Part shown: in pieces, positions 1 through 64,000 of the stretch | Layout of the letters: the number at the start of each line of letters is the position of its first letter | Numbering within the stretch: position 1 is the first letter of the stretch | Source of the DNA: a virus | Lineage: Duplodnaviria; Caudoviricetes | Direction: 5' to 3' (one strand) | IMG/VR virus record: IMGVR_UViG_2863389319_000001 | Length of the DNA stretch: 64,000 bases | The notes under the pieces: model-generated | What the model saw: the letters and a program-made list of their open reading frames with translations, nothing else | Databases searched by the model: none | What the model was told of the DNA's origin: nothing | Made by a program: the position numbers and the translations under genes

Positions 1-142
1 ACCAGATCGCCAAGGGCAAGACCACCGGCCGACCACCGAAACCCAAGCCCGGCCCCGCCGAGCCCGACAGCCCCTGACGCCCGATCGGGCGCATTTCCAC
101 CAAGCGACCCCGCGGCACCCATGCCGCCCGTACGGTCAACCC

Positions 143-418
143 ATGACCAAAGACCAGGGCGAACCCCTGTACGAGATCCGCCGCACCCCCGGGCATGCCG
201 AGGCCACCATGTATGCCTGGATCCCTGACGCGGACGACAATCCGGCCCTCGAACCGCTCGGCACGATCACGCCCGAGCGGGGTGGGCTGGCCGTCACCTG
301 GCGAACTGAGCCAGACGGGCCAGCGCCGACAGAGTGGGTACCCGACGAGCTGGCCGCGTTCTGGTTCCTGGAGGGGGCCAGGTTCCGGGCGATCAGTTTT
401 CAAAGCGGCTGGGAGTAG
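143..418 (+). CDS. hypothetical protein
   Basis: 91-aa ORF with high-GC3 codon usage. Confidence 0.6.
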   Translation: MTKDQGEPLYEIRRTPGHAEATMYAWIPDADDNPALEPLGTITPERGGLAVTWRTEPDGPAPTEWVPDELAAFWFLEGARFRAISFQSGWE

Positions 419-615
419 CGGCCGATTGTGGCTCGCGGGCCCGAACCGCACACTCCGGGCCCTACACCCTCTGCGGCCCGTGACGGCCCTCAGGCGGCCG
501 AATAGCGCGCGGAGGCAGTCCGGGAGCCTGCGGGGCGAGAACGGGCCGCTACGGACGCGCAGTTCCGCGTCGCGGGCCAATGGGGTGCGCCGCGGCCGGA
601 CACACCCCGAGACGG

Positions 616-924
616 TCAGGACGATGCCGGGCCTTCCATCGCAGCCTCGGTGCGCTGGATGACCCGCAGGGCCTCCAGCACTGCGAACGCGTGGTGCAGC
701 GGCACCCCGGGCCGGGCACGGTGAATCCGCTCCGCCATCGCCCGATCCTCCGCCTTGCCCGCGGCGAGCTCCTCCGCACTGGGTAGGGGCGCCGCCATGG
801 CCCGCTGCAGGCCTTCGAGCCGGGCCGCTATCTCTGCGACCGTCTTCCCGAACTTGATCTCCGTGGGGTCGCCCTGCGGCGGGTCCTCCGCCAGCCGTCG
901 ACGCGCCTCGTCGATATCCATCAC
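616..924 (-). CDS. hypothetical phage protein
   Basis: Last ORF of the leftward operon; overlaps the stop of the upstream gene. Confidence 0.7.
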   Translation of the reverse strand: MMDIDEARRRLAEDPPQGDPTEIKFGKTVAEIAARLEGLQRAMAAPLPSAEELAAGKAEDRAMAERIHRARPGVPLHHAFAVLEALRVIQRTEAAMEGPASS

Positions 925-1379
925 GACCGCTCCCCCGCGCCGAAGCCCCGCTCCAACCGGGCCGTCAAGTCACCAGCCACGCACCAACAGCCGGTCCACT
1001 TGCCCTGTCCGCGCGGCCGGTGCCACTCCTGGTAGCGGTGCTCCACATCGACGCTCGGGCAGTGCACGTCGGTGCAGGTCTTACTGTCGTCGAAGTGGTG
1101 ACTGAGGTGACCTTCGCAGTAGAAGCTGCGACGCCGACCCGGCACGGCGGCAGCCCACCGCTTGTCGTACTCCCGCAGTTCGTGTCGGCATGAGCCGCGC
1201 AGGTGGAACATCGCGGATCCGTCGCCCCAGTCGAGGGGGTTGCGTTCGCGGGTTTCGACGACGCGGTAGGGCTTGCGGTCCCAGATGACGATCTGGCCGG
1301 GGGTGAGATTGCTGCCGCCCTGGTAGCCGGCGTCCCTCTGGTCGGGGCGCCAGGCGTCGGGGTCGAAGAGGATGGTCAT
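921..1379 (-). CDS. hypothetical Cys/His-rich phage protein
   Basis: 152-aa ORF in the leftward operon. Confidence 0.65.
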   Translation of the reverse strand: MTILFDPDAWRPDQRDAGYQGGSNLTPGQIVIWDRKPYRVVETRERNPLDWGDGSAMFHLRGSCRHELREYDKRWAAAVPGRRRSFYCEGHLSHHFDDSKTCTDVHCPSVDVEHRYQEWHRPRGQGKWTGCWCVAGDLTARLERGFGAGERS

Positions 1380-1436
1380 TGCTGGCTCCTCAGTCCGGTC
1401 TCGTGGGCGTGGGCGAGGTGGAGTGCGGCACCCATC

Positions 1437-1763
1437 TCAGACCCCCACCGCGGGGGTCGGGGTGGTGTCAACCGGCGTCGCCCAGTAGTTCCGGCAAATG
1501 TCCTCCCGGCCGGTGCGCTCGCACTTGAGGCAGTACTGGTTGCGCGCATCATGCTCGGCCTCCTCGTGGCCACAACTGCACAGGACGGTGACGGTCGCGC
1601 ATGCGGGGCAGGTGGGGGTGTTGACGACGGCGCGGATGCTGTCGATGTCGGGCTGCTCGTCGGGGCTGCAGGCGAGGTTGTAGGTGCCGTAGTTGATGCG
1701 GGCGGCGTGGATGGTGCCGTTCGGCTCGTAGGCACGGCGCGGGTAGGCAAGCTTGATGGCCAT
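1437..1763 (-). CDS. zinc-finger-like hypothetical protein
   Basis: Start reassigned to MAIKLAYP; CPAC, CSCGH, CLKC motifs. Confidence 0.65.
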   Translation of the reverse strand: MAIKLAYPRRAYEPNGTIHAARINYGTYNLACSPDEQPDIDSIRAVVNTPTCPACATVTVLCSCGHEEAEHDARNQYCLKCERTGREDICRNYWATPVDTTPTPAVGV

Positions 1764-1996
1764 CAGGATGTCTCCTCGTCGGTCCAGGGGGTGTAGGTCA
1801 CGCGGCGGGACACGAACACCAGCCGCGTCTCGGGGTCGTCGTGCGCGATGGCGCGGAACTGGCCGTGGGCGCTTTCCCGCTCGAACTCTGCGCGCTTCGA
1901 CGGCCACGGGGCCGACGCCAGCCGCGTGAGGTCGCGGGCCCCATCGGGGTACTCGAAGTAGTAGGCCCACTCGATCCACTCCTCCGGCGCGGTCAC
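1763..1996 (-). CDS. hypothetical protein
   Basis: GTG start (VTAPEEWIEW), translationally coupled to neighbours. Confidence 0.6.
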   Translation of the reverse strand: MTAPEEWIEWAYYFEYPDGARDLTRLASAPWPSKRAEFERESAHGQFRAIAHDDPETRLVFVSRRVTYTPWTDEETS

Positions 1997-2262
1997 GATG
2001 CCTCCCGCCCGTACGGCACGGCCCGGTCGAGCATGTCGCGGCGTGCGGGCAGGCGTTCGTCGAACGCGGCGATGACACAGCCGCGGCCGCCGATGAACGA
2101 CCGGTCCAGGTAGTTCTTCACCCAACGAGCCTGCATGGCCTGTTCCTGGTTGCCATTCTCGGTGGCCTGCTGCTCCCAGCGGGCGAGCTTGTCGATGTGG
2201 TGCTGGATGCTGGCGCGGGCCCAGGCGAGGGCCTCCGGGTCACGGTCGAAACGGTCGTTCAC
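1993..2262 (-). CDS. hypothetical protein
   Basis: GTG start (VNDRFDRDPE), coupled to neighbours. Confidence 0.6.
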   Translation of the reverse strand: MNDRFDRDPEALAWARASIQHHIDKLARWEQQATENGNQEQAMQARWVKNYLDRSFIGGRGCVIAAFDERLPARRDMLDRAVPYGREAS

Positions 2263-2843
2263 TGGAAGTCCCTCGCCTTGATCTTGGCCATGCGGCCGTC
2301 GGGGTGATGCCACACCATGCCCTCGCAGCCGTCCGCCTCGGCCGCGAACAGGACCGCCTTACGGATCCCGTCGAAGGACAGATCCCTTACGGTCATCCAC
2401 TTGGCCTTGGCATGTGCGATCAGCTCGTGAACCTCGCAGCGCTCCGGGTTCCCGTTGACCTTCGGGCCGACCAGCTCGTACGTACCCGCCTCCCAGCGGC
2501 CCGGGTTGAAGCCCTCCGGGTAGTCGGCGTCCTCAGCGTCCGCGATCGCCTCGGCGTGGAACTTCGCGAACGCGGACTGGGCGATCGGCTCCCAGCCGAC
2601 GGTCTTGCCAGTGACCTCGTCGTGCTGCTCGGCCACGTAGTTCGCCGGCGGCTGCTTGCCGGGCTTCACCTCGCGCCGGGCCCACCAGTTACCGTCGCCG
2701 TCGAGCATGACGCAGGTGCCGTCGTACTTCCGGGTCGCCTGGCCTTCGTCGGCGAGGACCCACTCGCAGCCAGGGGTCGCCTCGGGCAGGACGTGGGCGC
2801 GGTCGTCGGGGTCGCGGACGAACACGGTGGGGATCTTACGCAT
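2259..2843 (-). CDS. ATP-dependent RNA ligase-like nucleotidyltransferase (DUF5565/RLIG1-like)
   Basis: Start MRKIPTVF; motif I TRKYDGT, TYELVGPKVNGN, EGMVW and motif V KIK. Confidence 0.75.
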   Translation of the reverse strand: MRKIPTVFVRDPDDRAHVLPEATPGCEWVLADEGQATRKYDGTCVMLDGDGNWWARREVKPGKQPPANYVAEQHDEVTGKTVGWEPIAQSAFAKFHAEAIADAEDADYPEGFNPGRWEAGTYELVGPKVNGNPERCEVHELIAHAKAKWMTVRDLSFDGIRKAVLFAAEADGCEGMVWHHPDGRMAKIKARDFQ

Positions 2844-2950
2844 TGAGGGTCTCCGATTCGCGATGGTTTGTGATCTATTGTCCTGCAGTTTCGGGCACAC
2901 GGGTAGCCCTGTGACCTGACGGTTTGCGCTCAACTCGCGGGCAGCAAGGC

Positions 2951-3349
2951 CTACATGGCGGCGAGCGTCACCGCGGCGGGCAGGAGTCCGAGGCCGATGT
3001 GGAACGCCTGATCGACATATTGGGCGCCGCCGTTGGCGAGGTAGCTGGTCTGGCCGGTGTGTTCCATCCACCAGCGGACGGGCCAGCGCCGGTCGATGAG
3101 GCTGTGCGAGCAGCCGATCCAGGCGAGCGCGGCCACGGTGCCTGCCGCGCTGGCGTGCAGGTCGAGGATCAGGATGCCAAGCCACAGCAGGACCGCGCTG
3201 GTGGTGACGTGCGTGCCGGCGTGGGCCAGGTTCGCCCGCCAGCCGGTCGCGGTCCGGTCGGCCTTGTGCAGGGCCTGGTAATCGGTTTGCAGGGGGTAGT
3301 CACTCAGGTGATGAGCGGCGAAAAGGATCACGAAGAAATCGGCGAACAT
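2951..3349 (-). CDS. DUF3307-like membrane protein
   Basis: AHHLSDYPLQT...H...H..ID...DQAFH pattern with hydrophobic helices. Confidence 0.75.
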   Translation of the reverse strand: MFADFFVILFAAHHLSDYPLQTDYQALHKADRTATGWRANLAHAGTHVTTSAVLLWLGILILDLHASAAGTVAALAWIGCSHSLIDRRWPVRWWMEHTGQTSYLANGGAQYVDQAFHIGLGLLPAAVTLAAM

Positions 3350-3354
3350 GTCGA

Positions 3355-3522
3355 TCAGCCCTCGGTGTGCTCGACCAGCTTGCCCAAGGCGGGCGCCATG
3401 CCGGCTGCGTACTCCTCGGTGCGGCAGCCGGAGCAGACGACGAAAAATCGCTCGGCCTGGTCCATCTCGATGCGGGCGACGCCACCGTTGTGGCTGATCT
3501 CGTTGCTGACGATCTTGCGCAT
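3355..3522 (-). CDS. small hypothetical protein (CxxC)
   Basis: 55-aa ORF MRKIVSNE... with AAGGAG RBS; below the track length cut-off. Confidence 0.55.
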   Translation of the reverse strand: MRKIVSNEISHNGGVARIEMDQAERFFVVCSGCRTEEYAAGMAPALGKLVEHTEG

Positions 3523-3855
3523 GTGAATCTCCTTGGGTGAGTGCGGGGTTGTGATTCAAGGGCCCCCGGCGGGGGCATCCCGTTCCGCTCGCCCAGTGCA
3601 GTCCGGGCGTGACCTGGATTACAGCGCGGGCAGTCAGTCCTCGTGGGTGCCAGCGCCGCCGGCCCCGACACTCGATCGGGTGAACCGCACGGCTAGCCCT
3701 CGGCGTGGCCACCAGGCCCGGCTACCGTCTTCATCAGGCCCCTGGTGAGGGCGACGCACGATCACCGCAGTGAACACGCCGGCGCCATCATGGCGGACTA
3801 GCTGCCCCCTCAGTGGTCGCCAACCCACCAGGGGCCCCTGCATGCCCACTGCCAG

Positions 3856-4092
3856 TCAGCTGCCGACTCCCTGGTACGGGATCGGGTCGCTGGGCCGGCC
3901 GCAGCCCGCGGGCCAGGCGCCGACCGGACGGCCATCAGGGCGGGACTTCGGCGGGGCGGTCTTCGGGACCTGGTCCTCGCCGTTTGCTTCGGGACGGCGG
4001 AACTGGCTGCGCATGAACGCGCGCAGATCGCCGTCCTTGCGCATCTGGCCGATGTCGTCGCGGGTGAAGTTGTCAGATATGTAGATCATCAA
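3856..4092 (-). CDS. hypothetical protein
   Basis: Coupled to the dnaB stop. Confidence 0.6.
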   Translation of the reverse strand: MMIYISDNFTRDDIGQMRKDGDLRAFMRSQFRRPEANGEDQVPKTAPPKSRPDGRPVGAWPAGCGRPSDPIPYQGVGS

Positions 4093-5489
4093 CTCCTTTC
4101 GCCATCACGGGTCATGTCCTTGAACGACGAGTAGTGGAGCTGCGCGGCCACTGTGATCGTCGCGGTCGCCCCGGCCCGGTGCTTGCCGACGATCAGGTCG
4201 GCCTCGCCTGCGCGGGGGGACTCCTTCTCGTAGGCGTCCTCTCGGTGGAGCAGGATGACCATGTCGGCGTCCTGCTCCAGCGAGCCGGATTCACGCAGGT
4301 CGGAGACCTGCGGCTTCTTGTCGGCGCGCTGCTCGGGCCCACGGTTCAGCTGGGACAGTGCGATCACCGGCAGCTTCAGCTCCTTGGCCATCAGCTTCAA
4401 CCGGCGTGACATGTACGACACTTCGATCTGCCGGGACTCGAACCGCTTCGAGCTGCCGGACCCCAGCAGCTGCAGATAGTCGATAATCACCAGCCGCAGG
4501 TCCTGCTTCTCCTTCAGTCGCCGGCACTTCGCGTAGATCTGCGCCAGGTCCAGGTTCGGCGAGTCGTCAATGTACAACGGCGCCGCAGTGACGTCGGGCA
4601 TCCGCCGGGCCACCCGCAGCCAGTCGTCGTCGTCCATGTACCCGGAGCGCATCAGGTGCAGGCCAACCCGGGCCTCCGCCGACAGGAGACGTATGTTCAC
4701 CTCGTGGCGGCTCATCTCCAGCGAGAACAGAACCGACGGCAGGCCGGTGGCGATCGAGCAGGCCCGTTGGAAGTCCAGCGCCAGAGTCGACTTGCCCATC
4801 GCCGGGCGCGCGGCGACGAGAATGAACTGCTCGTCCTGCCAGCCTTGGGTGAGGGCGTCGAGGTCGGCGAAGCCCGTCGGGATGCCGTTGATCTTCCCCT
4901 TGTTCTGGGCGATCTCCTCCAGCTTGTCGAGCGTCCCTTCCATCGACGAGGCGACGACGTGCAGCCCGTCCTCGGCCTGCTCGCCTTCCGCGGTGGTGAT
5001 CTGCGCCTGGATCTCGGCGATGATCTGCGACGGCTCACCACGGCCGGCCAGAAGATCGCCGGTAGCGCGCATCAAGCCCTGCGCGAAGTCCCTCGCGACC
5101 CACTTCTCGCGGACAATCTCGGCGTACTCCTCCGCGTTCGAGGTGATGCCAGGCGAGCTCGCGATCGTGTGCAGGTAGCCGGGGCCACCAGCCCGCGCGA
5201 GTTCGCCGATCTTCTTGAGCTCAGCCGCCACGGTGATCGGGTCGGCGGGTTCGCCGCGCCCGTGGAGTTCGAGGATCGCGTCGTGGATCAACTGGTGGGC
5301 GGGGCGGTAGTAGTGCTTGCCCTTGATGATCGTCGCAATGGTGTTGATCGCATCCCGGCTGAACAGCATGGCCCGCAGCGCGCCCTGCTCGGCGCTGATG
5401 TCCTGCGGCGGCTCGTAGTCCAGGCCCTCCACCTTCGCCGGCTCCTGCTGGGCTGGCTGGTCGTCGTGGAACGGGTTCTGCTCGGTCAT
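4089..5489 (-). CDS. dnaB: replicative DNA helicase
   Basis: PPQDISAEQ N-domain, Walker A AARPAMGKST, IIDYLQL, SQLNR, SDLRESGSLEQDAD. Confidence 0.97.
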   Translation of the reverse strand: MTEQNPFHDDQPAQQEPAKVEGLDYEPPQDISAEQGALRAMLFSRDAINTIATIIKGKHYYRPAHQLIHDAILELHGRGEPADPITVAAELKKIGELARAGGPGYLHTIASSPGITSNAEEYAEIVREKWVARDFAQGLMRATGDLLAGRGEPSQIIAEIQAQITTAEGEQAEDGLHVVASSMEGTLDKLEEIAQNKGKINGIPTGFADLDALTQGWQDEQFILVAARPAMGKSTLALDFQRACSIATGLPSVLFSLEMSRHEVNIRLLSAEARVGLHLMRSGYMDDDDWLRVARRMPDVTAAPLYIDDSPNLDLAQIYAKCRRLKEKQDLRLVIIDYLQLLGSGSSKRFESRQIEVSYMSRRLKLMAKELKLPVIALSQLNRGPEQRADKKPQVSDLRESGSLEQDADMVILLHREDAYEKESPRAGEADLIVGKHRAGATATITVAAQLHYSSFKDMTRDGERS

Positions 5490-6460
5490 GCGGCTGCTCC
5501 TTGCTCGGCGCGGCGGCGTCGGGCGACTGCGGCGGGGTGGCATGCCGGGCAGTCGACGAGCTCGTTGTCACGCGCGGGGTCTTTGATTTGGCGGTGGTTC
5601 GGGCTGTGGCAGTTCCCGCACCAGTCGGCGTTCGTCGCGGTGGCCTTGCGGACGGTGGGGACGGTGGAGCGGTCGCAGTGCTGGGCGAGGTCAGTCCAGC
5701 CGCGGGCGGCGAGCTCACGGGCGCGGTCGGCGAGCCACCAAGCGGGGAAGCCGGCCGCGAGGAGCTCACCGGCCTGCTGCTCGATCTTCTGGCGGGTCGT
5801 CGGACTGACGGGCCGTCCGATCGCCTCGGTGTAGGCGGCGGCGACCGTGGTTGCTTCGCTGGGTGAAGAGATCTTCTCTCTCTCGTCGTTGCGCGGGGCG
5901 GCTGACGGCGGCGCGGAGGGAGGAGAGAGAGGGGTTAGAGGAGTTATAGGAGTAGGGGTCACCTGAGAGGTGACCCATTCCCACCTGTGAGGTGACCCAT
6001 TCGACTCTGTGAGGTGACCCATTTCGTCGATTGGGTCACCCGTGAGGTGACCCGTTTCGACGTCGCACGGGTCCGTCTCGGGCGATCGGGTCACCTGAGA
6101 GGTGACCCTTTCCGTGCGGGTGCACTGACCGAGGAACCCGTCGTGCGGAGCCTGCGGGCACAGCGTCACCAACTCGTAGACCGCGACCTGCCCCGGGAAC
6201 CCGGACAGCTCGCGGCCGTCGCGCACCGCGTACACCAAGACGCCCTTCTTCATGAGCTTCCCGATCGCGTTCCGCCACGCCGGCGCGGTCTTGCCGACCC
6301 GCTTGAGGATGTAGTCCTGGTGAATGCCGCCCTTGCGGTATGTCTGGCGGTCGCCGTCGTTCGCGTTCTCAGCGATGACGAGCAGGTCGGCGCGTTCGCC
6401 CGCGGTGAGGCCGGCATCCTGCCAGTGGTCCATGACTTCGACCATCAGCTTGATCCCCAT
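5486..6460 (-). CDS. phage replication initiator (lambda O-like; N-terminal winged helix, C-terminal WCGNC...CPACHP Zn motif)
   Basis: Directly upstream of dnaB; contains phased internal repeats. Confidence 0.75.
   Translation of the reverse strand: MGIKLMVEVMDHWQDAGLTAGERADLLVIAENANDGDRQTYRKGGIHQDYILKRVGKTAPAWRNAIGKLMKKGVLVYAVRDGRELSGFPGQVAVYELVTLCPQAPHDGFLGQCTRTERVTSQVTRSPETDPCDVETGHLTGDPIDEMGHLTESNGSPHRWEWVTSQVTPTPITPLTPLSPPSAPPSAAPRNDEREKISSPSEATTVAAAYTEAIGRPVSPTTRQKIEQQAGELLAAGFPAWWLADRARELAARGWTDLAQHCDRSTVPTVRKATATNADWCGNCHSPNHRQIKDPARDNELVDCPACHPAAVARRRRAEQGAAA
5956..6108. repeat. iteron array, putative replication origin
   Basis: GAGGTGACCC at 5967, 5989, 6011, 6044 and 6099; three copies form GGGTCACC-N5-GGTGACCC palindromes. 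Confidence 0.8.
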
Positions 6461-6571
6461 CAACTCACCGCCACTGGTGGCATGTCAGGGATGTCGGGGT
6501 ACACGTCGGCTCCAGCTGGACGCAGGGGTGGTGTGTGCGGGCCACCCGCGTGATGCGGGTGGCCGGGGGCC

Positions 6572-7189
6572 TCAGTGGCCGCAGGGTGCGTAGCCGGCCG
6601 CAGCGGCGGCCTGGGCATAGTCGAGTCGGCCGTGTCGGTCGAGGGCTTCGGCGACGTCAAGGACGTGGCCCCAGAGGTCATCCAGAGCCTCGTCGGCGAC
6701 GTCGTGCATGGCAGCCAGATCCCGTCGTGGGTCGTCGCTGACGCCGTATGTGACGGGGCGTCCGTGGGCCTCCCAGGACACGCGGGCGATCTGCTGACGA
6801 TCGTTGCTGGCCAGGATCTCGACGACCCACGCCCGGGCGCTGGTCCACAGACCCTGCTCGCGTAGCCAGCGATCCTCGGCCCGCTCCCCCGCGGCCAAAC
6901 CCAACAGGGCGTCGGGGAGCGGCGCGGTCAGCGACGAGTGGAGTTCGACGTGCCCGGCCGGGCTCTCCTTGCCGGGGCCATGTCCGAGATCGTCGGCGAT
7001 CTGGACGGTTACGAAGGCGATCTCCCGGTCGAGCATCAGAACAGCATGCCCGGCCTCGTGGATGGCGATCTTCCGGCGGAGCTGGGTGTTCGTCAGGTTG
7101 AGGATCCCGTAGGCGGTGGTCGGCCCGGGAATGTGGGGGGCGGCGTGCCTGGTGAACAGCTTGAAGTCCGGCTCGTAGTGCCAGCTCAT
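6572..7189 (-). CDS. stand-alone M41/FtsH-like zinc metallopeptidase domain protein
   Basis: AIHEAGHAV, LAAGERAE, VAEALDRHGRL; no AAA domain. Confidence 0.75.
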   Translation of the reverse strand: MSWHYEPDFKLFTRHAAPHIPGPTTAYGILNLTNTQLRRKIAIHEAGHAVLMLDREIAFVTVQIADDLGHGPGKESPAGHVELHSSLTAPLPDALLGLAAGERAEDRWLREQGLWTSARAWVVEILASNDRQQIARVSWEAHGRPVTYGVSDDPRRDLAAMHDVADEALDDLWGHVLDVAEALDRHGRLDYAQAAAAAGYAPCGH

Positions 7190-7368
7190 CGCGGGCCTCC
7201 GGCGTGTTGCTGGCCGGGCTTGTCGCCGGTGACGGTGTACGCCTGGTGCTGGGCGTCGTAGCCGGTCTGGACGTGCTGGTAGCCGGCGTCCTGGGCCTGG
7301 TGCGCGGTCTCGATGGTGCGCAGCGGGGCGTCGCTGACACTGGCGGCGATGCGGGCGATGACCTTCAC
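7186..7368 (-). CDS. hypothetical protein
   Basis: GTG start VKVIARIAAS, coupled to neighbours. Confidence 0.5.
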   Translation of the reverse strand: MKVIARIAASVSDAPLRTIETAHQAQDAGYQHVQTGYDAQHQAYTVTGDKPGQQHAGGPR

Positions 7369-7559
7369 AGCGCACCGACCTTTCCGCCGGCGAGGGCGCG
7401 GTCGATGGCGCAGCGCAGGAGGTTGGCGCCGCAGTGGTCGTGGCAGCGGACGGCGTGGGCGAGGAGGGCCCAGAGTCGCTCGATGGCGCCGAGGATGCGG
7501 GGGCCGACGCGGCCGATCGCGGCGTTCTCGGTCGGTCGGTGGATCGTGGAGGCGCTCAT
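7365..7559 (-). CDS. hypothetical protein
   Basis: Coupled overlap. Confidence 0.55.
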   Translation of the reverse strand: MSASTIHRPTENAAIGRVGPRILGAIERLWALLAHAVRCHDHCGANLLRCAIDRALAGGKVGAL

Positions 7560-7864
7560 CGGGCGCCCCTGTTTCGGCCGGGCACGCGGTGGTAGGCGAT
7601 GCAGCGGGCGGCGGCGTATCGGCCCGAGTCGTACGCCTGGTGGTACAGCTCCTCGCGCAGGTCATGGCACAGGCGGCCGAGCGCGTCGAGGATCAGCCAG
7701 TCGTCCGGGAGGAACCCTTCGCGCGACGTCCGCCAGATGCGATCCAGCCAGTCGATCAGTGACTCCCGCAGGTCGTTGATGCGGGCGGTGATGTCGCTGG
7801 CGAGCTGGCGTGCGGTGTGGTCCTGGGTGGTGGCGACGAGCGTGTCGAGTACGGAGGTGCTCAT
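7556..7864 (-). CDS. hypothetical protein
   Basis: Coupled overlap. Confidence 0.6.
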   Translation of the reverse strand: MSTSVLDTLVATTQDHTARQLASDITARINDLRESLIDWLDRIWRTSREGFLPDDWLILDALGRLCHDLREELYHQAYDSGRYAAARCIAYHRVPGRNRGAR

Positions 7865-8079
7865 CGGGCGGCCTCGCTGTCCCCGTCGATCCAGGCGCCG
7901 AGCTGCTCGGTGAGGACAAGCTCGACCAGGTGGCGGGTCAGCCGGGCCGGGTCGAAGCCGACCATCAGGATGTTCTCGTCGAGCCAGACGGAGCGCAGCG
8001 GGTCACCATCGGTCGGGAGGGTCACGGCGACGATGCTGGCGCGCGGCAGAATCGGGACGGGGGCGAGGATGGCGTTCAC
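7861..8079 (-). CDS. hypothetical protein
   Basis: Coupled overlap. Confidence 0.6.
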   Translation of the reverse strand: MNAILAPVPILPRASIVAVTLPTDGDPLRSVWLDENILMVGFDPARLTRHLVELVLTEQLGAWIDGDSEAAR

Positions 8080-8327
8080 GCGGTCACCACCCAGTCGGGG
8101 GTTACGTCGCGGAGGTTGCCGAACAGGTCGAGCATGATCTGCCAGGCGGTAGGGCGGTCCATCTGGGCCGGGGAGTAGGCGGCGACGATGCCCTCGGCGA
8201 CCTGCTGGAAGCAGATCGCGGGGAGGGCGTCATCGGCTAGAGCCGGCGCCAGCGCGGCGATTCGCGGCGGGGTGGGCTGTTCCGTGCATGCAACGCGTGC
8301 CATGATTGGGACGTCTCCGATCTGCAC
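8076..8327 (-). CDS. hypothetical protein
   Basis: First ORF after the cro-like gene; start may be 8303. Confidence 0.55.
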   Translation of the reverse strand: MQIGDVPIMARVACTEQPTPPRIAALAPALADDALPAICFQQVAEGIVAAYSPAQMDRPTAWQIMLDLFGNLRDVTPDWVVTA

Positions 8328-8411
8328 CCCGGGTTATCTAGGCCTTGGTGGGTGCGTCGTGTGATTCGAGGGGCTCGGCGTTGACGCGCTGGGCCTCTCT
8401 TCGTTTTGGGG

Positions 8412-8627
8412 TCAGGCTGCGTTCTGGAGCAGTTCGTTGACCGTGGTGCCGTAGGCGTTCGAGATCAGCAGCGCGACTTCCAGGGACGGGCTGCGGCGAC
8501 CACTGAACAGGTGCGACAGGGTTGCCTCGTGGATGCCAGTGCGGGCGGAGATCAGCCGGTTACTGGTGTCACCGCTGCGTCGAGCGTGCCGTTCGACGAC
8601 TTCTCGGCTGAGCCGAATGTTGGACAT
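8412..8627 (-). CDS. Cro-like XRE HTH regulator
   Basis: ISARTGIHEATLSHLFSGRRSPS helix-turn-helix; divergent from the repressor. Confidence 0.85.
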   Translation of the reverse strand: MSNIRLSREVVERHARRSGDTSNRLISARTGIHEATLSHLFSGRRSPSLEVALLISNAYGTTVNELLQNAA

Positions 8628-8698
8628 GGGGGTCCTTTGGTGGCGAGGTGGTGGTGAGCTAGCCGGATTTTCCTCGGCAGGTCAAAGCTACGCCTTAA

Positions 8699-8799
8699 CG
8701 ACCGCGCAAGCAAGTAATAGCGCCGATCGACCCACCCCGAGCATGCGCAAGATGGTTCGGTTTTCGTCTAACCTGGCCAGTAACTTGCTCGCGCGGTCG
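8699..8799. promoter_or_regulatory. paired inverted operator sites of the lysis/lysogeny switch
   Basis: CGACCGCGCAAGCAAGTAA (8699-8717) matches the reverse complement of 8781-8799 at 17/19 positions. Confidence 0.65.
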
Positions 8800-8818
8800 A
8801 TAACGACGGAGGACAGCC

Positions 8819-9232
8819 ATGGCCGACATGAAGGCGTTCGCAGACTGGCTCCACGAGCAGATGATCGCCGCCGGCTACGACCTGAGCAGCCAGCGCTCCG
8901 GCGGCAAGAGCAAGCTCGCCAACGATGCAGGCGTCGCTCTCTCCCAGGTCCAGCGTGCCCTCGGCGGGACAACACGTCCCGACATCGTCACCCTGCGGGC
9001 CATCGCCCATGCCCTTGATATCCCGATGAAGGTCATGCTCGTGCGGTCCGGCACTGTGGACGCAGGGGACCTGGACGAGCAGGTGCTGCCAGCTTCGGAT
9101 CTCGACGTGCGCACCCTGGGGCTCCAGCGCGGCGTTCCGGCCGACAAGCTCGATCACTGGGTCGCGATCGTCGACGCGGTCACCGGAACGTTCGCCGCCG
9201 AGCGGCAGCATCACGGTTCTGCAACTCCCTGA
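8819..9232 (+). CDS. immunity repressor (XRE HTH)
   Basis: KSKLANDAGVALSQVQRALGGTTRPDIVTLRAIAHAL; GGAGG RBS. Confidence 0.85.
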   Translation: MADMKAFADWLHEQMIAAGYDLSSQRSGGKSKLANDAGVALSQVQRALGGTTRPDIVTLRAIAHALDIPMKVMLVRSGTVDAGDLDEQVLPASDLDVRTLGLQRGVPADKLDHWVAIVDAVTGTFAAERQHHGSATP

Positions 9233-9290
9233 CACACTAGGCGGATCGCTGCGACGCTGCTCCTGTCGATCACCGAGCGCAGGAGCAGCG

Positions 9291-9878
9291 ATGGCCCTCT
9301 TCAAGAAGTCCCAGCCCTCTGACTCTTCCGGTCCGGCGCCGCTCGCCGAGTACAAGGTCGTCTACAAGGGGGGCCTGGCGGACCTGCCGAAGGCGAAGGT
9401 CGCGGGGATCGAGTTCCGGGTCTGGGGCGATCGGTTCACGCTCGACCCGACCGCGGCGGCCAAAAGGTTCTGGACGCCGCTCGCGATCCCCTTCTCCGCC
9501 ATCTCCGACCTGAAGATCGTCACCCGGCAAGTCGGCACAGGGCAGGCGATCCTCGCCGGCGCCAACGCCCGGAACTTGGCGCAGGACAACAACATCCACT
9601 TCCACTTCCAGGACGCTGCCGGCCAACAAGTCATCCTGCGCGTCGAGATGCTCACCGGCGTCACCGTCCAGGGCCAGGCCAAGAAGGCCGCCGAGTTCAA
9701 CGACCTGCTGCAGGCCCACGGCATTCGGCGGCTCTTCGGTGGCGCGCCCCAGGCAGCAGCCACGGCGCCGACCGGCGGCTCGCTGGCCGATGAGATCGCC
9801 AAGCTGCAGCAGCTCCTGCAGGCTGGCGCCCTGAGCCAGACCGAGTTCGAGCAGGCGAAGGCCCGGCTCCTCGGGTAG
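9291..9878 (+). CDS. SHOCT-domain protein
   Basis: C-terminal SLADEIAKLQQLLQAGALSQTEFEQAKARLL. Confidence 0.8.
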   Translation: MALFKKSQPSDSSGPAPLAEYKVVYKGGLADLPKAKVAGIEFRVWGDRFTLDPTAAAKRFWTPLAIPFSAISDLKIVTRQVGTGQAILAGANARNLAQDNNIHFHFQDAAGQQVILRVEMLTGVTVQGQAKKAAEFNDLLQAHGIRRLFGGAPQAAATAPTGGSLADEIAKLQQLLQAGALSQTEFEQAKARLLG

Positions 9879-9902
9879 TCCGACCTGTGCGCGGTGCAGG
9901 TC

Positions 9903-9932
9903 GGGCCACCCCCGAAATTTCGGGGGTGGCCC
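9903..9932. terminator. perfect 30-bp palindrome, probable terminator
   Basis: GGGCCACCCCCGAAA/TTTCGGGGGTGGCCC after the SHOCT gene. Confidence 0.65.
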
Positions 9933-10021
9933 CGTCAGCCCCGCGCTTCGATATCGTGGCGATATGCCGGGCCGGCGGCCCGCGCGATCACCCTGTCCCT
10001 CAGCGCAGACCGGAGGCCCCG

Positions 10022-10288
10022 ATGACCGACGAGCCGTGGACACTCGAGCGGATCTCCGACGCCTTGGGCAGCCCCGGCGTCCGCAAGGTATTCCTCGCGC
10101 AGATCAACAAGGCGCCGGTCTACGAGCTGTCGAACGTCGCCGCGAAGTGGCAGGGCATCGCCGAGCGGACCCTGGCCACGGGTGAGCGGATCCGCGCCGA
10201 TCACGCCGAGGTGGAAGCCGGTCGGCCGCTGCCCGGCGAGTGGATCGAGGGCTCGCACCGCATCGCCCAGCATCGCGGTGCCGCCTGA
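10022..10288 (+). CDS. putative antitoxin
   Basis: 88 aa (MTDEPWTLERI...), GGAGG RBS, directly upstream of a RelE-like ORF. Confidence 0.55.
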   Translation: MTDEPWTLERISDALGSPGVRKVFLAQINKAPVYELSNVAAKWQGIAERTLATGERIRADHAEVEAGRPLPGEWIEGSHRIAQHRGAA

Positions 10289-10289
10289 G

Positions 10290-10538
10290 ATGACCTACGC
10301 CCTGCGCTACGACAAGACGATCGAAATGATCTGGGACAGCCTCCCGGAGCCTGCCTCGCAAGCCCTCGGTGATGCCCTGGCGCAGGCCTGCGCCGATCCG
10401 CTCGGCCGGACCGAGCCGTACGGCGAGGACGACGGCGTCATGCGGACCCTGGTGGTCTCCGAGCTTCTGTTCGCCGTCGTGTACCTCGGCCACGTCACCC
10501 GCACCCTGCACCTGTACCAGATCGACTACGTGGGCTGA
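10290..10538 (+). CDS. putative RelE/ParE-like toxin
   Basis: 82 aa MTYALRYDKTIEMIWDSLP...CADP...; size and secondary-structure pattern resemble RelE. Confidence 0.55.
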   Translation: MTYALRYDKTIEMIWDSLPEPASQALGDALAQACADPLGRTEPYGEDDGVMRTLVVSELLFAVVYLGHVTRTLHLYQIDYVG

Positions 10539-10605
10539 CGGGTCCCCAGGGAACTGCTGCGCCCCGCGGCCCGAATTGGGCGGCGGGGCGTCGTCGTACC
10601 CGGGT

Positions 10606-11022
10606 TCAGCGGATCATCTGCAGGTAGGCCTTCGCGCTGGAGTGCAGGTCGAATGCCGCACCGAACCCGACCGCGGGCGACACGGAGCGGGCCGAGTACA
10701 CGTCGACGGCCGAGAACTCCCCGCGGTCGACCTTGATCAGCGCAGCTACCAGGGCCTGCTCGACGGTGGCGGGGTCGCTCGTCACGGCTGGCACCTCCCG
10801 CTCCGGGATCTTCTCGCCGAGGATCGGGTCCCGCTCCGGCTGCTTGTAGTCGTCGCCAGGGGCAACGGAGACGGCCTGCCACCTGGTGGTCTTGCCAGCA
10901 GCCTCCACGGCGATTCCGTACGGGTGGCGGGTGTAGCCGGTGGCGGCGAGGGCCGCCGCCTTGAGGCCGGGGATAGTCGCCGCGGCGTCGAGGAGCAGCT
11001 GCTGGAAACGGTGAGGGCGCAT
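10606..11022 (-). CDS. hypothetical protein
   Basis: 138-aa ORF with AAGGA RBS. Confidence 0.7.
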   Translation of the reverse strand: MRPHRFQQLLLDAAATIPGLKAAALAATGYTRHPYGIAVEAAGKTTRWQAVSVAPGDDYKQPERDPILGEKIPEREVPAVTSDPATVEQALVAALIKVDRGEFSAVDVYSARSVSPAVGFGAAFDLHSSAKAYLQMIR

Positions 11023-11097
11023 GGGGGTCCTTCGGGGATTCGGGGTCGTTCGATTATGTACGCCGCGAACGTCATGAACGGACCGCCCCGCCGGGCG

Positions 11098-11361
11098 TCA
11101 GAGCGCCCGGAGCGCCCTCTCGCAGTCCCTGCAGCGCTGCTCCTCCATGCCCGGCGGATACCAGGGCTCGCCAGGCCGGACGGGCCGGTAGTGGGCGTGC
11201 TCCATCGGCCCGGTGTCCAGGCCGCACAACGTGACCCCGAGCGGATCCTCGGGCACGTCCGGATCAGCGCCGGCCGCGTGCACCACGAGCACAACCGGCT
11301 CGACACCGTCGGATCCGAGGGCCCCCTCCTGCTCCAGCTCGAACAGCACGACGATCGCCAT
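11098..11361 (-). CDS. hypothetical protein with LCG...CxxC motif
   Basis: 87-aa ORF. Confidence 0.6.
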   Translation of the reverse strand: MAIVVLFELEQEGALGSDGVEPVVLVVHAAGADPDVPEDPLGVTLCGLDTGPMEHAHYRPVRPGEPWYPPGMEEQRCRDCERALRAL

Positions 11362-11496
11362 GCCCCCAGCCTTATTCCCATTCGAGGGTCGCGCATCTTC
11401 CGGGCTCAGCGCCCCGCCGTGCTTTCATGCGCTCTGGTGCCGGGTCCCTCCATTGCGGTTGGCTGGACGCATCAACCCTCCGACAAGGGAGCCTCG

Positions 11497-11643
11497 ATGG
11501 TCCTCGAACCCCTCGGCATGGCCGGCGGTGACGGGAACGGCGGGAATGGCGACATGCTTCCCGGCCAGCCGTGGCCCGTACCAGCCCCGGAACCCCAGCC
11601 CGACGGCGGGCCGCCGCCTGGTGACGGGGGCCACCGTAAGTGA
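11497..11643 (+). CDS. putative RiPP precursor peptide (imiditide/pamtide-like)
   Basis: 48 aa MVLEPLGMAGGDGNGGNGDMLPGQPWPVPAPEPQPDGGPPPGDGGHRK; AAGGGAG RBS; GTGA overlap with the methyltransferase. Confidence 0.7.
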   Translation: MVLEPLGMAGGDGNGGNGDMLPGQPWPVPAPEPQPDGGPPPGDGGHRK

Positions 11644-12776
11644 CCGCCACCAATCAGGACCGTCCCGCTGCGCCGGGGCGGTCCTTCCCTGTCTCCGACC
11701 CCTGGGTCGCGGCGTTCGAGGCCGTCCCTCGCGCCCAGTTCCTGCCCGACCTGATGTGGGCACACGACATGGCCCGAGGCGCCAGCGTCCCTGTCGACCG
11801 CACGGCGGACCCGGGCGCCTGGAACGCTGCCGCGCAGGCCGACATCCCGATCGTCACCCAGTGGGACGACGGGCGGCACCGTGGCAGCCCGCCAGGCACA
11901 GTGCCGACCAGCTCGGCGAGCATGCCATCCGTCGTCGCGGCCATGCTGGACGACCTCGACGTGAGCCCAGGTATGCGCGTTCTGGAGATCGGCGCCGGTA
12001 CCGGCTGGAACGCCGGGCTGCTCACGCACCGGCTCGGCGGCTCACAGGTCGTCAGCATGGAGGTGGATCCCGCCGTTGCCGAGACCGCCCGCCAGAACCT
12101 GGCTGCCAGCGGCCTCCATCCGACTGTGATCACTGGCGATGGCTATGCAGGCCACCCAGCCGGGGCCCCCTACGACCGGATCATCGCCACATGCGGCATG
12201 CGGCAGATTCCGCAGGCCTGGGTCGAGCAGCTCCGCCCCGGCGGCATCATCGTGGCCCCCTGGGGGACCCACTTCGAGAATGGCGACGCGCTCGTCCGAC
12301 TGGCCATCTCCCAGGACGGCATCGCGGCTGGCCCTTTTCTGCGGCCGGTGGAGTTCATGAAGCTGCGCGCACAGCGTCTCCGCCCACCCCAGCATCCGGC
12401 CGAGTTCCCCGGCGACGCCGACACCAGCACCACGACCCTGCGGCTGCCGTTCGGCCCGTGGGAGGCGTTCCCGTTCGCCGCCGGCCTGCGCCTGGATGGC
12501 GTGACCCACGTTGCTGGTCGCCGTGGCGACGAGCAGGCGGTGTGGCTGTACGGGCTCGCCGACCAGTCTTGGGCGGCCACGGTCTTCCGGGATGGTGTCG
12601 ACCACGCCACGGTGTGGCAGTCGGGGCCTCGACGGCTCTGGGATGAGATCGAGGCCGCGTATCAGTGGTGGACGGCCGTGGGCCAGCCGGGCTTTGAGCG
12701 GTTCGGACTGACCGTCGATCAGGATGGCGAGCGGGCATGGCTCGACCATCCCGCCAACCTCGTAAGGGCAAGGTGA
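11640..12776 (+). CDS. protein-L-isoaspartate O-methyltransferase homologue (RiPP-type, with C-terminal extension)
   Basis: VPRAQFLP, PTSSASMP, VLEIGAGTGWNA, GDGYAG..APYDRIIAT; C-terminal QSGPRRLWD...FGLTV. Confidence 0.9.
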   Translation: MTATNQDRPAAPGRSFPVSDPWVAAFEAVPRAQFLPDLMWAHDMARGASVPVDRTADPGAWNAAAQADIPIVTQWDDGRHRGSPPGTVPTSSASMPSVVAAMLDDLDVSPGMRVLEIGAGTGWNAGLLTHRLGGSQVVSMEVDPAVAETARQNLAASGLHPTVITGDGYAGHPAGAPYDRIIATCGMRQIPQAWVEQLRPGGIIVAPWGTHFENGDALVRLAISQDGIAAGPFLRPVEFMKLRAQRLRPPQHPAEFPGDADTSTTTLRLPFGPWEAFPFAAGLRLDGVTHVAGRRGDEQAVWLYGLADQSWAATVFRDGVDHATVWQSGPRRLWDEIEAAYQWWTAVGQPGFERFGLTVDQDGERAWLDHPANLVRAR

Positions 12777-12965
12777 CCCGTGCAGGGATGGGTGAACCCG
12801 AAGTACCGCGAGGCGGTCACCTCCGTCCGGCAACTGCCGCGCACGCCATGGCGTGACGGCAGGCTCCGGCCCCGCGGCGCCGTCATGGCCGTCGGCAATG
12901 CGATCTACGTGGTCCGGCCAGCCGAGGGCAAGCCAACTACGGAGTAGAGCCAGCCCGAGCATGAC

Positions 12966-13000
12966 GAAGGCGCCCACCGCGACTTGCGGTGGGCGCCTTC
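12966..13000. terminator. bidirectional intrinsic terminator
   Basis: GAAGGCGCCCACCGC-gactt-GCGGTGGGCGCCTTC between convergent genes. Confidence 0.8.
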
Positions 13001-13014
13001 ATCGCTGCCCCCGA

Positions 13015-13794
13015 TCAGCCGGTGCGCGGCCAAGCGGCGGAAGAGTCGCGCTGAACCTGGTACGCCAGCGCGAATCGCTCGCCTGACATGCGGGTTTCGT
13101 TCACCTCAATGGCGATGGTCTCGTCACCGCGCCGGATATGACTGGTACGGGTAACGACGAGGACCGGGATCGCCTTCGAGATCTTCAGGGCCGCCTGCTC
13201 CTCCTCCGTGGGCGAGCGAGTCCAAGCCGCTTCGTCCCAGCTGATCGGCGCCTTGAAGTATTCTTCGGCCCGGTCATAGATCCCGCCCGGGCCGGGCTTC
13301 TCGGCCCCCAGCGCGGGGATCTCTCCGACCAGGGCCACCGGGATGTAGCTGCTAGCGAGTTGGAGGACCTGCTTCGGCGTGGGCGGCCCCATCCGGCGAT
13401 CTCGGACGAGGACGTCCTGTCCGCGCGGCACGCCGAGGATGTCGGCGACGTGGTCGGGCGGGACAGCAAGTCCGCGGGTCGGCGCCTCGATGGCCACCCA
13501 GTCTTTTGCGTTCTGATCGAAGAAGTAGCCGATCTCGTCGCGGTAGACCGTGCGGTCCCGGACGACGATGCGGCTACGCGGACGCTCGCGCACGTAGGCC
13601 CCCTGTCGGCCACGGATCTCCACGTAGCCGTCAGCCGCCAGCGCGCGGACGGACTTCATGGCAGTACCCCTGTGGACACCGTACCGTTCGGCGATCTCCT
13701 CCCCTGAGGGCAACTTAGAGCCGGGGCCAAACTCGCCGGCCTCGATCGCCGCCCGCAATTCATCTGCGACACGGCGGGTCTGATCCCCGGTCAT
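13015..13794 (-). CDS. GntR/UTRA family transfer repressor (KorSA/TraR-like)
   Basis: GntR winged helix (GSKLPS..IAERYGV.R.T) plus UTRA domain; divergent from the transfer operon. Confidence 0.88.
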   Translation of the reverse strand: MTGDQTRRVADELRAAIEAGEFGPGSKLPSGEEIAERYGVHRGTAMKSVRALAADGYVEIRGRQGAYVRERPRSRIVVRDRTVYRDEIGYFFDQNAKDWVAIEAPTRGLAVPPDHVADILGVPRGQDVLVRDRRMGPPTPKQVLQLASSYIPVALVGEIPALGAEKPGPGGIYDRAEEYFKAPISWDEAAWTRSPTEEEQAALKISKAIPVLVVTRTSHIRRGDETIAIEVNETRMSGERFALAYQVQRDSSAAWPRTG

Positions 13795-13962
13795 CCGTCC
13801 TCCTCGCGGTTAGTCATGGCGCGTTTCTTTCTCTTAGGCTATCCCAGAGCACGTGGTGCATGCTACGGTCTAGCTGTACCAACCAGAACGGCCCCGACAG
13901 GTGATAGCGCACCGGTCGGGGCCCAGATCAGCCCACCCTGCGTCAACAGGAAGGCCGGTCCA

Positions 13963-14202
13963 ATGACCGATCGTAGTGCCGCTACAAGCCGTAGCACATC
14001 CCAGGGGGCCCTTGAAGACCCCAGCTTCACCCCTCCGGTCCCGTCGCCCGCCGATGCGCTTGACGCGGCCCAGGCCGAACTGAACGCCCTCGCCGCCGGC
14101 ATCAACGACCGCAGCCTCGACGGAGACCAGCGGTACGACCTCCTGCAGGACATCCAGTCGGCCGCAGGCCGTCTCGACGAGCTGAAGCGGGGCCCCCAGT
14201 GA
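13963..14202 (+). CDS. hypothetical protein, first gene of the transfer operon
   Basis: MTDRSAAT start after AGGAAGG. Confidence 0.6.
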   Translation: MTDRSAATSRSTSQGALEDPSFTPPVPSPADALDAAQAELNALAAGINDRSLDGDQRYDLLQDIQSAAGRLDELKRGPQ

Positions 14203-14466
14203 TGCTCGCCGCGCTCCTCATCCTGATCATCATCAGCACCGGCGCCATGTGGCTCTACCACTGCCACGGCCGCACCTTCGAGCGCAACCCGAAGGACTCG
14301 CAGTGAGCGTCGACACCGGCCACACGATGGGCCTGACCCGCGCCGAGATCGCTGCGGCCCTGCGCGGCACCCCCGCCGACGAACCCGCACCGACCACCAG
14401 CTGGTCGTGGGACAAGCCCGACACCCGCCCCGCAGCGTGGGCCGCTTCCGGAGAGGACAAGTAGCC

Positions 14467-14775
14467 GTGCCCATCACTTTCCACGAACTCATCGCCGCCC
14501 ACAGCGAGATGCTCGCCCGCATCGCCTGCGGATCGATCGCCACCGAACCCGTCGCGTTCGTTTGCCAGCTCGGTGAGCTTGTCGACGACTCCGACCTCCG
14601 CGACAACCCGAGTTTCGAGGGCACCGCCGAGAGTCTCCGGGCTGCCGTCACGCTCCTCGCTGAGGCCCTCGACCGGCCCGCCAGCAGCCAGGCGCAGATC
14701 GATTTCCTGCAGGCCGCGGACAAGCACCTGCACGACCTCGCCGCCGACGCGATCGCCCGAAGGAGCAGCAAGTGA
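14467..14775 (+). CDS. hypothetical helical protein (paralogue of 15548-15835)
   Basis: ELIAAHSEMLA...QL...LAEAL...ADKHL. Confidence 0.65.
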   Translation: MPITFHELIAAHSEMLARIACGSIATEPVAFVCQLGELVDDSDLRDNPSFEGTAESLRAAVTLLAEALDRPASSQAQIDFLQAADKHLHDLAADAIARRSSK

Positions 14776-15008
14776 CCACCGAGACCTGGCCCGAGGGCGT
14801 GATCGCCCGCTACATGACCATGGTGGGCCTCGCCCTCGCCGACCCCAACATCACCGTTGACCTCATCAACGACGGCGGCGAAGCCATCTGCCGCGGCTGC
14901 GGCAAGGACTGGCCCAATCCCAACTACCCGTTCACCGTGCGGCAGTGGGCCGAGTCCCACGCCGAGACCTGCCGAGCCCTGCCCGATCCGAACGGGGCCC
15001 AGCGGTGA
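14772..15008 (+). CDS. small Zn-binding protein (CxxC...HxxxC)
   Basis: CRGCG...WAESHAETCRALP. Confidence 0.7.
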   Translation: MTTETWPEGVIARYMTMVGLALADPNITVDLINDGGEAICRGCGKDWPNPNYPFTVRQWAESHAETCRALPDPNGAQR

Positions 15009-15129
15009 GCGACCACATCAACGGTGGCTACGGGCAGCCGCTTCAAGCCCCGGCTGGCGGCAACCCACCCCAGTGCCAGACCAGTCAGCCCACCCCGCCC
15101 CCGCAGATCGAGGCCCCGAAGGAGCAGAA

Positions 15130-15399
15130 GTGACCACCTACGAGTACGCGATCACGATCGACATCCCCGGCCCGCACAAGCCCAACCCGCGCATCCCCGA
15201 GCAGACCCAGAACCTGAACGCCACCCGAACCCAGTACGCGTCCGGCGAGGTTGACCTCGCCGACAGCTTCGACCCGGCTTCCAGCGCGGACGTGGCCGTT
15301 GTCGCCAAGGGCCTCGTCAGCGACGTCTCCGGCCCGAAGTACGCCGGCAAGACCGTCACGGTCCGCGAGCTCACGCTCACCCCGAAGGAACGGCAGTGA
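15130..15399 (+). CDS. hypothetical protein
   Basis: GTG start VTTYEYAITI after AAGGAG. Confidence 0.6.
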   Translation: MTTYEYAITIDIPGPHKPNPRIPEQTQNLNATRTQYASGEVDLADSFDPASSADVAVVAKGLVSDVSGPKYAGKTVTVRELTLTPKERQ

Positions 15400-15547
15400 A
15401 CGTCAACGTCACCTGGCACCCGGCCGACGATCCGGGCGGCCGCCCCGCCACTGAGCAGGAGATCACCGATTTCCTCGCCAGCATGACCGCTCTCGACGGC
15501 ACCAACTACGTCGACATCTACCAGCAGACCATCGAGGAGGGCTGGGA

Positions 15548-15835
15548 ATGACCGCGAAGATCACCACGACGGCGGAGCTGATCGCCAATCACGCCGACAT
15601 GCTCGCCGACCTCTTCGGGGAACCGGCCAGCGCCAATCCCACCGAGCTCATCAGCCAGCTCGAAACGGTCGCCTCCGTGTACGAGGCGACCTCGATGACC
15701 ACCGACGCGGCCGACGCCCTCAGCAAGGCCGCCAACTACCTGGCGGAAGCCCTTGAAGACCCCCGCCGTGAGGCGCAGTTGATTCGCCGAGCCGACAAGC
15801 AGCTGTGCGTCATCGACGCGATGGCGCTGGCCTGA
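15548..15835 (+). CDS. hypothetical helical protein (paralogue of 14467-14775)
   Basis: ELIANHADMLA...QL...LAEAL...ADKQL. Confidence 0.7.
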   Translation: MTAKITTTAELIANHADMLADLFGEPASANPTELISQLETVASVYEATSMTTDAADALSKAANYLAEALEDPRREAQLIRRADKQLCVIDAMALA

Positions 15836-15847
15836 AAGGAAACCCTG

Positions 15848-15997
15848 ATGCGCGAGCACGTCACCCTCGACGACGACACGCCGTTCACCGAGACCGATTT
15901 CGAGCAGGTTCGGGAGCTCAGCGTCGCTGTGCACCACGCCGACCAGGACATCCCGAGGCTGGCCGACGAGGCCATCTACCGGCTTACCGGCCTGTAG
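15848..15997 (+). CDS. small acidic hypothetical protein
   Basis: MREHVTLDDD..., AAAGGA RBS. Confidence 0.5.
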   Translation: MREHVTLDDDTPFTETDFEQVRELSVAVHHADQDIPRLADEAIYRLTGL

Positions 15998-16159
15998 GTG
16001 AGTGCCTGCCACGAGCATGCCGAGGACGACCGCTCAGTCGCCACCGCCCTCGGCAGGCCCGCGCCTGCACACCACGACGACCCGCAAGTCCTGACCAACG
16101 CGACCGACTTGATCCGAATCCTCGGCTACCAGCCCGAAGCCGCTTGAAAGGCCACCACC

Positions 16160-16339
16160 ATGACCGCCGAGCACATCACCCCTGTCACCTACGAGATCAC
16201 CACCCCCGGCCGCACGATCACCGGCAACGCCACCGTCTTCGGCTCGATCGAGCACCGCGAGACCGTCGCCGCCCTCACCCAGCACCACCACCTCGACCTC
16301 GCCGAGATCACCGTCCAGCTCAGCACCATCGCGGCGTGA
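16160..16339 (+). CDS. small hypothetical protein
   Basis: MTAEHITPVTYEIT..., GAAAGG RBS. Confidence 0.55.
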   Translation: MTAEHITPVTYEITTPGRTITGNATVFGSIEHRETVAALTQHHHLDLAEITVQLSTIAA

Positions 16340-16513
16340 CGGTCGCCCCCGACGGCGCCGGCTACCACAACCTCGCCGGCGCCCCCGTCACCACTCAGCT
16401 CTACCTCGTCGGCCAGTACACCTGCGGCGGCTGCGGCCTCACCGAGACAGTTACCACTGAGCAACTGGGCGGCGCTCAACCACGCCAAGACCTGCGAAGG
16501 GGAACCCCAATGA
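16336..16513 (+). pseudogene. frameshifted CxxC...HxxxC Zn-binding gene
   Basis: CGGCG in one frame and NHAKTCEGEPQ* in the +1 frame, whose stop overlaps the next ATG. Confidence 0.5.
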
Positions 16514-16704
16514 TCAACCGTGAGAAGTACCCGCTGCTGGGCGCCGCGGCCGATGCCCTGGACGCCGGCGACTCCAAGCGTGCTGACGCCCTGGTCCGTG
16601 CCGCCGAGATCGCGGGCACCCCCGCTGAGAAGGCTGCACTGGCGACCACCGACAGGCTCATCGCAGCCGCTGACCAGCTCATCGCGGGCACGGCCGACCA
16701 GTAA
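16510..16704 (+). CDS. hypothetical Ala-rich protein
   Basis: MINREKYP... Confidence 0.55.
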   Translation: MINREKYPLLGAAADALDAGDSKRADALVRAAEIAGTPAEKAALATTDRLIAAADQLIAGTADQ

Positions 16705-16733
16705 TCACCATCATCAGAAACCAAGGAGCCGAA

Positions 16734-17153
16734 ATGACCGAGGCCTTCGAAACCGTCCGCCGCACAGCAGACGCAGTGGTCGTCACAGCCGATGGCCGCA
16801 ATCTGCTGCTGATCGAGCGCGACTGGCCGCCCTTCGAGGGGGCCTGGGCCCTCCCCGGCGGCCACGTAGACAGGGGGGAAACGAGCCGCGCCGCAGCCGC
16901 CCGCGAGCTGCTCGAGGAAACCGGAATCCTCCTGGCCACCAACGAGCTGGCCCAGATCGGCGTCTGGGACCAGCCTGGCCGGGACCCGCGCGGCAGGTAC
17001 GTCACCGTCGCCTACCTCGCCGTCGTCCCGGCTGGCACCCCGATCATCGCCGGGGACGACGCCCGCGCCGCCCGCTGGTGGCCGATCAACTCCCTGCCGC
17101 CGCTCGCATTCGACCACGCGGACATCATCGCCGCCGCCCTCACCCGCCGCTAA
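16734..17153 (+). CDS. Nudix hydrolase (pSAM2 Pif/MutT-like context)
   Basis: WALPGGHVDRGETSRAAAARELLEETG, RDPR, LAFDH. Confidence 0.92.
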   Translation: MTEAFETVRRTADAVVVTADGRNLLLIERDWPPFEGAWALPGGHVDRGETSRAAAARELLEETGILLATNELAQIGVWDQPGRDPRGRYVTVAYLAVVPAGTPIIAGDDARAARWWPINSLPPLAFDHADIIAAALTRR

Positions 17154-17198
17154 CCAGCCAACCGCTCCACTAGGGGCCCCGATCGCCACGAGGACACC

Positions 17199-18188
17199 GT
17201 GAAGTACCGCGCCGAAGATCGAACCCGCCTGATCCCGCACACCATCGACGGCATCACCGAGATGGTCCCGGAGGACTACACCGTCCACGTGCCCGTCCCA
17301 CCCCATGACTGGGACCGCATCATCCTCACCGCCGCCACTGCGGCCACCGCGGCCATCCTCACGGCGTCCGTCGTCTGGTCCACCAGTAGCGTCGGCGCGC
17401 TTCTCGGCCGGTCTGTCGAATCCGCCATCGCCTACGGCGCGGCTAGCGTCTTCGACCTCGTCTGGATCGTCTGTATGGCCGTCGAATGGCTGAACCGCTA
17501 TAACCCCCGCGGCGCCGTCCTCCCCCGCCGCGCCGGCCACATTGCACTCGTGATCGCTATGGCCGCGGTGTGCACCAACGGCTGGCTCACTGGGGGCGTC
17601 GCCCCCGGCATCATCGGCGCGGCCGTCTCCGCCCTCGCTAAGGGCACCTGGACCATCGTCATGAAGCACACCGCCAAGCCGCTGGACCCGCTCACACAGG
17701 GCTGGGTGGACCGGCAGATGTCCGAAGCAGGCGGCCGCCTCGCCCTCGGCTCCGTCCGCCGCCAGGTCGCGCGGGCCGACGGACAGTACGCCGCCCAGAT
17801 CGCCGCCCTCACCCCGGACGGGCCGGACACGGACAACGGACAGCCGGACACCGTGTCCGGGACAGTCCGGGCAGCTGTCCGCGCCGCCCTCACCACCATG
17901 CCCGGCGCCGCCCCCGACGAGATCGTCCGACAGCTGGCCCACGCCGGGATCCACACCGATGAGGACACCGTCCGACGCCTGTCCGGACAGCAGGACAGCA
18001 CGTCAGGGAAGGTGCTGCGTCTCACCGCCACCGCCGGGCCGAGCATCGCGGACACCATCCGGACACAGGTATCCGCAGGCGTGTCCGACCCGGTCGCTGT
18101 CCTCGCCCAAGTCCGGACTGTCCACGGATCCGATGTCCGCGCGGACACCGTCCTGCGGACACTGCGCCGGATCTCCCGCACCGCCTGA
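17199..18188 (+). CDS. SpdB-like multi-pass membrane plasmid-spread protein
   Basis: About four TM segments (FDLVWIVCMAVEWL) then a soluble C-terminal tail; in the transfer operon. Confidence 0.75.
   Translation: MKYRAEDRTRLIPHTIDGITEMVPEDYTVHVPVPPHDWDRIILTAATAATAAILTASVVWSTSSVGALLGRSVESAIAYGAASVFDLVWIVCMAVEWLNRYNPRGAVLPRRAGHIALVIAMAAVCTNGWLTGGVAPGIIGAAVSALAKGTWTIVMKHTAKPLDPLTQGWVDRQMSEAGGRLALGSVRRQVARADGQYAAQIAALTPDGPDTDNGQPDTVSGTVRAAVRAALTTMPGAAPDEIVRQLAHAGIHTDEDTVRRLSGQQDSTSGKVLRLTATAGPSIADTIRTQVSAGVSDPVAVLAQVRTVHGSDVRADTVLRTLRRISRTA
17781..18162. repeat. dense GGACA/TGTCC repeat field inside the spdB-like 3' end
   Basis: About 20 copies in about 380 bp on both strands, often paired as palindromes. 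Confidence 0.75.
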
Positions 18189-18225
18189 ACGACCCGAACC
18201 GCCACACGCTGACGAAGGAAAGATC

Positions 18226-18795
18226 ATGACCGGCAACGACTCGATCTACAATGACGCGGCGTTCGATATCACGAGCGTCCCGTCATGGAAGTCCCCGCCA
18301 CTGCACGGCGCCTATGCCCCGAACGCGAAGCTCTCCTCGCGGGCGAAGGCCGGGATCGCCGCAGGCGGGGTCATCCTCGCCGCCACCGGCATGATCGCCT
18401 ACTCGGACTACGCGTCGTCCCAAGCTGACGCCCATGTGAAGGCCGCTCAGATCGCCCTGCAGCAGTCCCAGCTGGACCTGCAGCGCCAGCAGCAGGAGGC
18501 CGCGCAGGCCGCTACCGCCGGCCAGGAGACCCAGGCCGAGCAGGCCCGGCGTCAGGCCGTCCAGGACTGCGTTGCGAAGGCCTCCGGGGACAGCATGAAC
18601 GCGGTCTCCCAGTGCTCCGCCGCCTTCCCGGCGATCACCTCGCCCGGCATGTCGACGGCCTCCGACACGGTCGCCAGCAGTAAGTCCTCGGCGGCCGGAT
18701 CCGACGTCGGGCTCGTCGTTCTCGGCTCCGTCGGGGCGGTCATGGCGGTGGGCTGGGCGAAGAAGCGGTTCGGCCACCGGGCTCCTTCTCTGTAA
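18226..18795 (+). CDS. membrane protein with coiled coil (Spd-like)
   Basis: N- and C-terminal TM segments around a Gln-rich coil. Confidence 0.7.
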   Translation: MTGNDSIYNDAAFDITSVPSWKSPPLHGAYAPNAKLSSRAKAGIAAGGVILAATGMIAYSDYASSQADAHVKAAQIALQQSQLDLQRQQQEAAQAATAGQETQAEQARRQAVQDCVAKASGDSMNAVSQCSAAFPAITSPGMSTASDTVASSKSSAAGSDVGLVVLGSVGAVMAVGWAKKRFGHRAPSL

Positions 18796-18936
18796 CACGA
18801 TGTGACCTCCCCCCACCCGCCTCCCGCTCGCAAATGAGCCCCCAATGCCACCCCTTGGCTGTTCAAATGCCGTCTCGGGGGATTCTCCGGCCGGGTGGGG
18901 GGTGGGTGGGTGACTACCAGCAGTGAGGTATTCGAG

Positions 18937-21000
18937 ATGACTACGACCATCGAACCACCCCCGCAAACCGACTCCGGAGGCGACCGCAGGCCCGCCGAGC
19001 CGAGCAGCCCGGAGGCCCGAACGGGCACCCTCGCGGGCATTCTCACCCCCGTCCAGCCGGCGCGACCGACCGCCCACCTGGGCACCACCGCCGCCCTCGC
19101 GCAGGACTTACCTGCCGCCGAAGCGGCGACCCCGGGCGGGGTCGCCGGCCGCGGGAAGACCGGCTCGGGCGATCGGCGGGACGGCCCGATCGGCGCCCTC
19201 GTACGGGCCTTGGCCGGCCGCCTGGGCCGCACCGGCACCGCCACCTCGGTCAAGCAGAGTCACGACATCAAAGAGACTCGGCTCTCCGGGAACTCGACCT
19301 CCGCCACCCACGCGAACAAGTCCGACCGCACCGCCAAGCATGAGAGTGGCTCGCAGCACCGGTCCAACCGTGACGCCAAGATCGCCGACCTCAACAACAA
19401 GGTCCACCAGCACCACAACAGGAACCAGCAGGACCACAAGCGGGCCAGCACATCTGACGCCAAGACCTCCCATGCGAGGCAGGCCAAGGACGACAACTCG
19501 TCCAGGCACAACCGGGACAGCAAGGACAACCGGGACGCCAAAGCGTCCGACGCGAAGAGCTCCAAGAACGACAACGCGTCGAAATCCGCGCAGGACGACA
19601 AGAACCACCGCGACGCCCGCACCGACGGGAAGACAGCAAAGACCAACAGCACCGACACCAAGTCCTCGGACACGAAGACCACGAGCGCGAAGAAAGACGA
19701 CGCGGCAAGGAACGACAACTCCCAGCGCAGCAACCAGGACGACCGGAAGACCGGCAGCACGGACACGAAGAACACCCGAACCGACGTACCGGCGTACAGC
19801 GCCCGGGACGCCGGCCCGTTCGACTCCGCCCCCACCAAGCGACCCAAGGGCGGCGGACCGGACGAACGCGGCTCAGCCAAAAATCCAGCCCGCAAGATCG
19901 ACCTGGGCAAGACCAGTGACGCCCCGTCCGACCCAGCGAAGGAAGCCGGTCCGGACCGACCGGCGAAGAAGGACACCGAACCGGCCGACCGCGACAAGCA
20001 GGACCAGGCGTCACAGGGCCCGCGCCCCCGCACCCAAACCTCCCGAGAGGTCGGCTACCGCGACGGAACACGGGCCGCCGCAGCCGTCGGGCACGTCCGG
20101 GCGTGGCGGGACGGCACCCGCGACGGCTGGGACGACCGCACCACCGCCGATCTGGCCGAGAGGAAGAAGATGGACGCCACCAAGACCCGCAACGAGGACC
20201 GCCGCCTGCTGAAGCCCGACAAGGCCCCCATCGCGCCGAAGACGGCCCCAGCCGCCGGATCAACCGCCGACATGACGAAGACGACCGAGCCCCCGAAGCA
20301 GCCCACGCTCACCATCCCACCGAAGCCGACGACCCCGCCCAGGCCAACGGTCCCGCCGAAGCCAACCGTCCCGCCCACCATTCCGGCCGGGACAGGCGCA
20401 CAGAAGAAGACCGCCCCGGCACCCGGGGCAGTAACGACGAAGACCACAGCAGCAACACCCCATTCAGGACAGACCACCGGGCCGACGCCGCCCGGCCCCA
20501 AGTCGCCCACAGCACCCGAGCCGACAGCAGTGACAGCAGTGAAAGTCGGCCCCGATGCCGTGGAGTTCACCGCACCGGACCGGCACGGCGTCGCGGCGCA
20601 GCACACCCTCAGCCGTGGCGAGGTCCGCAGCCTCAGGCAATTCGAACAACGCCTGGAACAGAAGGGGCAGACGCTGGCGAAAATCGGCGAGGACAACAAA
20701 ACCGCCCAGCAGCACGCGCTCGCCCACGCGATGCGCGCCCAGCAACTGGCCGAAGCAGCCAAGGAGATGCAGGGCGGGATGGCGCTGGTCGGCGTGCTAC
20801 TCCGGCTGGCCGAGTGGGCCACCGCGCTGCGCTATAAGACCGATGAGGTCGCCAAGCGCACCACGCGCAGCGCCGAGGCCGTACGCGTGGTTGCCGCCAA
20901 CGCCCAGACCCGACACGGGGTCATCTACAAGGCCGTCGCCGACTCCCCACTCACCACCCCAGCCGAGCGGGCCTTCTACCAGGACAAGCAGGGCAGCTGA
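18937..21000 (+). CDS. large low-complexity transfer-associated protein with helical C-terminal domain
   Basis: D/K/S/T/N-rich and Pro-rich tracts; C-terminus resembles the next ORF. Confidence 0.75.
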   Translation: MTTTIEPPPQTDSGGDRRPAEPSSPEARTGTLAGILTPVQPARPTAHLGTTAALAQDLPAAEAATPGGVAGRGKTGSGDRRDGPIGALVRALAGRLGRTGTATSVKQSHDIKETRLSGNSTSATHANKSDRTAKHESGSQHRSNRDAKIADLNNKVHQHHNRNQQDHKRASTSDAKTSHARQAKDDNSSRHNRDSKDNRDAKASDAKSSKNDNASKSAQDDKNHRDARTDGKTAKTNSTDTKSSDTKTTSAKKDDAARNDNSQRSNQDDRKTGSTDTKNTRTDVPAYSARDAGPFDSAPTKRPKGGGPDERGSAKNPARKIDLGKTSDAPSDPAKEAGPDRPAKKDTEPADRDKQDQASQGPRPRTQTSREVGYRDGTRAAAAVGHVRAWRDGTRDGWDDRTTADLAERKKMDATKTRNEDRRLLKPDKAPIAPKTAPAAGSTADMTKTTEPPKQPTLTIPPKPTTPPRPTVPPKPTVPPTIPAGTGAQKKTAPAPGAVTTKTTAATPHSGQTTGPTPPGPKSPTAPEPTAVTAVKVGPDAVEFTAPDRHGVAAQHTLSRGEVRSLRQFEQRLEQKGQTLAKIGEDNKTAQQHALAHAMRAQQLAEAAKEMQGGMALVGVLLRLAEWATALRYKTDEVAKRTTRSAEAVRVVAANAQTRHGVIYKAVADSPLTTPAERAFYQDKQGS

Positions 21001-21001
21001 C

Positions 21002-21376
21002 ATGGCAAATGGACTGACATACCGCGACCTGGTGCGCCAGGTGAAGCAGCTGTCGAAGGAGATCGCCCGGGACACCTCCGCACACCGGGCACTGGCCGAA
21101 CTGCTCAAACAGGAGGCTCAGGACACCCTGCGGGTCGCCGAACAGATCTCCACACTCAAGGTCGACTCCGCGACTGTTGCCGAGACCTCCGAGGTGGCGC
21201 GGCTCATGAACGGCCTCTCAGAGGCGGCCGTCTCCTACGCCACAACGGCCGAGGAAGCTGGCCGACAGGCCCAGGCCGCGGGCGAGCAGGCCCGCACCGA
21301 CCACAACGGCATCCAGGAGGCCAACGACCGCTCCCCGGTCGAAATGGCCGACCGCACTTGGTACACCCAGGAGTAG
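21002..21376 (+). CDS. TraA-like small helical transfer protein
   Basis: 124 aa directly before traB; ends HNGIQEANDRSP...WYTQE. Confidence 0.65.
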   Translation: MANGLTYRDLVRQVKQLSKEIARDTSAHRALAELLKQEAQDTLRVAEQISTLKVDSATVAETSEVARLMNGLSEAAVSYATTAEEAGRQAQAAGEQARTDHNGIQEANDRSPVEMADRTWYTQE

Positions 21377-21380
21377 AACC

Positions 21381-23642
21381 ATGACCACCAACACCACCCC
21401 CACCGCCGAAGCAGTGCGCAGCCCGACCGTCGAGAAGCGACTCGCGATCGCCGAGATCGCCGCCCCACTCCTGTGCGCAGGCATCATGCCCCTTCTCGAC
21501 CCCCAGGCCGCGACCACCATGTCGACGTTCCTCGCCGCGCCAGCCCTCATCGCCAGCGCCAACGCCAGCGGACTGCTGAACGACCGACTACTGGACGACA
21601 TCCCCGGCGGCGACCTCCTGCGCGCCCACCGCCGCCCCATGTTCATCTCCGCCATCGCCACCGCGACCGCCGCCGCCACCGCCACCCTCGACGGCCAGGC
21701 CGGCATCGACCAACTCGTCGCCGGCTGGATGACCATGCCCTCCCTCCCAGGGCTCGTGTCCGTCGCCTGGCTCGGCGCCGTCGGGTTCGTCGGCTTCTCC
21801 CTGCGACGCGTCATCGCCGGCCACCGCCGCCCCCATAAGGCCGCCCCCAGCGCGGCCCCTGCTGCCAACCCGGTTGACGCTGCCGTGCGCGACATCCTGC
21901 ACGGCTGGGACGCCCACATCTCCGGGGAGAACGGCGCCCATCCCGGCCAGCACCTGACCCTCACCGCCCACGGACCCGAGATGTGGGAGGGCGTCATCGA
22001 AGCCGCCCCCGGCAGGCCGGTCACCGTCACCGGCGAGACCGTCTCCGGCGTTTACCGGCTCCCCGTCGACTGGATCTCGATCACCGAGGGGCCGCACACC
22101 AGCTCCCGCAACATCCGGGTCCGCACCGTCGCCCCGACCATCGAAGAGGCGCAGTACAGCACCCTGGAAGCGCGCTGGCTGCGTCGCGTCGCCCACAAGG
22201 CCGGCTGCATGCCCGGCACTCACCTCGAAGGCGCCGTCCCCGACCCGGCGACTGGCGGTGTCGCCGCTTGGATCGTCGCTGACGACGACACCGACGCGAT
22301 CACGGTCCCCGACCAGTACCGGCTCGCCGGGGCCCTGCACACCACCACCCTGCTCGTCGCGGTGGAACCCACGAGCAACCCGCGCAAGGCCAAGTTCCGC
22401 CTGATGGAGCGCTCTCCACTGCAGGACGGACGGCCGCTGCCCGGCCCCGGGGCCCTCCTCGCCAACAAGAACGGGTTCATCCAACTCGGTGGCGGCATCT
22501 CCGGGCGCCCCGCCCGCCTGCAGATTTTCGACCCCACCGTCGGTGCCCAGCACATCCTGGTCGCCGGCGTCACCGGCTCCGGCAAGGGCGGCGTCCTCCA
22601 GCTGATCTGCCTGGCCTACCACGTCAACAAGGTCGCGATCCTTTACGCCGACCCCAAGGGCTCTTCCAACCCGGCAGTGGCCCGGATGGCCGCCTACGCC
22701 GGCTGCGGCAAGGACGGAGCGATGGGCACGCTGCGCCTTGCGTACGCGATCCTCCTGCACCGCATCGCCGAGTCCGCCGCCACCGATGCCAAGAACTTCG
22801 TGGCCAGCGCCGAACGACCGTACGTCGCTGTCCCGCTGGATGAGTTCGCGCAGGTCCTCGGCGAGAAGTCCGAGCACATGAAGGAGGCGTCGTTCATCGT
22901 CGCTGCCATCGCCGAGCAGGGCCGGTCGCTGGGCATGGCCATGGTGCTGTGCGGCCAGATCATGAACCTCGACAAGATGGGCTCCGACACCAGTATCCGC
23001 GACAACATCTTCTACGGCGGGGCCCTGGTCCTCCTCCGCTCTGACAGCGCGCAGAAGCAGCGTGTTGACCTGCCCGACGCGTTCGCCGGCATCGACCCGT
23101 CCAAGATCCCCGCCTTCTGGAAGAGCGACGCAGAGGAAAGCCTGATCTACGACCCGACCGTCCCCGAAGACGACCCCAGTCGCACCTTTGGCGTCGGCTA
23201 CACGGTCGGCCCCGATGAGCAGGCCGAGATGATGCGCGTCTGGATCCAGGAGACCGCTGACGGTCTGTTCGACCCGGCCGACATTGTCTACCCCGCCGAC
23301 TTCCCCGATTGGGGCGACCGAGAGGCGATCGCCGCCACCCCCGTCGGCCCGGCGGCTGTCGACTACGACGAGGATGGCGACGACTCAATGTGGGCGCCCA
23401 GCGCCCCTGTTCAGTTCACGAAGGAGCCAACCGCCCAGGAGAAGATCCTCACTGTGCTGGAGGACCGTCGGGACCCGATCGGCGTTGAGATCGGCTATCT
23501 GCACCTCGACCAGATCACCCAGATGACCGGCGTCGCCCGCAAAACCGTCGAGAACACCCTCAGCCGCCTCGCCAAGGACGGCACTGTTGTCCGCAACGCG
23601 GAGGCGGCCGGCGAGTACGGCCTGCCACTCCCTCCTGACTGA
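21381..23642 (+). CDS. traB: TraB-type FtsK/SpoIIIE conjugative DNA translocase
   Basis: N-terminal TM segments, Walker A AGVTGSGKG, YADPKG, Walker B VPLDEF, C-terminal winged helix. Confidence 0.85.
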   Translation: MTTNTTPTAEAVRSPTVEKRLAIAEIAAPLLCAGIMPLLDPQAATTMSTFLAAPALIASANASGLLNDRLLDDIPGGDLLRAHRRPMFISAIATATAAATATLDGQAGIDQLVAGWMTMPSLPGLVSVAWLGAVGFVGFSLRRVIAGHRRPHKAAPSAAPAANPVDAAVRDILHGWDAHISGENGAHPGQHLTLTAHGPEMWEGVIEAAPGRPVTVTGETVSGVYRLPVDWISITEGPHTSSRNIRVRTVAPTIEEAQYSTLEARWLRRVAHKAGCMPGTHLEGAVPDPATGGVAAWIVADDDTDAITVPDQYRLAGALHTTTLLVAVEPTSNPRKAKFRLMERSPLQDGRPLPGPGALLANKNGFIQLGGGISGRPARLQIFDPTVGAQHILVAGVTGSGKGGVLQLICLAYHVNKVAILYADPKGSSNPAVARMAAYAGCGKDGAMGTLRLAYAILLHRIAESAATDAKNFVASAERPYVAVPLDEFAQVLGEKSEHMKEASFIVAAIAEQGRSLGMAMVLCGQIMNLDKMGSDTSIRDNIFYGGALVLLRSDSAQKQRVDLPDAFAGIDPSKIPAFWKSDAEESLIYDPTVPEDDPSRTFGVGYTVGPDEQAEMMRVWIQETADGLFDPADIVYPADFPDWGDREAIAATPVGPAAVDYDEDGDDSMWAPSAPVQFTKEPTAQEKILTVLEDRRDPIGVEIGYLHLDQITQMTGVARKTVENTLSRLAKDGTVVRNAEAAGEYGLPLPPD

Positions 23643-23744
23643 ACTACCGCCAGGCCCCGGCGCGGTGCACCAGAATGGATCCCTGACCCGAGGGGGACCA
23701 TCCGTGACACCGCGCCATCCAGAAAGCCCGCTCCCACCGGAGGC

Positions 23745-24185
23745 ATGATGGATCAGAACCTCGACCAGGCGCTCGCCGATCTGGCGGCGGACATCGCCCG
23801 CACCGACGGCAAATCCTCGCTCTACCTAGCAGTCGACGGCGTCACCGTTGCCGGTCTCGCGGCGCTCGCCTCCGCCAACGTCCCCGTCGCAGGCCTGGTG
23901 CTCGCCGGCACATCCGGCGCCGCCACCGTCGCCGCAGCCACACTCGGGATCCGCGCCGCCCGGCCAAACCTCGGCGGCGACGATGCAGAGGGCTGGCCGC
24001 GCTGGGCGAAGGCCGAGCCCGAGGAGATCCTGGCCGACCTTGCCGAGGACCGGCGCCTGGCCAAGATCCGGAAACTGTCCCAGATCTGCAAGCGCAAGAT
24101 GAGGCACCTGCAATGGTGTGCTGACTGCACGCTGGCTGGGCTCATCGCCCTCGCGCTCGCCGCCGTCGTTACCATCGCCAGCTGA
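23745..24185 (+). CDS. Pycsar-effector-like (DUF5706) membrane protein
   Basis: IARTDGKSSL, two TM segments, RPNL, LSQICKRK, final TM. Confidence 0.7.
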   Translation: MMDQNLDQALADLAADIARTDGKSSLYLAVDGVTVAGLAALASANVPVAGLVLAGTSGAATVAAATLGIRAARPNLGGDDAEGWPRWAKAEPEEILADLAEDRRLAKIRKLSQICKRKMRHLQWCADCTLAGLIALALAAVVTIAS

Positions 24186-24197
24186 TGGGAGTGACCC

Positions 24198-24824
24198 GTG
24201 TTACCGCGCCATCCCGCACGACGCCGTACTACCCGCCGGAACCGCCGTCGGCCCGGCCTCACCTCACCGCCCGTCATCCTGACCGCCGGGGTGCTCGTCG
24301 CGATCGGCTCGCCCCTGGTCGGGATCCCCATCCTGCTCCTGGCCGTCGCAGGTTTGTGGCTCATGAGGCCCGGCCGTACCCGGTACAGGATCCGCGCACC
24401 GCGCAGGCCAGCACGCATCTCTCGGCCCCGCACCGCCAGCATCAGCGGCTACCAGGCCATGACCCCCGGCCAGTTCGAACACGCGCTCGCGGATCTCTGC
24501 CGACGCGACGGCTGCACCCAGGTGCGCGTCGTCGGCGGAGCCGGGGACCTGGCCGCAGACGTACTCGCCACCACCCCCGATGGTCGCAAACTCCTCATCC
24601 AGGCCAAGCGATTCGGACCCAACACCACCGTCGGCTCCGGCGATGTCCAAAAGGTCAACGGCACCTACCGCGACATCCACCACGCCCAGCTCGCCGCGAT
24701 CGTCACCACCAACCGATTCACCAAAGACGCCGAAGCCCTCGCCCGCCGCGTCGGGATCCGCGCCTACGACCAGCACAGGCTCGCAAGTTGGGCGAGCCGC
24801 ACCGGGCCCGCGCCCTGGCAGTGA
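24198..24824 (+). CDS. membrane-anchored Mrr-family restriction endonuclease
   Basis: MTPGQFEH, GAGDLAADV, LIQAKRF, VTTNRFT..A. Confidence 0.88.
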   Translation: MLPRHPARRRTTRRNRRRPGLTSPPVILTAGVLVAIGSPLVGIPILLLAVAGLWLMRPGRTRYRIRAPRRPARISRPRTASISGYQAMTPGQFEHALADLCRRDGCTQVRVVGGAGDLAADVLATTPDGRKLLIQAKRFGPNTTVGSGDVQKVNGTYRDIHHAQLAAIVTTNRFTKDAEALARRVGIRAYDQHRLASWASRTGPAPWQ

Positions 24825-24977
24825 CAAGCTGGTCTGCATGAACGACTGCACCGCCACCGGCACCATCCGCCTCGGCGACGGGGACATCGCCGTCATCTGC
24901 AACCTCGCCCCGCATCAAGGCGACCAACGCCACGACCTCGTCCACGGCGACTGGACCAGCACACCCGAGGAGTAGAC

Positions 24978-25421
24978 GTGACCGACGACCTGGTGGCGTT
25001 CCTGCGCGAGCGCCTGGACGAGGCTGAAGCCGTGGCCAAAAAGGACATTTGGGCGGCCGACAACGCAACCACCGGCAACTGGCGCGCCCACTACGGCGAG
25101 AACCTGCCCTACTCGCTGATCAAAGCGGGCGACTCCGTCCTCATGCGCGTCGAGTCCGAGCAACACCAGGCCGACGTGCTGCTCGCCGCCCGCTTCAAGC
25201 CGGACACGGTGCGCGCGCGGGCCTGCCTCGTACTGGCCGAGGTCGAGGCGAAGCGGAGCCTCATCGACCGGTACGAGAACCACCGAGTCGCCCATGACCA
25301 CCACGTCGGCGGCATCCTGACGAAATACCTCGTCGCCGAACTACGCACTGCGCTCCGAGCACTCGCCCTCCCATACCGCGAGCACCCGAACTACCGCAGC
25401 GAATGGGCACCCGACGCCTGA
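24978..25421 (+). CDS. DUF6221-like protein
   Basis: DLVAFLRERLDE...VLAEVEAKR...LALPYREHPNYRSEW. Confidence 0.8.
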   Translation: MTDDLVAFLRERLDEAEAVAKKDIWAADNATTGNWRAHYGENLPYSLIKAGDSVLMRVESEQHQADVLLAARFKPDTVRARACLVLAEVEAKRSLIDRYENHRVAHDHHVGGILTKYLVAELRTALRALALPYREHPNYRSEWAPDA

Positions 25422-25427
25422 CCGGAG

Positions 25428-25456
25428 TTGACAAACGCCCGGTCCGGGCGCAAACT
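25428..25456 (+). promoter_or_regulatory. sigma70/HrdB-type promoter with palindromic spacer, likely late promoter
   Basis: TTGACA-N17-CAAACT; spacer holds CGCCCGG-T-CCGGGCG. Confidence 0.7.
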
Positions 25457-25482
25457 CCGTGATTGTCTGGATCTTCTTGTCG

Positions 25483-25512
25483 AAAGGGTCGCCCAAGCGG
25501 GTGGCCCTTTTT
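25483..25512 (+). terminator. intrinsic terminator immediately downstream of the promoter
   Basis: AAAGGGTCGCCC-AAGC-GGGTGGCCCTTTTT. Confidence 0.75.
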
Positions 25513-25530
25513 GCATGCCCGGAGGTGTCC

Positions 25531-25812
25531 ATGGCCCGGCTCGTCACTGACAAGATCGCATCCCTCTACACCGGCCATCCCGCCTCGAAGATCCGCCAGT
25601 GGGGCCTTGAGGGCCGCATTACCCGGTACGTCGACGAGTCGCAGCGCCGCGGCGGCATCCGCTACGACCTCGACGAACTGCACAGCGAGCGGCAGGACTA
25701 CGAGGGCGGCCCGATCATTCGCGGCAAGACCCCGGCGATGCCGACGCCTCGCCGCGGCACCGTCGTGACGACCCGCGAGTTGCGACTGCCGTACGGGCGC
25801 CTCGCCGCCTAA
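25531..25812 (+). CDS. MerR-like HTH DNA-binding protein
   Basis: ASLYTGHPASKIRQWGLEGRI...RYDLDEL; GGAGG RBS. Confidence 0.7.
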   Translation: MARLVTDKIASLYTGHPASKIRQWGLEGRITRYVDESQRRGGIRYDLDELHSERQDYEGGPIIRGKTPAMPTPRRGTVVTTRELRLPYGRLAA

Positions 25813-25967
25813 GCTCCCGCCGGCCCGCACCCCCCGCGGGCGTCTGGCGGGACGGCCCGCGCGTCCCGAGGGTGGCGCGCGGAGCCCACGGGCCCCGGTG
25901 GCTGTCCGGCCGGACGAGAGCTGACGCCGGCCGCCGGGGCCCCACAACCCTCAAGGGAGGAGACGCC

Positions 25968-26336
25968 GTGGTCACCTGCCTCTGGTGCGGACGCCGCCTG
26001 CCCGCCGACTGGGACGGCGAGTACTGCTCCACCAGGTGTGCGCTCCTCGACGCACGCGAGGGGGGCCTGATATCGGACGCGATCCTGACCTGCCTGAACT
26101 GCCGAGCCACGAAGCCCGAACCGACCGGCACCCCGACCGACTTCTATCCGTCCGAGCACTGTGGCGAGTGCCCGCCTTGGTGCTGCGAGGACTGCGGGCA
26201 GATGTCATCGGCGGACAAGCTCTGCTCCTGCTGGATCGTGCTCGCTGACCTGCCATTCGCCGACGTGAAGGCCCTGTTCGCAGCCGACGGAACCTTCAAC
26301 ATCGGCGCCCCCGGCACACAAGGGACCGGCGCTTGA
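25968..26336 (+). CDS. Cys-rich hypothetical protein
   Basis: Several CxxC motifs; GGAGG RBS. Confidence 0.6.
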   Translation: MVTCLWCGRRLPADWDGEYCSTRCALLDAREGGLISDAILTCLNCRATKPEPTGTPTDFYPSEHCGECPPWCCEDCGQMSSADKLCSCWIVLADLPFADVKALFAADGTFNIGAPGTQGTGA

Positions 26337-26518
26337 CCTCGCACGATGATCCCGCCCGTGCCCTCGACGCCCCGTTCACGCTGCCCGACGACTGGGACCC
26401 GATCCCCGGCACCTGCTCCCGCTGCGGAACCGACGCCTGGCTGGGCGAGACCCGCTGGTGGCACGACAAGGAGCCCTGCCGATCGCGCGGGCGCACCGCC
26501 GACTTCCTGCCCGACTGA
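26333..26518 (+). CDS. small CxxC protein
   Basis: CSRCG; coupled to the upstream gene. Confidence 0.5.
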   Translation: MTSHDDPARALDAPFTLPDDWDPIPGTCSRCGTDAWLGETRWWHDKEPCRSRGRTADFLPD

Positions 26519-26540
26519 CCCTCATCAGGAGCGCACCCCC

Positions 26541-26720
26541 GTGACTTCCTTCACCGCCGCCTGGCCCCGCTCGCAACGCCGCGCCGCATCCCGCAAGCTC
26601 TCCCGCCAGTACGCGTTCTACAACGGCCCCGCGCCCCGCCACGAACCCGCCCGCGACCAGTCCTGCCACGTGCACCACCGGCAGGCACCATGCAAGCGCT
26701 GCGCCGAGGCCAAGTCGTGA
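26541..26720 (+). CDS. small basic hypothetical protein
   Basis: GTG after AGGAG. Confidence 0.5.
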   Translation: MTSFTAAWPRSQRRAASRKLSRQYAFYNGPAPRHEPARDQSCHVHHRQAPCKRCAEAKS

Positions 26721-27055
26721 TCACCCTGGACTTCTGCCCAGCCACCCCATGCCCAGGCCACGACTGCCCCGACTATCAGGCTCAGAGGCGCCGCGAACGC
26801 ACCCTCGGACTGGCCTTGCACGTTGACTCCGGCCTCACCGCAGAAGAGGCGCAGGTCGAGAGGCTCCTGCGCCGGGCCCTGCAGTCATCGCATCCGACCA
26901 CGTCAACGGGCGTGGCCCACCACATGCCGGACGCGCCCTTCCAGGTACATACCGTCGCTGCCGGGGACGGGTCCACGATCTACGCGGCCGTGTACTGCGG
27001 CGATCAGCCGGTCGATGAGCTCCTGGCCAAGTCGCCGGTCTATGTTGCGCCATAA
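26717..27055 (+). CDS. hypothetical protein
   Basis: GTG start VITLDFC overlapping the previous stop. Confidence 0.55.
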   Translation: MITLDFCPATPCPGHDCPDYQAQRRRERTLGLALHVDSGLTAEEAQVERLLRRALQSSHPTTSTGVAHHMPDAPFQVHTVAAGDGSTIYAAVYCGDQPVDELLAKSPVYVAP

Positions 27056-27257
27056 GGCCGCCCGCTCTTCTGATCCGCTACGTCGCCGACGTCCACGACA
27101 ACACTGGCTGCCGCCGGACCCTCCTCGTCACGGGAAGCATCCTCGTCGCGGCCATGGCCCCAGCGGCGTCGCCATGTCGGTCGACCGAGCCGCTGGCCGC
27201 GCCTACCGAAGGCGCCACCTCAAGCGCTAACCAACCCTCACCCTCAAGGAGTTCGCC

Positions 27258-27539
27258 ATGTCCCTCGCAGACGATTACAAGGCGTTCGTCGCCAAGCTGA
27301 AGGCCGCTGAGAGCCACCTGGCCGAGGAGGCCGAGAGCTTCTGGCAGCGCCTCTTCGGCGACGGCAAGCAACTCGCCGGCGAAGCCAAGCAGGACGAGAT
27401 GCAGGTCGCGCAGGCTGCCGAGCCGGTCGTCGCCGAGGCGAAGACCGACGCTGAGAAGCTCGCCACCGAGGCTGTCACGGACGCCAAGGACGCGACCGCC
27501 CCGGCCGCACCCGAGCCGCCAGCCACCCCTGCAGCGTGA
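27258..27539 (+). CDS. Ala/Glu-rich hypothetical protein
   Basis: AAGGAG RBS. Confidence 0.7.
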   Translation: MSLADDYKAFVAKLKAAESHLAEEAESFWQRLFGDGKQLAGEAKQDEMQVAQAAEPVVAEAKTDAEKLATEAVTDAKDATAPAAPEPPATPAA

Positions 27540-27570
27540 CCCGATCCGTCCCGGCCCGGGGAGGTAGCCC

Positions 27571-27939
27571 ATGGCGCTCCGCAACGTCGCCAACTGGGAA
27601 CTCGCGGTCGGCTCCCAGTCCTCCCTGCAGTTCGTGTTCACCCAGCCGAGCGGCGCCCTCTACAACATCACCGGGCTGAGTTGGGAGTTCAGGGTCCGCA
27701 CCGACCCCACCGACACGTCCACCGCGCCCCTGATCGAGATCACCCAGACTGGGAACGCCCAGGGCCTGATCACCGCCAATACCTCGGCCTCCACCGTGCT
27801 CCTCACGCTCAACCCGGCCGCCACGCAGACCATGGCGGCCGCCACCTACGCGTGGGCCCTCTGGTCGAACCCCGGCACCACGACCGCCACCCAGTGGGTC
27901 GGCGGCAGCTTCCGCCTGGACCCGGTCGTCCAACCCTGA
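27571..27939 (+). CDS. beta-sandwich virion adaptor (fibre-attachment-like)
   Basis: All-beta pattern; precedes the fibre gene. Confidence 0.55.
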   Translation: MALRNVANWELAVGSQSSLQFVFTQPSGALYNITGLSWEFRVRTDPTDTSTAPLIEITQTGNAQGLITANTSASTVLLTLNPAATQTMAAATYAWALWSNPGTTTATQWVGGSFRLDPVVQP

Positions 27940-27953
27940 CCAGGGGGTGCACC

Positions 27954-30900
27954 GTGACCACCGTTCCCCCAGTCGTCACGGTCACCGAGTCCGGCCCGGC
28001 CGTCACCGTCACACAGACCGGGCCGACGGTGACCGTCGTCACGCAGACGCCAACCGTCACGGTCTCCTCTGCAGGCGCCCAGTCCGTCGTGCAGGCGTTG
28101 CCTCCCGCGACGTACAACCCGGCGACGCAGACCATCGGCGTGACCGTCGGGACCACCGCGGGCACGGTCGCAGCAGGCAATGACAGCCGGATCGTTGGCG
28201 CCATCCAAGGCGGCGCGAGCGCTGGCGGAGACCTATCCGGCACGCTTCCGAGCCCGACAGTTACATCCACCCACCTGACCGCCGCGCTACCCATCGCACA
28301 GGGTGGCACGGGGCAGGCGTCGGCGACCGCGGCGTACAACGCGCTCGGCTCGGAGACCCTCGTCATGACGACGGGCATCCCGGCGGTCGACGCGGGACTC
28401 ATCAACTCGGCGATCTCGGCTGCGTCGGCGGCCGGCGGCGGCCGGGTGCGGCTCGGGAACGGCTCGTGGGTGCTGTCGTCCAGCATCACTCCGCAGTCGA
28501 ACGTGACCCTGTGCGGGCAGCCGGGAACTACCGTGTCGATCAACTTTGTTGGCGACATCGTCTTCGGGAAGACCACCGCCTTCACCAACTTCACCATCGA
28601 GGACCTGACGTTCCTCGGCCCCGTCAACAGCTTCCCGACCGTACCGACCCGCGCCCGCACCACCTCCGGCAACGGGGCACAGACCGCCGTCTACCTGTCC
28701 GGCGACCTCGACTCCACCGGCACCGGCCAGGCGCAGCTGACGAACTTCATCTTCCGTAGGTGCACCGTCCAGAACTGTTCGGCGCTGCCGCTTCGGATCG
28801 GCGGGGTGCGCGGCGAAGTCCTCGTCTACGACTGCACGTTCATCAACAACCAGGACGTCGGGTTCATCTACAACCAGAACGTGCAGTTCGAGGGCAACTT
28901 CGTCTACCAGTCAGCCGACAACGGCGTATCCGTCTCCCGTGGCAACAACAAGTGCGTTGTAGTCGGCAACACCTTCGAGAACTGCTGCTACAACGGCATC
29001 TGGCTGTCCGGCTTCGACGACGGCAGCCACAACCTCGTCGACATCGGGCCGACGAACTTCGCATGCACCGGCAACACGGTGATCAACGTCGGGTTCAACG
29101 GCATCATGCTGGACCAGGCCCCCGCCAACGGCACGGTCACCGGCAACATGGTCACCCAGGGCTACTTCCGGGGGCCTTCGGATCAGGCATCGGACGCCAA
29201 CGGCGCCGGCGTGTACATCGGCGGCTACCCCACCAGCGCCCGCAACTCCCCGACCGCGTACGCCACGAATCTGGTCGTTGCGGGCAACACCCTGTTCCAG
29301 TGTGCCCGCGCCGGCGTGTACATCACCGGTGCCAAGGCGATCACCGTTGAGGCGAACCAAATCCTCAACTGCGGCACCCAGTACCTCGCCGACGGCGCCA
29401 CCGCGATCTCCTCCACCGACAGCACGAACAACGTCGGCATCCTGATCGACAACACCGCGACGAATACCGACATCGCGATCCGCAACAACACCGTCCTCGA
29501 CGAACGCGCAACCCCCTACGGGAACTATGCGCTCGTCCCGCAGACCGCGAACTCGTCGTACGTGTACTGGTTCAACCACATGGCCGGACTGCGGAACCCC
29601 TACAACGTGCTGGACCACGACCCCAACACCCGAGAGATCTCCTCCACGATCCGGTTCGACGCGAACACCAAGTTCGCCGGCGGCGCCACCGCCGGCACAT
29701 CCGGCGGCACCGGCACCATCTCCGGATTCGACATCAACGGCGCCGCAGGATCCGCACGCCGCCACCAGATCCTCACCGGCAGCGTCGTTCGCTGGGCATC
29801 CGGCGGATCCGGCGACGCCGAGACCGGCTCCAACATCGGCACGAACTGGGTCCTCAACGCCTACTCGGACAGCGGAGCGTTCCTGTTCACGCCGATCACC
29901 GTGAACCGGGCCACCGGCGCCGTCACCCTGTCCACCCCGCTGCCGGTCGGATCCGGCGGAACCGGCTCGGCAACGCAGAACTGGGTGTCCCTCGCCGGGG
30001 ATCTCGGGAACACGGTCGGGTCGCCTCAGGTCACGTCCACACACCTGGCCAGCCCGCTGCCCATCAGCCAGGGCGGGACCGGGTCCGCCAGCCAGTCGTT
30101 CGTGAACCTGGCCGGTGACCTCGGCAACACGGTGACGAGTCCGCAGGTCACCTCGACCCACCTGACGAGCGCCCTGCCGATCGCTCAGGGCGGGACGGGC
30201 AGCGCAACGCAGAACTGGGTCGACCTCACGACTACTCAGACGGTCGGCGGGACGAAGGCCTTCAGCAGCGCGCCCAAGCTGCCAGGCGTCCTGGACAGCA
30301 ACGGCGTCACGGTGCTCGGCATCACGGCCACGCCGTCCGCGGTCAACTTCGTCAGCGTACAGAACAACACCACCGGAAACCGGCCCGCCCTGGTCGCTGG
30401 CGGCTCTGACACCAACATCGGCCTGACGGTCAAGACCCAGGGCACGGGCGCGCTCGTCTACCACCCCGGCAGCGACAGCACCGCAGCCGTCCAGCTCAAC
30501 AACGCCGCCCAGACCAGCACCGCGCTGAGTGTCGACACCAGCAACGTGCGTGTCGGTATCGGCAAGAACAGCCCCGGCTCCACGCTCGATGTCGCCGGGA
30601 CCGTCACCGCTACGGGCGTTGCCCTCACCACGAGCCCGACCGCGGGCTACGTGGCCACGTCCGACAGCACGGGCAACGCCACCTGGCAGGCGGTCGGCGT
30701 CAACGGGATCACCCCGGTCCATGCCGGCTTCACCGCGTTCGGCACCGGCGGAATGATCAACACCCTGAACGTGTCCTCAGGGACCCCCGTCACCATGACC
30801 GCCGGCACGATCTACTGGGCTGCCGTGTTCGTACCGTTCACCGTCACGCTCACCGGCGTTATGGTCAGTGTCGGCACCACCGGCGGAACCGACCTGTGGA

Positions 30901-31202
30901 TCGGCTCCCTCTACAACTCGGCCGGCACCGTGATCGCCAACTCCAGCCTGGCGGGCACCGCCGCCGGATCCGCGAACACCAAGATGAAGCTCGCCTTCAC
31001 CTCGACCGCGACCGTCCTCGGCCCGGCCGTCTACTACTGCGCGCTCCAATCCAACGGCAGCACCGCCAAGTTCCTCGGCTTCGGCAACGGCTCCGAGGGA
31101 TTCGTCACCGGCTCCACCACCGGAACGTTCGGCACACTGCCGACCATCACCCCCGGCACCACATACACGGCCGGTGTCGGCCCGTTCGCGAACACCTACT
31201 GA
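27954..31202 (+). CDS. large fibre/spike protein with parallel beta-helix (pectate-lyase-like depolymerase) domain
   Basis: AAGGGRVRL.NG, repeated GNxF/GNxV rungs, LPIAQGGTG fibre repeats. Confidence 0.8.
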   Translation: MTTVPPVVTVTESGPAVTVTQTGPTVTVVTQTPTVTVSSAGAQSVVQALPPATYNPATQTIGVTVGTTAGTVAAGNDSRIVGAIQGGASAGGDLSGTLPSPTVTSTHLTAALPIAQGGTGQASATAAYNALGSETLVMTTGIPAVDAGLINSAISAASAAGGGRVRLGNGSWVLSSSITPQSNVTLCGQPGTTVSINFVGDIVFGKTTAFTNFTIEDLTFLGPVNSFPTVPTRARTTSGNGAQTAVYLSGDLDSTGTGQAQLTNFIFRRCTVQNCSALPLRIGGVRGEVLVYDCTFINNQDVGFIYNQNVQFEGNFVYQSADNGVSVSRGNNKCVVVGNTFENCCYNGIWLSGFDDGSHNLVDIGPTNFACTGNTVINVGFNGIMLDQAPANGTVTGNMVTQGYFRGPSDQASDANGAGVYIGGYPTSARNSPTAYATNLVVAGNTLFQCARAGVYITGAKAITVEANQILNCGTQYLADGATAISSTDSTNNVGILIDNTATNTDIAIRNNTVLDERATPYGNYALVPQTANSSYVYWFNHMAGLRNPYNVLDHDPNTREISSTIRFDANTKFAGGATAGTSGGTGTISGFDINGAAGSARRHQILTGSVVRWASGGSGDAETGSNIGTNWVLNAYSDSGAFLFTPITVNRATGAVTLSTPLPVGSGGTGSATQNWVSLAGDLGNTVGSPQVTSTHLASPLPISQGGTGSASQSFVNLAGDLGNTVTSPQVTSTHLTSALPIAQGGTGSATQNWVDLTTTQTVGGTKAFSSAPKLPGVLDSNGVTVLGITATPSAVNFVSVQNNTTGNRPALVAGGSDTNIGLTVKTQGTGALVYHPGSDSTAAVQLNNAAQTSTALSVDTSNVRVGIGKNSPGSTLDVAGTVTATGVALTTSPTAGYVATSDSTGNATWQAVGVNGITPVHAGFTAFGTGGMINTLNVSSGTPVTMTAGTIYWAAVFVPFTVTLTGVMVSVGTTGGTDLWIGSLYNSAGTVIANSSLAGTAAGSANTKMKLAFTSTATVLGPAVYYCALQSNGSTAKFLGFGNGSEGFVTGSTTGTFGTLPTITPGTTYTAGVGPFANTY
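29930..30230 (+). repeat. about 120-bp (40-aa) tandem fibre repeats
   Basis: LPxxxGGTGSAxQxxVxLAGDLGNTVxSPQVTSTHL repeated about 2.5 times; related copy near 28230. Confidence 0.8.
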
Positions 31203-31215
31203 CGGGAGGCTCCCA

Positions 31216-31743
31216 ATGCCCGTCTCCCGTGCCAACAAGATTGCCATCAATGCCCGTCGCGCCAAGCTCGTCGAATACCGGCGCAAGAAGATCCCCTACA
31301 GCCAGTTCTACGAGGAACTCGGCTACTCCTCGGTCAACGAGGCCACCAAGGACTTCAAGCGCACCCTCGAAGAGTCCATCGCTCGCCAAGACGGCAGCGT
31401 CGAGCTGTACCGCGAAGAACAGCTGCAGGAACTGGAGTACCTCGCCGAAGAGGCGCACAAGATTCTGCGCGAGGTGCACTACGTCGTCGCGACCAGCGGC
31501 AAGGTCGCACTCGACCCGAACACCGATCAGCCTCTGATCGACCACGCGCCGAAACTGCAGGCCATCGACCGGCTGCTACGAATCCTCGACCGTGTAGCCA
31601 AGCTCCGCGGCACCGAGCAGATCCGGGTGGAGGTGCTGACGATCGATGCCATCGACGCTGAGATTCAGCGACTCTCCCGAGACCTCGCCGCTCTTGGAGA
31701 CGAAGCTGGCGAAGCTCCGCCAGTTGAAGCAGCTGACTGCTGA
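31216..31743 (+). CDS. terminase small subunit
   Basis: N-terminal HTH-like region, AIDRLLRILDRVAKLRG; precedes TerL. Confidence 0.8.
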   Translation: MPVSRANKIAINARRAKLVEYRRKKIPYSQFYEELGYSSVNEATKDFKRTLEESIARQDGSVELYREEQLQELEYLAEEAHKILREVHYVVATSGKVALDPNTDQPLIDHAPKLQAIDRLLRILDRVAKLRGTEQIRVEVLTIDAIDAEIQRLSRDLAALGDEAGEAPPVEAADC

Positions 31744-33331
31744 CATCGAGGCGCGCAAGGCTGAGCGGCGAGCCCTCGGCCCCAAGTGGCGGACGCCCGG
31801 GGACCTCGCGAAGCTGATCGACCCGACCACAGTTCAGACGTCGGCACTCGACCTGATCGACCGCGAGCTGATGTGGGCCTACTCGACCCCCGGGGCCCGG
31901 CTCGCAATCTCCGTGCCTCCGCAGGAAGGCAAGTCGAGCCGCGCAACGAAGGTCGGCACCCTATGGGCCCTCGCCAAGAACCCCGAGCTCCGCATCGCGA
32001 TCGTCTCCTACTCGCAGCCGCTCGCCGAGGGCTTCGGCCGGGACATCCGAAACTGGATCGCCACCTACAACGGTGACGAGGGCTCTTTCGACATCGGCCT
32101 GCGGATCGCCCGCGACTACGGATCCGCTAAAAGGTGGCAGCTCGAAGGGCACCGCGGCGGCGTCGTCTGCGTCGGCATCGGTGGCGGCCTCACCGGCAAG
32201 CCCGCCGAGGCGCTGATCATCGACGACCCGTTCTCGGACAAAGAGCAGGCCGACTCGGCCTACTACCGAGAGCGCGTGTGGGGCTGGTGGCAGGCCGTCG
32301 GATCAACCCGCCTGGCCCCCGGCGCGCCAGTAATCTTGATCAACACCAGGTGGCACGAGGACGACCTGACCGGCCGGTTCCTCGCCGCCGAGGACGCCCA
32401 CCGCTGGCGGGTCATCAACATCCCGGCGCTCGCCGACCATGACCCCGCCAAGGGGCAGAGTGACCCGCTCGGGCGCGAGCCCGGCGAGTGGCTGGAGTCA
32501 GCGCGCGGGCGCAGCGCGGAGGACTGGGAGGCGATCCGCATCCAGGCCGGCAGTCGCGTGTTCAACGCCCTCTACCAGGGGCGCCCTTCGCCAGATTCGG
32601 GGAACGTGTGGCAGCGCCACTGGTGGCGCCGCTACTCGGTGCCGCTGTGGTCGCAGCACCCGATGCACCCGGACGCCTACCGGGTCGACGAGGCAGACGA
32701 GATCGTCATGTCCTGGGACATGGCCTTCAAAGACACCCGGAGCAGCGACTACGTCGTCGGGCAGGTGTGGGCGCGGCGCGGCGCCAACGTCTACCTCCTC
32801 GACCAGGTACACAAGCGGCTGAGCTTCACGGACACGGTCGCCGCGTTCAAAGCGCTCGTTGCCCGCTGGCCGCAAGCCACCGCCAAGTATGTGGAAGACA
32901 AGGCCAACGGCACTGCGGTCATCTCGACGCTGCAATCGAAGATCGCCGGGATCGTGCCGATCAACCCGACGGAGAGCAAGTACGCGAGGGCGAACGCCGT
33001 GTCGCCGTTCCTGGAGGCCGGGAACGTCTTCCTGCCTGAGAGCGGAATCGCCCTGTTCGACCCGTCGGAACTCATCGACGAAGCGGCCGGTTTCCCGAAC
33101 GCGTCGCACGACGACCAGGTCGATGCGGCCAGTCAAGCGCTGGCCCAGCTCCTCCTTGACGGCTCCGGCGCCCAGGCGTGGATCGCCTACGCCCGACGCA
33201 GGGCCGAGGCTGCCACCGCCCCCGCTCGACCGGTCGAGCCTCAGCAAGAGTCGACCGCAACGGAAGAGCCCGAAGATCCCGTCGCGGCGCGCCGGCGCGC
33301 CCGCAATGCCGCCCACCGCGCACAGCGATAA
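31646..33331 (+). CDS. terL: terminase large subunit
   Basis: VPPQEGKS, LIIDDP, NTRWHEDDL, SWDMAF, EDKANG, HDDQVDA; true start may be slightly downstream. Confidence 0.95.
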   Translation: MPSTLRFSDSPETSPLLETKLAKLRQLKQLTADIEARKAERRALGPKWRTPGDLAKLIDPTTVQTSALDLIDRELMWAYSTPGARLAISVPPQEGKSSRATKVGTLWALAKNPELRIAIVSYSQPLAEGFGRDIRNWIATYNGDEGSFDIGLRIARDYGSAKRWQLEGHRGGVVCVGIGGGLTGKPAEALIIDDPFSDKEQADSAYYRERVWGWWQAVGSTRLAPGAPVILINTRWHEDDLTGRFLAAEDAHRWRVINIPALADHDPAKGQSDPLGREPGEWLESARGRSAEDWEAIRIQAGSRVFNALYQGRPSPDSGNVWQRHWWRRYSVPLWSQHPMHPDAYRVDEADEIVMSWDMAFKDTRSSDYVVGQVWARRGANVYLLDQVHKRLSFTDTVAAFKALVARWPQATAKYVEDKANGTAVISTLQSKIAGIVPINPTESKYARANAVSPFLEAGNVFLPESGIALFDPSELIDEAAGFPNASHDDQVDAASQALAQLLLDGSGAQAWIAYARRRAEAATAPARPVEPQQESTATEEPEDPVAARRRARNAAHRAQR

Positions 33332-33352
33332 CCGCCAAGGGGGTCGCGCCAC

Positions 33353-36300
33353 ATGGGTGTCCGCTCCCGCCTCGCCAACCTCGCCAAGGTGTTCGGCAAC
33401 TCCACCCCCGCCGAGTTCACGGCCGGCGAGACCGCCGCGCAGATGACCCCGGCGTCACCGTTCTCCCCCGGCACACCCATCCGCCCCTACGACGGATACT
33501 CACGCACCCCCCGCGGCCACGAGTTCGTTCCCGGCTACAACATCTCTGCCCGGCCGCGAGCCCACGAGCGCGTCACCTTCGAGACCCTTCGCAGCCTCAT
33601 CGAGTCCTACGACGTCGCCCAGATGTGCATCTGGCACCGCATCGACTCGATCCGCAGCCTCGACTGGTCGCTCGTCGCAGCGGCGCACTTTGAGGGCGAC
33701 GTGACCGATGCGGTCCGCCTCGGCATGGCGGCGCTGCGCAAGCCGGACCGCCAGACGCCGTTCTCCACCTGGCTGTCCGCCTACCTGTACGACGTTCTCG
33801 CCTACGACGCCGGGGCCCTGTACCGGCTGCGGAATCGGCGCGGCGACGTCGTTGGCCTCATGAACGTCGACGGCACCACCGTCGCGCCGCTGCTCGACTA
33901 CTGGGGCCGCTCCCCCGAGCCCCCAGCCGAGGCGTACGTCCAGTACATCAACGGGTTGCCGTGGGACTGGCTGACCCGGGATGACCTGATCTACGAGCCG
34001 TTCCGGAAGCGCGCGAACTCCCCATACGGTCTGGCGCCGCTCGAAACGATCCTGCTGAATGCCAATACCGACATCCGCTTCCAGATGTACTTTCTGCAGC
34101 GCTTCACCGAGGGCAACGTCCCCGAAGCGTTCGCGTCCGCCCCCGAATCGTGGTCACCCGACCAGATCGAGCAGTGGCAGACCCTCTGGGACTCGTTCAT
34201 GGCCGGCGACCAGGCCGCCAAGCACACTATCAAGTGGATGCCCGGCGGCAGCACGATCGCATGGAGCAACGAGAAGGACTTCACCGACCAGTTCAGCCTC
34301 TTCCTGATGAGGAAAACGGCCGCCGCGTTCCACGTCGTGCCGTCCGACCTCGGGTTCACCGAGAACGTCAACCTGTCCAGCGGCGAATCCCAGGCCGACG
34401 TGCAGCACCGCGTCGGCGACCTCCCGCTGATCCGGCACCTCCAGAACACCATCAGCGCGTTCCTCCAAGACGACCTCGGTCTGCCCCTCGACTTCCTCTT
34501 CGACCTTGGCGAAGAGCAGGCCGACCGGCTGCAGCAGGCCCAGGCCGATCAGATCTACGTCCAGTTGGGGGCAATCAGTTCCAGCGACATCCGCTCGATG
34601 CGGTATGGACTGGAAGAGCCGGAGGGCATACCAGTACCCCGGTTCATCTACGACCCGCGCGGCGGGCCCATCCCGCTGGCGTCCCTGTATGCGGTCGCTG
34701 GCCAGATCGACCCGTCAACGGCCGCGCCAAAGCCGGGAACCGAGCTGCCGCACACCGCCTTCGGAGGCGCCGAGGGCGTCGTTCCGAACCCGCCGATCCT
34801 GACGGCCCCGCTCGCCGAGCAGGAATTCGGGCCCTCCGCACTGCCACCGGCCCCGCCACCGCAGCCCACGCCCCCCGACCCGGGGGCGCCGGTCGCCAAG
34901 GATGGCGGCGCTACGACCGTGGGCATCACCACGGCGACCGGGGTCACTGGCTACGACCTTATCGGCCGCCGTGACGACGAGGACGAGCCGGAGGACCAGG
35001 AGAAGCTCTCAAAGTCCGAGTTGACGGCGTACAGGTCGTTCCGCAAGGCACGTCAACGCGCTGGTAAGTGGAGGGATTTCGAGTTCCGTGTCATCGACCC
35101 GGCCAGGGCGCGCCGACTCAACCAGGCCGGCCGGCTTGCCGTGCGCAAGGCCGAGGGTCAGGTAGCTGTGGCCGGCCTCGCCGTCCAGGCAGCCGACACC
35201 GGCCGAGTACTCATGCTCCAGCGGGCCCTCGACCCCGAGGACCCCGCAGGTGGTACGTGGGAGATGCCGGGCGGACACCTTGAAGGCGACGAAACACCCC
35301 TGCTCGGCGCCTGGCGGGAATGGGCGGAGGAGACCGGCTCTATCCCCCCGCCCGGCCAGCAGACCGGAACCTGGATCAGCCCAGACGGGGCATACCAAGG
35401 CATCGTCTGGACCGTCGACGGTGAGGACAGCGTGCCGCTCGACAGCCGCGATCAGGTATCCAACCCTGACGATCCAGACGGTGACTGCGTTGAGGCGATC
35501 GCCTGGTGGGACCCGGCTCAGTTGGCCGGGAATCCTGCCGTCAGAACCGAGTTGCTGGCCAGCCTGCCCGATGTGCTCACCGCACTCGGCTGCGAAACCG
35601 CAGACACGGTCGACGACATAGCGAAGGCGGCCGCCAGCCCAAAAGGACAGGCCCCTGACGGGGCCGACACGCAGTCCGCGCAGCGGGCATGGCCCGGCTG
35701 GAACCTCGACCTGCAGACCGTCGCACACTGGGTACCGCTTCTCGCAGCCGGGCTCGTTGCGGCGGTGAGCGCAAGGGAGTTGGCGAAGGCATGGCTGGCA
35801 CTCGCACCCGCAGCGTCCGCCAGCACGAAGGGCGAGCGGCTCAACCAACTGACGACGCAAGCCGATGACTTCCTTCAAGGCCGCGGCACTGGCACGGCCC
35901 TGCGAGAGCCGATTGGCGCCACGCTGCGCGGCGTCACCATCGACGGCTATGCCATCGGCGCCGCATCGGCGCACGCCGCCGCAGACGCCCACGAGGCCAG
36001 CGCCCAACCCGGCAGCACCACCGCCGACATGGGAACCTGGACGCCGGGCGCATCCGATGTGGCCCGCGACCTGGTCGACAGCCTCGGCGACGGCAACGGC
36101 CTGGCACACATGCTCGACCAGTCCGGCAGTTCGGTGCAGTCAATCGCAACCGGGCGCCTGAACGGCCTCGCACATGCACTCGCCAACGGTGTGGAAGCCG
36201 GGGACGACCTCGATGCAATCAGCGAGGCCATCACAGATGTCCTGTCCGATCCGTCGCGAGCCGAGATGGCCGTCGCCACCGAACTCGCCAGGACAGCCAA

Positions 36301-36496
36301 CACAGCAGCAGTGCAGGCCTACCGGCAGCGCGACATCGAACGCGTGCGGTGGGCGACTGCCGATGACGACCGGGTCTGCCCGGTCTGCGACGCCAACGAG
36401 GCCGCCGGGCCACGCACACTCGGCGACGACTTCCCGTCCGGCGACCCGATGCCGCCCGCCCACCCACGCGACAGGTGCGCACTACTGCCCACATAG
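33353..36496 (+). CDS. portal protein fused to a Nudix hydrolase and a MuF (SPP1 gp7-like) domain
   Basis: Portal motifs (YGLAPLE, FHVVPSDLG); Nudix box GGHLEGDETPLLGAWREWAEETG; MuF end DDRVCPVC...PPAHPRDRC. Confidence 0.88.
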   Translation: MGVRSRLANLAKVFGNSTPAEFTAGETAAQMTPASPFSPGTPIRPYDGYSRTPRGHEFVPGYNISARPRAHERVTFETLRSLIESYDVAQMCIWHRIDSIRSLDWSLVAAAHFEGDVTDAVRLGMAALRKPDRQTPFSTWLSAYLYDVLAYDAGALYRLRNRRGDVVGLMNVDGTTVAPLLDYWGRSPEPPAEAYVQYINGLPWDWLTRDDLIYEPFRKRANSPYGLAPLETILLNANTDIRFQMYFLQRFTEGNVPEAFASAPESWSPDQIEQWQTLWDSFMAGDQAAKHTIKWMPGGSTIAWSNEKDFTDQFSLFLMRKTAAAFHVVPSDLGFTENVNLSSGESQADVQHRVGDLPLIRHLQNTISAFLQDDLGLPLDFLFDLGEEQADRLQQAQADQIYVQLGAISSSDIRSMRYGLEEPEGIPVPRFIYDPRGGPIPLASLYAVAGQIDPSTAAPKPGTELPHTAFGGAEGVVPNPPILTAPLAEQEFGPSALPPAPPPQPTPPDPGAPVAKDGGATTVGITTATGVTGYDLIGRRDDEDEPEDQEKLSKSELTAYRSFRKARQRAGKWRDFEFRVIDPARARRLNQAGRLAVRKAEGQVAVAGLAVQAADTGRVLMLQRALDPEDPAGGTWEMPGGHLEGDETPLLGAWREWAEETGSIPPPGQQTGTWISPDGAYQGIVWTVDGEDSVPLDSRDQVSNPDDPDGDCVEAIAWWDPAQLAGNPAVRTELLASLPDVLTALGCETADTVDDIAKAAASPKGQAPDGADTQSAQRAWPGWNLDLQTVAHWVPLLAAGLVAAVSARELAKAWLALAPAASASTKGERLNQLTTQADDFLQGRGTGTALREPIGATLRGVTIDGYAIGAASAHAAADAHEASAQPGSTTADMGTWTPGASDVARDLVDSLGDGNGLAHMLDQSGSSVQSIATGRLNGLAHALANGVEAGDDLDAISEAITDVLSDPSRAEMAVATELARTANTAAVQAYRQRDIERVRWATADDDRVCPVCDANEAAGPRTLGDDFPSGDPMPPAHPRDRCALLPT

Positions 36497-36505
36497 GAGG
36501 TGCCC

Positions 36506-36889
36506 ATGACTGACGAGCCCCAACGCTACGTTTTGGGCATCGCCTATCAGGCGGGCCCCGACCCACGCATTCAGCGCGGAGCCGACGGCGGCCGCGACTT
36601 CTTCAGCCCTGACGAGCTGGAGAAGGCCGCCTGGGGCTTCCTACAGAAAGGTGCGCAGGTCGGCCTGTTCCACGGCCCCGAGGCATCAGTCGGAGCCGCA
36701 ACAGTCGTCGAGTCGTACATCTGGAGAGCCGACGACTGGGACCTCGGCAACGGAACCGTCGTACGCAAGGGCGACTGGCTGATCGGCGCGATCCTCGATG
36801 AACACGCCTGGCAGCTCTACAAGTCCGGGCGCGTCACCGGCTGGTCGCCGCAAGGCTCAGCGCGCCGCATCACACGACGGAGTAGCTGA
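36506..36889 (+). CDS. XkdF-like putative prohead protease
   Basis: RYVLGIAY, ELEKAAWGF, VVESY, KGDWL, TGWS.QG. Confidence 0.75.
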   Translation: MTDEPQRYVLGIAYQAGPDPRIQRGADGGRDFFSPDELEKAAWGFLQKGAQVGLFHGPEASVGAATVVESYIWRADDWDLGNGTVVRKGDWLIGAILDEHAWQLYKSGRVTGWSPQGSARRITRRSS

Positions 36890-38718
36890 TGACCACACCC
36901 GAGGACGACTTCACCGAACTTCGCGACGCCGACATCCCGCGCGTGGACCTCGTGGACAAGGCCGCGAACGGCACCCGGTTCCTGATCGCGAAGAAGGAGA
37001 GCGGCGGCCAGGCCGGCCTTCTGAACGCCGACTTCGTCCGCGACCTGATCGGCAAGTCCGCGCCCGCCCCCGCACCGGAGGAGACGGTGACGATGACCGG
37101 CAGCCCATCGGCAATCGCCAAGCTCATCCACGAAGCCGCACTGCGTAAGGCCGAAGTGAGCACCGCCGACCAGAACGACATGCCGGACAGCGACTTCGCC
37201 TACATCGAGCCCGGAGGCAAGAAGGACGACGAGGGCAAGACCATGCCGCGGTCGCTCCGCCACTTCCCCATCAACGACGCAGCGCACGTCCGCAATGCTC
37301 TCTCCCGCGCACCCCAGTCCCCGTTCGGCGACAAGGCGATGCCGAAGATCCGGGCCGCAGCGAAGAAACTCGGAATCGAGGTATCCAAGATGATCGGTGG
37401 CGACCTGGACGAGGGCGTCGACGGCATGGACCCCACAGTGGTCCTAGCCGCACCCGAAGACGACGACGCCCCAGGTGACCCCAACGAGCCCGGCTCACCG
37501 GCATGGGAGGCCATCGATGCGGCCACCGCCCAGAAATGGACGTCGATCGCGGTGCGTCTCCAGAACGCGCTCGGCGTCATGGCGGAACGCGAACTTCTCG
37601 AGGCGGCATCCGCCGACCCGGACGACGCGGAATCCGCCTGGGACCTGCAGGACGCCCAGTGCGCCCTCGACTACGTGATCTGCGTCCTCGCCGGGTTCGC
37701 CGTCGGCGAGCAGGGAGAGGCCGAACTCGCCACCGAGGCCATGGACTCCATCGGAAAGGCCCTTGGCCACTTCGACGCCTCACCCCTGGACACGATCGAG
37801 GCGCTGAGCACGGTCACCAAGGCGGGCCGAGTCCTCAGCGCGGCCAACGAGGCCTCGATCCGGACCGCCGCCGAGCACCTGCAGAAGGTCCTCGCCAGCT
37901 TGCCCGCCGCACCCGTCGAGAAGGAGAGCGGCCGGACGGTCGCCAAGACCGCCAACGAGGAGTCCGACATGCCCGAGCCGACCACCGCTGCGGAGACCGC
38001 TCAGGCTTCCGGTCAGGAGCCTGCCATGGGCAGCCAGGAGCCCATGGCCAAGGCCGACGGCGACAAGCCCAAGATGGTCGCTGTCTATGACAAGAACGGC
38101 AACCTCGTCGGAGTCGTCGACCCGACCGAGATCACGGTGATCGAGGGTGCAGGATCCGACGCCAATGGCTCCGGCGATGACGCCCCGGACGCTGACGCCC
38201 CGGACGACACGGCCGGCGACGACACCCAGCCCGCCGACCTCACGCCGCAGCCTGCGGCCGATGCTGGCACCCCCGCTGACGCCGTCCCCGACGACGACAG
38301 CGACGACAACGCAGTCTCCAAGACCATCAACGACACGACCTCGGAAGACGTGCTCAAGATCATCGCCACCGACTCTGCTGCAGCAGCCATCGCCGACTAC
38401 AGCGCCACACAGGAGCAGGTCATCGCCAAGCAGGCGGCCGACCTCGCTCAGCTGGCGGACACCGTCGAGAAGCTGACCGGGCTGGTCAAGGCGCTGGAAG
38501 AGCAGCCCGCCGCACCACGTGTGTTCACCAACGGAGCCGTCCCGCCTGCGCACCAACTGCGCGGCCAGGACCGAGGCGCCCCGGCCCTCGACAACAACAG
38601 GGCTCAGGAACTCAAGAAGGGCCTCTACGGCGGCGTCGATGCGGCAGAGCAGAACCGCATCCACAACACCATGCAGGCCGAGGCCATCGCCGCGCTCCAG
38701 GCGATCCACCGGGCGTAA
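36889..38718 (+). CDS. scaffold/capsid maturation protein
   Basis: VDLVDKAAN start, RHFPINDAAHVRNALSR domain, acidic coiled coils; directly before the capsid gene. Confidence 0.7.
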   Translation: MTTPEDDFTELRDADIPRVDLVDKAANGTRFLIAKKESGGQAGLLNADFVRDLIGKSAPAPAPEETVTMTGSPSAIAKLIHEAALRKAEVSTADQNDMPDSDFAYIEPGGKKDDEGKTMPRSLRHFPINDAAHVRNALSRAPQSPFGDKAMPKIRAAAKKLGIEVSKMIGGDLDEGVDGMDPTVVLAAPEDDDAPGDPNEPGSPAWEAIDAATAQKWTSIAVRLQNALGVMAERELLEAASADPDDAESAWDLQDAQCALDYVICVLAGFAVGEQGEAELATEAMDSIGKALGHFDASPLDTIEALSTVTKAGRVLSAANEASIRTAAEHLQKVLASLPAAPVEKESGRTVAKTANEESDMPEPTTAAETAQASGQEPAMGSQEPMAKADGDKPKMVAVYDKNGNLVGVVDPTEITVIEGAGSDANGSGDDAPDADAPDDTAGDDTQPADLTPQPAADAGTPADAVPDDDSDDNAVSKTINDTTSEDVLKIIATDSAAAAIADYSATQEQVIAKQAADLAQLADTVEKLTGLVKALEEQPAAPRVFTNGAVPPAHQLRGQDRGAPALDNNRAQELKKGLYGGVDAAEQNRIHNTMQAEAIAALQAIHRA

Positions 38719-38793
38719 CGCCCCAGCTGCCACAGACCAAGCCCCCGAACTGCCCAACGGCGCGGGGGCTTTCGCATGCCCAGGAGGCACCCC

Positions 38794-40296
38794 TTGAGCA
38801 ACATGCAGGACATCTCCGAGGAGACCCTCGGCGCACTCGCGGCCATCACCAAGGCCCAGACCACCGGCATCACCACCTCGACCGGCATCACCTCGTTCGA
38901 CCTGTCGCCGCTCGTCACCCTCGTCCCCGTCGTGACCCCGTTCAGGGACATCGTGACGCGCACGAAGAGCCCCGACGGCAACAAGTACGCGGTGTGGCGC
39001 AGCATCCTCAACGCGACGAACGCCCAGCCCGATCCGAGCATCCCGTTCGACTACGCCGCGAACGAGGTCATCTTCAATGAGCAGGACTTCCAAGCGGCCT
39101 ACAAGGGCACGGGCCTGGCCGGCATGGTCACGCAGGACGCCTACGACCTGGCGATGGGCTACGACGACCCGTACGCGACGGCGACGTTCAACACCCTCAA
39201 TCAAGTGTTGATCGGCGACGACCGCAAGCTTCTCGGTGCGCAGAGCTTCGCGCTCGCCCAGCCTGCCGCGCCGTCACTCACCCAGCACGCCACTGGCGGC
39301 ACCATCGGCGCCGTCCAGGTGTACGTCGGCGTCGCCGCGCGCACCGGCTCCGGCTACTACTACGGCTCCGGCAACTCCCAGGGCAACAGCAACTCGACGA
39401 CGTTCGGCAGCGGCAGCACCAACTCGGTGTCCGCCACAGTCACCGCCGTGCGCGGCGCGGTCTGCTACGACTGGTTCCAGAGCGCGAACGGCTCGACCTG
39501 GTACTACTACACGACCACCACCGTCAACGCCGTCACCATGACCCGGGTCATCTCCGCCAACAACACGCTGCCGACCGGCACCGCCGTCCCGGACCTGACC
39601 ACCGTGTGGAAGGGAACCGCCAGCAGCGTCCCGACCTACCTGTCGTCCGGCGACAACGGATCCGCGAACACGGCCGACTACGACGGCCTCCTCGCGTCGC
39701 TGTCCGGCGACTACAACGGCTCCGGGCAGTGGGTGCAACCTGGCACCGGCACCGCGAACCCGTCGATCGCCAACTCGCTGGACGGCGCGGCGCTCACCCT
39801 GTCCGGTGGTTCCGTCACAGAGATCGAGAACCTGCTGTTCCTGCCCCTGTGGCAGCAGGTCAAGTGCAGCCCCACCGCGCTCATGATGAACGCCGCGCAG
39901 GCGCAGGAGATCGCGAACCTGGTTCTCGGCGGTTCGTCCGCGACGACATTCCTCAACACCGACGCGAGCGGCCGTATCTCGGTGACCGCAGGTGGCCGGG
40001 TCGGGGAGCTCGTCAATGCCCCGGCCGGCGGTGTGACCGTCCCGATCGAGGTCCACGTCTCCCTCCCGCCCGGCACAATCATCGCGCGAACGGACCGAGT
40101 TCCGTTCCCGCAGGCCAATATCGGCAGCGTCCTCGAATACCGAGCCCTGCGCGACATGGTCCAGTTCGACTACGGCGTCAACAGGATCGCGAACACGGCC
40201 GGCGGCGGCCCGAGGCGCGAATTCGAGATCAAGTCCATGGGCGCCTTCCTGAACAAAGCTCCTGTCGCGATGGCTTCGCTCACGAACGTGAGCTGA
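38794..40296 (+). CDS. major capsid protein with inserted beta-rich domain
   Basis: AGGAGG RBS plus TTG start; LVPVVTPFRD, YDGLL, PTALMMN; position after scaffold. Confidence 0.8.
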   Translation: MSNMQDISEETLGALAAITKAQTTGITTSTGITSFDLSPLVTLVPVVTPFRDIVTRTKSPDGNKYAVWRSILNATNAQPDPSIPFDYAANEVIFNEQDFQAAYKGTGLAGMVTQDAYDLAMGYDDPYATATFNTLNQVLIGDDRKLLGAQSFALAQPAAPSLTQHATGGTIGAVQVYVGVAARTGSGYYYGSGNSQGNSNSTTFGSGSTNSVSATVTAVRGAVCYDWFQSANGSTWYYYTTTTVNAVTMTRVISANNTLPTGTAVPDLTTVWKGTASSVPTYLSSGDNGSANTADYDGLLASLSGDYNGSGQWVQPGTGTANPSIANSLDGAALTLSGGSVTEIENLLFLPLWQQVKCSPTALMMNAAQAQEIANLVLGGSSATTFLNTDASGRISVTAGGRVGELVNAPAGGVTVPIEVHVSLPPGTIIARTDRVPFPQANIGSVLEYRALRDMVQFDYGVNRIANTAGGGPRREFEIKSMGAFLNKAPVAMASLTNVS

Positions 40297-40328
40297 ATTG
40301 CCATCAGATCCCGTGTTAAGATAAACGG

Positions 40329-41036
40329 GTGAAGCGATGCACCAAGTGCGAAGTCGAGAAGCCCTTAGAGGGCTTCCACAAGTCAGCCAGGTCGCCCGAC
40401 GGGCGGCAGTATTGGTGCAAGCCGTGCGCCATTGCTGCCGCCCGCGAGCGAGCACTCCGCAATCCTGATGCCAAGCGCGAAGCCGACCGGAAGTACGCCG
40501 CTTCGGAGAAGAATAAGGCCAACCGCAAGGCGCGCCGCGAGGGCCCGCAGCGAGAAGTAATCCTTGAGCAGAAGCGCCAGTCCTGGGAGCGTCACAAAGA
40601 GGAGAACGCCCGGCGCGCACGTGAGGCTCGGGCCGCTGAACCGGAGCGGTTCAAGGAGTACTACCAGCGAAAGTACGCCGCCAACAAGGAAAAGATCCTT
40701 GCGCAAAATCGCAAGTGGGCGGTGGCGAACCGCGAGAGAGTCCGTGCCTACCGTCGCCAGCGGTCCTACGGGATAACCCCGGAGGAGTTTGACCGGAAGA
40801 TCCTGGATCAGAACGGCCGCTGTGAGATCTGCGGCATAGAGATGCATCTGATGGACGAACGCATCAAGGGCGGGACCACCCGAACCGGGATCTGCGTCGA
40901 CCACTGCCACAAGACCGGAGTCGTCCGAGGACTGATCTGCAGCGGATGCAACAAGGGCCTTGGCTACTTCAAGGATGACCCGGCTCGACTCAAGGCGGCA
41001 GCCGGGTATATCGCCAAGTACCAGCAGAGCTCGTAG
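40329..41036 (+). CDS. endonuclease VII-type homing endonuclease
   Basis: KRCTKC, YGIT.EEF...QNGRCEIC, VDHCHKTG.VRGLICSGCNKGLG. Confidence 0.92.
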   Translation: MKRCTKCEVEKPLEGFHKSARSPDGRQYWCKPCAIAAARERALRNPDAKREADRKYAASEKNKANRKARREGPQREVILEQKRQSWERHKEENARRAREARAAEPERFKEYYQRKYAANKEKILAQNRKWAVANRERVRAYRRQRSYGITPEEFDRKILDQNGRCEICGIEMHLMDERIKGGTTRTGICVDHCHKTGVVRGLICSGCNKGLGYFKDDPARLKAAAGYIAKYQQSS

Positions 41037-41111
41037 CTCACGGAAATCAGCCGCCCCGAAGGCCGGGAGCATGAAGCTCTCGGCCTTCGTCATGTCCAGC
41101 CGAGGAGGCTT

Positions 41112-41561
41112 GTGATGCCGATCCCGCCGCCCCGCGCTGGCGTGCCGATGCCCAACTTCACCGCGACACAGGAACTCTTCCGGGCCGATGGCCTGACCCT
41201 GAACGGCAACTCGGACACGGTCACCGCGAACGTCAAGAACCAGGTGAACAACGCGACCGGCGGCTTGATCGACGTGTCCTCGGTCGCGAACGGCTTGCTC
41301 GTCGTGAACGTGGCGAACGCACCGTCGGGTTCATCGCCCGGCTTGGCAGTGTTCTTCGACGTACAGGACGCCTACGGGAACTGGTGCCTGACATCGAATC
41401 CCACGGCGATCTCGGGGGCGGTTCTCAATTTCGCTGCCGTCGTCTACGGGCAGATCTCGACTGGTTACAACCTGACCTATGCGGGCCGGATCCGCTGGGT
41501 CGTCACTGGAACCGGCGGCCCCATGTTCAGCGGCGTCTCGTTCAGCCTCTTCGGCCGCTGA
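41112..41561 (+). CDS. putative head decoration/structural protein
   Basis: Beta-rich; in the head module. Confidence 0.6.
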   Translation: MMPIPPPRAGVPMPNFTATQELFRADGLTLNGNSDTVTANVKNQVNNATGGLIDVSSVANGLLVVNVANAPSGSSPGLAVFFDVQDAYGNWCLTSNPTAISGAVLNFAAVVYGQISTGYNLTYAGRIRWVVTGTGGPMFSGVSFSLFGR

Positions 41562-41602
41562 GCTGGCCGCCTTCCACCACCCTCACCCCCCAAGGAGCAG
41601 GC

Positions 41603-41953
41603 ATGCACCTGTATACGCTTACGGGCGCAGTCGCGCTCGACGACCCCGAGTTCGGCCACTTTGACGCCGACGAGCAGGGCGGATTCGACCTTCCCGACGA
41701 GCTGTCCGACAGGCTCCACCGGTTCGCGTTCCGCGGCAAGCCCGCGTGGGAGACGGACGTCGAGCATCAGCGCAGGTTGATGGCCGAGGAGTTGGAGCGG
41801 CGCAAGGACCCGGCGACGCTCCTTGGCGTAGTCGAGCAACTGATGAAGGCGGCCCAGCAGGCTGCCGCCCCGCAGGTGGCCTCCCCTGTCGTTGACGCTG
41901 TGCCGGTGCGGCGCGCCTCGAGGCGTGGGGTATCGGCCGTTCCTGCTGAGTAG
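41603..41953 (+). CDS. hypothetical virion-assembly protein
   Basis: AAGGAG RBS. Confidence 0.65.
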   Translation: MHLYTLTGAVALDDPEFGHFDADEQGGFDLPDELSDRLHRFAFRGKPAWETDVEHQRRLMAEELERRKDPATLLGVVEQLMKAAQQAAAPQVASPVVDAVPVRRASRRGVSAVPAE

Positions 41954-42012
41954 ACCCTTCGCGTTCGCCAGCGACGGCGTCACAATCCGACTTCGCGTGA
42001 ACGGTGGTGACC

Positions 42013-42939
42013 ATGCCTGGCACGCCTTACGTCACGCCGGCCATGCTGACGTCGGCCCCGGCCGGCATCTCGTGGGCCGTTGTTCCGACGCTCACCGCGA
42101 GCGCCCAGACCCAGACGGCGCAACTCGCGCAGGTGTGCTGGCAGGCGACGTCGGCCGTGGACCGGTACTGCCTGCAGCCGCTGCGCGCCACGGTCAACAC
42201 CGAGACGGGCAGCGGTCCCGGGCTGCCGCGCATCGCCTCGGACCGGGCCACACGCAAGGGCACCATCGTGACGCGCCGCTGGCCCGTCACCTCGGTGGCC
42301 GCGATCCAGACGTCACCTGCTAGCGCATATCCGGAGCAGTGGACGCTGGTGCCGTCGGGGCAGTGGAGGGTGCGCACCCCGCCGATCTTGTCGGCGGCTC
42401 CTACTCCCTCAACGGGCCCGACGGGTGGAAATGTCATCGATGTGGCGCCTGGCTACATCACGTGGGGCCGCGGCAAGGGCGGCTGGGACGTGATGACGTC
42501 CTATCTGTCCGGGTGGCCGCACGCCGGCCTGTCAGCGGCAGTCTCGGCAGGGGCCGAATCCCTGACCGTGGACGACGTAACCGGCTGGACCGGCTCGGTC
42601 GGGTTCCTGTACGACGGGATTTCGACGGAGCTGGTCGAGGTGACCGCGGCCGCGGCGACAGTCCCGGTGCAACTGCCGGGTGTCGCGGGCACGGTGCAGG
42701 CGGGCCCGGGGACGCTGACTTTGGCCGGGCCGCTCGGTTTCCAGCACAGTGCCGGCGCGGTGTTGTCGGCGCTTCCCCCGGATGTGATCCGGGCGGCTGC
42801 GCTGCAGGCCTCGGTGATGGCGCTGGAGACGATCGACGCGATCGCCACGCAGTCGCTGTCGGGGCGGATGGCGGGCGGCACCGGGGTGCTCGCGGAGGAG
42901 GTCGAGATGATCCTGGACAACTACCGCCGGGTCGCCTAA
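42013..42939 (+). CDS. head-tail adaptor
   Basis: PYVTP, ATSAVDRYC, LPPDVIRAA, ILDNYRR. Confidence 0.7.
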   Translation: MPGTPYVTPAMLTSAPAGISWAVVPTLTASAQTQTAQLAQVCWQATSAVDRYCLQPLRATVNTETGSGPGLPRIASDRATRKGTIVTRRWPVTSVAAIQTSPASAYPEQWTLVPSGQWRVRTPPILSAAPTPSTGPTGGNVIDVAPGYITWGRGKGGWDVMTSYLSGWPHAGLSAAVSAGAESLTVDDVTGWTGSVGFLYDGISTELVEVTAAAATVPVQLPGVAGTVQAGPGTLTLAGPLGFQHSAGAVLSALPPDVIRAAALQASVMALETIDAIATQSLSGRMAGGTGVLAEEVEMILDNYRRVA

Positions 42940-43349
42940 TGGCCAGGGCCCGCAGTGCACGAGGCGGCTCCGGTGGCGCCACGGGCCCTACCGGTGTACT
43001 GAGGTTCTGGAACCGCACGATCACGATCATGCGGGGTACGTCGGCGAACCCGTACGGGGACCAATCCGACGTGGGCATCCCCATGTACAGCGGCGTGCAG
43101 GCGGCGATCGCCGAAACCGAGCAGACCGTGTTCGACGCGGCAACCCAGCGGCAGCAAATCATCCGGGCGGTCACCTGCACGGTCCCGGCCTGGGTGGACG
43201 TCCTGACGACGGACACCCTGCAGGACGAGCTCACCGGCTACTTCTACATGATCGAGTCGATCGAGTCGGAGCCCGGCATCGGCTACTACCCGCCACCCAA
43301 AACCCTGACCCTGCGCATGCGTTCCGGCGTCAGCATCGGCTCGGACTAG
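42939..43349 (+). CDS. head closure/stopper protein
   Basis: TITIMRG..NPYGD pattern; position. Confidence 0.65.
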   Translation: MARARSARGGSGGATGPTGVLRFWNRTITIMRGTSANPYGDQSDVGIPMYSGVQAAIAETEQTVFDAATQRQQIIRAVTCTVPAWVDVLTTDTLQDELTGYFYMIESIESEPGIGYYPPPKTLTLRMRSGVSIGSD

Positions 43350-43357
43350 GAGGCCCC

Positions 43358-43738
43358 ATGGCCAACCGCGTCGACATCGACGACTCCTGGCAGGCCCAGG
43401 TCGGCGCCGCCGTCGAGGCGCTCTTCCAGGCCCGACTCGGCCCCGACATTGTCCGCGACGCCAAACGGTACTGCCCCGAACGCACCGGAGCACTACAGGA
43501 GTCGATCGAACACCACCTCGAAGACGGCGACCTGATCGTCTCCGCGACCGGCGGCGACGACGGCCGCACCTACGCCGCCTACGTCGAGCTGGGCACCCGG
43601 CCGCACGAGATCCGGCCCGTGCGCAAGCAGGCGCTGTTCTGGGCCGGGGCCGCGCATCCGGTCGGGAAGGTCGACCATCCGGGGACGAGGCCAATGCCTT
43701 TTTTGCGCCCGGCCCTCTTCCAGGAACGCAGCGAGTAG
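43358..43738 (+). CDS. HK97 gp10-like neck protein
   Basis: AKRYCPERTGALQESI, YAAYVELGT, PFLRPAL. Confidence 0.85.
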   Translation: MANRVDIDDSWQAQVGAAVEALFQARLGPDIVRDAKRYCPERTGALQESIEHHLEDGDLIVSATGGDDGRTYAAYVELGTRPHEIRPVRKQALFWAGAAHPVGKVDHPGTRPMPFLRPALFQERSE

Positions 43739-43756
43739 CCGCACGGGGGGTGAGCA

Positions 43757-44254
43757 ATGTCCACTCCGCTTCCCCTTCTACCCAACGACGAGCTGGTGGG
43801 GGTCTCATGGATCGCCTCGATCCCGGGCCTGTCGACTGCGATGGTCGGCACCCAACTGCCCCCGGACGTGAACGCCGACGGCTCGACAGCCACGTGGATC
43901 AGCACTGGCTTTATCACCGTGTCCGTCGTCGGCGGCAACCCTGACCCGCTTCTACCGGTCAACCGACCAGTCCTGCAGGTCGATTGCTGGGCGACCGTCC
44001 CCGGCTCCAACAAGCCGCCGTGGCTCAAAGCCGCAGCGCTCGCATCGACCATCCGGTATGCGACATGGGATCGGATCCGCGGACCGCGGCCACTAAGCGC
44101 CACCATCAACGGCGCCGAATACCCGCTCGCGGTCGCCCAGGGCGCCTACCTCGCAACGGCGTTCCGCCGGATCTACGACGACCAGGGGGACTACGCCCGC
44201 TACCAGGCGGATCTGGCGCTCTCCTGGATTGCCCCCGCCGACGTTTTCGACTGA
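43757..44254 (+). CDS. tail terminator
   Basis: LQVDCWA, RYQADL; position before the tail tube gene. Confidence 0.7.
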   Translation: MSTPLPLLPNDELVGVSWIASIPGLSTAMVGTQLPPDVNADGSTATWISTGFITVSVVGGNPDPLLPVNRPVLQVDCWATVPGSNKPPWLKAAALASTIRYATWDRIRGPRPLSATINGAEYPLAVAQGAYLATAFRRIYDDQGDYARYQADLALSWIAPADVFD

Positions 44255-44265
44255 GAGGACCACAC

Positions 44266-44439
44266 ATGCCCGACCTCGTCACGGTCAGGGTGAGCATGTT
44301 TGCCGACCCGATCCAGGTCCCGCCCGACGAGGTCGAGGCACTGCGGTCGCAGGGCTTGCTCGTGCCTGACCTCGAACCGGCGCCTGCGGCCGTCGAGCCG
44401 CCGCCCACAGCGACATCGACCAAGAAGGACGCGTCATGA
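44266..44439 (+). CDS. small hypothetical protein
   Basis: MPDLVTVRVSMF..., GAGGA RBS. Confidence 0.55.
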   Translation: MPDLVTVRVSMFADPIQVPPDEVEALRSQGLLVPDLEPAPAAVEPPPTATSTKKDAS

Positions 44440-44798
44440 CTCTGCTCACGCTCACCCCGACGCAACTGCCGCGGACCGGCTCCTCCGCGCCGCTCAATCT
44501 CACGACCCTGATTGCGGCTGGCACGCTGGGCTCGAACAGCGGCGTGACGTGGGCCAATACCGGGCGTGAGTTCCTGGTAATCGCCGTCGCGTCCGGCGGT
44601 TCGACCTGCTCGATCCCGATCGGTACGACGATCGAGGGACAGGCAGTGGCCCCGCTCACGCCGACCTTGACCGCGTCCGCAACGAACGTCATCGGCCCAT
44701 TCCCAACGGACGAGACGCTCAATGGCGTGATGACCGTGAACTTCGGGACCGCGGCCAACGTCACTGTCGCCCTCGTGCAGTACGTCGGCGTCATCTGA
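44436..44798 (+). CDS. putative structural protein
   Basis: Beta-rich 120 aa. Confidence 0.65.
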   Translation: MTLLTLTPTQLPRTGSSAPLNLTTLIAAGTLGSNSGVTWANTGREFLVIAVASGGSTCSIPIGTTIEGQAVAPLTPTLTASATNVIGPFPTDETLNGVMTVNFGTAANVTVALVQYVGVI

Positions 44799-44881
44799 GC
44801 CCCGAGCACCACCCGCAGGCCCGCCTCGTGCGGGCCTTCTTCATGCCCGCGCCCGGCTGTGGCGCCTGACCCATCAAGGGG

Positions 44882-45481
44882 ATGGTCCCTGTGGCAGTGA
44901 ATGCCGCCAATCTCGTACTCGGTCCGGCGCGCCTGTACGTCGCGCCGTTTGGTTCCACAGAGCCTCTCGACTCTGCCGTCACCCCCAACGGCCCGACGAA
45001 TCCCCCAAGTTCACCCTGGACGGATGTGGGCGGCACTGACGGCGGCGTCACGTTCGAAACGGACAATACGTACACCGACTTGCAGGTGGATCAGTTGACC
45101 ATGATGGTCGGCTCCCGGTTGACGGCCATGAAGATGACCGTGACCGCGAAGCTCTCCGAAATGACGCTGACCAACCTGAACGCGGCGCTCAACAACATCT
45201 CCACGCTGTCCGTTCAGACGGGCTACACCACGATGGACATCCCGGTCGGGACCTCCTCCACTCAGCCGGCTTACGCCGCGCTGCTGATCGACGGCTGGGC
45301 TCCGACACTGGCGACGGGCGCCCCTGCACTCCGACGGATCATCGTCAGGAAGGTGCTGTCGCAAGTCAAGGCGTCTCTGTCCTACGACAAGAAGACCCAA
45401 CAGTCGCTGGATTGCACGTTCACGGCGTACTACGTCAGCGGCTCCATCGCGCCCGTGCACATCGTCGATCAAACTCAGTGA
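44882..45481 (+). CDS. major tail (tube) protein
   Basis: NLVLGPARLYVAP, WTDVGGTDGGV, VDQ. Confidence 0.85.
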   Translation: MVPVAVNAANLVLGPARLYVAPFGSTEPLDSAVTPNGPTNPPSSPWTDVGGTDGGVTFETDNTYTDLQVDQLTMMVGSRLTAMKMTVTAKLSEMTLTNLNAALNNISTLSVQTGYTTMDIPVGTSSTQPAYAALLIDGWAPTLATGAPALRRIIVRKVLSQVKASLSYDKKTQQSLDCTFTAYYVSGSIAPVHIVDQTQ

Positions 45482-45486
45482 TTGAC

Positions 45487-46080
45487 ATGATCAAAACGCC
45501 AACTGTGCAACAGGAAGGCGCAATTCAATTCGAGTACCTGCCCGACGGTCGCGGCCTTCTCAGGCCGCATGTGCTCATAGTCTGTGAAGGCTGCAGCAAA
45601 GAGGCCCTTGTACGCGCCGACGGATCAAGGCGGTTCTGCTCAAAGAGTTGCTCGACCTTAATCCAGCACGCCGAAGGGCGCAGCAGGCAGCTCAGCGGAA
45701 TCGAGCACTACGCCTGGAAGGGCGCTAACGCCCAGTATCAGGCCCTGCATATGCGTGTCGCTCGTGCACGGGGCAGGGCCGACCACTGCGAATGGCGCGC
45801 AACTGCGGGCTGCAAGAGCCGCAAGCTTGAGTGGTCCCACGTTCACGAGACCGACCCGAGCGTGCCTCAGAACTACAGATCACTCTGCAAGACGTGCCAT
45901 CAAAGGTATGACAGCCAGACCGGCGCCGACCACGCGAACGCCAAGCTCACCGCACTGCAAGTCGAACTGATCCGTCAACGCTACAAAGCCGGCGGCACCA
46001 GCCAGCAAGCACTTGCGGATGAATATGGCGTCAGCCAGAGTGCCATCAGCCGGATTACCCGGCGAAGGCACTACCGCTGA
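45487..46080 (+). CDS. HNH-like homing endonuclease with Zn finger and C-terminal HTH
   Basis: CEGC...FCSKSC, LCKTCHQRYD, NAKLT...QQALADEYGVSQSAISRI; lower GC. Confidence 0.75.
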   Translation: MIKTPTVQQEGAIQFEYLPDGRGLLRPHVLIVCEGCSKEALVRADGSRRFCSKSCSTLIQHAEGRSRQLSGIEHYAWKGANAQYQALHMRVARARGRADHCEWRATAGCKSRKLEWSHVHETDPSVPQNYRSLCKTCHQRYDSQTGADHANAKLTALQVELIRQRYKAGGTSQQALADEYGVSQSAISRITRRRHYR

Positions 46081-46159
46081 CCAACACCACCCCCGAATTG
46101 AGCCCGGCATCCCACCTGATGCCGGGCTTTCTGCATCCCTCACCCCCAAGCGAGACACC

Positions 46160-46558
46160 ATGGCAGCAACCGTGAGAGCCAAGACACCCGCGAAGCGCCC
46201 CAGCCGCAGAGCGCAGGACCCGGCGCCCATCCCCACGGCCGGCGGGGCGGTCGCCTTCGAGCCGCCCCGCCTGACCACCAGCACGGCGCCCGCCGAGCGT
46301 GTACCGCTGTTCTACATCAACGACCGCGAGTACTCCGTCACGCTCAAGCCCGGAGTCAACGTCGGCCTCAAGTACCTACACCTGTCACGCCAGGTCGGCG
46401 AGGCCCAGGCCATGGACTACCTGCTGGAGAAGCTCCTCGGCGCCGAGGGCTACCAGGCACTGATGGACTACGACGACCTGACGCAGGAGCAGTTCCAGGG
46501 GATCTGCGAGATCGCCTCCAAGCTGACCGTGGGCGCGCTGGAGCTCCCAAAAGAGTGA
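46160..46558 (+). CDS. tail assembly chaperone (G)
   Basis: Between tail tube and tape measure; ends at the slippery site. Confidence 0.8.
   Translation: MAATVRAKTPAKRPSRRAQDPAPIPTAGGAVAFEPPRLTTSTAPAERVPLFYINDREYSVTLKPGVNVGLKYLHLSRQVGEAQAMDYLLEKLLGAEGYQALMDYDDLTQEQFQGICEIASKLTVGALELPKE
46546..46552 (+). other. programmed -1 ribosomal frameshift site C CCA AAA
   Basis: XXXYYYZ heptamer in the correct phase; the -1 frame reads R-V-T-E-R into the next ORF. Confidence 0.85.
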
Positions 46559-46872
46559 CCGAGCGGGTCCGGCAGCTGGCTTGGATGCTGGACTACCTGG
46601 ACGACATCGCCTCTGACCTGTCGGCGTTCCACCGGATCGACGATCCGGAACTCCTTTCTGGCCCGCGCTATTTTGCCCTGGCGTGGCGCCTTGCCGCCTA
46701 TCAAGGCGTGATGCAGTCCCGTGCGCTGGCGGCCCGCGATGAGCAGCCGGCATCGGGTGTCCCGTCGCACAGTCCGGCGCCCCGCGGCGACATCAACCCC
46801 GGTGTCAGGGCCACTTTGCAGGCCGAGCCCGCCTTTGCCGGCATCTTCAGCTTCGGAGCCGCCACCGTCTGA
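46555..46872 (+). CDS. tail assembly chaperone frameshift extension (GT)
   Basis: In the -1 frame relative to G. Confidence 0.8.
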   Translation: MTERVRQLAWMLDYLDDIASDLSAFHRIDDPELLSGPRYFALAWRLAAYQGVMQSRALAARDEQPASGVPSHSPAPRGDINPGVRATLQAEPAFAGIFSFGAATV

Positions 46873-46889
46873 TCCACGAGGAGGCCGAG

Positions 46890-49800
46890 ATGCCCGACGG
46901 CTTCCGGATTGCCACAGCCTTCGTTTCGGTGTCACCCGACATGGACGGCTTCAAAGAGGAGCTGCGGGCCAAGCTGGATGAGGCAACGGCCGGCATGGAG
47001 GGGCGCGCCCGGGTCACCCTCGACACCTCCGAGCTGGACGCCAAGGCAGACGAGGCCAGGGCCAGGGTCGACGAGCTGGACAGTACGAGGGCTGAGCCGT
47101 CGGTTCACCTGAACGACGAGGACTTGGGTGCGCGGGCCGACCAGGCCCGCGCGACCTTGGACGAGCTCGACTCCAAGAGTGCCCGGCCGGACATCGGGCT
47201 GGAGTCCGCTGGCTTGGACGAGCAGGTCGACCGTGCCCGCGAGAAGTTGGACCAGCTCGACGAGAAGCACACCTCTCCGAGCGTAGGCCTGGACACGGCG
47301 GAGTTCGACGCGAAGTTGGACGAGGCGCGGGCGAAGTTGGCCGCGTTCAGCTCGGAGTCTGCGTCGGCTCGCTTGGGCACCTCGGGCTCGTCGGGCGGCG
47401 AGGGCTCGAGCGGTGGCGGCGAGGGTGGTCTGGGCGGGGTGCTGGCGCTGGGGATCGGCAGCCTGATTCCCGGCCTGGGTGGGGCAGCGACTGCGCTGGG
47501 TCTGGGTGGCGCGGCGGGGTTCCTCGGTCTCGGTGGGATCGGTAAGGCGCTGTCGGCGGCGCACCAGTCGGCTCTCAATGTCGGCCTGACACCACAGGAG
47601 TTGGCGTCCACCCAGTTCTCGAACTCGGTGCAGACCCAGCAGGCGCAGGATCAGGTTTCGCAGGCTCGGATGCAGTCCTCGCAGGACGCCATCACGTCGG
47701 CGAACTCCATCGAGCAGTCGCAGATGAACCTGGCCTCGGTACAGAGGAATGCCGCCGAGCAGCAGGTCCAGGCGCTGCAGTCAGTGAAGCAGGCGCAGCA
47801 GGGTGTTGAGGAAGCCGACTACAGCCTGTCGGAGGCGCAGTACAACCTCAGCCAGGCGTGGGAGGCGGCCCGCGAGCAGATCAGGCAGCTGGACGACCAG
47901 CTCGCCGACTCCAAGCTCAACGTGCAGCAAGCTCAACTGGCCATCCAGCAGGCCGAGTATCAGCAGCGGCTGACCAACCAGAACGCGTACTCCACCAGCA
48001 TCGACCGGCAGCAGGCCGCGCTCGCTGTCGCGCAGGCTCAGCAGCAGCTGACTGACGCGCAGGACCAGCAGACCGCGTCGGCGTACGCGGCGAACCTTGC
48101 CCACCAGCAGGGCGTTGCCGGTTCCCAGACGGTCATCCAGGCGCAGCAGGCGGTGACCGCCGCGCAGTATGGGCAGGCGGATTCACACGCGAGTCTGACC
48201 GAGGCGCAGAGTCAGGCCACGCTGACGCAGCTGAACAATACGGACCAGATCAAACAGGCGCAGATGCAGCTGGCTGCGGCAGAGGAACAGGCCTCCTATC
48301 AGCGCGAGATGGACGCCCGGAACGTGGCGATCGCCGAGCGGGCTGTCACGGACACGCTGCGGGAGCAGCAGCTGCAGATGGCCGCGACGATGTCCACGTC
48401 GAATGAGGCGGCGAACGAGTTCGCGAAGGATATGGCGCGACTGTCGCCGGCGGCGCAGCAGGTCGTCGAGCAGGTCCTGAGCATGCAGGGCGCGTTCAAG
48501 AACTTGGAGACGGCAGCGCAGAACGCCATCGCCCCGGGCCTGTTGGTCTTCCTGCAGGGCGTGTCGGCGATGATGCCGGAGATCACGGTTGCGGTCACCA
48601 AGATGGCGACGTTGATCTCGAATGCGTTCGCCGACCTCGGCCGGGCGATGCAGGCTCCGGCTGCCCAGAAGGTGTTTGCGGGGCTGGTCGACAACGGTCT
48701 GCAGTTCGCTCAGATCGTGGTGCCGGCGTTCGCTGGGTTCGTGGGTGAGCTGCTGAAGATCGGTTCGGCGCCGGGGGCGTCGAGCGGCCTGGCGAACCTG
48801 CTGGCCGGTATCGGACATGCCCTGACCGGGCTGACGGCGAGCGTCGGTAAGTACACGCCGCAGATCAACAATTTCCTGAGTGCGGTCGGTGTGATCATCG
48901 CGCAGATCGGCCCTCCGCTCGGCGTGATCATCGGTCAGGTGGCCAAGGCCCTGGGGCCGCTGGCGACGTACCTGAACGCCCACCCCAACGGCACGGTCGT
49001 CAAGGTGCTGGGTGACATCGTCGCCGGGATGCTCGCCCTCCAAGGCCTCAAGAAGATCATCCCCGATGTCTTGCTCGGGCCGTTGGAGAAGGCTGGCGAC
49101 AAGGCGCTCCTGGGTCCGCTCAAGAGCACCTTGAAGTCGATCCCGGGCCTTTTCAAAGACTCGCTCGGACCAGGTGGCGGCTGGGACTACCTGGTGCAGT
49201 CCACCAAGGACGTGGGCGGCAAAGTCGCCGAGACTGTGTCTGGCTGGGGCTCGAACATCGCCAGTGCGGTGAAGAGCGCCATGCCGACCAGCCTGGACGC
49301 CAGGTTGCTGCTTCAGTCGGCGAGGGACGCTGGCTCGCAGTTGGCTGGGCGGTTCACAAGCGCGGCGAGCTCAGTGGGAACGTGGTTCACGACGACGCTT
49401 CCCGCGGCGACCAGCTCTGGCATGACGGCGCTCGGCACGTTTGCGTCGAACGCTGGTCAGACACTGGGCACTTGGGGTTCGTCCGTGGGTAGCGCCATGA
49501 GCGGCGCTGCCTCCAGCGTCGCTGCCTTCGTCGCTGACTTCGGCTCGAAGATGGCTGCTGCGGCGGTTGCGACGGGCACATGGATTGCTGAACAGACAGT
49601 GGCGGCAGCAATATTCATCGCCGAGAACGTGGCGGAAGCCGCAGCAGCAACTGCGGCGTTCGTCGCGGAGAACGCCGCGTCACTTGGCATCGTGGCCGCG
49701 ATCGGCCTTGTCGTCGCCGCGGTTGTCTACCTGGCGACGCACTGGAAGCAGGCGCTGGACGCGATCGAGGCGGCGGCGCTGTGGCTGTGGCACAACGTGC

Positions 49801-51266
49801 TCGACCCTTTCTGGCAGGGGATCGAGTCCGGGGCGATTTGGTTGTACGACCACGGGATCGCACCGCTGGTGAGCGGCTTTACCGACGGTTTCCGTGCAAT
49901 CGAGTCCGCAGCGTCCTGGCTCAAGGATCATGTCTTTGCGCCGCTTTTTTCTGACATCGAGTCCGGCGCCGAAGCCTTCGTCAAAGCCTTCGACACCGCC
50001 TGGTCCAAGCTCGAAGACATTTTCAAAACGCCCATCAACTTCCTGATCACCACGGTGTACACCAACGGGCTCGAGTCCCTGTGGAACGGCGTTGTCGGTG
50101 CGATCGGCCAGGACAGCCTGAAGTTGCCGGACATCAAGACCCTGGCGTCGGGAGGCGTGATCCCAGGCTATGCGCCTGGCCAGGACACGGTGCCCGCGAT
50201 GCTGTCCCCTGGCGAGGGCGTCCTGGTACCGGAGGCCGTGCAGGCGCTGGGACCGCAGACGGTCCTCGCACTGAACGCGGCCTACGGCGGCGGGCGTGCG
50301 TCAACGCCGGGGCACTACAGCGGCGGCGGGATCAGCGGGATCGCCAGCAGTCTCTGGCACAAGGCCACCGGCGCCCTCAGTAAATCCTGGGACATTGGGA
50401 AGATTGTCGCGGCGGTCATGACCGGTAACACCACGGCGCTCGACAATGCACTGGGGAATCTGGTCGGAACGCAGAACGCAGCTGGGAACTTCGCGAAACT
50501 GATGATCGGCGTGCCGACCTCACTGATCCATGACATGGTTCAGGCGATCGGTGGGATCTTCGGCGGCAAGTCCTCGGGCGGAAACGGAAGTGGCGCACTT
50601 CCCACAGGCAGTTCCGGAGCGGTCGGTAACCTTCCCGCAAACTGGAATCAGATTGCTAGCTTCCTGGCGTCCAATGGGTTCACCCAGATGGCTGCCGCAG
50701 GTGTGGCAGGCAACATCATGGCCGAGTCCGGCGGTAACCCGGAGATCCTGGAGATCGGTGGCGGTGGCGGTGGCGGTCTGATCCAGTGGACGCCATATCC
50801 GCGCGGGTACATCACTGGCAACTTGCAGGCGGACCTGATGACTCAGCTCAATGCGATCCTGTCGTGGGGTGGCGGCCCGAGCCTCGTCAACAAGGCTACA
50901 AGCCCGTCGAATGCGGCCGAGATCTACCAGGATTACTACGAGCGGCCGGCGAACCTCACCGCCTCACTTCCTCTACGGATGGCGTCTGCGAATGCGGTCT
51001 ATGAGGCAATGAACTGGAAGGCCTACGACTCGGGCGGCTGGTTGATGCCCGGCGATATGCCGGTCAATGGGCTCGGACGGCCGGAGGCGGTGTTGACGCC
51101 GGATCAGTCCGTGTGGTTGAAGACCATGGCGCAGAACAGTGCAGCGCACGGCGCTGCGGATGCGGGTAAGCAGGTTGTCATCCACTTCCATGGCACCCAG
51201 TACCCGACCGCCGAGCAGATGGCCGCCATCCAGCGGGAGATGGGCCTCGCACTCAGCGGGGGCTGA
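46890..51266 (+). CDS. tape measure protein with C-terminal tail lysozyme domain
   Basis: 1458 aa, Ala/Gln coils, W-spaced repeats; AAAGVAGNIMAESGGNP...GLIQWT. Confidence 0.93.
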   Translation: MPDGFRIATAFVSVSPDMDGFKEELRAKLDEATAGMEGRARVTLDTSELDAKADEARARVDELDSTRAEPSVHLNDEDLGARADQARATLDELDSKSARPDIGLESAGLDEQVDRAREKLDQLDEKHTSPSVGLDTAEFDAKLDEARAKLAAFSSESASARLGTSGSSGGEGSSGGGEGGLGGVLALGIGSLIPGLGGAATALGLGGAAGFLGLGGIGKALSAAHQSALNVGLTPQELASTQFSNSVQTQQAQDQVSQARMQSSQDAITSANSIEQSQMNLASVQRNAAEQQVQALQSVKQAQQGVEEADYSLSEAQYNLSQAWEAAREQIRQLDDQLADSKLNVQQAQLAIQQAEYQQRLTNQNAYSTSIDRQQAALAVAQAQQQLTDAQDQQTASAYAANLAHQQGVAGSQTVIQAQQAVTAAQYGQADSHASLTEAQSQATLTQLNNTDQIKQAQMQLAAAEEQASYQREMDARNVAIAERAVTDTLREQQLQMAATMSTSNEAANEFAKDMARLSPAAQQVVEQVLSMQGAFKNLETAAQNAIAPGLLVFLQGVSAMMPEITVAVTKMATLISNAFADLGRAMQAPAAQKVFAGLVDNGLQFAQIVVPAFAGFVGELLKIGSAPGASSGLANLLAGIGHALTGLTASVGKYTPQINNFLSAVGVIIAQIGPPLGVIIGQVAKALGPLATYLNAHPNGTVVKVLGDIVAGMLALQGLKKIIPDVLLGPLEKAGDKALLGPLKSTLKSIPGLFKDSLGPGGGWDYLVQSTKDVGGKVAETVSGWGSNIASAVKSAMPTSLDARLLLQSARDAGSQLAGRFTSAASSVGTWFTTTLPAATSSGMTALGTFASNAGQTLGTWGSSVGSAMSGAASSVAAFVADFGSKMAAAAVATGTWIAEQTVAAAIFIAENVAEAAAATAAFVAENAASLGIVAAIGLVVAAVVYLATHWKQALDAIEAAALWLWHNVLDPFWQGIESGAIWLYDHGIAPLVSGFTDGFRAIESAASWLKDHVFAPLFSDIESGAEAFVKAFDTAWSKLEDIFKTPINFLITTVYTNGLESLWNGVVGAIGQDSLKLPDIKTLASGGVIPGYAPGQDTVPAMLSPGEGVLVPEAVQALGPQTVLALNAAYGGGRASTPGHYSGGGISGIASSLWHKATGALSKSWDIGKIVAAVMTGNTTALDNALGNLVGTQNAAGNFAKLMIGVPTSLIHDMVQAIGGIFGGKSSGGNGSGALPTGSSGAVGNLPANWNQIASFLASNGFTQMAAAGVAGNIMAESGGNPEILEIGGGGGGGLIQWTPYPRGYITGNLQADLMTQLNAILSWGGGPSLVNKATSPSNAAEIYQDYYERPANLTASLPLRMASANAVYEAMNWKAYDSGGWLMPGDMPVNGLGRPEAVLTPDQSVWLKTMAQNSAAHGAADAGKQVVIHFHGTQYPTAEQMAAIQREMGLALSGG

Positions 51267-51342
51267 TCGCACGCAGGCCGCGGACCCTGTGCGCTGACGC
51301 ATCGGGCCCGCGGCCGCCCAGCAACCGAGGAGGCCAGCAACG

Positions 51343-52596
51343 ATGCCGAGCGCCCTGGCAGGTTCCCCTTGGACGCTGTATCTGAATTTCTACAACGAGG
51401 GCTCCGGGACGCTCACCGACCCGACCTCGGTGCAGCTCGACATCACCTACGGCACCGAGCTCGGTTTCGCCCCGGAGGTCGCCGGCCCTTTCACCTACCA
51501 GGGGGCCTCTTCCCCGGCCGCCGGGCAGGTGTGGCGCATCGGGGTGGGCCAGTACGCCTACATCTGGCCTGTCCCGCTCGGCGCCGCCCAGGGCGTGTAC
51601 GTGGCGAACTGGTCCTGCGTTTTCGACGGCGACACGTTCCTCGGTGTCGAGAATTTCCCCGTCACCGGTGGCGCCACGCCGGCAGTACCGTCCGGCGACA
51701 CGGGTTTCTGGACCGGCGGGATCATCTACAGCGCCGCGGGCATAGACATCGAGTTCGGGTCCACCGACAGCAACGGCATCACCTGGCTGTGGCAGAAGAT
51801 CCAAGGTTGGGACGGCCCCGACGTGCAGGGCGGAGGTGTGATCGCCCGCTCCGGCGATCACGGCGCCTGGGCGTCGCCGCAGTATTTTGCGGCCCGCACA
51901 ATGACTCTCACGGTGACGGCCTCGGCGCCCACTCAGACTCTGCGGGACGTCGCCAGGGCCAGACTGCAGCAAGCCGTCCCGGTCAGCGACTTGGCGATGC
52001 TGCGCTACGACGAGCCGGTGCCCACATACTCGTGGGTCAGGCGCTCGGGGAAAATCACTGAGGCGTATCCGACGCTCACCGACGTCACCTTCACCATCGG
52101 CTTGGTGGCGCCGGATCCGCGCAAATACGCGGTGGCACAGCGCTCGCTGCCCATCGGCCTGCTGCCCTCAGGCGGGGGCGGCTCGATGGTCGAGCCGTTC
52201 ACGGTGCCGTTCGGGCTCGCATCGGCACCCCCGCCGGGCGGCGGGACGGCCGTGAACGCCGGCTCGTTCATCTCCCCGCCCGTGATCGTCGTTGCGGGGC
52301 CGATCAGTAGCCCGGCTCTGACGAATCTGACGAGCGGCCAGACCGTCTCCTGGTCCTCACTGACCCTCAACACCGGTGACGTCTTCGTCGTCGACTTCCT
52401 CAACCGGCAGGGGTTCGTCAACCCGACCATGCTGTCCACCGCCCCCGGCTTCCCCTCCACCGGCGGAACCTACTGGCCTGCGGATCCGTCCTCGTCCTGG
52501 TGGCAACTGGCGCCCGGTACGACGTCGATCCAACTGGGCGGCACGGCTGCGGCATTGGCGAGTGCCACCGCGTACTGGCAGGACGCGTGGATCTGA
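51343..52596 (+). CDS. distal tail (Dit-like) protein with N-terminal extra domain
   Basis: GWDGPDV, HGAW..P, LVAPDPRKY, WWQLAPG. Confidence 0.8.
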   Translation: MPSALAGSPWTLYLNFYNEGSGTLTDPTSVQLDITYGTELGFAPEVAGPFTYQGASSPAAGQVWRIGVGQYAYIWPVPLGAAQGVYVANWSCVFDGDTFLGVENFPVTGGATPAVPSGDTGFWTGGIIYSAAGIDIEFGSTDSNGITWLWQKIQGWDGPDVQGGGVIARSGDHGAWASPQYFAARTMTLTVTASAPTQTLRDVARARLQQAVPVSDLAMLRYDEPVPTYSWVRRSGKITEAYPTLTDVTFTIGLVAPDPRKYAVAQRSLPIGLLPSGGGGSMVEPFTVPFGLASAPPPGGGTAVNAGSFISPPVIVVAGPISSPALTNLTSGQTVSWSSLTLNTGDVFVVDFLNRQGFVNPTMLSTAPGFPSTGGTYWPADPSSSWWQLAPGTTSIQLGGTAAALASATAYWQDAWI

Positions 52597-52638
52597 CGGC
52601 CCACACATCAGTCCCCGTAACGACGCTTGGGAGGGCTC

Positions 52639-53718
52639 ATGGCCACATCTCAGACCACCAGCCTGCCTATGTGGCTGGCTGGTTGCACCTACGACGGCTC
52701 CGGCGGCAATGACCTGCGCAACAGCGGGATCACGGCGTTCTTCTTCGACCCGGGGATCGTCACGGGCTCCACCATCGGGCTGCGCAGCGGCGTGGTGGGC
52801 GGCGCTGGCCTTGTCGTCACCCCCGGTACCGGCATGAACGTGCTCGTGCAGCCCGGGTCGTTCGTGGTCGCCAACACCGCGAGCGCGGTTGCCGGCGGTT
52901 ACGCGTCGACGCTCCCTTCGCAGGCGACGCTGGCCGTGGCGACCGCCGATCCGACGAACCCGCGGCTGGACATCATCGTCGCCTACGTTTCGGACTCGGG
53001 TACCTCGGCCTCGTTCGGCGCCGTCGAGATCATCACTGGCGCTGCGGCGCCGTCTCCATCCGTTCCCTCCGCGCCCGCGAACTCGATCACCCTGGCGCAG
53101 TTGTCGGTCCCCGCGACCACGACGTCCATCACCAGTGGTCTCCTGGCGGACCTGCGCCCGTTCACCACCACCACCGGCGGGATCCTCCGCGCCTCCAAAG
53201 GCAGCGTGACGGGCTACACCGGTCAGCTCGCCTACGATCCACCATCCAGCTCCTTCTATCACAACAACAACACCAGCAACGCCACGCAGATGCGAGTGCT
53301 GCCGTGGGCGCCGATGCTCACCACCCGCAGCGCCAGCTTCACTTGGGGCGGCACCGAAACCACGGTCCTGTCGGTGCCGGTGACATGCGACGGCTACACC
53401 GACATAGAGATCTTCTTCAAGTGGCCCGGCGTGTACTCCACCCACGGCAGTGCCTTCAGTTTCAACGTCGTCTTCCGCATGTACATCGACAGCACCCAGG
53501 TGGATGCCTACTTCACCCCGAACGACATCGCGGACGGCAACGCCCACTCCGGCGGGTCATGGTCCTACTACACGTCAGGCACCACCGGCGACACCCCGTC
53601 AGCCGGGGCGCACACCGTCAAAGTCACCTGCCAAAACCTGTCCGGGACCTACACCACCGGCATCTACGGCCTGAGCAACAACAAGCAAATTCTGCGGGTC
53701 AAGCCCGCATCCCTGTAG
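52639..53718 (+). CDS. minor tail protein
   Basis: TADPTNPRLDIIVA, PSAPANSITLA. Confidence 0.75.
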   Translation: MATSQTTSLPMWLAGCTYDGSGGNDLRNSGITAFFFDPGIVTGSTIGLRSGVVGGAGLVVTPGTGMNVLVQPGSFVVANTASAVAGGYASTLPSQATLAVATADPTNPRLDIIVAYVSDSGTSASFGAVEIITGAAAPSPSVPSAPANSITLAQLSVPATTTSITSGLLADLRPFTTTTGGILRASKGSVTGYTGQLAYDPPSSSFYHNNNTSNATQMRVLPWAPMLTTRSASFTWGGTETTVLSVPVTCDGYTDIEIFFKWPGVYSTHGSAFSFNVVFRMYIDSTQVDAYFTPNDIADGNAHSGGSWSYYTSGTTGDTPSAGAHTVKVTCQNLSGTYTTGIYGLSNNKQILRVKPASL

Positions 53719-53724
53719 GCGCCG

Positions 53725-54933
53725 ATGGCTACCTACACCTACCAGGCAACGGACCTGATCAGTGGCGCCGTCCTCGCCGACAATCTCCCGCTCACCGTGC
53801 AGAACTTCAGCGTCCAACTCAACGGCTCCGGCACCCTCACCGCGCAACTCCCCCTCAACGAGGTCTATGCCGTCAACGCGCCCTTCGTCGCCGCCCTGGA
53901 ATGCCGGCGCGCCGTCCTGTGGGTTCTGGCTGACGGCTACCCGGTGTGGGCCGGCGTGGTGTGGGACTGGCCGGACACCAGCCGCAGCCAGGGCGTCCTG
54001 CCGATCCAAGCGCAGACCTTCGACAGCATCTGGTCACACCGCTTGATTACCGACACTCTCGAGTACCAAGCCGTCGACCTGTTCCAGGCGTTCATCGACC
54101 TGGTGAACTACGGCACCAGCAAGCAGAGCTCTTACATCGCCACCGGTGTATCGCCGGCGGCGACCCGCACGGCCGCCTACCTGCAGATGGTCGCCGCGAG
54201 CGGGCCAGTGGCACGCCTGGTGCTGCCCTCAGGATCAGCCACCATGGCAGGCGTCCCCTGGACGGCCTCCTATGTCTGGTCGGATCTCACCCAGATCAGC
54301 TCGACCTGGTCCGACATGTGCTCCAGCGGCCAACTGGAGTTCGCTTTCACGCCCGGCCTGGACTCCTCGGGCAACCTCGCGGTATTCCTGCGACTGGCCT
54401 ACCTCCAACTGGGCCGCACCGCACAGCAGGCCGGATACACGCTCAGCTACCCGGGCAACTGCCCGGACTACGGCTACCAGCGCACCGGCAGCCAGTCCAG
54501 CAACGTCGTGTGGGCGACAGCCCCACCCAACGGGAGCGCACAGCAGTGGCAGTCGGTATACCCGCACGGCGCCGACACCGGCGACCTCGGCGCCGGCTAC
54601 CCGCTGATGGAATCCACCGCCTCGTGGCAGGGCTCAGTCGTCACCTCCCAAGCCCAGATCGACTCGTGGGCGGACGGACAGGTCGCCCTGAAAACGCAGG
54701 CCATGACCCTGCCGGTCATCGCGGTCGGCGGATCGGGATACCCGAGGCTGCGGGACATCACCCTCGGCGACTCCACCACATTCATCGCAACGTCCGCCCT
54801 GCATCCCGCGCAGCCGAACGGCGCGCCAGGCCTGAGCATCCCGGTGCGGGTCACGGGATGGACGGCGTACCCGCCCGGTCCGAACCAGGCCGAGTCCTAC
54901 CAGCTGACCACATCCGGAGTGATCGCCGCCTGA
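53725..54933 (+). CDS. minor tail (Tal/hub-like) protein
   Basis: YTYQATDLISG, PVWAGVVW, GYPLME. Confidence 0.75.
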   Translation: MATYTYQATDLISGAVLADNLPLTVQNFSVQLNGSGTLTAQLPLNEVYAVNAPFVAALECRRAVLWVLADGYPVWAGVVWDWPDTSRSQGVLPIQAQTFDSIWSHRLITDTLEYQAVDLFQAFIDLVNYGTSKQSSYIATGVSPAATRTAAYLQMVAASGPVARLVLPSGSATMAGVPWTASYVWSDLTQISSTWSDMCSSGQLEFAFTPGLDSSGNLAVFLRLAYLQLGRTAQQAGYTLSYPGNCPDYGYQRTGSQSSNVVWATAPPNGSAQQWQSVYPHGADTGDLGAGYPLMESTASWQGSVVTSQAQIDSWADGQVALKTQAMTLPVIAVGGSGYPRLRDITLGDSTTFIATSALHPAQPNGAPGLSIPVRVTGWTAYPPGPNQAESYQLTTSGVIAA

Positions 54934-54949
54934 AGGGGGGTGAGCAGCT

Positions 54950-55255
54950 GTGACCCTGTATCCGGCGGAACTGGCCAAACGGTTCGCCATCACCATCGCG
55001 GAGATCCAGCGGCGCCTCACCAGGTTGGAGTCCCGCACCGCGGCGATCGACTCGGGCTGGCCCCTCGCAGCTCTCCCCGCCGTAATCGACTCCGGCTACA
55101 CCAGCGGCGATCCAAGCGCCTACATCAACGGGGCCACAGCACTGACCGGCCCCTATCAGCACCTCACGTCCTACAGCCCAACAGCCGGGGACAGCGTCCT
55201 CGCACTGCCCGTGGGCACCAACCAGACGTACGTGATCCTCGGCAAGCTGGCCTGA
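54950..55255 (+). CDS. minor tail protein
   Basis: IQRRLTRLES coil; SYSPTAGDSV...YVILG. Confidence 0.7.
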   Translation: MTLYPAELAKRFAITIAEIQRRLTRLESRTAAIDSGWPLAALPAVIDSGYTSGDPSAYINGATALTGPYQHLTSYSPTAGDSVLALPVGTNQTYVILGKLA

Positions 55256-55294
55256 GCCGCCGAACCAACCCCTCACCCACCTAGGAGGACCCGC

Positions 55295-56866
55295 GTGGTC
55301 TCCATGTACGGCGCTATCGACAAGGTCAGCAAGACGGGTGACACCATGACCGGCCCGCTCGTACTCCCGGCCATGCAGGTCACAAGCGGCCCCGCGAACG
55401 GCAGCCTCCTCACCTCCGACGCCTCGGGCAACGCCTCCTGGCAGATCCCCGGAGCCGTGTCCGGCCTGGACTGGGTCAACGTCAAGACGTACGGGGCAAC
55501 CGGAAACGGGACCACGGACGACACGGCTGCGCTACAAGCCGCCCTCAGCGCCGCCCCTGCCGGCGGAACCGTCTACCTGCCGCCGGGAACCTACCTGGTC
55601 AGTTCGCCGCTCACCGTCAACGGCCTCACCGTCTACGGCGCCAACGCCACATCAACGGCCATACGCATCGCTGCCGGGTTCTCCGGCTCCGAGGCCATCA
55701 ACCTCACCGGGAACGGCAGCATCGTCCAGGGACTGACCGTCACCGGAATCTCGACCACGTACAGCTCGAACCCGGCGTGCGACGCCATCCGCATCACCAA
55801 CGCCATGCGCTGCACCGTTCGTGACGTAGTCGTCACCTACGTCAACGGGTGGAGCGTCAACGTCCTCCCCTCCGGGACCGGCAGCTGCCTGTGGACCATC
55901 CTCGACAGCATCCACACCTACCAGGTCAACCAGGGCATCCACATCCTCGGCGTCACCGGCTCTGGCTACAACGCCGGCGCCTACCTGGTCAACTGCAACG
56001 TCGAGCAGACCGCCGGCGGCGACGGGCTCCTCCTCGAAGACGCCCACGACGTCCTGATCTCCAACCTGGAGGGCTGGAATCTTTCCACCTCCACCGGCAA
56101 CACCCTCCATATCAAGGGCGCGTCCGCCGCGGTATACCTCTCCGGCTTCTCCCTCGGTGGGCTCACGTCAGGAACCCCGCAGGCCCACCCCGTCGTCCTG
56201 GTCGAGTCCGGATCAAATGGGACACCGACGGGCGTCTCCCTGCAAGGCGGGATCATCGAAGCTGGCACGCCGGGCCTGGCGGTAACGGCCGGAACTCAAA
56301 TCGCCTGCTCTGGAACGCAGTTCTTCTCGAACGCCAATTACGGTGTCCAGATCTCCGGCTCCGGCCCGGACGTCCTGTTCAACGGCTGCGCGTTCAGCAC
56401 CAACGGCTACACGGCGGGGGCCAGCAACTTCGATGCGGTCGTCTCCGCGACCGGCGGCTTCGTGAGTTTCCAGCACTGCGACTTCATCACCCCAGGCGGG
56501 TCCTCAAGCGGTCAGGTGGCGTCCGCGGTGAACGCCAACTCGGTTACCAGGGTGCGGGACTGCCATTTCGCGGGCGCATCAGCCTTTGGCGGCGGCGGGG
56601 GCGGCTATCCCAAGGTGGCGCGCGGGAACGCTGGCTACAACCCCGTCGGGCCGCTTACTCCACCGAGCATCCCCTCCTCCGGGACCGTGTTCTCCAGTCC
56701 GTTCGGCGTCGACGCCACGGTTCACGTCTCGGGCGGAACAGTGTCCGCCATCGCCATCGGCGGCACGGCCACCGGCCTGACTGCTGGCACGTTCCGGGTC
56801 CCTGTGACCCAGTCGATCACTCTGACGTACTCGGCAGCTCCGACATGGACCTGGTTCGGCGACTGA
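55295..56866 (+). CDS. tail spike with pectate-lyase-3-like beta-helix
   Basis: VNVKTYGATGNGTTDDTAALQAAL...GGTVYLPPGTYLV. Confidence 0.88.
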   Translation: MVSMYGAIDKVSKTGDTMTGPLVLPAMQVTSGPANGSLLTSDASGNASWQIPGAVSGLDWVNVKTYGATGNGTTDDTAALQAALSAAPAGGTVYLPPGTYLVSSPLTVNGLTVYGANATSTAIRIAAGFSGSEAINLTGNGSIVQGLTVTGISTTYSSNPACDAIRITNAMRCTVRDVVVTYVNGWSVNVLPSGTGSCLWTILDSIHTYQVNQGIHILGVTGSGYNAGAYLVNCNVEQTAGGDGLLLEDAHDVLISNLEGWNLSTSTGNTLHIKGASAAVYLSGFSLGGLTSGTPQAHPVVLVESGSNGTPTGVSLQGGIIEAGTPGLAVTAGTQIACSGTQFFSNANYGVQISGSGPDVLFNGCAFSTNGYTAGASNFDAVVSATGGFVSFQHCDFITPGGSSSGQVASAVNANSVTRVRDCHFAGASAFGGGGGGYPKVARGNAGYNPVGPLTPPSIPSSGTVFSSPFGVDATVHVSGGTVSAIAIGGTATGLTAGTFRVPVTQSITLTYSAAPTWTWFGD

Positions 56867-56943
56867 CCACCACCCGCTCACCCTGAACCTGAACCCTCAA
56901 GCCCCGCCCACGTGCGGGGCTTTCGCATGCTCGGAGGAATCGT

Positions 56944-57822
56944 ATGACCCTCACGTTCCACGGTGGCCGGCTCCCGGCCCAGCCCGCACGCGCCCGGCTG
57001 CGGCTCGGCGACTACCTGACCGGCAGCTTGCCGACTCCGCCAGCCTCGGTCGACTGGCAGTCGCGTGTTGCCAGCTGGCCCATGTTTTCCAACGACTCGG
57101 TCGGTGACTGCACGTGCGCCGCCGTCGGCCATCTCATCGAGGCCGAGACTACCTATGGCCAGGGCACCACGGTCACCGTCGCGGATCAGGATGTCCTGAC
57201 CGCGTACGAGAAGGTGTCAGGCTACAACCCGGCGGACCCCAGCACGGACCAGGGCGCGGTCATCCAGGACGTCCTTGCGTACTGGCAGAAGACAGGAATG
57301 GCCGGACACAAGATCGTGGCGTTCGCCTCCGTGGATGTCTCCAACATGACCGAGATCAAGACCGCGATCAACCTGTTCGGCGCCGTCGACGTGGGCTTCA
57401 ACTTCCCGTCCTCCGCCATGACCCAGTTCAATGCCGGCCAGGAGTGGGACGTCGTCAAGGGCTCTCCGATCGAGGGCGGCCACTGTGTCCCCGTCGGCGC
57501 CTACGCCGCGGACGGCACCCTGATGTGTGTCACGTGGGGCGCGGTGCAGAAGATGACCGCCGCGTTCTGGACGACGTACGTGGACGAGGCGTGGGTCGTC
57601 ATCACCCAGGACTGGCTGAACGCGAAGGGCCTCGATCCGCAGGGCCTGAACCTGTACCAGCTCGGCCAGGACTATGCCGCGCTGACCGGCAAGCCCAACC
57701 CGATCCCCGCGCCGGCCCCGCAGCCTCAGCCGACGCCGAGCCCCACTCCGGCGCCGACGCCGGTGACCGCCCAGCAGCTCGCGGCTGGCGTACGCGCTTA
57801 CCTGACCTCACAGGGGGTGTGA
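56944..57822 (+). CDS. papain-like (C1/C39-type) cysteine peptidase
   Basis: [23 protein letters not shown]. Confidence 0.75.
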
Positions 57823-58379
57823 TGCCACTCTCCGATCTCAGCACGCTGGACATCTACAAGACGGGCGGATTCCCGCCCGGGTACCCGGCTGCCGTCCGCA
57901 CCTTCTACAGCCCCGTCGATGACGTCCACGGTGCCCTGCGCAACATCGTGGCCGCCGCCCAACGGAGCCTCGTCATAGCGATGTACGGATTCGACGACCC
58001 GGAACTCGCCGACATCATCAAGGCAAAGCTGGCCGACCCGACGATCGTCGTGCAGCTCACCCTCGACTCCTCGCAGGCCGGTGGCGTCCACGAGCGGGAG
58101 ATTCTTGCCCACGAGGCCTATCCGGCGTCGTCGGTCGCTGTCGGTCGCTCCGAACGCGGACAGATCATGCACCTCAAGGAAGTCGTAGTCGACGGCCTCG
58201 ACGTCGTCACCGGCTCCACGAACTGGTCGGCCTCCGGCGAGGTCCTGCAGGACAACGCGATGGTCCTGATCCGGGACCCGCTCGTCGCCGCCGAGGCCCG
58301 CGCCAGGATCGACGCCATCCACACCCACATGCTGGCTGCCGCAGCGCACGCCAGTTCTCGGGCAAAGGCGGTGGGATGA
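57822..58379 (+). CDS. single-HKD phospholipase D-family protein
   Basis: [16 protein letters not shown]...TGSTNWS. Confidence 0.85.
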
Positions 58380-58768
58380 TGCATCGCCACCCCGCGAACG
58401 TGGCCCGGCATGACGAACGCACCGTCGGAGACCGGGTCGCGGACGACATCACCAAGAGCATGGGCTCATGGCGATTCATCATCGCCCAGGCCGTCTTCAC
58501 CGCGGCGTGGATCGTGGTCAACACGGTGCACGGCTGGGGCCTGATGTGGGACTCCTACCCGTACGTGCTACTCAACCTCGTGTACAGCTTCCAGGCCGGC
58601 TTCACGGGCCCTATCCTCCTTCTCTCACAGAATCGGCAAGCGGAGCACGACCGGCTGCGGGCCGAGCACGACTACGGGGTCAACGAAGAGGCACTGGCAT
58701 GGAGTCGCGCGATCGGCGCGAGGCTCGACGTCCAGATCCCGCAGGCCGTCAGCCCGGATGTCCCCTGA
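58376..58768 (+). CDS. DUF1003 membrane protein
   Basis: GDRVAD...[25 protein letters not shown]. Confidence 0.85.
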
Positions 58769-58917
58769 TGGGCCACTGGATTTGGGGGGCATGGCTGCAG
58801 ATCTGGCCGAACCTGGCCGCGAACGTGATCTGGGTGCCTGCTGCCGCCTTTCATCACGTGCTACTGAAGCGCCACATCACCCGCACGATGCAGCCGACCT
58901 CGAAGGAGGTGACTTGA
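58768..58917 (+). CDS. small membrane protein
   Basis: [18 protein letters not shown]; TGATG overlaps on both sides. Confidence 0.55.
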   Translation: MGHWIWGAWLQIWPNLAANVIWVPAAAFHHVLLKRHITRTMQPTSKEVT

Positions 58918-59945
58918 TGGGCATCTATGGTCAGGACTGGGCGAGTTACCAGTCGGCGATGCCGGACACGACCGGTCTGTCCTTCGCCTTCGTGAAGATC
59001 ACCGAAGGCCTGTCGTACATCAACCCCCTGTGGCAGCAGCAGCGCGACCATGCCAAGGCCAACGGGCTTGTCTGGGGCGCGTACCACTACCCCCACATGC
59101 ACAACTCCGATCGGGCCGAGGCGGACTTCTTCCTCGCGCAGAACGTCTGGCAGCCGGGCGACATGGTCGTCCTGGACTGGGAGGGGTACGACGCCGCTAA
59201 CGCGAGCGTCAGCACCGCCGACCAGTTGGCGTACAAGGAGGATTACCTCACGTATGTGAAGTCCAAGCTGCCGAACAACCCGGTCGGCCTGTACTGCAAC
59301 ACGGACTACTGGAACCGAGTCGACACGACCGGGCATCGCGGGGACTTCCTGTGGATCGCCACGAGTGGCCTGCCCGCCGGGCAACCGGGGATCCGTGCGT
59401 CCTGGCTGTTCCACCAGTACTCAGACTCTGGCAGTGCCGATCAGGACTACTGCCCTCTCGGCTCCACGGCCGAACTGCGCTCCTGGGCCCTGTCGTTCCA
59501 GCCTCCCCCGCCGCCGGCCCCAGCGCCGCAGTCGCAGCCCGCCCCAGCGCCCGCGCCAACTCCCCAAGGAGAAGAGATGGCTTCGCTCCCCATCCCGTTC
59601 GGCTTCGCCTTCGACCCGTCCGGGGCCCTCGCCGACAGCACCAAGATGCTGGCCACCCCTGTACCCGAGCTCGGCGGTCCCCGCATCAACTACCGGCTGG
59701 TGGACCTGTCTCTCGGCTGCGACATGGGCTCCATGCGTGTCCGGATCGCGATCCACAACGAGCAGACCGGCTGGGCGGCCAACCGGATCTGGCAGGTCGA
59801 CCTGCAGGCAACGGACAAGCGGTACCCGATTTGGCTGCAGAACGGCGACGACAAGATCAGCATCGGTCGGGTGCCCATGTCCGCGTCCGACACCAAGTCG
59901 GACAAGATTCCGGCTTCGCTCCTCATCGAGCCGGTCCTGGCCTAA
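58917..59945 (+). CDS. endolysin, GH25 muramidase with Pro linker and C-terminal domain
   Basis: GQDWASYQ, FAFVKITEG, GAYHY, VLDWE, FHQYS. Confidence 0.9.
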   Translation: MGIYGQDWASYQSAMPDTTGLSFAFVKITEGLSYINPLWQQQRDHAKANGLVWGAYHYPHMHNSDRAEADFFLAQNVWQPGDMVVLDWEGYDAANASVSTADQLAYKEDYLTYVKSKLPNNPVGLYCNTDYWNRVDTTGHRGDFLWIATSGLPAGQPGIRASWLFHQYSDSGSADQDYCPLGSTAELRSWALSFQPPPPPAPAPQSQPAPAPAPTPQGEEMASLPIPFGFAFDPSGALADSTKMLATPVPELGGPRINYRLVDLSLGCDMGSMRVRIAIHNEQTGWAANRIWQVDLQATDKRYPIWLQNGDDKISIGRVPMSASDTKSDKIPASLLIEPVLA

Positions 59946-59978
59946 CACCTGCCTGCCGGCGACGAGTGATGGGAGCCC

Positions 59979-60356
59979 GTGATCTGGGCGAGCGCTGTGG
60001 AGGGGGCTCCGAGTGTGATGGGCATCAGTCTGCTGCAGGGCGGCGCGGCCGGGCTGGTGATGCTGATCGTGGTGCTGGTGCTACGCGGTCATCTCGTGCC
60101 GCGCACCGTGCTGCGGGACCTGCGGGCCGATCGGGACCTGCGGATAGCGGAGATCATGCATGAGCGGGACACGTGGCGCGCCGCGTACGAGACCAGCGAG
60201 ATGGGCCGTCACCTGGCCGAGGAGCAGTGCCGCGAACTGCTCGAACTGTCCCGCACCGCGACCCACTTCCTCACGTCGCTACCGAAAGCGACGGGCCAGC
60301 AGGGGGTGACCGCCGGTGCGCCGCATGCTGCTGAGACTCTGGCGTCACCGCCGTGA
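59979..60356 (+). CDS. lysis-cassette membrane protein
   Basis: One TM segment, LRGHLVPR, ERDTWRAA. Confidence 0.7.
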   Translation: MIWASAVEGAPSVMGISLLQGGAAGLVMLIVVLVLRGHLVPRTVLRDLRADRDLRIAEIMHERDTWRAAYETSEMGRHLAEEQCRELLELSRTATHFLTSLPKATGQQGVTAGAPHAAETLASPP

Positions 60357-60561
60357 TGGGGTGTCGCTGATCCGGTCGGTACCGCGCCCAACTGCGGGGC
60401 AGCGGGAGGCCGAGGCGGCACTGCGCAGGGCGGAGGCTGCCCGCCTGGCGTGCCAGGGACAGGCGGGTGAGGTGGCTGCGGCTGCTGAGCATTTGAGGGG
60501 GCTGAGGGCGCGCAACCATTTCGCTGAGGCGGTCCGGTTGACGCTGGAAGGGGGTCGCTGA
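60325..60561 (+). CDS. small lysis-cassette protein
   Basis: Ends LRARNHFAEAV. Confidence 0.6.
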   Translation: MLLRLWRHRRDGVSLIRSVPRPTAGQREAEAALRRAEAARLACQGQAGEVAAAAEHLRGLRARNHFAEAVRLTLEGGR

Positions 60562-60923
60562 TGCTGGCGATTGCTGATCTGTCGCGCCTGAATTGGTCGC
60601 AGCTCGCGAACCTGACCGCCTCGGCGCTGATTGCCCTGTCGTGTATCCGCACGGTGCTCGTGTACCGGCGGGCACCTTGGAGGAGCAGTCGAGTGGGCCG
60701 TCACATGATGACGGTCACTGTCTCGATCGGGCTTTTGGGCGCGTACACCGTGGCCTCGGCACTTTGGCCAGCAGGCTGCATTGCGGACGTGCTGCGGATC
60801 GTCCGAGTAGCCGTGCTGATCACCCTGGCTGTCCTCATGCACCAGCGAGCCCGCATGGTCGCGGACGGACGCCGCGGCCGGCTCGAACCGATCAGGGACC
60901 CGATGAAAGAGTCTCAGCAGTAG
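60561..60923 (+). CDS. putative holin
   Basis: Three TM segments; WRSSRVGRHMM. Confidence 0.7.
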   Translation: MLAIADLSRLNWSQLANLTASALIALSCIRTVLVYRRAPWRSSRVGRHMMTVTVSIGLLGAYTVASALWPAGCIADVLRIVRVAVLITLAVLMHQRARMVADGRRGRLEPIRDPMKESQQ

Positions 60924-60927
60924 CAAT

Positions 60928-60962
60928 GCCCCCGCCTTGGCCTTCGGGCCGGGCGGGGGCGC
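60928..60962. terminator. terminator between the lysis cassette and the convergent operon
   Basis: GCCCCCGCCTTGGCC-TTCG-GGCCGGGCGGGGGC. Confidence 0.75.
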
Positions 60963-60980
60963 TTCTATGTGCCCGCAGGA

Positions 60981-61706
<726 letters not shown>

Positions 61707-62210
61707 TCAGAGGGCGGTGATGGCGGCACGGATCCCGGCGACGATGTTCTGCCAGACCTGCTCGCGGCTGGCGATGCGGGACTCGCCGTAGCCGTAGCGG
61801 AAGCGGAGCTTGCCGTCAGCGGCATCGAACCAGACTTTCTCGATGGAGCCGAGGATCTTGCTGGCCTGGGAGTTAGAGATGCCCTCGCCCCGATAGGCGG
61901 CGGCGGAGATGTTGCCGCTGTTGTAGTAAGACAGCTCCAGGCCAGCGAGTTCAGTCCAGTTGTTGATGTAGACACGGCACATGCCGTTCTTCTCCCACAG
62001 CTGGCCGCCGATCGCGGTGAGGGTCTCGACGGAGAAGATGACCTTAGCCTTGCGGAGCAGCTTGGGGAGGTTGATGCGGTAGGCGAGGGACGTGGCGTCG
62101 ATGACCCAGCGGCGGCCGGTCTTGGTGGCGGTGATGGCGCCGCGGCGGCACCAGGTGCGGATGGTGGCGACGGTGACCCCGGCCTGCTTGGCTGCGGCAA
62201 TGGTGTCCAT
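61707..62210 (-). CDS. HTH_17/excisionase-like N-domain plus unknown domain; candidate anti-defence protein
   Basis: AAKQAGVTVATIRTWCRRGAI.ATK.GRRWVID; GGAG RBS. Confidence 0.7.
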   Translation of the reverse strand: MDTIAAAKQAGVTVATIRTWCRRGAITATKTGRRWVIDATSLAYRINLPKLLRKAKVIFSVETLTAIGGQLWEKNGMCRVYINNWTELAGLELSYYNSGNISAAAYRGEGISNSQASKILGSIEKVWFDAADGKLRFRYGYGESRIASREQVWQNIVAGIRAAITAL

Positions 62211-62263
62211 CGTGTTCTCCCCTGCGGGTGGGGTCTGGGCCCGTGCCCTGACCTCATGACTCC

Positions 62264-62292
62264 AATGTAGCGTCCTAATTTAGGACGCGCAA
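62264..62292 (-). promoter_or_regulatory. promoter with inverted-repeat operator for the HTH operon
   Basis: Minus strand TTGCGC-N17-TACATT; GCGTCCTA-ATT-TAGGACGC at 62270-62288. Confidence 0.75.
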
Positions 62293-62386
62293 GCCTGATT
62301 GAACATCAACTCTAATTACCTAGAAGCAATCTGAACTCCTCCGAGTGAAGCGGCCACCATCGGAGCGCCTCCAGTGCTACGGTGAA

Positions 62387-62562
62387 GTCGTCCCCGGGAA
62401 ACCGGGGGTGATCCGTGTGGGGTGTAAGACTTCCATGTGGATGCGCAATCCTCCCCACGCAAGTGGGGGTGACCCGTGCGGGATGTACACCACTCGGGAT
62501 CAGCACTACCTTCCCCACGCAGGTGGGGGTCAGCTTCGCCCCGCGATCGCGGGGATCAGGCC
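62387..62562 (+). CRISPR. orphan type I-E-like CRISPR mini-array (3 repeats, 2 spacers, plus a fourth abutting repeat)
   Basis: 29-nt units GTCGTCCCCGGGAAACCGGGGGTGATCCG (62387), ATCCTCCCCACGCAAGTGGGGGTGACCCG (62448), ACCTTCCCCACGCAGGTGGGGGTCAGCTT (62508), CTTCGCCCCGCGATCGCGGGGATCAGGCC (62534); spacers of 32 and 31 nt. Confidence 0.82.
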
Positions 62563-62592
62563 CCGCTCTCCTTCGGGAGGGCGGGGCCTTTC
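62558..62592 (+). terminator. terminator closing the mini-array transcript
   Basis: AGGCCCCGCTCTCC-TTCG-GGAGGGCGGGGCCTTT. Confidence 0.8.
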
Positions 62593-62624
62593 GTCATACC
62601 CGGATGCCGCTACTATGCTGCCCT

Positions 62625-63611
62625 CTACGCGCTGTACTCGCTGATCGTGATCCCCTTCGAGCGCCACGGCTCCGGCGTCTCGTCAGCATCAGCCAGGCGC
62701 TGCATCCACTCCAACTGCCCGACGAAATAGCTCCAGTACGGGGTGCCGCCATCAACCCCCTTGTCGAATGTCAAGATCGGACCGTCGGTACCCCGCTTCC
62801 CATGCCCGTACAGCATCACCCTCACCGAGTCGTCGACACGCTCAATAGCGAAGCTGCACGGAAAGTCGTACAGGTAGATCTTCAGGTCCCCAGCATCGCG
62901 AGCTGCAGCCTGAGCCAACGGGCGCAGCACCTCCCGCTCATACCTGGCCGGGTCCTCCATCGCGGCCTCTGCCGGCTCCAGCCGGTAGCGGTCGCGGCGG
63001 CTCGCACAGTGCGGATCCATGATGAAGATCCGCACCGGGATTTCACGCGACCTCGCGGTGAAGAGTGGCAGCATCTCGTCGCTGCCGTAGAAGTTCCGGG
63101 TGAGCCCGAACATCGTGATCTGCTGACGTGCGGCACGCAGCCGACTCACCAGGTCTGACTTCGACTCCAAGCCCGTATGTGGGAACAGGTCGGCCACGCC
63201 GGCTTGCTCTAGGTGACTCACCATGGCTCCACTGTAGTCACGGCCGAAGCCGAGGCGGTCCGGCCGCGTGGCGTACACGCGGCACAAGTAGTCAATGCGC
63301 TCGTCGCTGGGACGCCGCTGGCCGTGCTCCCAGCGGCATAGCTCGGCATCACTGATGGTCGGCGGCCGCAGGCCATCGTGCACGTAGGCCAGGTCAATCC
63401 TGGCGCTGAGTTCCGGGCGACTCCACCCTTTGGCCCACCGATGAGCCTCGAGGGGATGTGTCCCTGGGGTGGCCGCGAGGATCAGATCGATCACCTCGGC
63501 GATCGGCAGGCCCTCGCGCAGGCCGTTGATTCTGATGTCAGAGGCAATCCGGTCTGCCCGGCGCCGAGATGCGCGGTCCACGCGTGGAGTTGACGAGGTC
63601 ACAGATCCCAT
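62625..63611 (-). CDS. XRE HTH regulator with C-terminal DUF5919/PLD-like domain
   Basis: HRWAKGWS...LCRWEHGQRRP; IFIMDP, IYLYD.P, RVDD; start placed at MGSVT. Confidence 0.8.
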   Translation of the reverse strand: MGSVTSSTPRVDRASRRRADRIASDIRINGLREGLPIAEVIDLILAATPGTHPLEAHRWAKGWSRPELSARIDLAYVHDGLRPPTISDAELCRWEHGQRRPSDERIDYLCRVYATRPDRLGFGRDYSGAMVSHLEQAGVADLFPHTGLESKSDLVSRLRAARQQITMFGLTRNFYGSDEMLPLFTARSREIPVRIFIMDPHCASRRDRYRLEPAEAAMEDPARYEREVLRPLAQAAARDAGDLKIYLYDFPCSFAIERVDDSVRVMLYGHGKRGTDGPILTFDKGVDGGTPYWSYFVGQLEWMQRLADADETPEPWRSKGITISEYSA

Positions 63612-63630
63612 ATTGACGCATGGCGTCAAT
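63612..63630. promoter_or_regulatory. palindromic operator between divergent start codons
   Basis: ATTGACGC-ATG-GCGTCAAT. Confidence 0.65.
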
Positions 63631-63634
63631 GGTT

Positions 63635-64000
63635 ATGGCGAGGTTGCGCATAGTGCCTGGTCTACTTCCTGCCGATGCTGATCTCGTGGCGACAACATCA
63701 ACTGACACACCATGCGCCGACTGCGGCGCCAAGGACGCCCCGCATCTCGGGGAAACCAAGACGACCAGGATCGCGGACGGCGTCGTACGGGACGAGCGGG
63801 TCCGCCGCTGCACCCCATGCCAGCTGGCCCGCCCCCGCTACGAGCCCGAGCAGATCTACTCCGGCCATTGGGTGATCCGGGACCGCCGCTACGGCGTCAT
63901 CGTCGCCACCGACGACGATGACTGCAGTCCGCGGATCTACTCCAGCCGCGACACCGCGCAGGCCAGCCTCGATGAACTGGTGAGCCGTGGCGCGCTCTGA
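63635..64000 (+). CDS. hypothetical Zn-binding protein
   Basis: CADCG...CTPC; stop at the window end. Confidence 0.55.
   Translation: MARLRIVPGLLPADADLVATTSTDTPCADCGAKDAPHLGETKTTRIADGVVRDERVRRCTPCQLARPRYEPEQIYSGHWVIRDRRYGVIVATDDDDCSPRIYSSRDTAQASLDELVSRGAL

Follow-up and report, generated by a model that had tools for sequence, protein, structure and literature searches.

A probable two-gene imiditide/type I pamtide cluster carried by an integrated Kitasatospora prophage

The analyzed DNA, called the window below, is a stretch of 64,000 nucleotides of a Caudoviricetes virus (IMG/VR record IMGVR_UViG_2863389319_000001). A gene for a small peptide and a gene for a methyltransferase, together referred to as the cassette, lie in it among the following features (window positions).

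8819-9232, plus strand: phage-repressor-like HTH protein (phrog_3949 'transcriptional repressor', 2.3e-15; weak match to Pfam HTH_3)
11098-11361, minus strand: 87-aa gene, divergent from the cassette (gene layout)
11362-11496, plus strand: intergenic region, which, judging from the gene layout, must hold the cassette promoter
11484-11490, plus strand: Shine-Dalgarno site AAGGGAG, read from the sequence, with a 6-nt spacer before the ATG
11497-11643, plus strand: putative precursor peptide gene, 48 aa, ATG at 11497 (sequence reading, conservation and codon comparison)
11640-12776, plus strand: PIMT-type peptide aspartate O-methyltransferase (PAMT), 378 aa (Pfam, TIGR04188, PHROG and an AF2 model)
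12780-12947, plus strand: 55-aa ORF (orf3), 4 nt after the PAMT gene, GC3 0.86, called in the public annotation
12966-13000, no strand assigned: GC-rich hairpin with a perfect 15-bp stem, separating the cassette from the convergent GntR gene (folding)
13015-13794, minus strand: GntR/UTRA (HutC-type) regulator, convergent neighbour (Pfam GntR 1.5e-17, UTRA 1.5e-10; phrog_10724 7.6e-48)

The translated product of the first cassette gene is MVLEPLGMAGGDGNGGNGDMLPGQPWPVPAPEPQPDGGPPPGDGGHRK. It is composed of 27% Gly, 23% Pro and 8% Asp (four Asp), with a net charge of -4, and has an acidic and Gly-rich N-terminus and a C-terminal end, GDGGHRK, that finishes in HRK. Asp-Gly is found at D12, D36 and D43, and Asn-Gly at N14 and N17. 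A previous sequence-only reading had described an uncalled Gly/Pro-rich ORF of 48 aa with three Asp-Gly sites, two Asn-Gly sites, a basic end and its own ribosome-binding site, coupled in translation to the enzyme, and each of these elements can be read in the DNA. The AAGGGAG site has its counterpart, GAGGAG, in the equivalent place of the related phage G005, and the peptide stop codon (TGA, 11641-11643) overlaps the GTG start of the methyltransferase at 11640 (GTGA, 4-nt overlap). That the peptide escaped annotation also holds: the exact 48-aa sequence was absent among 15 billion public proteins, where the enzyme and the neighbouring ORFs are present, and scans of the in-frame peptide with Pfam and NCBIfam profiles matched no family.

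One possible explanation of the 48-codon frame is that it serves as a leader or upstream ORF that feeds ribosomes to the GTG and makes no functional peptide. High GC content keeps this frame open over 424 codons, so that openness alone is no proof of a gene; furthermore, third-position GC fails to tell the reading frames apart at this place, and the public annotation does not call the frame. However, a homologous ORF stands in front of the enzyme at 77 of the 85 related loci, with the identical 4-nt overlap at 56 of them, and Pro22, Gly23, Pro25, Pro33, Pro35, Asp36 and Gly37, within a conserved core from L21 to K48, are invariant in the precursor alignment, which covers Kitasatospora and Streptomyces. 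When the gene is set against that of the G005 relative, 10 synonymous changes and only 2 non-synonymous ones are counted in the last 29 codons, the spacing of the ribosome-binding site is proper, and a profile search with the precursor matched 85 clusters of called small proteins with homologues of 40-85 aa. The leader explanation is thus extremely unlikely. The conserved ORFs, the invariant core, the codon changes and the homologue clusters indicate that the peptide gene is real and point to purifying selection on the peptide, and it is one more real small gene overlooked by annotation.

The second gene encodes an enzyme with an N-terminal extension, a PIMT core at residues 92-240 (Pfam PCMT, 2.3e-31) and a C-terminal domain. 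The GxGxG motif is present as E-I-G118-A-G120-T-G122-W, in which G118 is invariant and G120, T121 and G122 are at least 90% conserved in an alignment of 43 PAMT relatives; the substrate-binding S-x-S-x-P segment is invariant among the relatives. In the C-terminal domain, WxxxGxP is present as W344-T-A-V-G348-Q-P350, with P350 invariant and W344 at least 90% conserved. The enzyme matches phrog_13505 over its full length (1.6e-113), and its AF2 model (pLDDT 90) has two domains, the best PDB match being 1DL5, the two-domain PIMT of T. maritima. TIGR04188, the model of RiPP-type PIMTs, aligns with it over the full length with 320 bits, up to model position 362 of 363; therefore, the C-terminal extension is homologous to that of the RiPP-type methyltransferases, as the first reading had claimed. 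For graspetides, TIGR04188 is used with a threshold of 380 bits and an adjacent ATP-grasp maturase; the score here falls below it, and no ATP-grasp gene was found near PAMT.

The fold of the catalytic core is that of a true PIMT, and the enzyme might accordingly be regarded as a general protein-repair isoaspartyl methyltransferase that maintains proteins for the phage, with the upstream ORF being incidental. However, canonical repair PIMT (Pcm) is a single-domain protein of about 210 aa, whereas PAMT is longer by about 90 residues at the N-terminus and about 140 at the C-terminus, which is typical of RiPP-associated enzymes. Its scores are below the cut-off of every canonical PIMT model (TIGR00080, 91.4 versus 159; NF001453, 108 versus 188; NF010549, 103 versus 282), and conservation and coupling of the upstream ORF extend to 77/85 relatives. 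A repair function in this sense is highly improbable.

The 77 precursors found in front of the related enzymes form a family with a median length of 47 aa, containing 23% Gly, 21% Pro and 10% Asp and having a net charge mostly between -1 and -6. All 77 contain P-D-[GS]. Asp36, the Asp of this motif, is retained even where the N-terminal Asp19 or the C-terminal Asp43 is missing from the precursor; on the basis of this conservation only, we chose Asp36 (Pro-Asp-Gly) as the most probable site of SAM-dependent methylation leading to aspartimide and then isoAsp. Asp19, kept in at least 90% of the precursors, or Asp43, kept in the whole HRK-type subgroup, could instead be the modification site or be a second one. 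The alignment thus defines PGxPW...PDG as an acidic precursor subfamily that is well conserved and in which the candidate modification site is clear; this subfamily may or may not coincide with one of the seven published type I precursor subgroups (PMC10787088).

The same data bear on the possibility that PAMT modifies some other protein of the phage or the host and that the peptide is its regulator, chaperone or inhibitor, with no role as substrate. For some PAMTs, the substrates are probably larger proteins rich in Pro/Gly, FHA-domain proteins among them (PMC10787088). However, the peptide here is coupled to the enzyme, its Asp-Gly is invariant, and peptide type and enzyme clade vary together, as every precursor of the 'NPPK' type falls in one clade of the enzyme tree (support 98). 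Moreover, no other credible ORF with the core motif PGxP[WY]...PD[GS] was found in the 9.6-Mb genome, and in both of the characterized systems it is the adjacent peptide that is the substrate. We therefore consider another substrate to be very unlikely. The product of the divergent 87-aa gene, which contains RPGEPWYPPG, was considered as a second substrate and rejected; only RPGxxWxP is conserved in its family, with no Asp-Gly after it.

Taken together, the peptide and PAMT probably constitute an imiditide/type I pamtide two-gene cluster, carried as an accessory unit in an integrated 96-kb Kitasatospora prophage. This class has already been described, and only the phage carriage of the pair is unusual. 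For genome mining, Cao et al. relied on a 41-aa C-terminal motif specific for imiditides. Imiditide precursors are often unannotated, of 30-75 aa, composed of Gly, Pro, Asp and basic residues, and encoded directly before a PIMT homologue of 300-450 aa (10.1101/2023.04.07.536058); published type I precursors are about 45 aa long with 17% Gly, 17% Pro and 10% Asp (PMC10787088). The pair agrees with this description: the precursor, of 48 aa with four Asp, is on the same strand and well within 500 bp upstream of the enzyme, which, at 378 aa, has a PIMT-like region toward its N-terminus, and the peptide is Gly/Pro/Asp-rich with a conserved Asp near Pro/Gly and charged termini. Furthermore, the ORFs within 3 kb encode the GntR regulator and small proteins that match nothing in Pfam, NCBIfam or PHROG, and none of the primary RiPP enzymes (ATP-grasp, lasso cyclase, LanB/LanC or YcaO) adjoins the pair. 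The assignment proposed from the letters of the DNA is hence supported by the enzyme motifs and C-terminal domain, the length and composition of the precursor, its invariant Asp and the lack of an adjacent RiPP enzyme. In the same genome, there are three further loci, of the ATP-grasp type, and a chromosomal paralogue that clades with the enzymes of Austintatiousvirus phages.

By homology to NmaA/NmaM and SpaA/SpaM, in which a single Asp of the linear precursor is methylated by NmaM or SpaM, giving species of +14 and -18 Da (10.1101/2023.04.07.536058; PMC10787088), the following chemistry may be proposed. The peptide and PAMT would be translated from one mRNA by coupled translation, and the C-terminal domain and N-terminal extension of the enzyme would hold the peptide at its linear, Pro-rich core and at its basic tail. 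In the PIMT core, the carboxylate in the side chain of one Asp, Asp36 being the most probable, would then receive the methyl group of SAM, and the backbone nitrogen of Gly37 would attack the methyl ester to form an aspartimide (net -18 Da), which would either persist or hydrolyse to isoAsp/Asp. Recognition by charge may differ from that of the cationic imiditides, because the precursor family is acidic overall.

As for expression, the cassette is an independent unit, with divergent neighbours upstream and a stable hairpin after it, and presumably it is expressed from its own promoter. A scan for consensus sigma-70 promoters found none in 10500-14500, and an Rfam scan revealed no leader RNA or riboswitch for the cassette. 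The region 12948-13014 folds with -41 kcal/mol (z = -6.6; none of 200 shuffled sequences folds as well), and the hairpin at 12966-13000 is likely a bidirectional terminator that the consensus terminator scan missed because it has no T-run. The 55-aa ORF has two homologues with 78-80% identity in other assemblies and no Pfam or PHROG match. It was considered as a third gene of the cassette and rejected, as a homologue is beside 0/85 of the related cassettes; it is probably a real phage gene outside the conserved cassette. The pair is 240 bp from the GntR/UTRA regulator and 2.3 kb from the phage-repressor-like HTH gene, and the latter is located at a divergent switch adjoining a leftward replication operon. 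In the related G005 phage, the cassette runs in the same direction as the replication genes, and expression in lysogeny is therefore not implied.

The carriage by a phage, also claimed from the window alone, is borne out by the surroundings of the pair, which sits 42 kb inside a 96.4-kb element of the Kitasatospora chromosome. Perfect direct repeats of 126 bp are located at both ends (C1:1439949-1440074 and C1:1536213-1536338), a tyrosine integrase gene is beside the left repeat (C1:1440296-1440907), and the element encodes DnaB, the large terminase, the portal and a tail spike; its GC content is 0.68 versus 0.715 for the genome. From the att repeats, the integrase and the packaging and structural genes, the element is an integrated temperate phage. 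The related phage G005, from another Kitasatospora species, has a terminase with 83% and a PAMT with 75% identity, and 27 of 29 residues of its peptide core are the same. Megablast of 8000-20000 against the phage collection gave no match. Of 50,697 phage records, five, all of isolated phages, have a phage-borne copy; in IMG/VR, seven contigs do, four of the seven with the copy at a contig edge. In four of the five close IMG/VR matches, the cassette is from 16 nt to 3.6 kb away from the predicted provirus end; such cassettes may be flanking host DNA, and the IMG/VR support for phage carriage is weaker for that. The phage-borne copies are polyphyletic in the enzyme tree. Most of the close relatives of the pair belong to chromosomes, where XRE/DUF397 regulators usually adjoin them; plasmids carry others.

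Imiditide/type I pamtide chemistry is established, and linking it to biological function has been named as the main challenge (2026 review, PMC13001092). A role of the modified peptide as a signal or as an exclusion or competition factor, as suggested in the sequence-only reading, is speculation and has neither an exporter nor a signal peptide in its favour; a phage-specific role is not implied, because most of the close relatives are chromosomal or plasmid-borne. Beyond a neutral passenger, the cassette might be a module of phage-host conflict whose product, for example, inhibits a target covalently as an electrophile, excludes superinfecting phages or counters defence. This is a claim on the role and is compatible with the proposed aspartimide chemistry. 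The cassette has been kept in two diverged related phages, the pairs of Austintatiousvirus are located between lysis and immunity genes, the regulators adjoining the chromosomal relatives are toxin-antitoxin-like pairs, and aspartimides have been proposed as possible electrophilic traps (PMC13001092). However, the phage-borne copies are few and of several origins in the tree, most relatives belong to chromosomes or plasmids, and no exporter supports such a role, which we consider unlikely.

A more general form of the idea, that the imiditide pairs of phages and plasmids are conflict or lysogenic-conversion modules whose aspartimide-bearing Pro-rich peptide acts inside the cell, is unlikely; the peptide could be, for example, an electrophilic trap or a slowly hydrolysing 'timer' on a protein of the host or of a rival element. 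If true, the aspartimide RiPP class would thereby gain its first biological function, and the XRE/DUF397/HATPase sets that recur beside the chromosomal relatives would reflect the same regulatory or defence context. Neither of the founding papers (10.1101/2023.04.07.536058; PMC10787088) mentions phages or mobile elements. That mobile elements spread such pairs is shown by the Kitasatospora prophage, the related Kitasatospora phage, Austintatiousvirus and conjugative plasmids, and since phage Alderaan forms a laboratory system with Streptomyces venezuelae, there is a tractable genetic setting for the study of function.

Among the known systems, the methyltransferases of graspimiditides and lanthimiditides (TIGR04188 and TIGR04364) are homologous two-domain enzymes, the former model matching PAMT end-to-end. 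However, PAMT is below both of the curated cut-offs (320 versus 380 for TIGR04188 and 134 versus 320 for TIGR04364), and neither an ATP-grasp nor a lanthipeptide enzyme adjoins it. The imiditide NmaA/NmaM of Nonomuraea maritima (10.1101/2023.04.07.536058; PMC13001092) is, like the pair here, a minimal two-gene cluster with a linear substrate and with no protease, cyclase or exporter. NmaM has 373 aa versus 378 aa for PAMT, and both have GxGxG and a C-terminal WxxxGxP. In contrast, NmaA is modified at Asp28-His29, whereas the predicted site here is an Asp-Gly; imiditides such as NmaA are described as strongly cationic (PMC13001092), whereas the precursor family here is net acidic, its Pro-rich core being PGxPW...PDG; and descriptions of the NmaA/NmaM cluster do not place it on a mobile element, whereas the pair here is in a prophage.

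The type I pamtide SpaA/SpaM of Streptomyces sparsogenes (PMC10787088) has a Gly/Pro/Asp-rich precursor of about 45 aa, as here; in SpaA, as in our peptide, one Asp close to conserved Pro/Gly is highly conserved, and so are the charged termini. The C-terminal residues of SpaA are required for modification, and its final product is probably isoAsp formed via the methyl ester and aspartimide (PMC10787088). The site is Asp23 in SpaA and, by prediction, Asp36 here. Analogous pairs are carried by the Austintatiousvirus phages Austintatious (gp24/gp25, MK305888) and Alderaan (HQ601_00033/34, MT711975), which are Streptomyces phages with virion-derived genomes. Their pair, annotated merely as 'O-methyltransferase' and 'hypothetical protein', consists of a PAMT with 48-49% identity to the enzyme here and, 8 nt upstream of it, a 70-aa Gly/Ser/Asp-rich ORF with a basic end. 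The enzymes form a clade separate from that of our PAMT, and the precursors belong to a different family (GGSQQDDS...SDG). In these phages, the pair is located in a non-structural region that adjoins the repressor/Cro genes.

The putative precursor gene opens with ATG at 11497, with AAGGGAG ahead of it and a 48-codon frame (as read in 11300-13000), and its TGA overlaps the GTG start of a 378-aa protein at 11640.
11497-11643, plus strand: 48-aa precursor peptide gene
11640-12776, plus strand: 378-aa PIMT-type methyltransferase
The encoded peptide (MVLEPLGMAGGDGNGGNGDMLPGQPWPVPAPEPQPDGGPPPGDGGHRK) has three Asp-Gly and two Asn-Gly sites and the basic C-terminal GDGGHRK, as the sequence-only reading had described. 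Its frame stays open for 424 codons and does not stand out by GC content at any codon position. Since the DNA is 68% GC, an open frame is poor evidence, and comparative evidence was therefore sought. When one genome per species was scanned, 322 enzyme relatives came up, and the 80 best were all from Kitasatospora and Streptomyces. Directly upstream of the enzyme, 77 of 85 related loci (IMG/VR loci included) have a homologous small ORF, and 56 of the 77 share the 4-nt stop/start overlap. Among 43 aligned precursors, P22, G23, P25, P33, P35, D36 and G37 are invariant, and D19, P29 and P40 are kept in at least 90%. The closest relative is in the genome of another Kitasatospora species (G005), with an enzyme 75% identical; the peptide core is identical at 27 of 29 residues, and of the codon changes in the last 29 codons, 10 are synonymous and 2 non-synonymous. 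Furthermore, the precursor profile matches 85 clusters, nearly all of 40-85 aa, among 1.84 billion representative proteins. The exact peptide is absent from a collection of 15 billion proteins, in which the enzyme and three neighbouring ORFs are present; thus, the ORF was correctly described as uncalled. On this comparative evidence, we consider the 48-aa peptide gene to be real. At some of the numbered loci carrying related enzymes (L003:5650-5940, L004:5700-5985, L059 and L086), two tandem precursor genes precede one methyltransferase; the second, some 150-190 nt ahead of the main one, is a shorter form beginning right at the PGxPW core.

The enzyme matches Pfam PCMT at residues 92-240 (2e-31) and aligns end to end, with 320 bits, to NCBIfam TIGR04188, the RiPP-type PIMT of graspetide systems; every canonical PIMT equivalog scores it far under its cut-off. 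The end-to-end alignment bears out the C-terminal extension of RiPP-type methyltransferases noted in the sequence-only reading. Three motifs are present and conserved: GxGxG (G118-G122), S-x-S-x-P in the substrate segment, and W344-xxx-G-x-P350 towards the C-terminus. An AlphaFold2 model built from a 43-sequence alignment has a pLDDT of 90 and matches best, among PDB entries, the two-domain Thermotoga PIMT 1DL5. Of the solved structures, a 2026 review names 1DL5 the closest analogue of the PIMTs associated with RiPPs.

If the enzyme acts like its homologues NmaM and SpaM, its extra domains would bind the linear peptide, and one Asp would be methylated in a SAM-dependent reaction. The methyl ester would then give an aspartimide, from which hydrolysis can yield isoAsp. 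We propose Asp36 as the modification site, because it is the sole Asp present in all 77 precursors, is kept both in truncated precursors without Asp19 and in the "NPPK" precursors without Asp43, and stands between an invariant Pro and an invariant Gly. In addition, Asp-Gly is, from established peptide chemistry, the sequence most inclined to imide formation. The "NPPK" precursors all belong to one enzyme clade (support 98), and the C-terminal type of the precursor tracks the enzyme tree, which fits recognition of the precursor tail by the enzyme.

The window corresponds to C1:1470665-1534664 of a 9.57-Mb Kitasatospora genome (G000), and GC falls from 0.715 to about 0.68 across about 100 kb around it. 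Perfect direct repeats flank 96.4 kb.
Window -30715 to -30590 (C1:1439949-1440074) and 65549 to 65674 (C1:1536213-1536338): 126-bp direct repeats, both beyond the window
A tyrosine integrase adjoins the left repeat, and the proteins of the element include a DnaB helicase, large terminase, portal-Nudix-MuF fusion, tail spike and FtsK-like protein. These features, with the GC drop, confirm that the cassette lies in an integrated phage. Because neither end of the prophage has a tRNA gene, the attachment site is probably in or beside a protein-coding gene. The cassette is 42 kb from the left end and 2.3 kb from a repressor-like HTH gene at a divergent switch, between the following neighbours.
10606-11022 and 11098-11361, minus strand: two unknown genes, divergent from the cassette, with homologues near cassettes in a few Kitasatospora loci
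12780-12947, plus strand: 55-aa ORF, 4 nt after the enzyme, called in public annotation
The 55-aa ORF and a hairpin of -41 kcal/mol are followed by a convergent GntR/UTRA gene; with divergent genes upstream, the cassette is thus a self-contained unit. Two homologues of the 55-aa ORF (78-80% identity) occur in short Logan contigs, and none was found beside any of the related cassettes. A homologue of the divergent genes directly follows the L015 enzyme (49% identity), and others are at L014, L029, L034 and L084. In the 87-aa protein of 11098-11361, Cys pairs are conserved, and an RPGxxWxP stretch recalls the precursor core, a likeness probably due to chance.

The G005 phage, whose terminase is 83% identical to that of the window prophage but whose DnaB is only 38% identical, is found both on a contig of 93 kb and close to the end of a chromosome. 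Its cassette points the same way as the replication genes, the reverse of the arrangement in the window prophage; however, it lies beside a GntR regulator in both phages, and thus has been retained. The related phage with the cassette occurs three times in G005 (C4, the 93-kb contig of its own; C1:8478687-8496140; C2:849136-850260), which could reflect a free phage-plasmid replicon, terminal repeats or an assembly effect.

A search of 50,697 phage records found a full-length enzyme homologue only in the five Austintatiousvirus phages, with a partial match in one Saccharomonospora phage; IMG/VR gave seven contigs. The enzyme gene of Austintatious and Alderaan is preceded, at a distance of 8 nt, by a Gly/Ser/Asp-rich ORF of 70 aa whose end is basic, and the pair is placed between lysis genes and repressor/Cro genes. 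The family is already in PHROGs (phrog_13505), named simply "methyltransferase". Of the five close IMG/VR contigs, four have the cassette at the margin of the predicted provirus, where it may belong to the host. In the enzyme tree, the window protein sits on a long branch whose sister group (support 98) is a chromosomal clade made up mostly of Kitasatospora, and the Austintatious enzymes cluster with a chromosomal paralogue from G000; thus, phage-borne copies arose more than once. Homologues of this PIMT-type peptide aspartate O-methyltransferase (PAMT) are on 72 actinomycete plasmids in PLSDB, among them pshk1 (NZ_CP102517.1), a 63-kb linear conjugative Streptomyces plasmid with a PAMT pair.
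L108:14737-14982: unannotated pshk1 precursor, Gly/Ser/Pro-rich, C-terminal GGGKHR, 3 nt before the PAMT
Homologues were also found in 129 of 150 other Kitasatospora genomes searched, often in multiple copies. From this occurrence on phages, plasmids and chromosomes, the pair belongs to the common accessory content of the flexible genome and is no speciality of phages. G000 itself has PAMT sites at C1:646987-648081, C1:5650436-5651530, C1:3303387, C3:513071 and C2:276534. Two further pairs are of imiditide type, one with a Gly/Ser-rich precursor resembling Austintatious gp25 and the other with MPETEGGGHGGNPAPTPPMPWPPTPSPDSGPPPGNGGHRK, and three PAMTs are of graspetide type, each with an ATP-grasp gene ahead.

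When the neighbours of 86 loci were clustered, 40 of the loci had an XRE regulator (HTH_31 and DUF5753) no more than a few kb away, 25 had a HATPase_c_2 protein directly upstream, 24 had DUF6879 proteins and 23 had DUF397 proteins, counts that are not independent because many loci are orthologous. These WhiJ-like regulator sets recur about 0.3-3 kb upstream of chromosomal cassettes at L008-L087, and also at L001:1849-2833. An XRE gene is upstream of both other imiditide-type loci in G000, and an XRE/DUF397 pair adjoins the cassette in Austintatious phages; none of these four kinds of neighbour is beside the prophage copy.

Neither founding paper, on imiditides (10.1101/2023.04.07.536058) or pamtides (PMC10787088), mentions phages, integrases or mobile elements, and our search for literature on aspartimide in prophages or on the Alderaan methyltransferase found nothing relevant. 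The interest of the window pair is its carriage by a phage; a signalling or exclusion role is speculation. According to the founding papers, the class enzyme is a PIMT homologue of 300-450 aa that combines GxGxG with a special C-terminal domain, and the precursor, of 30-75 aa and often unannotated, is just upstream on the same strand, with no further conserved gene in the clusters. Type I precursors are about 45 aa and rich in Gly (17%), Pro (17%) and Asp (10%); their termini are charged, and a conserved Asp lies close to Pro/Gly that are likewise conserved. The precursor family of the window has a median of 47 aa (Gly 23%, Pro 21%, Asp 10%), and every class feature that was compared was found in the window pair; enzyme motifs, precursor and gene layout all favour the two-gene imiditide/pamtide cassette first suggested. 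However, the 2026 review stresses a strong positive charge in published imiditides, whereas most members of this family are net acidic (-4 for the window peptide). Judged by sequence, we assign the pair to a known RiPP class as a new member; its precursor subfamily is well defined, and its modification site is a predicted one.

Follow-up and report, generated by a model that had tools for sequence, protein, structure and literature searches.

Results

Genes of the tra block

The window, i.e., the whole stretch of 64,000 nucleotides analyzed here, lies inside a prophage of a Kitasatospora chromosome. Positions 13015-25421 hold a regulatory gene and a divergent operon with a TraB-type translocase:

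13015-13794 (-), GntR/UTRA regulator (PF00392, 1.5e-17; PF07702, 1.5e-10; phrog_10724, 7.6e-48)
13890-13923, inverted repeat of 14 nt (spacer, 6 nt) between the GntR gene and the operon
13960-16704 (+), small ORFs, e.g., 14407-14775, 14772-15008, 15396-15551, 15548-15835 and 16160-16339
16734-17153 (+), Nudix hydrolase (PF00293, 4.3e-24; phrog_1198)
17199-18188 (+), 329-aa membrane protein with at least two TM helices (phrog_35187, 4e-73)
18226-18795 (+), core gene 1, about 190 aa, one C-terminal TM helix
18895-21000 (+), core gene 2, 701 aa, with a Pro-rich linker
21002-21373 (+), core gene 3, 124 aa, helical; absent from the first ORF listing
21381-23642 (+), core gene 4, TraB-type dsDNA translocase with an FtsK-fold motor
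23745-24185 (+), PycTM (formerly DUF5706) membrane protein of Pycsar-effector type (PF18967, 4e-11; PADLOC PycTM)
24198-24824 (+), Mrr-like nuclease with one TM helix (phrog_17577; weak ZorD Mrr-like and mREase_IV matches)
24978-25421 (+), DUF6221 protein (PF19730, 1.2e-20)

The domain matches agree with the initial annotation of a KorSA-like GntR gene divergent from an operon and of a Nudix gene within it. The regulator occupies a position equivalent to that of TraR/KorA, and GntR genes are found at the same place in the plasmids pZL12 and pSLE1, in a linear plasmid of K. indigofera, in a sister phage (G005) and in a second Kitasatospora prophage (NBC_01302). The inverted repeat is a candidate operator. 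The small ORFs, which were read by GC3 frame analysis and from their translations, have no family match; one of them (14772-15008) has homologues in pSLE1, pZL12, G005 and NBC_01302. A 299-aa ORF at 15805-16704 was rejected as a gene, being a high-GC artefact that overlies several small genes. The 329-aa membrane protein is the positional equivalent of DUF2637/Spd-type proteins in related modules, and it has partial homologues in the Streptomyces phages SF3, TurkishDelight and Kromp. DUF2637 was matched in the positional equivalents from G005, NBC_01302 and the K. indigofera plasmid, and had no match in the block's own membrane proteins. Two membrane proteins are predicted, as initially described, whereas the SpdB identity given to one of them is backed by no family model.

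The four core genes form a conserved set. The first is 57-92% identical to pre-TraB genes in the K. indigofera plasmid, L013-L015 and NBC_01302. The 701-aa protein, kept beside TraB at 41-80% identity, matches nothing in Pfam, NCBIfam, PHROG or PADLOC; the initial assignment of a TraA-like gene is therefore backed by no family model, the only pointer being a modest-scoring Atlas lead from this protein to a TraA-like domain. Homologues of the 124-aa protein stand directly upstream of TraB in the K. indigofera plasmid (62%), pSLE1 (37%) and NBC_01302 (82%). No core ORF is disrupted, and the dN/dS values between this prophage and that of NBC_01302 (0.13-0.38) show purifying selection on the core.

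The claim of an intact TraB FtsK translocase held up. PF01580 (FtsK_SpoIIIE) was matched at 26.3 bits (cut-off 24), and the motifs Walker A (G396-K402) and Walker B (D487-E488) are invariant in the 32 homologues compared; about 200 homologues were found in all. Hydrophobic helices are predicted at residues 21-39 and 121-139, and the structure model (pLDDT 80.7), which also has long N-terminal helices, fits an FtsK motor: its Foldseek matches were FtsK (6t8g/2ius) and the TcpA coupling protein, with E of about 1e-10. Residues 685-747 are modeled as three helices and a strand, resembling a wHTH (pLDDT about 90), with weak matches to HTH_Crp_2 (E 0.0099) and ORF80 (1e-4). The best NCBIfam match is plasmid_TraB (NF041214), at 38.2 bits versus a cut-off of 800, placing the protein in a distant branch outside this equivalog. 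No tblastn match was found at 1e-5 among 50,697 phage records.

To the right of the core, the DUF5706-like protein of the initial annotation was recovered as PycTM. It is an orphan with no cyclase nearby, and a search with this protein as query found no homologue in G005, the second sister phage (G041) or NBC_01302. An Mrr-like nuclease is indeed present in the block, on weak matches, at 24198-24824, whereas 24978-25421 encodes the DUF6221 protein. The homologue of this nuclease in NBC_01302 (72%) has Mrr_cat. Both PycTM and the nuclease are defence-type genes.

The carrier phage

The genes on either side of the block are those of a phage:

4089-5543 (-), DnaB helicase (DnaB_C, 1.3e-92)
5486-6463 (-), putative initiator, 325 aa
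5956-6101, eight iterons, GGGTCACC, within the initiator gene
8412-8627 (-) and 8819-9232 (+), divergent Cro-like and CI-like HTH genes (HTH_3, 1.7e-10, and weak HTH_3)
27681-31202 (+), beta-helix protein, 1173 aa (PF13229), directly upstream of terS
31216-60356 (+), late operon
31216-31617 (+), terS-like gene
31646-33331 (+), TerL
33353-36496 (+), portal-NUDIX-MuF fusion
further right in the late operon (+), head genes, tail tube protein, Dit and tail proteins
46890-51266 (+), tape measure
58758-59945 (+), GH25 lysin

The 325-aa protein has no family match, and its role as initiator is suggested by its position and the iterons. The divergent HTH pair is probably the immunity switch; the block stands, as initially proposed, between immunity and late genes, and it is co-directional with the latter, the operon and the late genes both being on the (+) strand.

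The carrier is a temperate siphovirus-type prophage of 96.3 kb, integrated into the chromosome. It is bounded by perfect 126-bp direct repeats (att) spaced 96,264 bp apart; a tyrosine integrase is encoded next to the left repeat, 30 kb left of the window. The insertion point is the 3' end of a 3-hydroxyacyl-CoA dehydrogenase gene, and in four genomes of the same genus the site is empty, the flanking genes being 0.16-2.8 kb apart. No tRNA was found in the 134 kb searched, and ParB_N had no match inside the element. The lack of an integrase, Rep and att noted initially holds for the tra block, where none was detected, and does not extend to the whole element, which has its integrase and att repeats. 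Flanking direct repeats, which would point to a recently inserted AICE, were looked for around 13015-25421 and are not present.

A variable slot before the late operon

A 93-kb contig of the first sister phage (G005:C4) is collinear with the prophage from the left-arm genes (-27.5 kb) to about 64 kb, a span that excludes the integrase end, and the late operon is collinear with both G005:C4 and G041:C16 (57-94% identity). The slot before this operon holds an unrelated DUF2637 and FtsK module in G005, and a WXG100-REase toxin cassette in G041. There is no FtsK gene in the G041 slot, and the module is therefore dispensable for the phage. Conversely, NBC_01302 has the tra core at 82-91% identity, joined to a different terminase. 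The 1173-aa beta-helix protein has a homologue in NBC_01302 (53%) and none in G005 or G041, both of which were searched. The Mrr-like nuclease is kept in G005 at 70%, and on its right side the swapped segment is therefore delimited by this gene. A fixed place of the block in this phage lineage was rejected given the other cargo in the two sister slots; the tra block is exchangeable cargo, placed after the immunity/replication genes and ahead of the late operon.

Search for cis-acting sites

CGGACA(C) words cluster at 17780-18165, on both strands and across two reading frames, and 8 of the 28 copies of CGGACAC in the window fall within 340 bp (17824-18162), making this cluster a candidate cis site. 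Other modules have private 7-mer clusters at the equivalent position. The word in NBC_01302 is GCGAACC, versus CGGACAC here, with TraB C-terminal domains that are almost identical and a recognition helix that is identical; accordingly, no covariation between cluster word and TraB wHTH was found in the modules compared, nor any enriched word common to them, and these comparisons yielded no clt 8-bp repeats that could be linked to TraB.

Comparison with plasmids and plasmid-phages

The four core proteins are encoded at 57-72% identity on the K. indigofera linear plasmid, which has two ParAB pairs, no annotated phage genes and no int or rep beside the core. Plasmid copies of the TraB core travel without PycTM or the nuclease. 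A TraB homologue was found in 14 of the 150 genomes of the same genus, and none of these 14 has a PF04860 portal on the TraB contig.

The coupling of traB to a terminase, as initially envisaged, recurs in other elements, with TraB 1-3 kb ahead of the terminase: in pSLE1 (Streptomyces leeuwenhoekii) and at least four more PLSDB plasmids of about 90 kb, as well as in pZL12 and NBC_01302. In the pSLE1-type plasmids of about 85-95 kb (NZ_LN831788.1, NZ_CP109340.1, NZ_CP108500.1, NZ_CP130725.1 and CP109516.1) the gene order is as here, with TraB 1-3 kb before the terminase and in the same direction. By alignment, TraB is 42-47% and the 701-aa and 124-aa proteins are 37-41% identical to ours. Unlike our element, these are plasmids with ParAB (PMC4487206), and among their head and tail genes only TerL (33%) is related to a gene of the prophage.

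The plasmid pZL12 (GQ919031; phage ZL12, Zhong et al. [quoted passage not shown] It resembles our element in its size (about 90 kb), its siphovirus-type late operon, its SSB, and a GntR gene transcribed away from an operon that comprises small ORFs and genes for a membrane protein, a ~700-770-aa protein and an FtsK-like translocase; as here, the tra operon leads directly into terS, TerL, portal and capsid. Thus, the initial description of pZL12 as a partial precedent understates a shared architecture. In contrast, pZL12 persists as a circular episome with ParAB in a different host genus, its TerL reaches only 37% identity, most of the remaining genes have no relation to ours, and BLASTP found no similarity between its tra proteins and ours, including its presumed TraB (pZL12.71c) and our TraB. 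Across the whole genomes, matches to pZL12 and pSLE1 are confined to SSB, TerL (33-37%) and a few small ORFs, plus the tra core for pSLE1 (37-42%). Judged from these alignments, the likeness is architectural and not that of a close lineage.

The biology of TraB, clt, TraR and Spd has been described for Streptomyces plasmids (PMC4447253). The systems of pSVH1, pIJ101 and pSAM2 share with the block an adjacent GntR-type regulator, an operon with small membrane proteins and a membrane-anchored, FtsK-like TraB; the DNA-recognition domain at the C terminus of their TraB has a putative, wHTH-like counterpart here (PMC4447253). They differ in that Rep and Int are missing from the block, its TraB falls far under the NCBIfam cut-off, and its carrier is a complete phage. 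FtsK-family ATPases are also borne by the Streptomyces phage Gilgamesh and the Mycobacterium phage cluster with Ariel and Courthouse; in the records consulted for these isolated actinophages, such genes are not described with a GntR/Spd/TraB operon. The Gilgamesh translocase is 34% identical to the type-B protein of G005.

Discussion

Like the Streptomyces plasmid-phages of the pZL12, pFP4 and pSLE1 type, the prophage has virion genes and a TraB locus in the order GntR, tra, terminase; instead of persisting as an episome with ParAB, it resides in the chromosome, flanked by 126-bp repeats. It is the integrated form of a hybrid described before, since this layout is already known from pZL12 and pSLE1. 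Both conjugation and infective particles have been reported for Streptomyces plasmid-phages (PMC4170104), and, pZL12 having the same architecture, the idea of dual-mode spread has already been published (PMC4170104, PMC3583192). For the present element such spread would be plausible. We consider it probable that the block is an intact plasmid-type DNA-transfer module of Streptomycetaceae, carried as exchangeable cargo in a temperate prophage that would spread by virions and by contact. Upon excision or induction, the GntR repressor would free the tra operon; TraB hexamers, together with the membrane proteins, would pump the double-stranded phage genome through hyphal walls, to an adjacent mycelium, over the septa of one mycelium, or both, where it would re-establish itself by its own initiator/DnaB origin and integrase. 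Spread would thus be by virions and contact, as in plasmid-phages, yet with an integrated rather than episomal resting state. A wider proposal, which we put forward tentatively as somewhat short of an even chance, is that of an integrative conjugative temperate phage, existing as prophage, virions and naked dsDNA moved via TraB, with repeated capture of interchangeable tra cassettes by phages of mycelial actinomycetes.

It is unlikely, in our estimation, that the module serves the phage solely within one mycelium, carrying replicating DNA over septal cross-walls so that many compartments are exploited with no conjugation. Such a role would be consistent with the homologues of the 329-aa membrane protein in isolated Streptomyces phages, with the relationship between the Gilgamesh translocase and that of the sister phage, and with the shared direction of the tra and late genes. 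Conversely, a linear plasmid free of phage genes and many plasmid-sized contigs carry the four-gene core as well, and its role there is plasmid transfer. In pSVH1 one TraB machinery does both transfer and spreading, and the two roles are therefore not exclusive (PMC4447253).

Several results weigh against the contact-transfer reading: the comparisons that assigned no clt, the low plasmid_TraB score, the absence of BLASTP similarity to pZL12.71c, the slot of G041 with no FtsK gene, and the defence-type neighbours. That the block is an inert plasmid or AICE remnant, recombined into the phage and no longer able to move DNA, appears highly improbable: the absence of int, rep and att of its own, the variable nature of the slot and the failure to find clt in the word-cluster comparisons would be expected of a remnant, whereas the plasmid copies likewise lack int and rep beside the core, the ORFs and Walker motifs are preserved, the dN/dS values are low against the second prophage copy, and the equivalent slot of a sister phage is filled by another, unrelated tra module. 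The reading as a defective AICE that inserted recently was rejected for the lack of flanking repeats, the intact and constrained genes and the presence of the core on true plasmids; moreover, AICEs are compact Int, Rep and Tra elements with att sites, usually in a tRNA gene, whereas the carrier is a phage in a protein-coding gene. Least probable of all is a moron island devoted to defence or exclusion and not to DNA export, with PycTM, the Mrr-like nuclease, the FtsK-like ATPase and the genes around it as its parts, as might be suggested by the PycTM and Mrr-like/ZorD-type matches, a weak mad8 match of TraB, the toxin in the G041 slot and the PHROG filing of the FtsK-like family under "moron, auxiliary metabolic gene and host takeover", because the core occurs on plasmids without either defence-type gene, TraB scores only 25 bits in PADLOC and the other core proteins nothing, plasmid TraB is the top NCBIfam match, and the GntR/tra layout fits conjugative plasmids (PMC4447253).

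Phage-plasmids are usually thought to have abandoned conjugation. To our knowledge, the Streptomyces plasmid-phages are the exception, with very few studied cases; the locus described here extends this hybrid to a prophage state within the chromosome and to a genus other than Streptomyces. Comparing the sister elements shows that TraB modules act as swappable cassettes just upstream of the packaging genes, as the same tra cassette is joined to different head modules and two unrelated TraB modules occupy one slot in sister phages. The element would offer a tractable test system because it would carry two separately deletable transfer routes. Should the wider proposal above hold, spread by contact would be a recurrent phage trait under selection rather than an oddity of pZL12. 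Should transfer prove real, the prophages of mycelial bacteria would have a virion-independent means of spread, one that would bypass receptor-based host range and also mobilise chromosomal DNA, with a bearing on gene flow between antibiotic producers.

Gene content of the block

The host genome is 9.57 Mb in size, with 71% G+C; the window corresponds to positions 1470665-1534664 of its contig G000:C1, and the nearest protein matches of the window are from Kitasatospora. Because of the high G+C content, ORFs were chosen by third-position GC. Family models, transmembrane (TM) prediction and homology confirmed the initial annotation of 13015-25421 as a GntR gene divergent from a tra operon, with the following genes:

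13015-13794, minus strand: regulator with GntR and UTRA domains (confirmed)
plus strand: series of small ORFs without family matches
tra operon: Nudix hydrolase (confirmed)
17199-18188, tra operon: 329-aa protein with at least two TM helices
18226-18795, tra operon: ~190-aa protein with one TM helix
18895-21000, tra operon: 701-aa protein
21002-21373: 124-aa gene, detected by homology only
21381-23642: TraB, 753 aa
PycTM protein (PF18967, formerly DUF5706), the DUF5706-like protein of the initial annotation
Mrr-like nuclease, after PycTM
DUF6221 protein

A listed 299-aa ORF (15805-16704) was rejected as an Arg/Pro-rich artefact lying over the small ORFs. Three core proteins (701, 124 and ~190 aa) had no matches in Pfam, NCBIfam, PHROG or PADLOC, and a scan of 12.7-32 kb for consensus promoters and terminators yielded none exceeding shuffles.

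The gene had been described as encoding an intact TraB FtsK translocase, and three observations bear this out: the protein passes the Pfam FtsK_SpoIIIE model, its Walker A and B motifs are invariant in 32 homologues, and its AlphaFold model (pLDDT 80.7) resembles the FtsK motor, the TcpA coupling protein and EccC in a fold search. The model also shows helices at the N-terminus and, predicted with confidence, a C-terminal domain of three helices. It should be noted that the top NCBIfam match, plasmid TraB, scored 38 bits versus a cut-off of 800, and that phmmer found no match among PDB sequences; the fold search alone succeeded.

The carrier prophage and its boundaries

The surroundings of the block are a complete temperate phage, including the following features:

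5486-6463, minus strand: putative initiator gene (325 aa), adjoining and upstream of DnaB, with eight GGGTCACC iterons
8412-9232: Cro/CI-type HTH pair
late operon: terS-like gene, TerL, portal-NUDIX-MuF fusion, tail tube, tape measure, Dit, GH25 lysin

The iterons (GGGTCACC/AGGTGACC, 5956-6101) are the top local word cluster of the window and represent a lambda-O-like origin inside the putative initiator gene.

Examination of the whole genome placed the ends of the element outside the window on both sides, at perfect 126-bp direct repeats (window coordinates -30715..-30590 and 65549..65674). The left repeat overlaps the 3' end of a 3-hydroxyacyl-CoA dehydrogenase gene, a tyrosine integrase is located immediately inside it, and the left arm encodes a Gp3-like protein, an exonuclease, SSB and a C5 methylase. 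In four genomes of the same genus, only 0.16-2.8 kb separate the dehydrogenase gene from the right-flank gene; thus, the element is a 96.3-kb insertion. No ParB_N match and no second recombinase were found inside it. The initial annotation, which described the block as lacking an integrase and att site, is correct for the block itself, but not for the carrier element, which has both the tyrosine integrase and the 126-bp repeats. Tandem elements at one att site were rejected, since the 126-bp repeat is present in two copies only and G005:C4, a contig with a sister phage from another genome of the family, is collinear with the greater part of the element, from -27.5 kb to ~64 kb.

Several other features of the element were recorded. 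The portal-NUDIX-MuF fusion is a single 1047-aa ORF (33353-36496; portal PF04860, NUDIX and a MuF-like domain), kept at 63-68% in two sister phages; its NUDIX domain is separate from the Nudix gene of the tra operon, the window having both. Directly 5' of terS, there is a 1173-aa right-handed beta-helix protein (27681-31202), for which searches of the sister phages G005 and G041 returned no homologue; the NBC_01302 prophage has a homologue in the equivalent place (53% identity over ~390 residues). An Endonuclease VII domain gene among the head genes (235 aa, 40329-41036) is without an equivalent in the collinear sister phages, has a 40% homologue in pZL12 and resembles an inserted mobile nuclease. 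Gp3 is the recombination directionality factor of serine integrases; a Gp3-like protein of this description (PF18897, 4e-39; left flank L006:9450-10547, window -25550..-24453) occurs here with a tyrosine integrase (L006:4572-5798) as the sole recombinase. Two small ORFs right of attR (right flank L008:1748-2451, window 65748-66451) map to other contigs in relatives, and beyond them lies the gene that is conserved next to the integration site; a small extra island may adjoin the prophage there.

The block as cargo of a variable slot

A recently inserted AICE bounded by repeats was rejected, because a search of 12.7-26.5 kb for direct repeats flanking the block returned chance-level repeats only. 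Of 400 other genomes sampled from the family, 34 have a TerL relative. The closest is in G005 (TerL 83-85%), on a contig of 93,235 bp that is collinear with the element starting from the left-arm genes and contains no homologue of its integrase. The slot in G005 is bounded by a PIMT-like methyltransferase (74%) and an Mrr-like nuclease (70%). The GntR encoded there is a different one (26%), and it is accompanied by a DUF2637 membrane protein and an FtsK_SpoIIIE protein of 654 aa that has only the P-loop region in common with TraB. In a second collinear relative, G041 (TerL 78%), the slot is occupied by a WXG100-REase toxin, an HTH protein and a methylase, and the contig has no FtsK-family match. 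The different contents in G005 and G041 define ~13.0-24.2 kb as exchangeable cargo in a variable slot; the TraB-type modules that two sister phages have in this slot are unrelated.

The left edge of the swapped segment is a PCMT/PIMT-type methyltransferase gene (11640-12776; 74% in G005) immediately left of the GntR gene. The G005 element is present as a separate contig, G005:C4, and in part at the extreme end of a chromosome contig (G005:C1:8478687-8515066); its FtsK gene has identical scores at these two places and at a third (G005:C2, near 858958), which may reflect duplication of a chromosome end or TIR, or redundancy of the assembly.

The tra core in other replicons

TraB has ~200 close homologues, many of them on plasmids or contigs of 85-95 kb; no match was obtained in 50,697 phage records, either by megablast with the block or by tblastn with TraB, and a related-locus search with a single-protein query returned 3 loci only. 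A K. indigofera linear plasmid (PLSDB), with two ParAB pairs and zero annotated phage genes, has the order GntR ... DUF2637, followed by the same three core genes and TraB (72%). A TraB homologue was found in 14 of 150 species genomes of the genus, and in none of the 14 does the TraB contig also encode TerL of this element or a PF04860 portal. The synteny of traB and terL, proposed as a check in the initial annotation, was found elsewhere. In Streptomyces pSLE1 and four other ~90-kb plasmids, a TraB homologue (42-47%) is located 1-3 kb upstream of the terminase and is co-directional with it. In a chromosomal prophage of Kitasatospora sp. NBC_01302, the core (82-91% identity) is followed by Mrr_cat, a beta-helix protein, a different 509-aa terminase and a portal.

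Repeat words in the membrane-protein genes

The word CGGACAC has 8 copies in 17824-18162 (both strands, two frames) versus 28 copies in 64 kb. Private 7-mer clusters, with 7-12 copies per tra module, were also found in pSLE1, G005 and NBC_01302.

Private 7-mer clusters in the 3' parts of membrane-protein genes
This element, window 17780-18165: CGGACAC, 329-aa membrane-protein gene
pSLE1, L010:27488-28000: GGCTCAC, DUF2637-type gene
G005, L030:8639-9050: GCGCCCC, DUF2637-type gene
NBC_01302, L047:5893-6243: GCGAACC, DUF2637-type gene

The CGGACAC cluster was at first favoured as the clt site of TraB and was then downgraded, because the NBC_01302 word is different, although the C-terminal domain of its TraB is nearly identical to the one studied here; a search for a shared enriched word found none. 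The 7-mer repeats track the membrane-protein gene and not the wHTH-like domain of TraB.

Relation to pZL12 and possible roles of the module

Plasmid pZL12 (GQ919031, filed among phages) has the same order: the GntR gene pZL12.80 is divergent from 79c-73c (including a membrane protein), 72c (766 aa) and 71c (FtsK-like), and the 79c-71c operon leads into terminase, portal, capsid and tail genes. These statements follow its GenBank record and papers citing the original work. The pZL12 transfer locus is reportedly named traA-traC, which we take to be 71c-73c. Direct homology of the tra genes studied here to pZL12.71c-73c was rejected, as no BLASTP similarity was detected, and the structural genes are unrelated to those of pZL12 and pSLE1, except for TerL (33-37%). 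Thus, the element resembles pZL12 in its architecture and in the type of module, but the two are not close in lineage. What really sets it apart from pZL12 is its integration in the chromosome, with an integrase and att sites, its lack of ParB and its different host genus.

By analogy with the transfer system of pSVH1 (PMC4447253), the GntR protein would repress the tra operon, a 14-nt inverted repeat (13890-13923) being the candidate operator. TraB hexamers in the membrane would pump double-stranded DNA, aided by the membrane and core proteins, and the origin, helicase and integrase of the element would serve its establishment in the recipient.

Spread of the element both in virions and by TraB transfer is plausible. 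A module serving spread inside one mycelium only fits all the observations, and related membrane and FtsK-like proteins are encoded by isolated actinophages. Only two neighbours, PycTM and the Mrr-like nuclease, point to a role in defence, and both are outside the conserved core. An inert remnant is unlikely because the genes are intact and under purifying selection (dN/dS of the four core genes, compared to NBC_01302, is 0.13-0.38). For the dual mode of spread, the pZL12-type architecture is already an established case; what is new here is that the element is integrated and that tra modules are exchanged like cassettes.

Follow-up and report, generated by a model that had tools for sequence, protein, structure and literature searches.

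The window analysed here, a stretch of 64,000 nucleotides of viral DNA, contains a gene that joins a portal, a Nudix hydrolase and a MuF domain in one reading frame. This raises the question of what an active-looking enzyme is doing within a phage head protein, and in how many forms that protein is made.

Architecture and setting of the portal-Nudix-MuF gene

The ORF at 33353-36496 (+ strand) begins with ATG, encodes 1047 aa and has zero internal stop codons. Three Pfam families match its product above their cut-offs, namely Phage_portal (PF04860, HK97-like; residues 89-416, 58.4 bits versus a cut-off of 39.1), NUDIX (PF00293; residues 606-724, 51.1 bits versus 21.1, 1.7e-13) and Phage_Mu_F (PF04233; residues 939-1044, 37.1 bits versus 29.6), as does TIGR01641 (SPP1 gp7) of NCBIfam (41.1 versus 39.65). 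In the AlphaFold2 model the portal domain (~66-470) is followed by a disordered Pro-rich linker (~470-545), a helical hairpin (546-600), the Nudix domain (603-750), which has the alpha/beta/alpha Nudix fold at pLDDT ~85-95, a second linker (751-773) and the MuF domain (774-1047, pLDDT ~95). Foldseek matched the portal domain with the portals of phage 812, GTA and HK97 (E 3e-10 to 2e-7), and the Nudix domain with E. coli YmfB/NudJ-type structures; 3dku, 1sz3 and 3grn are among the Nudix fold matches. The Nudix box reads G-x5-E-x7-R-E-W-x-E-E-x-G, with Ser at the last 'U' as the sole departure from the consensus, and the MuF residues C1009, C1012, H1037 and C1042 are invariant across 94 homologues. 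The features of the gene and its neighbours are as follows.

31646..33331 (+): large terminase (Terminase_6C, Terminase_6N), directly upstream of the fusion
33353..36496 (+): portal-Nudix-MuF gene, 1047 codons plus stop (0-frame product); homologues share the architecture
33548..34762 (+): portal domain, residues ~66-470; PF04860 match at 89-416; phrog_2662, 6.6e-63
34763..34987 (+): disordered Pro-rich linker 1, residues ~471-545, from the alignment and pLDDT <50 at 501-545
34988..35152 (+): helical hairpin ahead of the Nudix domain, residues 546-600; conserved, seen in the portal-borne form only
35159..35602 (+): Nudix hydrolase domain, residues ~603-750; PF00293; fold match to YmfB/NudJ and DR1025
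35273..35341 (+): Nudix box, G641-S663; catalytic E647, R655, E656, E659 and E660
35603..35671 (+): disordered linker 2, Nudix to MuF, residues 751-773; conserved hydrophobic-Ala-Lys-Ala motif (K758)
35672..36493 (+): MuF / SPP1 gp7-like domain, residues 774-1047; PF04233, TIGR01641; pLDDT ~95
36377..36478 (+): C-terminal Cys/His motif, C1009, C1012, H1037 and C1042; invariant in the alignment
36500..36889 (+): XkdF-type prohead protease, 129 aa; PF14550, 7e-15; phrog_3017
36889..38718 (+): scaffold-like protein, 609 aa; several hydrophobic-x-Lys-Ala/Thr/Asp sites; position conserved in relatives
38776..40296 (+): major capsid protein, 506 aa; phrog_13692; residues 24-43 are the motif copied by linker 1

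An earlier note on this DNA had described a portal, a Pro-rich linker, a canonical Nudix box and a C-terminal MuF Cys/His motif in one ORF, next to an XkdF-like protease, and both the domain searches and the structure model bear out this composition, with the Nudix box at the coordinates that the note had stated. The gene lies between the large terminase on one side and the protease, scaffold and capsid genes on the other, and is best explained as encoding the portal of a temperate siphophage of Streptomycetaceae type, here present as a prophage. The capsid protein is 40% identical to the annotated capsid proteins of phages Sonali and Mufasa8, and no sequence relative of it was found in the PDB. 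The note had also proposed that the Nudix domain is built into the head. The position among head genes, the conservation of the fusion and the intact catalytic residues support this, and the domain probably lies in the capsid interior. The note had further suggested that the enzyme might be delivered with the DNA, act on alarmones, defence signals, NAD caps or ADP-ribose, and be released by the XkdF-like protease, all of which are hypotheses here.

Some relatives are truly split at the Nudix/MuF junction, and the fusion itself might be suspected of being an assembly or annotation artefact in which a hidden stop or frameshift separates two genes. The probability of this is negligible: an independent Logan contig, probably from the source sample, is identical over 35200-36100, including the junction, with zero differences or gaps; the reading frame runs on across this junction in 62 related loci, and the ORF recurs in two finished genomes of isolated phages. 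Among public runs, two DNA runs from one sample, possibly the source, carry the sequence, and no RNA dataset was listed as doing so. A conserved slip site would explain why some relatives look split at this point.

The slip signal between Nudix and MuF

The frame is indeed open, as the earlier note had it with its 'one uninterrupted ORF', but one product is improbable, the note having overlooked a -1 cassette at the Nudix/MuF junction. Its elements are the following.

35638..35644 (+): slippery heptamer C_CCA_AAA, in phase; codons P763 (CCA) and K764 (AAA), both rare
35650..35665 (+): GC hairpin, 6-bp stem and 4-nt loop, starting 5 nt past the heptamer
35656..35658 (+): -1-frame stop codon TGA, reached four codons past the slip

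The heptamer is the only in-phase one of A/T type within the fusion gene, and the hairpin (MFE -13.8 kcal/mol, z -3.0) was equalled by 1 of 200 shuffles. A -1 slip at 35638-35644 is predicted to give a 768-aa portal-Nudix protein without MuF.

Among 94 related loci, 81 have an in-phase heptamer between Nudix and MuF (CCCAAAA in 72, GGGAAAA in 9). It is absent from 4 of 22 genome loci and from about 13 of the 94 loci overall, and is hence not obligatory. The codons involved are uncommon in these genes, AAA making up 8.7% of Lys, CCA 4.1% of Pro and GGA 6.1% of Gly codons; the rare pair CCA-AAA (or GGA-AAA) is nevertheless held at one position down to ~41% protein identity while the surrounding linker varies, and in the GGA-AAA form the amino acid is another one and the slipperiness is retained. 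In the in-frame relatives the -1 stop follows at a median of 4 codons, compared with a background median of 45, often by way of the uncommon Gly codon GGT (10 of the 89 Gly codons in the window gene) followed by GAC. In 14 loci the arrangement is reversed, that is, the conserved MuF continuation lies in the -1 frame and the 0 frame ends 8-25 codons later. In 9 of 13 out-of-frame loci the -1 frame is shut two codons upstream of the heptamer, and in 8 of those 9 the first -1 start codon comes 52-132 codons downstream, the ninth being cut by the contig end. Judging from these frames, ribosomes would reach the conserved start of MuF in the 14 relatives only by slipping -1.

Downstream structure is likewise enriched. 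Counted over related loci and uncorrected for shared ancestry, 47% of sites have a fully paired stem of 5 or more GC pairs starting 3-10 nt downstream, versus 5.9% of control positions, and the mean MFE is -15.6 kcal/mol at the sites versus -9.85 kcal/mol at controls from the same genes (p 5e-21). The stems differ in sequence across the family, and their register differs among subclades; RNAalifold on a 19-sequence subset gave a weak consensus of -5.4 kcal/mol with 6 pairs, of which 4 show compensatory changes, and several broken cells. The hairpins are stronger where the slip would remove MuF.

The junction combines an in-phase heptamer, a structure within the 5-9 nt downstream expected of a stimulatory one, conservation beyond coding needs and a meaningful predicted alternative product, features by which a programmed -1 site is recognized, and frameshifting in the window gene and its relatives, with its efficiency, is predicted on this basis. 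In the literature searched, no report of programmed frameshifting in any portal gene was found. Alternatively, only the full-length 1047-aa protein may be made, and the heptamer and hairpin, without causing meaningful frameshifting in in-frame genes such as this one, could have been left over from an ancestor that was out of frame or have another use, such as translational pausing for domain folding. The frame is open throughout, some relatives do without the heptamer, and GC-rich hairpins are common in DNA of 70% GC, all of which this explanation accommodates. It is nonetheless unlikely, given that rare codons are kept across lineages in a variable linker, that the close -1 stop is conserved and structure is enriched over same-gene controls, and that 14 relatives would reach the conserved MuF start by a slip only.

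The same CCCAAAA also occurs elsewhere in the prophage, in the ORF preceding the tape measure gene, where it lies two codons short of the stop and the -1 frame stays open as far as the tape measure gene. This is the classic position of the tail-chaperone frameshift, an assignment made by position only; PHROGs gave no name for either ORF ahead of the tape measure gene, and the Sonali record has no chaperone frameshift annotated.

The Nudix module, its substrate and its possible release

Homologues of the fusion form at least 430 clusters at 90% identity, most of them full-length with portal and NUDIX, with or without MuF, and the fusion is also present in about 100 fetched loci, including gp3 of the Arthrobacter phages Sonali and Mufasa8. 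P0048 is a 756-aa portal-Nudix form, with neither a heptamer nor a MuF start nearby in IMG/VR locus L044. Lying between two structural domains, the Nudix domain could conceivably be catalytically dead and serve the portal crown as a structural spacer or plug. This is very improbable: the metal-binding and catalytic box residues E647, R655, E656, E659 and E660 are invariant in 120 portal-borne homologues, and 49 copies on unrelated carriers likewise keep R655, E656, E659 and E660 without exception, the domain being a mobile module found with enzymes.

As sole query, the Nudix domain retrieved 1266 clusters (50% identity), 368 of them at E<=1e-30, in carriers of 148 to 4688 aa with the domain anywhere along the chain. 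In the 49 carriers without BLAST similarity to the window's portal, the co-occurring families were 2H phosphoesterase (8), ADP-ribosyltransferase exoenzyme (4), S78 prohead protease (4), other portal families (4), Zeta toxin (2) and Acb1 (2). The subfamily (at least 50% identity) is fused elsewhere to other portals, to MuF alone (Pam4 gp13) and to S78 prohead proteases (Gilgamesh gp52), and also occurs within polyvalent proteins beside 2H/Acb1-like phosphoesterases and ADP-ribosyltransferases. Such a range of carriers is in line with an enzyme packaged in the head, a proposal already made by Iyer et al. 2022.

Regarding the substrate, pairwise BLASTP aligned the domain with T4 NudE at 29% identity over 80 aa (E 8e-4, a weak match) and with the prophage's own NadM-like Nudix at 34% over 87 aa (E 8e-9); these comparisons did not confirm a place in the T4 NudE-like clade of phage Nudix proteins of Iyer et al. 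2022. G679 and Y681 are invariant, which is a lead on substrate class. The substrate signatures, which we take to be a Pro or Tyr 16-18 residues past the box, permit no clear call for the window Nudix. Assignment to the NuCoA type (CoA pyrophosphatase) was rejected on inspection of the upstream motif by eye. The substrate is most likely a nucleoside-diphosphate-X compound, though sequence does not single one out; the literature searched held nothing specific on a virion Nudix as an anti-defence factor.

An enzyme tethered to the portal needs a cut to leave the capsid; there would be no exit without cleavage. A candidate site lies in linker 1.

34892..34966 (+): linker-1 motif, residues 514-538; hydrophobic-x-Lys-Asp/Glu, a variable spacer and a G-I-T..T-G..Y-D-L core

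The core (13 residues) matches the N-terminus of the capsid protein, and V514, K516, G524, T526, T529, G530, Y534, D535 and L536 are at least 90% conserved. The motif occurs in 99 of 120 close homologues, and a six-frame translation of the whole 9.57-Mb genome has it in the fusion and the capsid protein only; it is absent from Sonali and Mufasa8. A role as a general cargo tag was ruled out, the motif being absent from non-portal Nudix carriers. No co-variation of the linker-1 and capsid motifs was seen by eye in about 18 loci, both keeping the consensus, and the AlphaFold2 model of the capsid protein (17-sequence alignment, mean pLDDT 39) is too poor to place the N-terminal motif. Hydrophobic-x-Lys motifs recur in linkers 1 and 2, the scaffold-like protein and the capsid protein, there at K26. 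The conservation of K764 is accounted for by the slip site; the conserved Lys motifs of the linkers are at most suggestive of release of the Nudix domain by the head protease, a kind of processing known for T4 internal proteins, P2 gpO substrates and lambda gpB. The literature searched offered nothing specific on the Lys specificity of prohead proteases or on that of XkdF.

Alternatively, the Nudix domain may stay tethered to the portal, undelivered, and work late in the producing cell or at the packaging vertex. There it could, for instance, remove an ADP-ribose adduct or a defence signal derived from nucleotides in the vicinity of portal and terminase, with the fusion serving co-localization and stoichiometry only. 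It is covalently joined to the portal in both predicted isoforms, portal rings remain in the virion, the candidate cleavage motif is lacking in linker 1 of Sonali and Mufasa8, and Iyer et al. 2022 mention that enzymes linked to head genes may counter immunity against the packaging apparatus. We regard this as rather unlikely, since members of the subfamily are also carried by MuF alone, by prohead proteases and, next to domains of effector type, by giant polyvalent proteins, which is a better fit to cargo, and the Lys motif that linker 1 has in common with the capsid N-terminus is compatible with processing.

A probably recoded portal and its known counterparts

What the analysis demonstrates is the architecture, how widely it is conserved, that the catalytic residues are intact, and a recoding signal together with the pattern it follows among relatives; the location inside the capsid, frameshifting itself and its ratio, proteolytic release, ejection and the substrate are inferred. 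The interior-facing C-terminus of the portal would be extended by the Nudix and the MuF head domain, each portal subunit bringing one Nudix into the head, nominally 12 per virion. Reading in the 0 frame would give the 1047-aa portal-Nudix-MuF, and ribosomes slipping by -1 on C_CCA_AAA before the GC hairpin would stop four codons on, giving the 768-aa portal-Nudix, as with tau and gamma of dnaX; the ring would be mixed, with MuF on some subunits only. The adjacent prohead protease may first cut the Nudix from the portal at the conserved Lys site of linker 1, and the enzyme would then act in the newly infected cell on ADP-ribose, NAD-derived molecules, ApnA or similar compounds. We consider this two-product, head-borne explanation, as a whole, somewhat more probable than its negation.

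In family terms, we lean slightly towards the joint reading that in a large lineage of actinophages the portal genes are recoded, the cassette setting the ratio of MuF-bearing to MuF-less subunits, that its polarity has flipped repeatedly, and that linker 1 mimics the capsid N-terminus. A slip would truncate the product of in-frame genes and extend that of out-of-frame genes, and, given the stronger hairpins where MuF would be lost, either layout might end up with MuF on only a minority of subunits; linker 1 could be a shared protease site freeing the Nudix, or an anchor to the scaffold or shell. If true, no recoding in a portal gene would have been described before, and phages would have a new means of dosing head-internal cargo. 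Should the Nudix be delivered and act on a defence-related nucleotide, it would constitute a compact, abundant counter-defence module in Streptomyces-type phages.

The idea of the triple fusion is already published and the design is common; what is new is the conserved slip signal before MuF. Nudix domains fused to a portal, MuF or head protease among head genes, with packaging and injection predicted, were reported by Iyer, Burroughs, Anantharaman and Aravind (2022, PMC9503650, section 3.5.2), and polyvalent and MuF-effector architectures, with the same prediction, by Iyer et al. (2017, PMC5512222). Our Nudix census reproduces their pattern, and the triple fusion is another member of this putative class of enzymes carried in phage head proteins for delivery with the DNA. 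Both papers deal with architectures only, with no recoding signal at the junction, and their effectors are usually C-terminal to MuF, whereas the window enzyme lies between portal and MuF. The slip site is the more useful result: the portal ring, usually taken as twelve identical subunits, is predicted to contain two isoforms, ribosomal frameshifting would set the MuF copy number, and the annotation of dozens of phage and prophage genomes would be corrected.

The closest counterparts are Sonali gp3 (QAY16116.1, 'portal and MuF-like fusion protein', a phrase of which 'portal and MuF-like fusion' was not found in the literature searched) and Mufasa8 gp3 (YP_009885083.1, 'MutT/NUDIX hydrolase'), of 995 and 1000 aa, with the same domain order at 41-44% identity and the same gene order (terminase, fusion, XkdF-like protease, scaffold-like protein, capsid protein). 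Both have an in-phase CCCAAAA between Nudix and MuF; a hairpin lies 8 nt past it, and the -1 frame closes after 9 more codons, the -1 peptide being 11 residues including the Pro-Lys of the slip site; neither record annotates a gp3 frameshift. They differ from the window in being lytic or isolated Arthrobacter phages (culturable SEA-PHAGES isolates), not a prophage, and in the stem sequence of the hairpin. T4 NudE (NP_049737.1), active according to its record on FAD, ApnA, ADP-ribose and NADH, is likewise a phage Nudix next to virion-associated genes (internal proteins, lysozyme) with the same Nudix box, but it is a free protein of 151 aa and only 29% identical over 80 aa.

Proteins of the MuF family are minor components of the head; they bind the portal, and a virion contains only a few copies (SPP1 gp6/gp7; Mu gp29/gp30). 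In SPP1 and Mu, portal and MuF are separate genes without a Nudix, whereas in the window they are covalently linked; with a dosage-setting frameshift, this would hard-wire the SPP1/Mu-type arrangement.

As for the recoding device, a -1 frameshift producing tau and gamma from dnaX was reportedly described by Tsuchihashi and Kornberg in 1990, and the G/GT frameshift of the tail assembly chaperones of long-tailed phages is said to go back to Levin, Hendrix and Casjens in 1993 and to Xu, Hendrix and Duda in 2004. All share with the window cassette an X_XXY_YYZ heptamer that a short spacer separates from a stem-loop further downstream. The in-frame genes resemble dnaX, in that a slip followed by a near-immediate stop would give a C-terminally truncated product, and the 14 out-of-frame relatives resemble G/GT, in that the slip would extend the protein, the chaperone-position site of the prophage being CCCAAAA as well. 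Unlike in dnaX and G/GT, the gene is that of a portal, and both polarities of the device occur inside one protein family.

The fusion gene and its surroundings

The 1047-codon ORF at 33353-36496 on the plus strand is free of internal stops, as the earlier note had described, and its proposed portal, Nudix and MuF architecture was borne out by Pfam matches above the curated cut-offs, with which PHROGs and NCBIfam were consistent, by an AlphaFold2 model based on an alignment of 94 homologues, and by Foldseek, which matched portals of phage 812, GTA and HK97 and Nudix enzymes of the YmfB/NudJ type. The protein is laid out as follows:

Residues 89-416, Phage_portal (Pfam)
Residues 606-724, NUDIX (Pfam)
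Residues 939-1044, Phage_Mu_F (Pfam)
About residues 66-470, portal (AlphaFold2)
About residues 470-545, linker 1, Pro-rich and disordered (AlphaFold2)
Residues 546-600, two-helix hairpin (AlphaFold2)
Residues 603-750, Nudix domain (AlphaFold2)
Residues 751-773, linker 2, disordered (AlphaFold2)
Residues 774-1047, MuF, helical, very high confidence (AlphaFold2)

The Nudix box (G641-S663, 35273-35341) is canonical, as had been claimed, save for a Ser in the final hydrophobic position. A Logan contig from the probable source sample covers 35200-36100 and shows zero differences from the window there.

The gene follows that of the large terminase; after it come the genes for an XkdF-type protease, a scaffold-like protein and the major capsid protein. 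An insertion between the capsid and head-tail connector genes consists of an endonuclease VII / HNH-type gene (40329-41036, plus strand; PF02945, 4.8e-18), and the gene of a 1173-aa beta-helix tailspike-like protein (27681-31202, plus strand; phrog_29706, 3.8e-85) lies 5′ of the terminase gene, apart from the tail module. The early region encodes a 753-aa FtsK/SpoIIIE-like protein (weak match; 21381-23642, plus strand) and a protein with a Mrr-type restriction endonuclease domain (24198-24824, plus strand). The GC content is 67.7% in the window versus 71.5% in the surrounding 9.57-Mb genome. Neither an integrase nor a tRNA was found within window positions 1-64000; the nearest tyrosine recombinase lies ~30 kb before the window begins (G000:C1:1440296-1440907, in the same genome), so the prophage may reach about 90 kb, like several related IMG/VR contigs.

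The portal fusion family and its Nudix module

The fusion is no isolated accident but typifies a family: its homologues fell into at least 430 clusters (90% identity) in a word-indexed search, and nearly all of the best 120 clusters are full-length and contain portal and NUDIX, with MuF detected or not. Where a source is named, it is Streptomyces, Kitasatospora or Streptacidiphilus; related loci were examined from species-representative genomes (23) and IMG/VR (80). None of the catalytic Nudix residues varies among 120 homologues, those missing the strict box pattern deviating solely at the last Gly. The only isolated phages with the same architecture are Arthrobacter phages Sonali and Mufasa8 (41-44% identity), in which the protein is annotated as a 'portal and MuF-like fusion protein' (Sonali gp3) and, in RefSeq, as a 'MutT/NUDIX hydrolase' (Mufasa8 gp3). 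Family variants include shorter forms of about 760-820 aa. Ten homologues of ~1400 aa (P0027, P0033, P0039, P0060, P0067, P0068, P0073, P0089, P0110 and P0117) carry inserted intein/homing-endonuclease domains (LAGLIDADG_3, Intein_splicing, Hint_2) within the portal, ahead of Nudix or within the Cys motif of MuF. Another homologue, P0091 (1468 aa), has an ADP-ribosyltransferase exoenzyme domain (PF03496, 1e-16) C-terminal to the MuF region, and Nudix and ART therefore share one portal chain.

The Nudix domain alone (residues 576-761) retrieved 1266 clusters (50% identity), of which 368 reach E<=1e-30, on carriers of 148-4688 aa in which it may stand anywhere in the chain. About half of the best 150 carriers have no BLAST similarity to the window portal or MuF, and a Pfam census of 49 carriers drawn from these found 2H phosphoesterase (8), DUF5661 (5), ADP-ribosyltransferase exoenzyme (4), S78 prohead protease (4), other portal families (4), Zeta toxin (2) and Acb1 (2) domains, with RadC, ART, GNAT and ParB_N also met. 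For example, Streptomyces phage Gilgamesh gp52 (L007 5440-7365, annotated 'hydrolase'), whose gene immediately precedes the capsid gene, combines an S78 prohead protease with Nudix, and Pseudanabaena phage Pam4 gp13 (L008 3870-6911, labelled 'capsid maturation protease') consists of MuF, Nudix and a C-terminal half without assignment. A ~4600-aa gene, gp48, lies near Gilgamesh gp52. From this distribution, the portal-borne Nudix appears to be a mobile module and a cargo of the head. The earlier proposal of a head-built Nudix, possibly delivered with the DNA, is supported in part, and most of it had been anticipated in print: the carrier pattern matches that described in passages of Iyer et al. 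2022 (PMC9503650), where Nudix domains fused to portal, MuF or head protease are predicted to be packaged and injected. Sequence comparison did not confirm membership of the portal-borne Nudix in the T4 NudE clade. A second, free-standing Nudix of 139 aa (16734-17153, plus strand) belongs to the NadM/ADP-ribose pyrophosphatase type (with NCBIfam NadM-like matches to 4e-18; phrog_1198, 1.7e-29) and shares 34% identity over 87 aa with the portal-borne domain; thus both major phage Nudix types occur in one phage.

Slippery heptamers at the Nudix/MuF junction

The starting lead was a set of four Kitasatospora relatives that appeared 'split' at the Nudix/MuF junction. In these, about 20 codons of linker 2 are read before the 0 frame stops, MuF from its conserved W-P-G-W start segment onward is encoded in the -1 frame, and the two frames join on C_CCA_AAA. 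The window gene, despite being in frame, also has this heptamer, in identical phase, with a spacer of 5 nt before a hairpin:

35638-35644, plus strand, slippery heptamer C_CCA_AAA (codons CCA, AAA)
35650-35665, plus strand, GC hairpin of 6 bp (-13.8 kcal/mol, z -3.0)
35656-35658, plus strand, -1 stop downstream of the heptamer

When loci were counted without regard to shared ancestry, here as in the family-wide stop and structure tests below, an in-phase heptamer was present at the junction in 81 of the 94 loci whose Nudix box could be recognised (CCCAAAA in 72, GGGAAAA in 9), the latter form encoding Gly-Lys instead of Pro-Lys and preserving slipperiness. Chance or amino-acid conservation as the cause of this pattern is ruled out by the rarity of the codons involved (AAA 8.7% of Lys, CCA 4.1% of Pro and GGA 6.1% of Gly codons in these genes). 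MuF is in frame in 62 of the 81 loci, so that a slip would truncate the product, and in the -1 frame in 14, while 5 lack the marker motif. The -1 class includes L016, L017, L018 and L027 (positions 10289, 10271, 10253 and 10274, respectively) and ten IMG/VR loci (L051, L077, L079, L084, L088, L096, L101, L102, L110 and L019); in these relatives the conserved opening 50-130 codons of MuF offer no start codon.

The in-frame class has a -1 stop at a median of 4 codons past the slip, versus a background median of 45, a frequent source being the codon pair GGT GAC; GGT is little used, at 10 of the 89 Gly codons of the window gene. Among 13 loci of the -1 class, 9 have a -1 frame that is closed two codons 5′ of the heptamer; in 8 of these the first start codon of that frame is 52-132 codons downstream (the contig of the ninth ends before one is reached), and the conserved part of MuF can then be reached by a slip alone. 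In public annotations, such genes would appear as a truncated portal-Nudix protein and an N-terminally clipped MuF. Perfect stems with at least 5 GC pairs, of differing sequence, follow 47% of the sites versus 5.9% of control positions, and the mean downstream MFE is -15.6 kcal/mol in the in-frame class, -12.8 in the -1 class and -9.85 in controls. The RNAalifold consensus, computed for one subset of loci, was weak because the stem registers differ. Sonali and Mufasa8 retain the heptamer, and their stem differs from that of the window gene and lies 8 nt downstream. Taken together, these patterns argue that the junction carries a conserved recoding signal. A literature search found no report of recoding in a portal gene, and what appears new beyond the published fusion is a conserved frameshift cassette with both polarities within one family.

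The window offers an internal control. The same heptamer occurs in phase at 46546-46552, two codons ahead of the stop of ORF 46013-46558, with the -1 frame open through to the tape measure gene (46890-51266). This ORF and the next (46555-46872) precede that gene and are not named by PHROGs; by position, the site would be a typical G/GT-type frameshift of tail assembly chaperones. The third plus-strand CCCAAAA of the window (43296-43302) lies between ORFs 42004-42939 and 43358-43738.

Linker motifs and predicted products

Linker 1 (residues 514-538) contains a hydrophobic-x-Lys-Asp/Glu site, a variable spacer and a 13-residue core that is common to capsid protein residues 31-43 and has no further occurrence in a six-frame translation of the whole genome. 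Of 120 close homologues, 99 have the motif; it is absent from Sonali, Mufasa8 and the non-portal Nudix carriers. Its capsid counterpart, Ile-x-Lys-Ala followed by the G-I-T..T-G..D-L core (38845-38904, residues 24-43), is strongly conserved, Sonali and Mufasa8 included; within it, K26 is a candidate site for cleavage on maturation. Comparable hydrophobic-x-Lys-Ala/Thr/Asp sites are found in linker 2 (K758) and recur in scaffold-like proteins. The near-invariance of K764 is accounted for by the slip site, in which its codon lies, instead of by a protease site. The Lys motifs are compatible with shared prohead-protease sites, at which Nudix may be released; equally compatible is that the linker-1 motif mimics the capsid N-arm and would bind scaffold or shell. 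The predicted structure of the capsid protein was poor, it has no PDB relative, and a literature search found no data on the specificity of XkdF-type proteases. Such shared sites have a parallel in P2 and lambda, where the head protease trims the portal too.

The gene probably specifies, to judge from its slip site, two products, portal-Nudix-MuF of 1047 aa and portal-Nudix of 768 aa. Every portal subunit would then carry Nudix and only a fraction MuF. Since downstream structure is stronger in the in-frame than in the -1 class, both layouts may aim at a minority of MuF-bearing chains, which suggests, speculatively, that they converge on this outcome. The low copy number of SPP1 gp7, a minor protein that binds the portal and is present in a few copies per virion, agrees with the prediction that MuF is borne by a fraction of the portal subunits in this phage.

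Follow-up and report, generated by a model that had tools for sequence, protein, structure and literature searches.

What is a short series of CRISPR-like repeats doing on a prophage, away from any cas gene? The question is raised by one locus in a 9.57-Mb genome of the Streptomyces family (G000; four contigs, 71% G+C), close to the end of a 64,000-nt stretch of DNA that was analyzed as a whole and is called the window here (G000:C1:1470665-1534664). At positions 62387-62594, on the + strand, the window holds an array of three 29-nt type I-E repeats, two spacers, a fourth hairpin that lacks a spacer, and a terminator. Is this array a small immune cassette, a decoy for Cas proteins, a relic, or an anti-CRISPR RNA that carries guides of its own?

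Prophage setting

A siphovirus-type prophage occupies most of the window, which encodes a DnaB helicase, a 1458-aa tape measure protein, a pectate-lyase-like tail spike, and a GH25 endolysin. Phage structural, lysis, and replication genes are found around the array, which lies on virus DNA outside a CRISPR-cas locus. No cas genes are near it, and the Cas6e and Cse1 genes of the genome are about 340 kb off and on another contig. A scan of the window at Rfam gathering thresholds returned no family, a tRNA scan of the window found none, and blastn of the array region against phage records gave no match.

Two leftward genes come after the lysis genes, followed by 176 nt of noncoding DNA and then by the array on the + strand. 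The first of these genes (60981-61673, − strand) encodes a 230-aa protein with an Aca2/YdiL-like C-terminal HTH (PF08965, 25.8 bits against a cut-off of 23.8), the best solved relatives of which are all Aca2, with E values of about 2e-3. This protein, encoded two genes from the array, is a possible anti-CRISPR-associated regulator. The second gene (61707-62210, − strand) is the divergent neighbor of the array and encodes a 167-aa protein with an HTH_17/MerR-like N terminus, a homologue of which adjoins the related array of genome G318 described below. Between the HTH_17 gene and the array, the divergent region also contains a perfect 9-1-9 palindrome, GCGTCCTAA-T-TTAGGACGC, at 62270-62288. It is likely to be an operator and is possibly one for the Aca2-like protein.

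Architecture of the array

A −10-like hexamer, TACGGT (62378-62383, + strand), stands 4 nt before the first repeat, within an upstream block, GTGCTACGGTGAAG, that is identical in the G318 homologue. A sigma-70 consensus scan gave no match; we infer a promoter directly before R1. R1 itself (62387-62415, +) has the stem CCCCGG-GAAA-CCGGGG with a GNRA-type loop, carries the handle GTGATCCG, and is a variant of the repeat lineage designated beta below, to which R2 and R3 also belong. The 32-nt guide S1 (62416-62447, +) is followed by R2 (62448-62476, +; stem CCCCAC-GCAA-GTGGGG, handle GTGACCCG), the 31-nt guide S2 (62477-62507, +), and R3 (62508-62536, +; stem CCCCAC-GCAG-GTGGGG), the handle of which, GTCAGCTT, has decayed and the 3' end of which is degenerate. 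After a two-base linker, CG (62537-62538, +), comes R4 (62539-62560, +), a spacerless hairpin in which the core CCCCGC-GATC-GCGGGG (62539-62554) is followed by ATCAGG. The array ends in a terminator (62558-62594, +) consisting of a hairpin with 14-bp arms and a TTCG loop (62558-62589) and then TTTCG. This terminator also closes the convergent gene at 62625-63629, and in genome G078 the terminator hairpin stands alone, without an array, behind a homologue of that gene.

A repeat finder places the repeat starts 61 and 60 nt apart, which is the canonical type I-E period. The two spacers share a 5' motif (repeat family D2). The locus does not have the makeup of an adaptive CRISPR array, with near-identical repeats, a leader, and cas1-cas2 in the locus: the four repeats differ from one another, with identities of 68-82%.

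An earlier note on this DNA had remarked that the repeats all differ while every stem is compensated and that the last unit has no spacer. Both remarks can be read directly from the sequence, as the 6-bp stems are perfectly paired in all four hairpins, with three different stems in use, and R4 has no spacer. Its statement that repeats 1 and 2 keep their 8-nt handles also holds, the I-E-type handle being intact in these two only. The overlap of R4 with R3 concerns the flank of R4. The R4 core starts after the CG linker, 2 nt past the R3 handle, and ends 3 nt short of the terminator stem; it is the hypothetical 5' flank of a 29-nt R4 unit that would have to overlap the R3 handle, by 3 nt, and there is therefore no spacer before R4. 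A fold of the RNA, which the note had proposed as a check, bears out the four hairpins. In the minimum free energy structure of 62340-62600 all four and the terminator form, with a z-score of −4.9 and none of 200 shuffles folding as well, and the G318 array likewise has a z-score of −4.9.

Two repeat lineages

Two type I-E systems are present in G000, with Cas6e at C1:1133235 and C3:501990 and Cse1 at C1:1128940 and C3:505651. We refer to the lineage of the host's own I-E arrays as alpha and to the lineage of R1-R3, which is found in other genomes of the family, as beta. Alpha arrays of the host have stems such as CCCCGT-GCAC-GCGGGG and CCCCGC-ACCT-GCGGGG and the handle ATGGTCCC. The handles of R1-R3 are of the form GTGAnCCG, and R2 and R3 have CCCCAC/GTGGGG stems; the stem and handle start of these two repeats are those of large, bona fide arrays elsewhere in the family, with hundreds of copies in one genome of the same genus (G308) and further occurrences in several genomes of a second genus. 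R1-R3 combine the subtype hairpin with a 5' handle, both of which match beta-lineage I-E repeats from genomes of the family. G000 has no beta array besides the three prophage repeats and no beta-type Cse1 at an E value of 1e-40 or better.

R4 is different, as its 3' flank belongs to another repeat lineage than R1-R3. Its stem, CCCCGC/GCGGGG, and the A-T that follows are those of alpha repeats, and its handle departs from the host handle after two bases (ATCAGG versus ATGGTC). The Cas6e proteins of the two lineages are only 28% identical. The suggestion in the earlier note that the divergent repeats suit several Cas6e variants is in this respect plausible, since R1-R3 and R4 come from lineages with such different Cas6e proteins.

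Two other elements of the host genome, both outside the window, have host-type repeats. One, at G000:C3:573360-573445, about 55 kb from the C3 cas locus, combines a solitary host-type repeat with a guide-like stretch of 23 nt and, after it, a decayed repeat that serves as a terminator as well. The guide-like stretch gave no target, and the element may be a regulatory crRNA-like gene of the host or of a plasmid. The other, at G000:C1:1115940-1116260, is a short forward array of decayed host-type repeats that abuts the reverse-oriented main array.

Homologous arrays

A DNA search of 166 other genomes of the same genus found one full homologue, in G318, where the array is present in two copies, on C4 and near the end of C1. 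There it adjoins a GH25 endolysin gene and the homologue of the HTH_17 gene and therefore also lies among phage-type genes. The order is R1' (the R1 stem with the loop GAAG), guide 1, R2', guide 2, R3', and an alpha-type hairpin directly after; beyond that hairpin are a guide-like stretch of 20 nt, a hairpin that has decayed, and a terminator. S1 and G318 guide 1 differ at one of their first 14 nt, and the junction of R3 and R4 is homologous as well. Two further genomes, G272 and G398, have the alpha-type half only: a hairpin, 32 nt, a hairpin, 20 nt, a hairpin, and a terminator of the G000 type, with the sequences between the hairpins conserved across these two species.

In Kitasatospora (L049), an array directly behind a large serine recombinase gene starts with an R1 that has the identical stem and GAAA loop and continues with four beta repeats and a terminator. 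When genome contigs were scanned for the exact R1 pattern, only two matches emerged, this locus and one Chloroflexota MAG. R1 is the conserved first hairpin of the array family. In 14 other genomes, the flanking genes have homologues with no array or hairpin cluster inside their 1.5-kb flanks.

Multiple alignment of the array tails places R4 in register with the terminal hairpin of the G318, G272, and G398 arrays, with G000 lacking the 20-nt unit. R4 is the terminal repeat of the family, left once the 20-nt guide was lost, and, as far as the data show, not a purpose-built element.

Several other loci came up in these searches. Solitary repeats in genus g4 (L016, L027) were rejected as homologues because they are empty leader-repeat units, and matches to the R1 stem in IMG/VR phages of 59% G+C (L051-L053) proved to be plain terminators behind a capsid gene. 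In a genome of another genus (G084; L015:1490-1640), a two-repeat, one-spacer I-E mini-array ends directly in a terminator hairpin and may be another guide RNA of a mobile element. Two IMG/VR phages of 45-46% G+C contain an I-E mini-array between late genes (L054:2930-3070 and L055:4460-4600), in which one intact repeat with the handle GTGATCCG is followed by 32 nt, a decayed repeat, and a terminator.

Structural constraint and unit exchange

Between G000 and G318, R2 and R3 each show one A-U to G-C double change that keeps the pairing, whereas the stems of R1 and R4 are unchanged. Every hairpin in the three beta-type arrays is still paired, one of them by way of a G-U pair. This comparison supports structural constraint on the hairpins and agrees with the proposal in the earlier note of selection on RNA structure rather than decay.

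The route to such compensation need not be stepwise. The R2'-guide-R3' unit of the G318 element is a near-exact copy of the leader-proximal repeat-spacer-repeat in the beta array of G318 itself (L056:16436-16520 versus L045:3560-3655, − strand), including two rare repeat variants, and the closely related G346 and G185 loci lack it in their arrays. The unit was therefore presumably exchanged between the mobile element and the host array, and ready-made functional repeats can, it follows, be swapped in. The first unit of the G318 host array was also considered as a conserved regulatory RNA, a candidate that was rejected on its absence from the G346 and G185 arrays.

CreR-type circuits in beta loci

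S2 has a match between cas3 and cse1 in the beta locus of G318, which pointed to a CreR-type unit in this spacer. The unit is antisense and has two hairpins, the first of them repeat-like and followed by the handle TCAGCCG and a guide. Some 195 nt upstream of cse1, an AAG-PAM site agrees with the guide at all of positions 1-14 but position 6. The arrangement recurs in a sample of 30 beta-lineage cse1 loci from genomes of the family (L058-L087; an example unit is at L056:10053-10264), with an antisense repeat-guide unit directly upstream of cse1 in at least 17. Each of these at least 17 loci also has an AAG-PAM target, generally about 190-250 nt upstream of cse1 and in one case at about 440 nt. 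At 13 loci, the AAG site matches guide positions 1-14 with mismatches only at 6 and 12, the positions of the bases that are flipped out by I-E Cascade. The Streptomycetaceae CreR guides are roughly 30 nt long or more.

The I-E CreR of Salmonella is proven, with an AAG PAM and a 15-nt match about 140 bp upstream of casA (bioRxiv 10.1101/2023.03.10.532045). The beta-locus units have the CreR architecture described there. The prophage array is like such a host CreR in its repeat-guide-repeat layout and in the starts of S1 and S2, which are of one sequence family with the cse1-upstream guides of related genomes. It differs in lying far from any cas locus, in having a putative promoter and a terminator of its own, and in carrying two guides in tandem.

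Similarity of the spacers to CreR guides

How close are S1 and S2 to these guides? With guide position 1 as the anchor, spacers were compared with 19 CreR guides and scored at 12 constrained positions. S1 scores 9/12 and S2 10/12, the best match of S2 being the CreR guide and promoter target of G185. The first guide of the G318 element reaches 9/12, best against the CreR of G318 itself, and the first Kitasatospora guide reaches 10/12 and equals a CreR throughout positions 1-5 and 7-12. As controls, one of 181 natural beta-array spacers reaches 9 and none reaches 10, and shuffling the mini-array guides 4000 times gave 26 scores that reach 9 and two that reach 10. The CreR guides of the G318, G346, and G185 clade open with close variants of one motif, of which S1 and S2 are further variants, and the two spacers would share their 5' motif because both copy the same regulatory guide family.

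The likeness is significant against these controls, but the matches are interrupted. S2 agrees with G185 at positions 1-6, 8-11, and 13, with a mismatch at position 7, and S1 agrees with G346 at positions 1-6 and 8-11, again with position 7 mismatched. Against G318, S1 has nine consecutive matches, at positions 3-11; against G185, it is mismatched at position 3. Neither spacer has an uninterrupted 9-nt run from position 1. The Kitasatospora relative, equal at positions 1-5 and 7-12, has the likeness expected of the Cracr arrays described below. In Escherichia coli Cascade, seed mismatches such as those at position 7 or 3 weaken binding.

No protospacer for S1 or S2 was found in the prophage-bearing genome itself, in 50,697 INPHARED phage records, or in IMG/VR, and none for S1 in 166 genomes of the same genus. 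Across the same 166 genomes, no beta locus has a CreR or an AAG promoter target exactly equal to S1 or S2. AAG-flanked targets resembling S1 or S2 gave three matches in the genus, none near cas, which is on a par with the reversed-pattern control. Metagenomes and IMG/VR, scanned for the handle together with the start of the guide, returned 82, 69, and 55 loci, of which an upstream-hairpin filter left two, both attributable to chance. The resident host genome offers neither S1 nor S2 a site. Within the host cas region (C1:1122876), S1 has an 11-nt match, which was rejected because it has no PAM, is mismatched at positions 1 and 2, and is expected by chance.

The alpha-type array guides of G272, G398, and G318 gave chance-level matches only against the host cas loci. 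For one of them, a 20-nt guide of G272, the match falls in the first codons of host cas6e, outside the window (G000:C1:1133247-1133266), with a 12-nt run and 15/20 positions in total, no AAG PAM, and a score near chance level.

A probable anti-CRISPR RNA with CreR-like guides

On balance, we consider it probable, with appreciable room for doubt, that the array is a prophage-encoded anti-CRISPR RNA array of the Cracr type. Cracr arrays are phage copies of CreR or CreA guides; once loaded into the Cas proteins of the host, these copies compete with immune crRNAs and make repression at the cas promoter tighter. Often there are two or three guides directed at variants of a single subtype, the last repeat is aberrant, and Acr or Aca genes are encoded alongside, and the published I-E Cracr guides are 21-24 nt long (Liu et al., bioRxiv 10.1101/2024.10.29.618823). 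The array considered here is likewise prophage-borne and without cas genes, with I-E repeat-like units that differ from one another. It has two guides per transcript, the PAM-proximal parts of which resemble CreR guides of variants of one subtype, and it shows an aberrant last repeat with a terminator directly after and an Aca-like gene nearby. It departs from the published examples in its longer guides (32 and 31 nt) and in that no exact cognate CreR or promoter was found for them, the best scores being those of 10/12 and 9/12 given above. Further differences are the resident host, which carries another I-E lineage, the trailing hairpin of that other (alpha) lineage, and the conserved, special first repeat with its GAAA loop.

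In a host of the beta lineage, a short transcript would start just before R1 and stop at the terminator, and a beta-lineage I-E Cas6e would cut it at the base of R1, R2, and R3. Two crRNA-like RNAs would result, in which S1 or S2 lies between an 8-nt handle and a 3' hairpin. Both guides would imitate the start of host CreR guides and, once in Cascade, would compete with immune crRNAs. Cascade loaded with them would bind the cse1 (casA) promoter by some 11-14 PAM-proximal pairs and leave it uncleaved, and so tighten repression of the cas operon, with the two guides addressing two variants of the same I-E lineage. R4, with an alpha stem and no guide, would at most be a decoy that holds Cas6e. 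We infer transcription, processing, Cascade loading, and promoter repression from the makeup of the array. The resident host has neither the beta lineage nor a site for S1 or S2, and the guides therefore have nothing to repress there. In G000 the array could act only through R4 or by cross-reaction, or it could be idle until the phage meets a beta host.

Could the hairpins be all that matters? A transcript with four different, well-paired repeat hairpins could sequester Cas6e and Cascade subunits as a multi-hairpin Racr, the intervening sequence having no guiding role, and the lack of a target for S1 or S2 in the resident host would then be expected. R4 fits such a role best. It is a guideless repeat mimic on a mobile element (62539-62560), with a stem equal to that of host repeats, and in this it is like the RNA anti-CRISPRs of Camara-Wilpert et al. 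(Nature 2023, PMC10651486), where Racrs are solitary repeat units in phages, often beside Acr or Aca genes. Compared with that account, R4 is not solitary, as it stands last in an array that bears guides; its homologue is the terminal repeat of arrays with a 20-nt guide, which makes R4 look like the remnant of a guide-bearing unit; and its handle is unlike that of the host after two bases. A pure decoy is also unlikely given a spacing of 61/60 nt and 8-nt handles that are intact in R1 and R2, both typical of guide-bearing units, the conservation of the start of S1 in G318, and the resemblance of S1 and S2 to CreR guides, far beyond that of natural or shuffled spacers. The decoy idea of the earlier note holds up in part: the array is an anti-CRISPR RNA candidate, and the host-type stem of R4 could plausibly hold the resident Cas6e, but the CreR-like spacers fit a Cracr better than a pure Racr.

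The same spacing and handles could instead mark an immune cassette, by which the prophage would supply crRNAs to host Cascade for the destruction of competing phages. Virus-borne mini-CRISPR arrays, which are reviewed in PMC11656645, resemble the array in their few repeats, their one or two spacers, and their location in virus genomes without cas. IMG/VR phages do contain I-E mini-arrays with a repeat, 32 nt, a decayed repeat, and a terminator; spacer length here is canonical, and one unit of the G318 element is identical to a real spacer unit of its host. The array is nevertheless unlike that class, in that its repeats are not those of the resident host's arrays and its spacers match no related virus in the INPHARED and IMG/VR records. 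With no protospacer in any of the collections searched, and with a CreR likeness of both spacers that competition between phages would not lead one to expect, we regard this explanation as quite improbable. An inert relic, assembled by recombination from pieces of CRISPR arrays and CreR and decaying where it does nothing, would account for a host without a matching I-E lineage, for the decayed handle of R3 and the lost guide of R4, for the failure to find an exact target, and for the 14 genomes in which the flanking-gene homologues have no array within their 1.5-kb flanks. The intact stems with their compensatory changes argue against decay, as do the conserved upstream block and terminator that frame the array and the persistence of R1 and the start of S1 in another species of the genus and of R1 in another genus; a relic is therefore also unlikely.

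Implications

The Cracr reading places the array under a mechanism that has already been published; the array adds a case and does not change the principle. A more far-reaching version, which we hold to be doubtful, is that of a modular, recombining anti-CRISPR RNA platform, in which a conserved R1 entry hairpin is followed by guide units swapped in from host CreR genes and arrays and units of two deeply divergent I-E lineages are joined in a single transcript. If this were true, one prophage could disarm whichever I-E lineage its next host carries.

As a Cracr candidate, the array would add a case from the Streptomyces family to a young class of viral RNAs that hijack Cas proteins, and it would show where their guides come from, namely host CreR genes and host arrays, acquired by recombination. 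What it contributes beyond the published principle are the CreR circuits of the beta lineage, the exchange of a unit with a host array in G318, and the presence of two I-E lineages in one transcript. A by-product of the analysis is perhaps more useful than the array itself. One I-E lineage of the Streptomycetaceae appears to have a widespread CreR self-repression circuit, with an AAG PAM and a match over 14 nt apart from positions 6 and 12, and its loci offer ready promoter-guide pairs. Such a circuit would be relevant to anyone using or fighting native CRISPR in these antibiotic producers.
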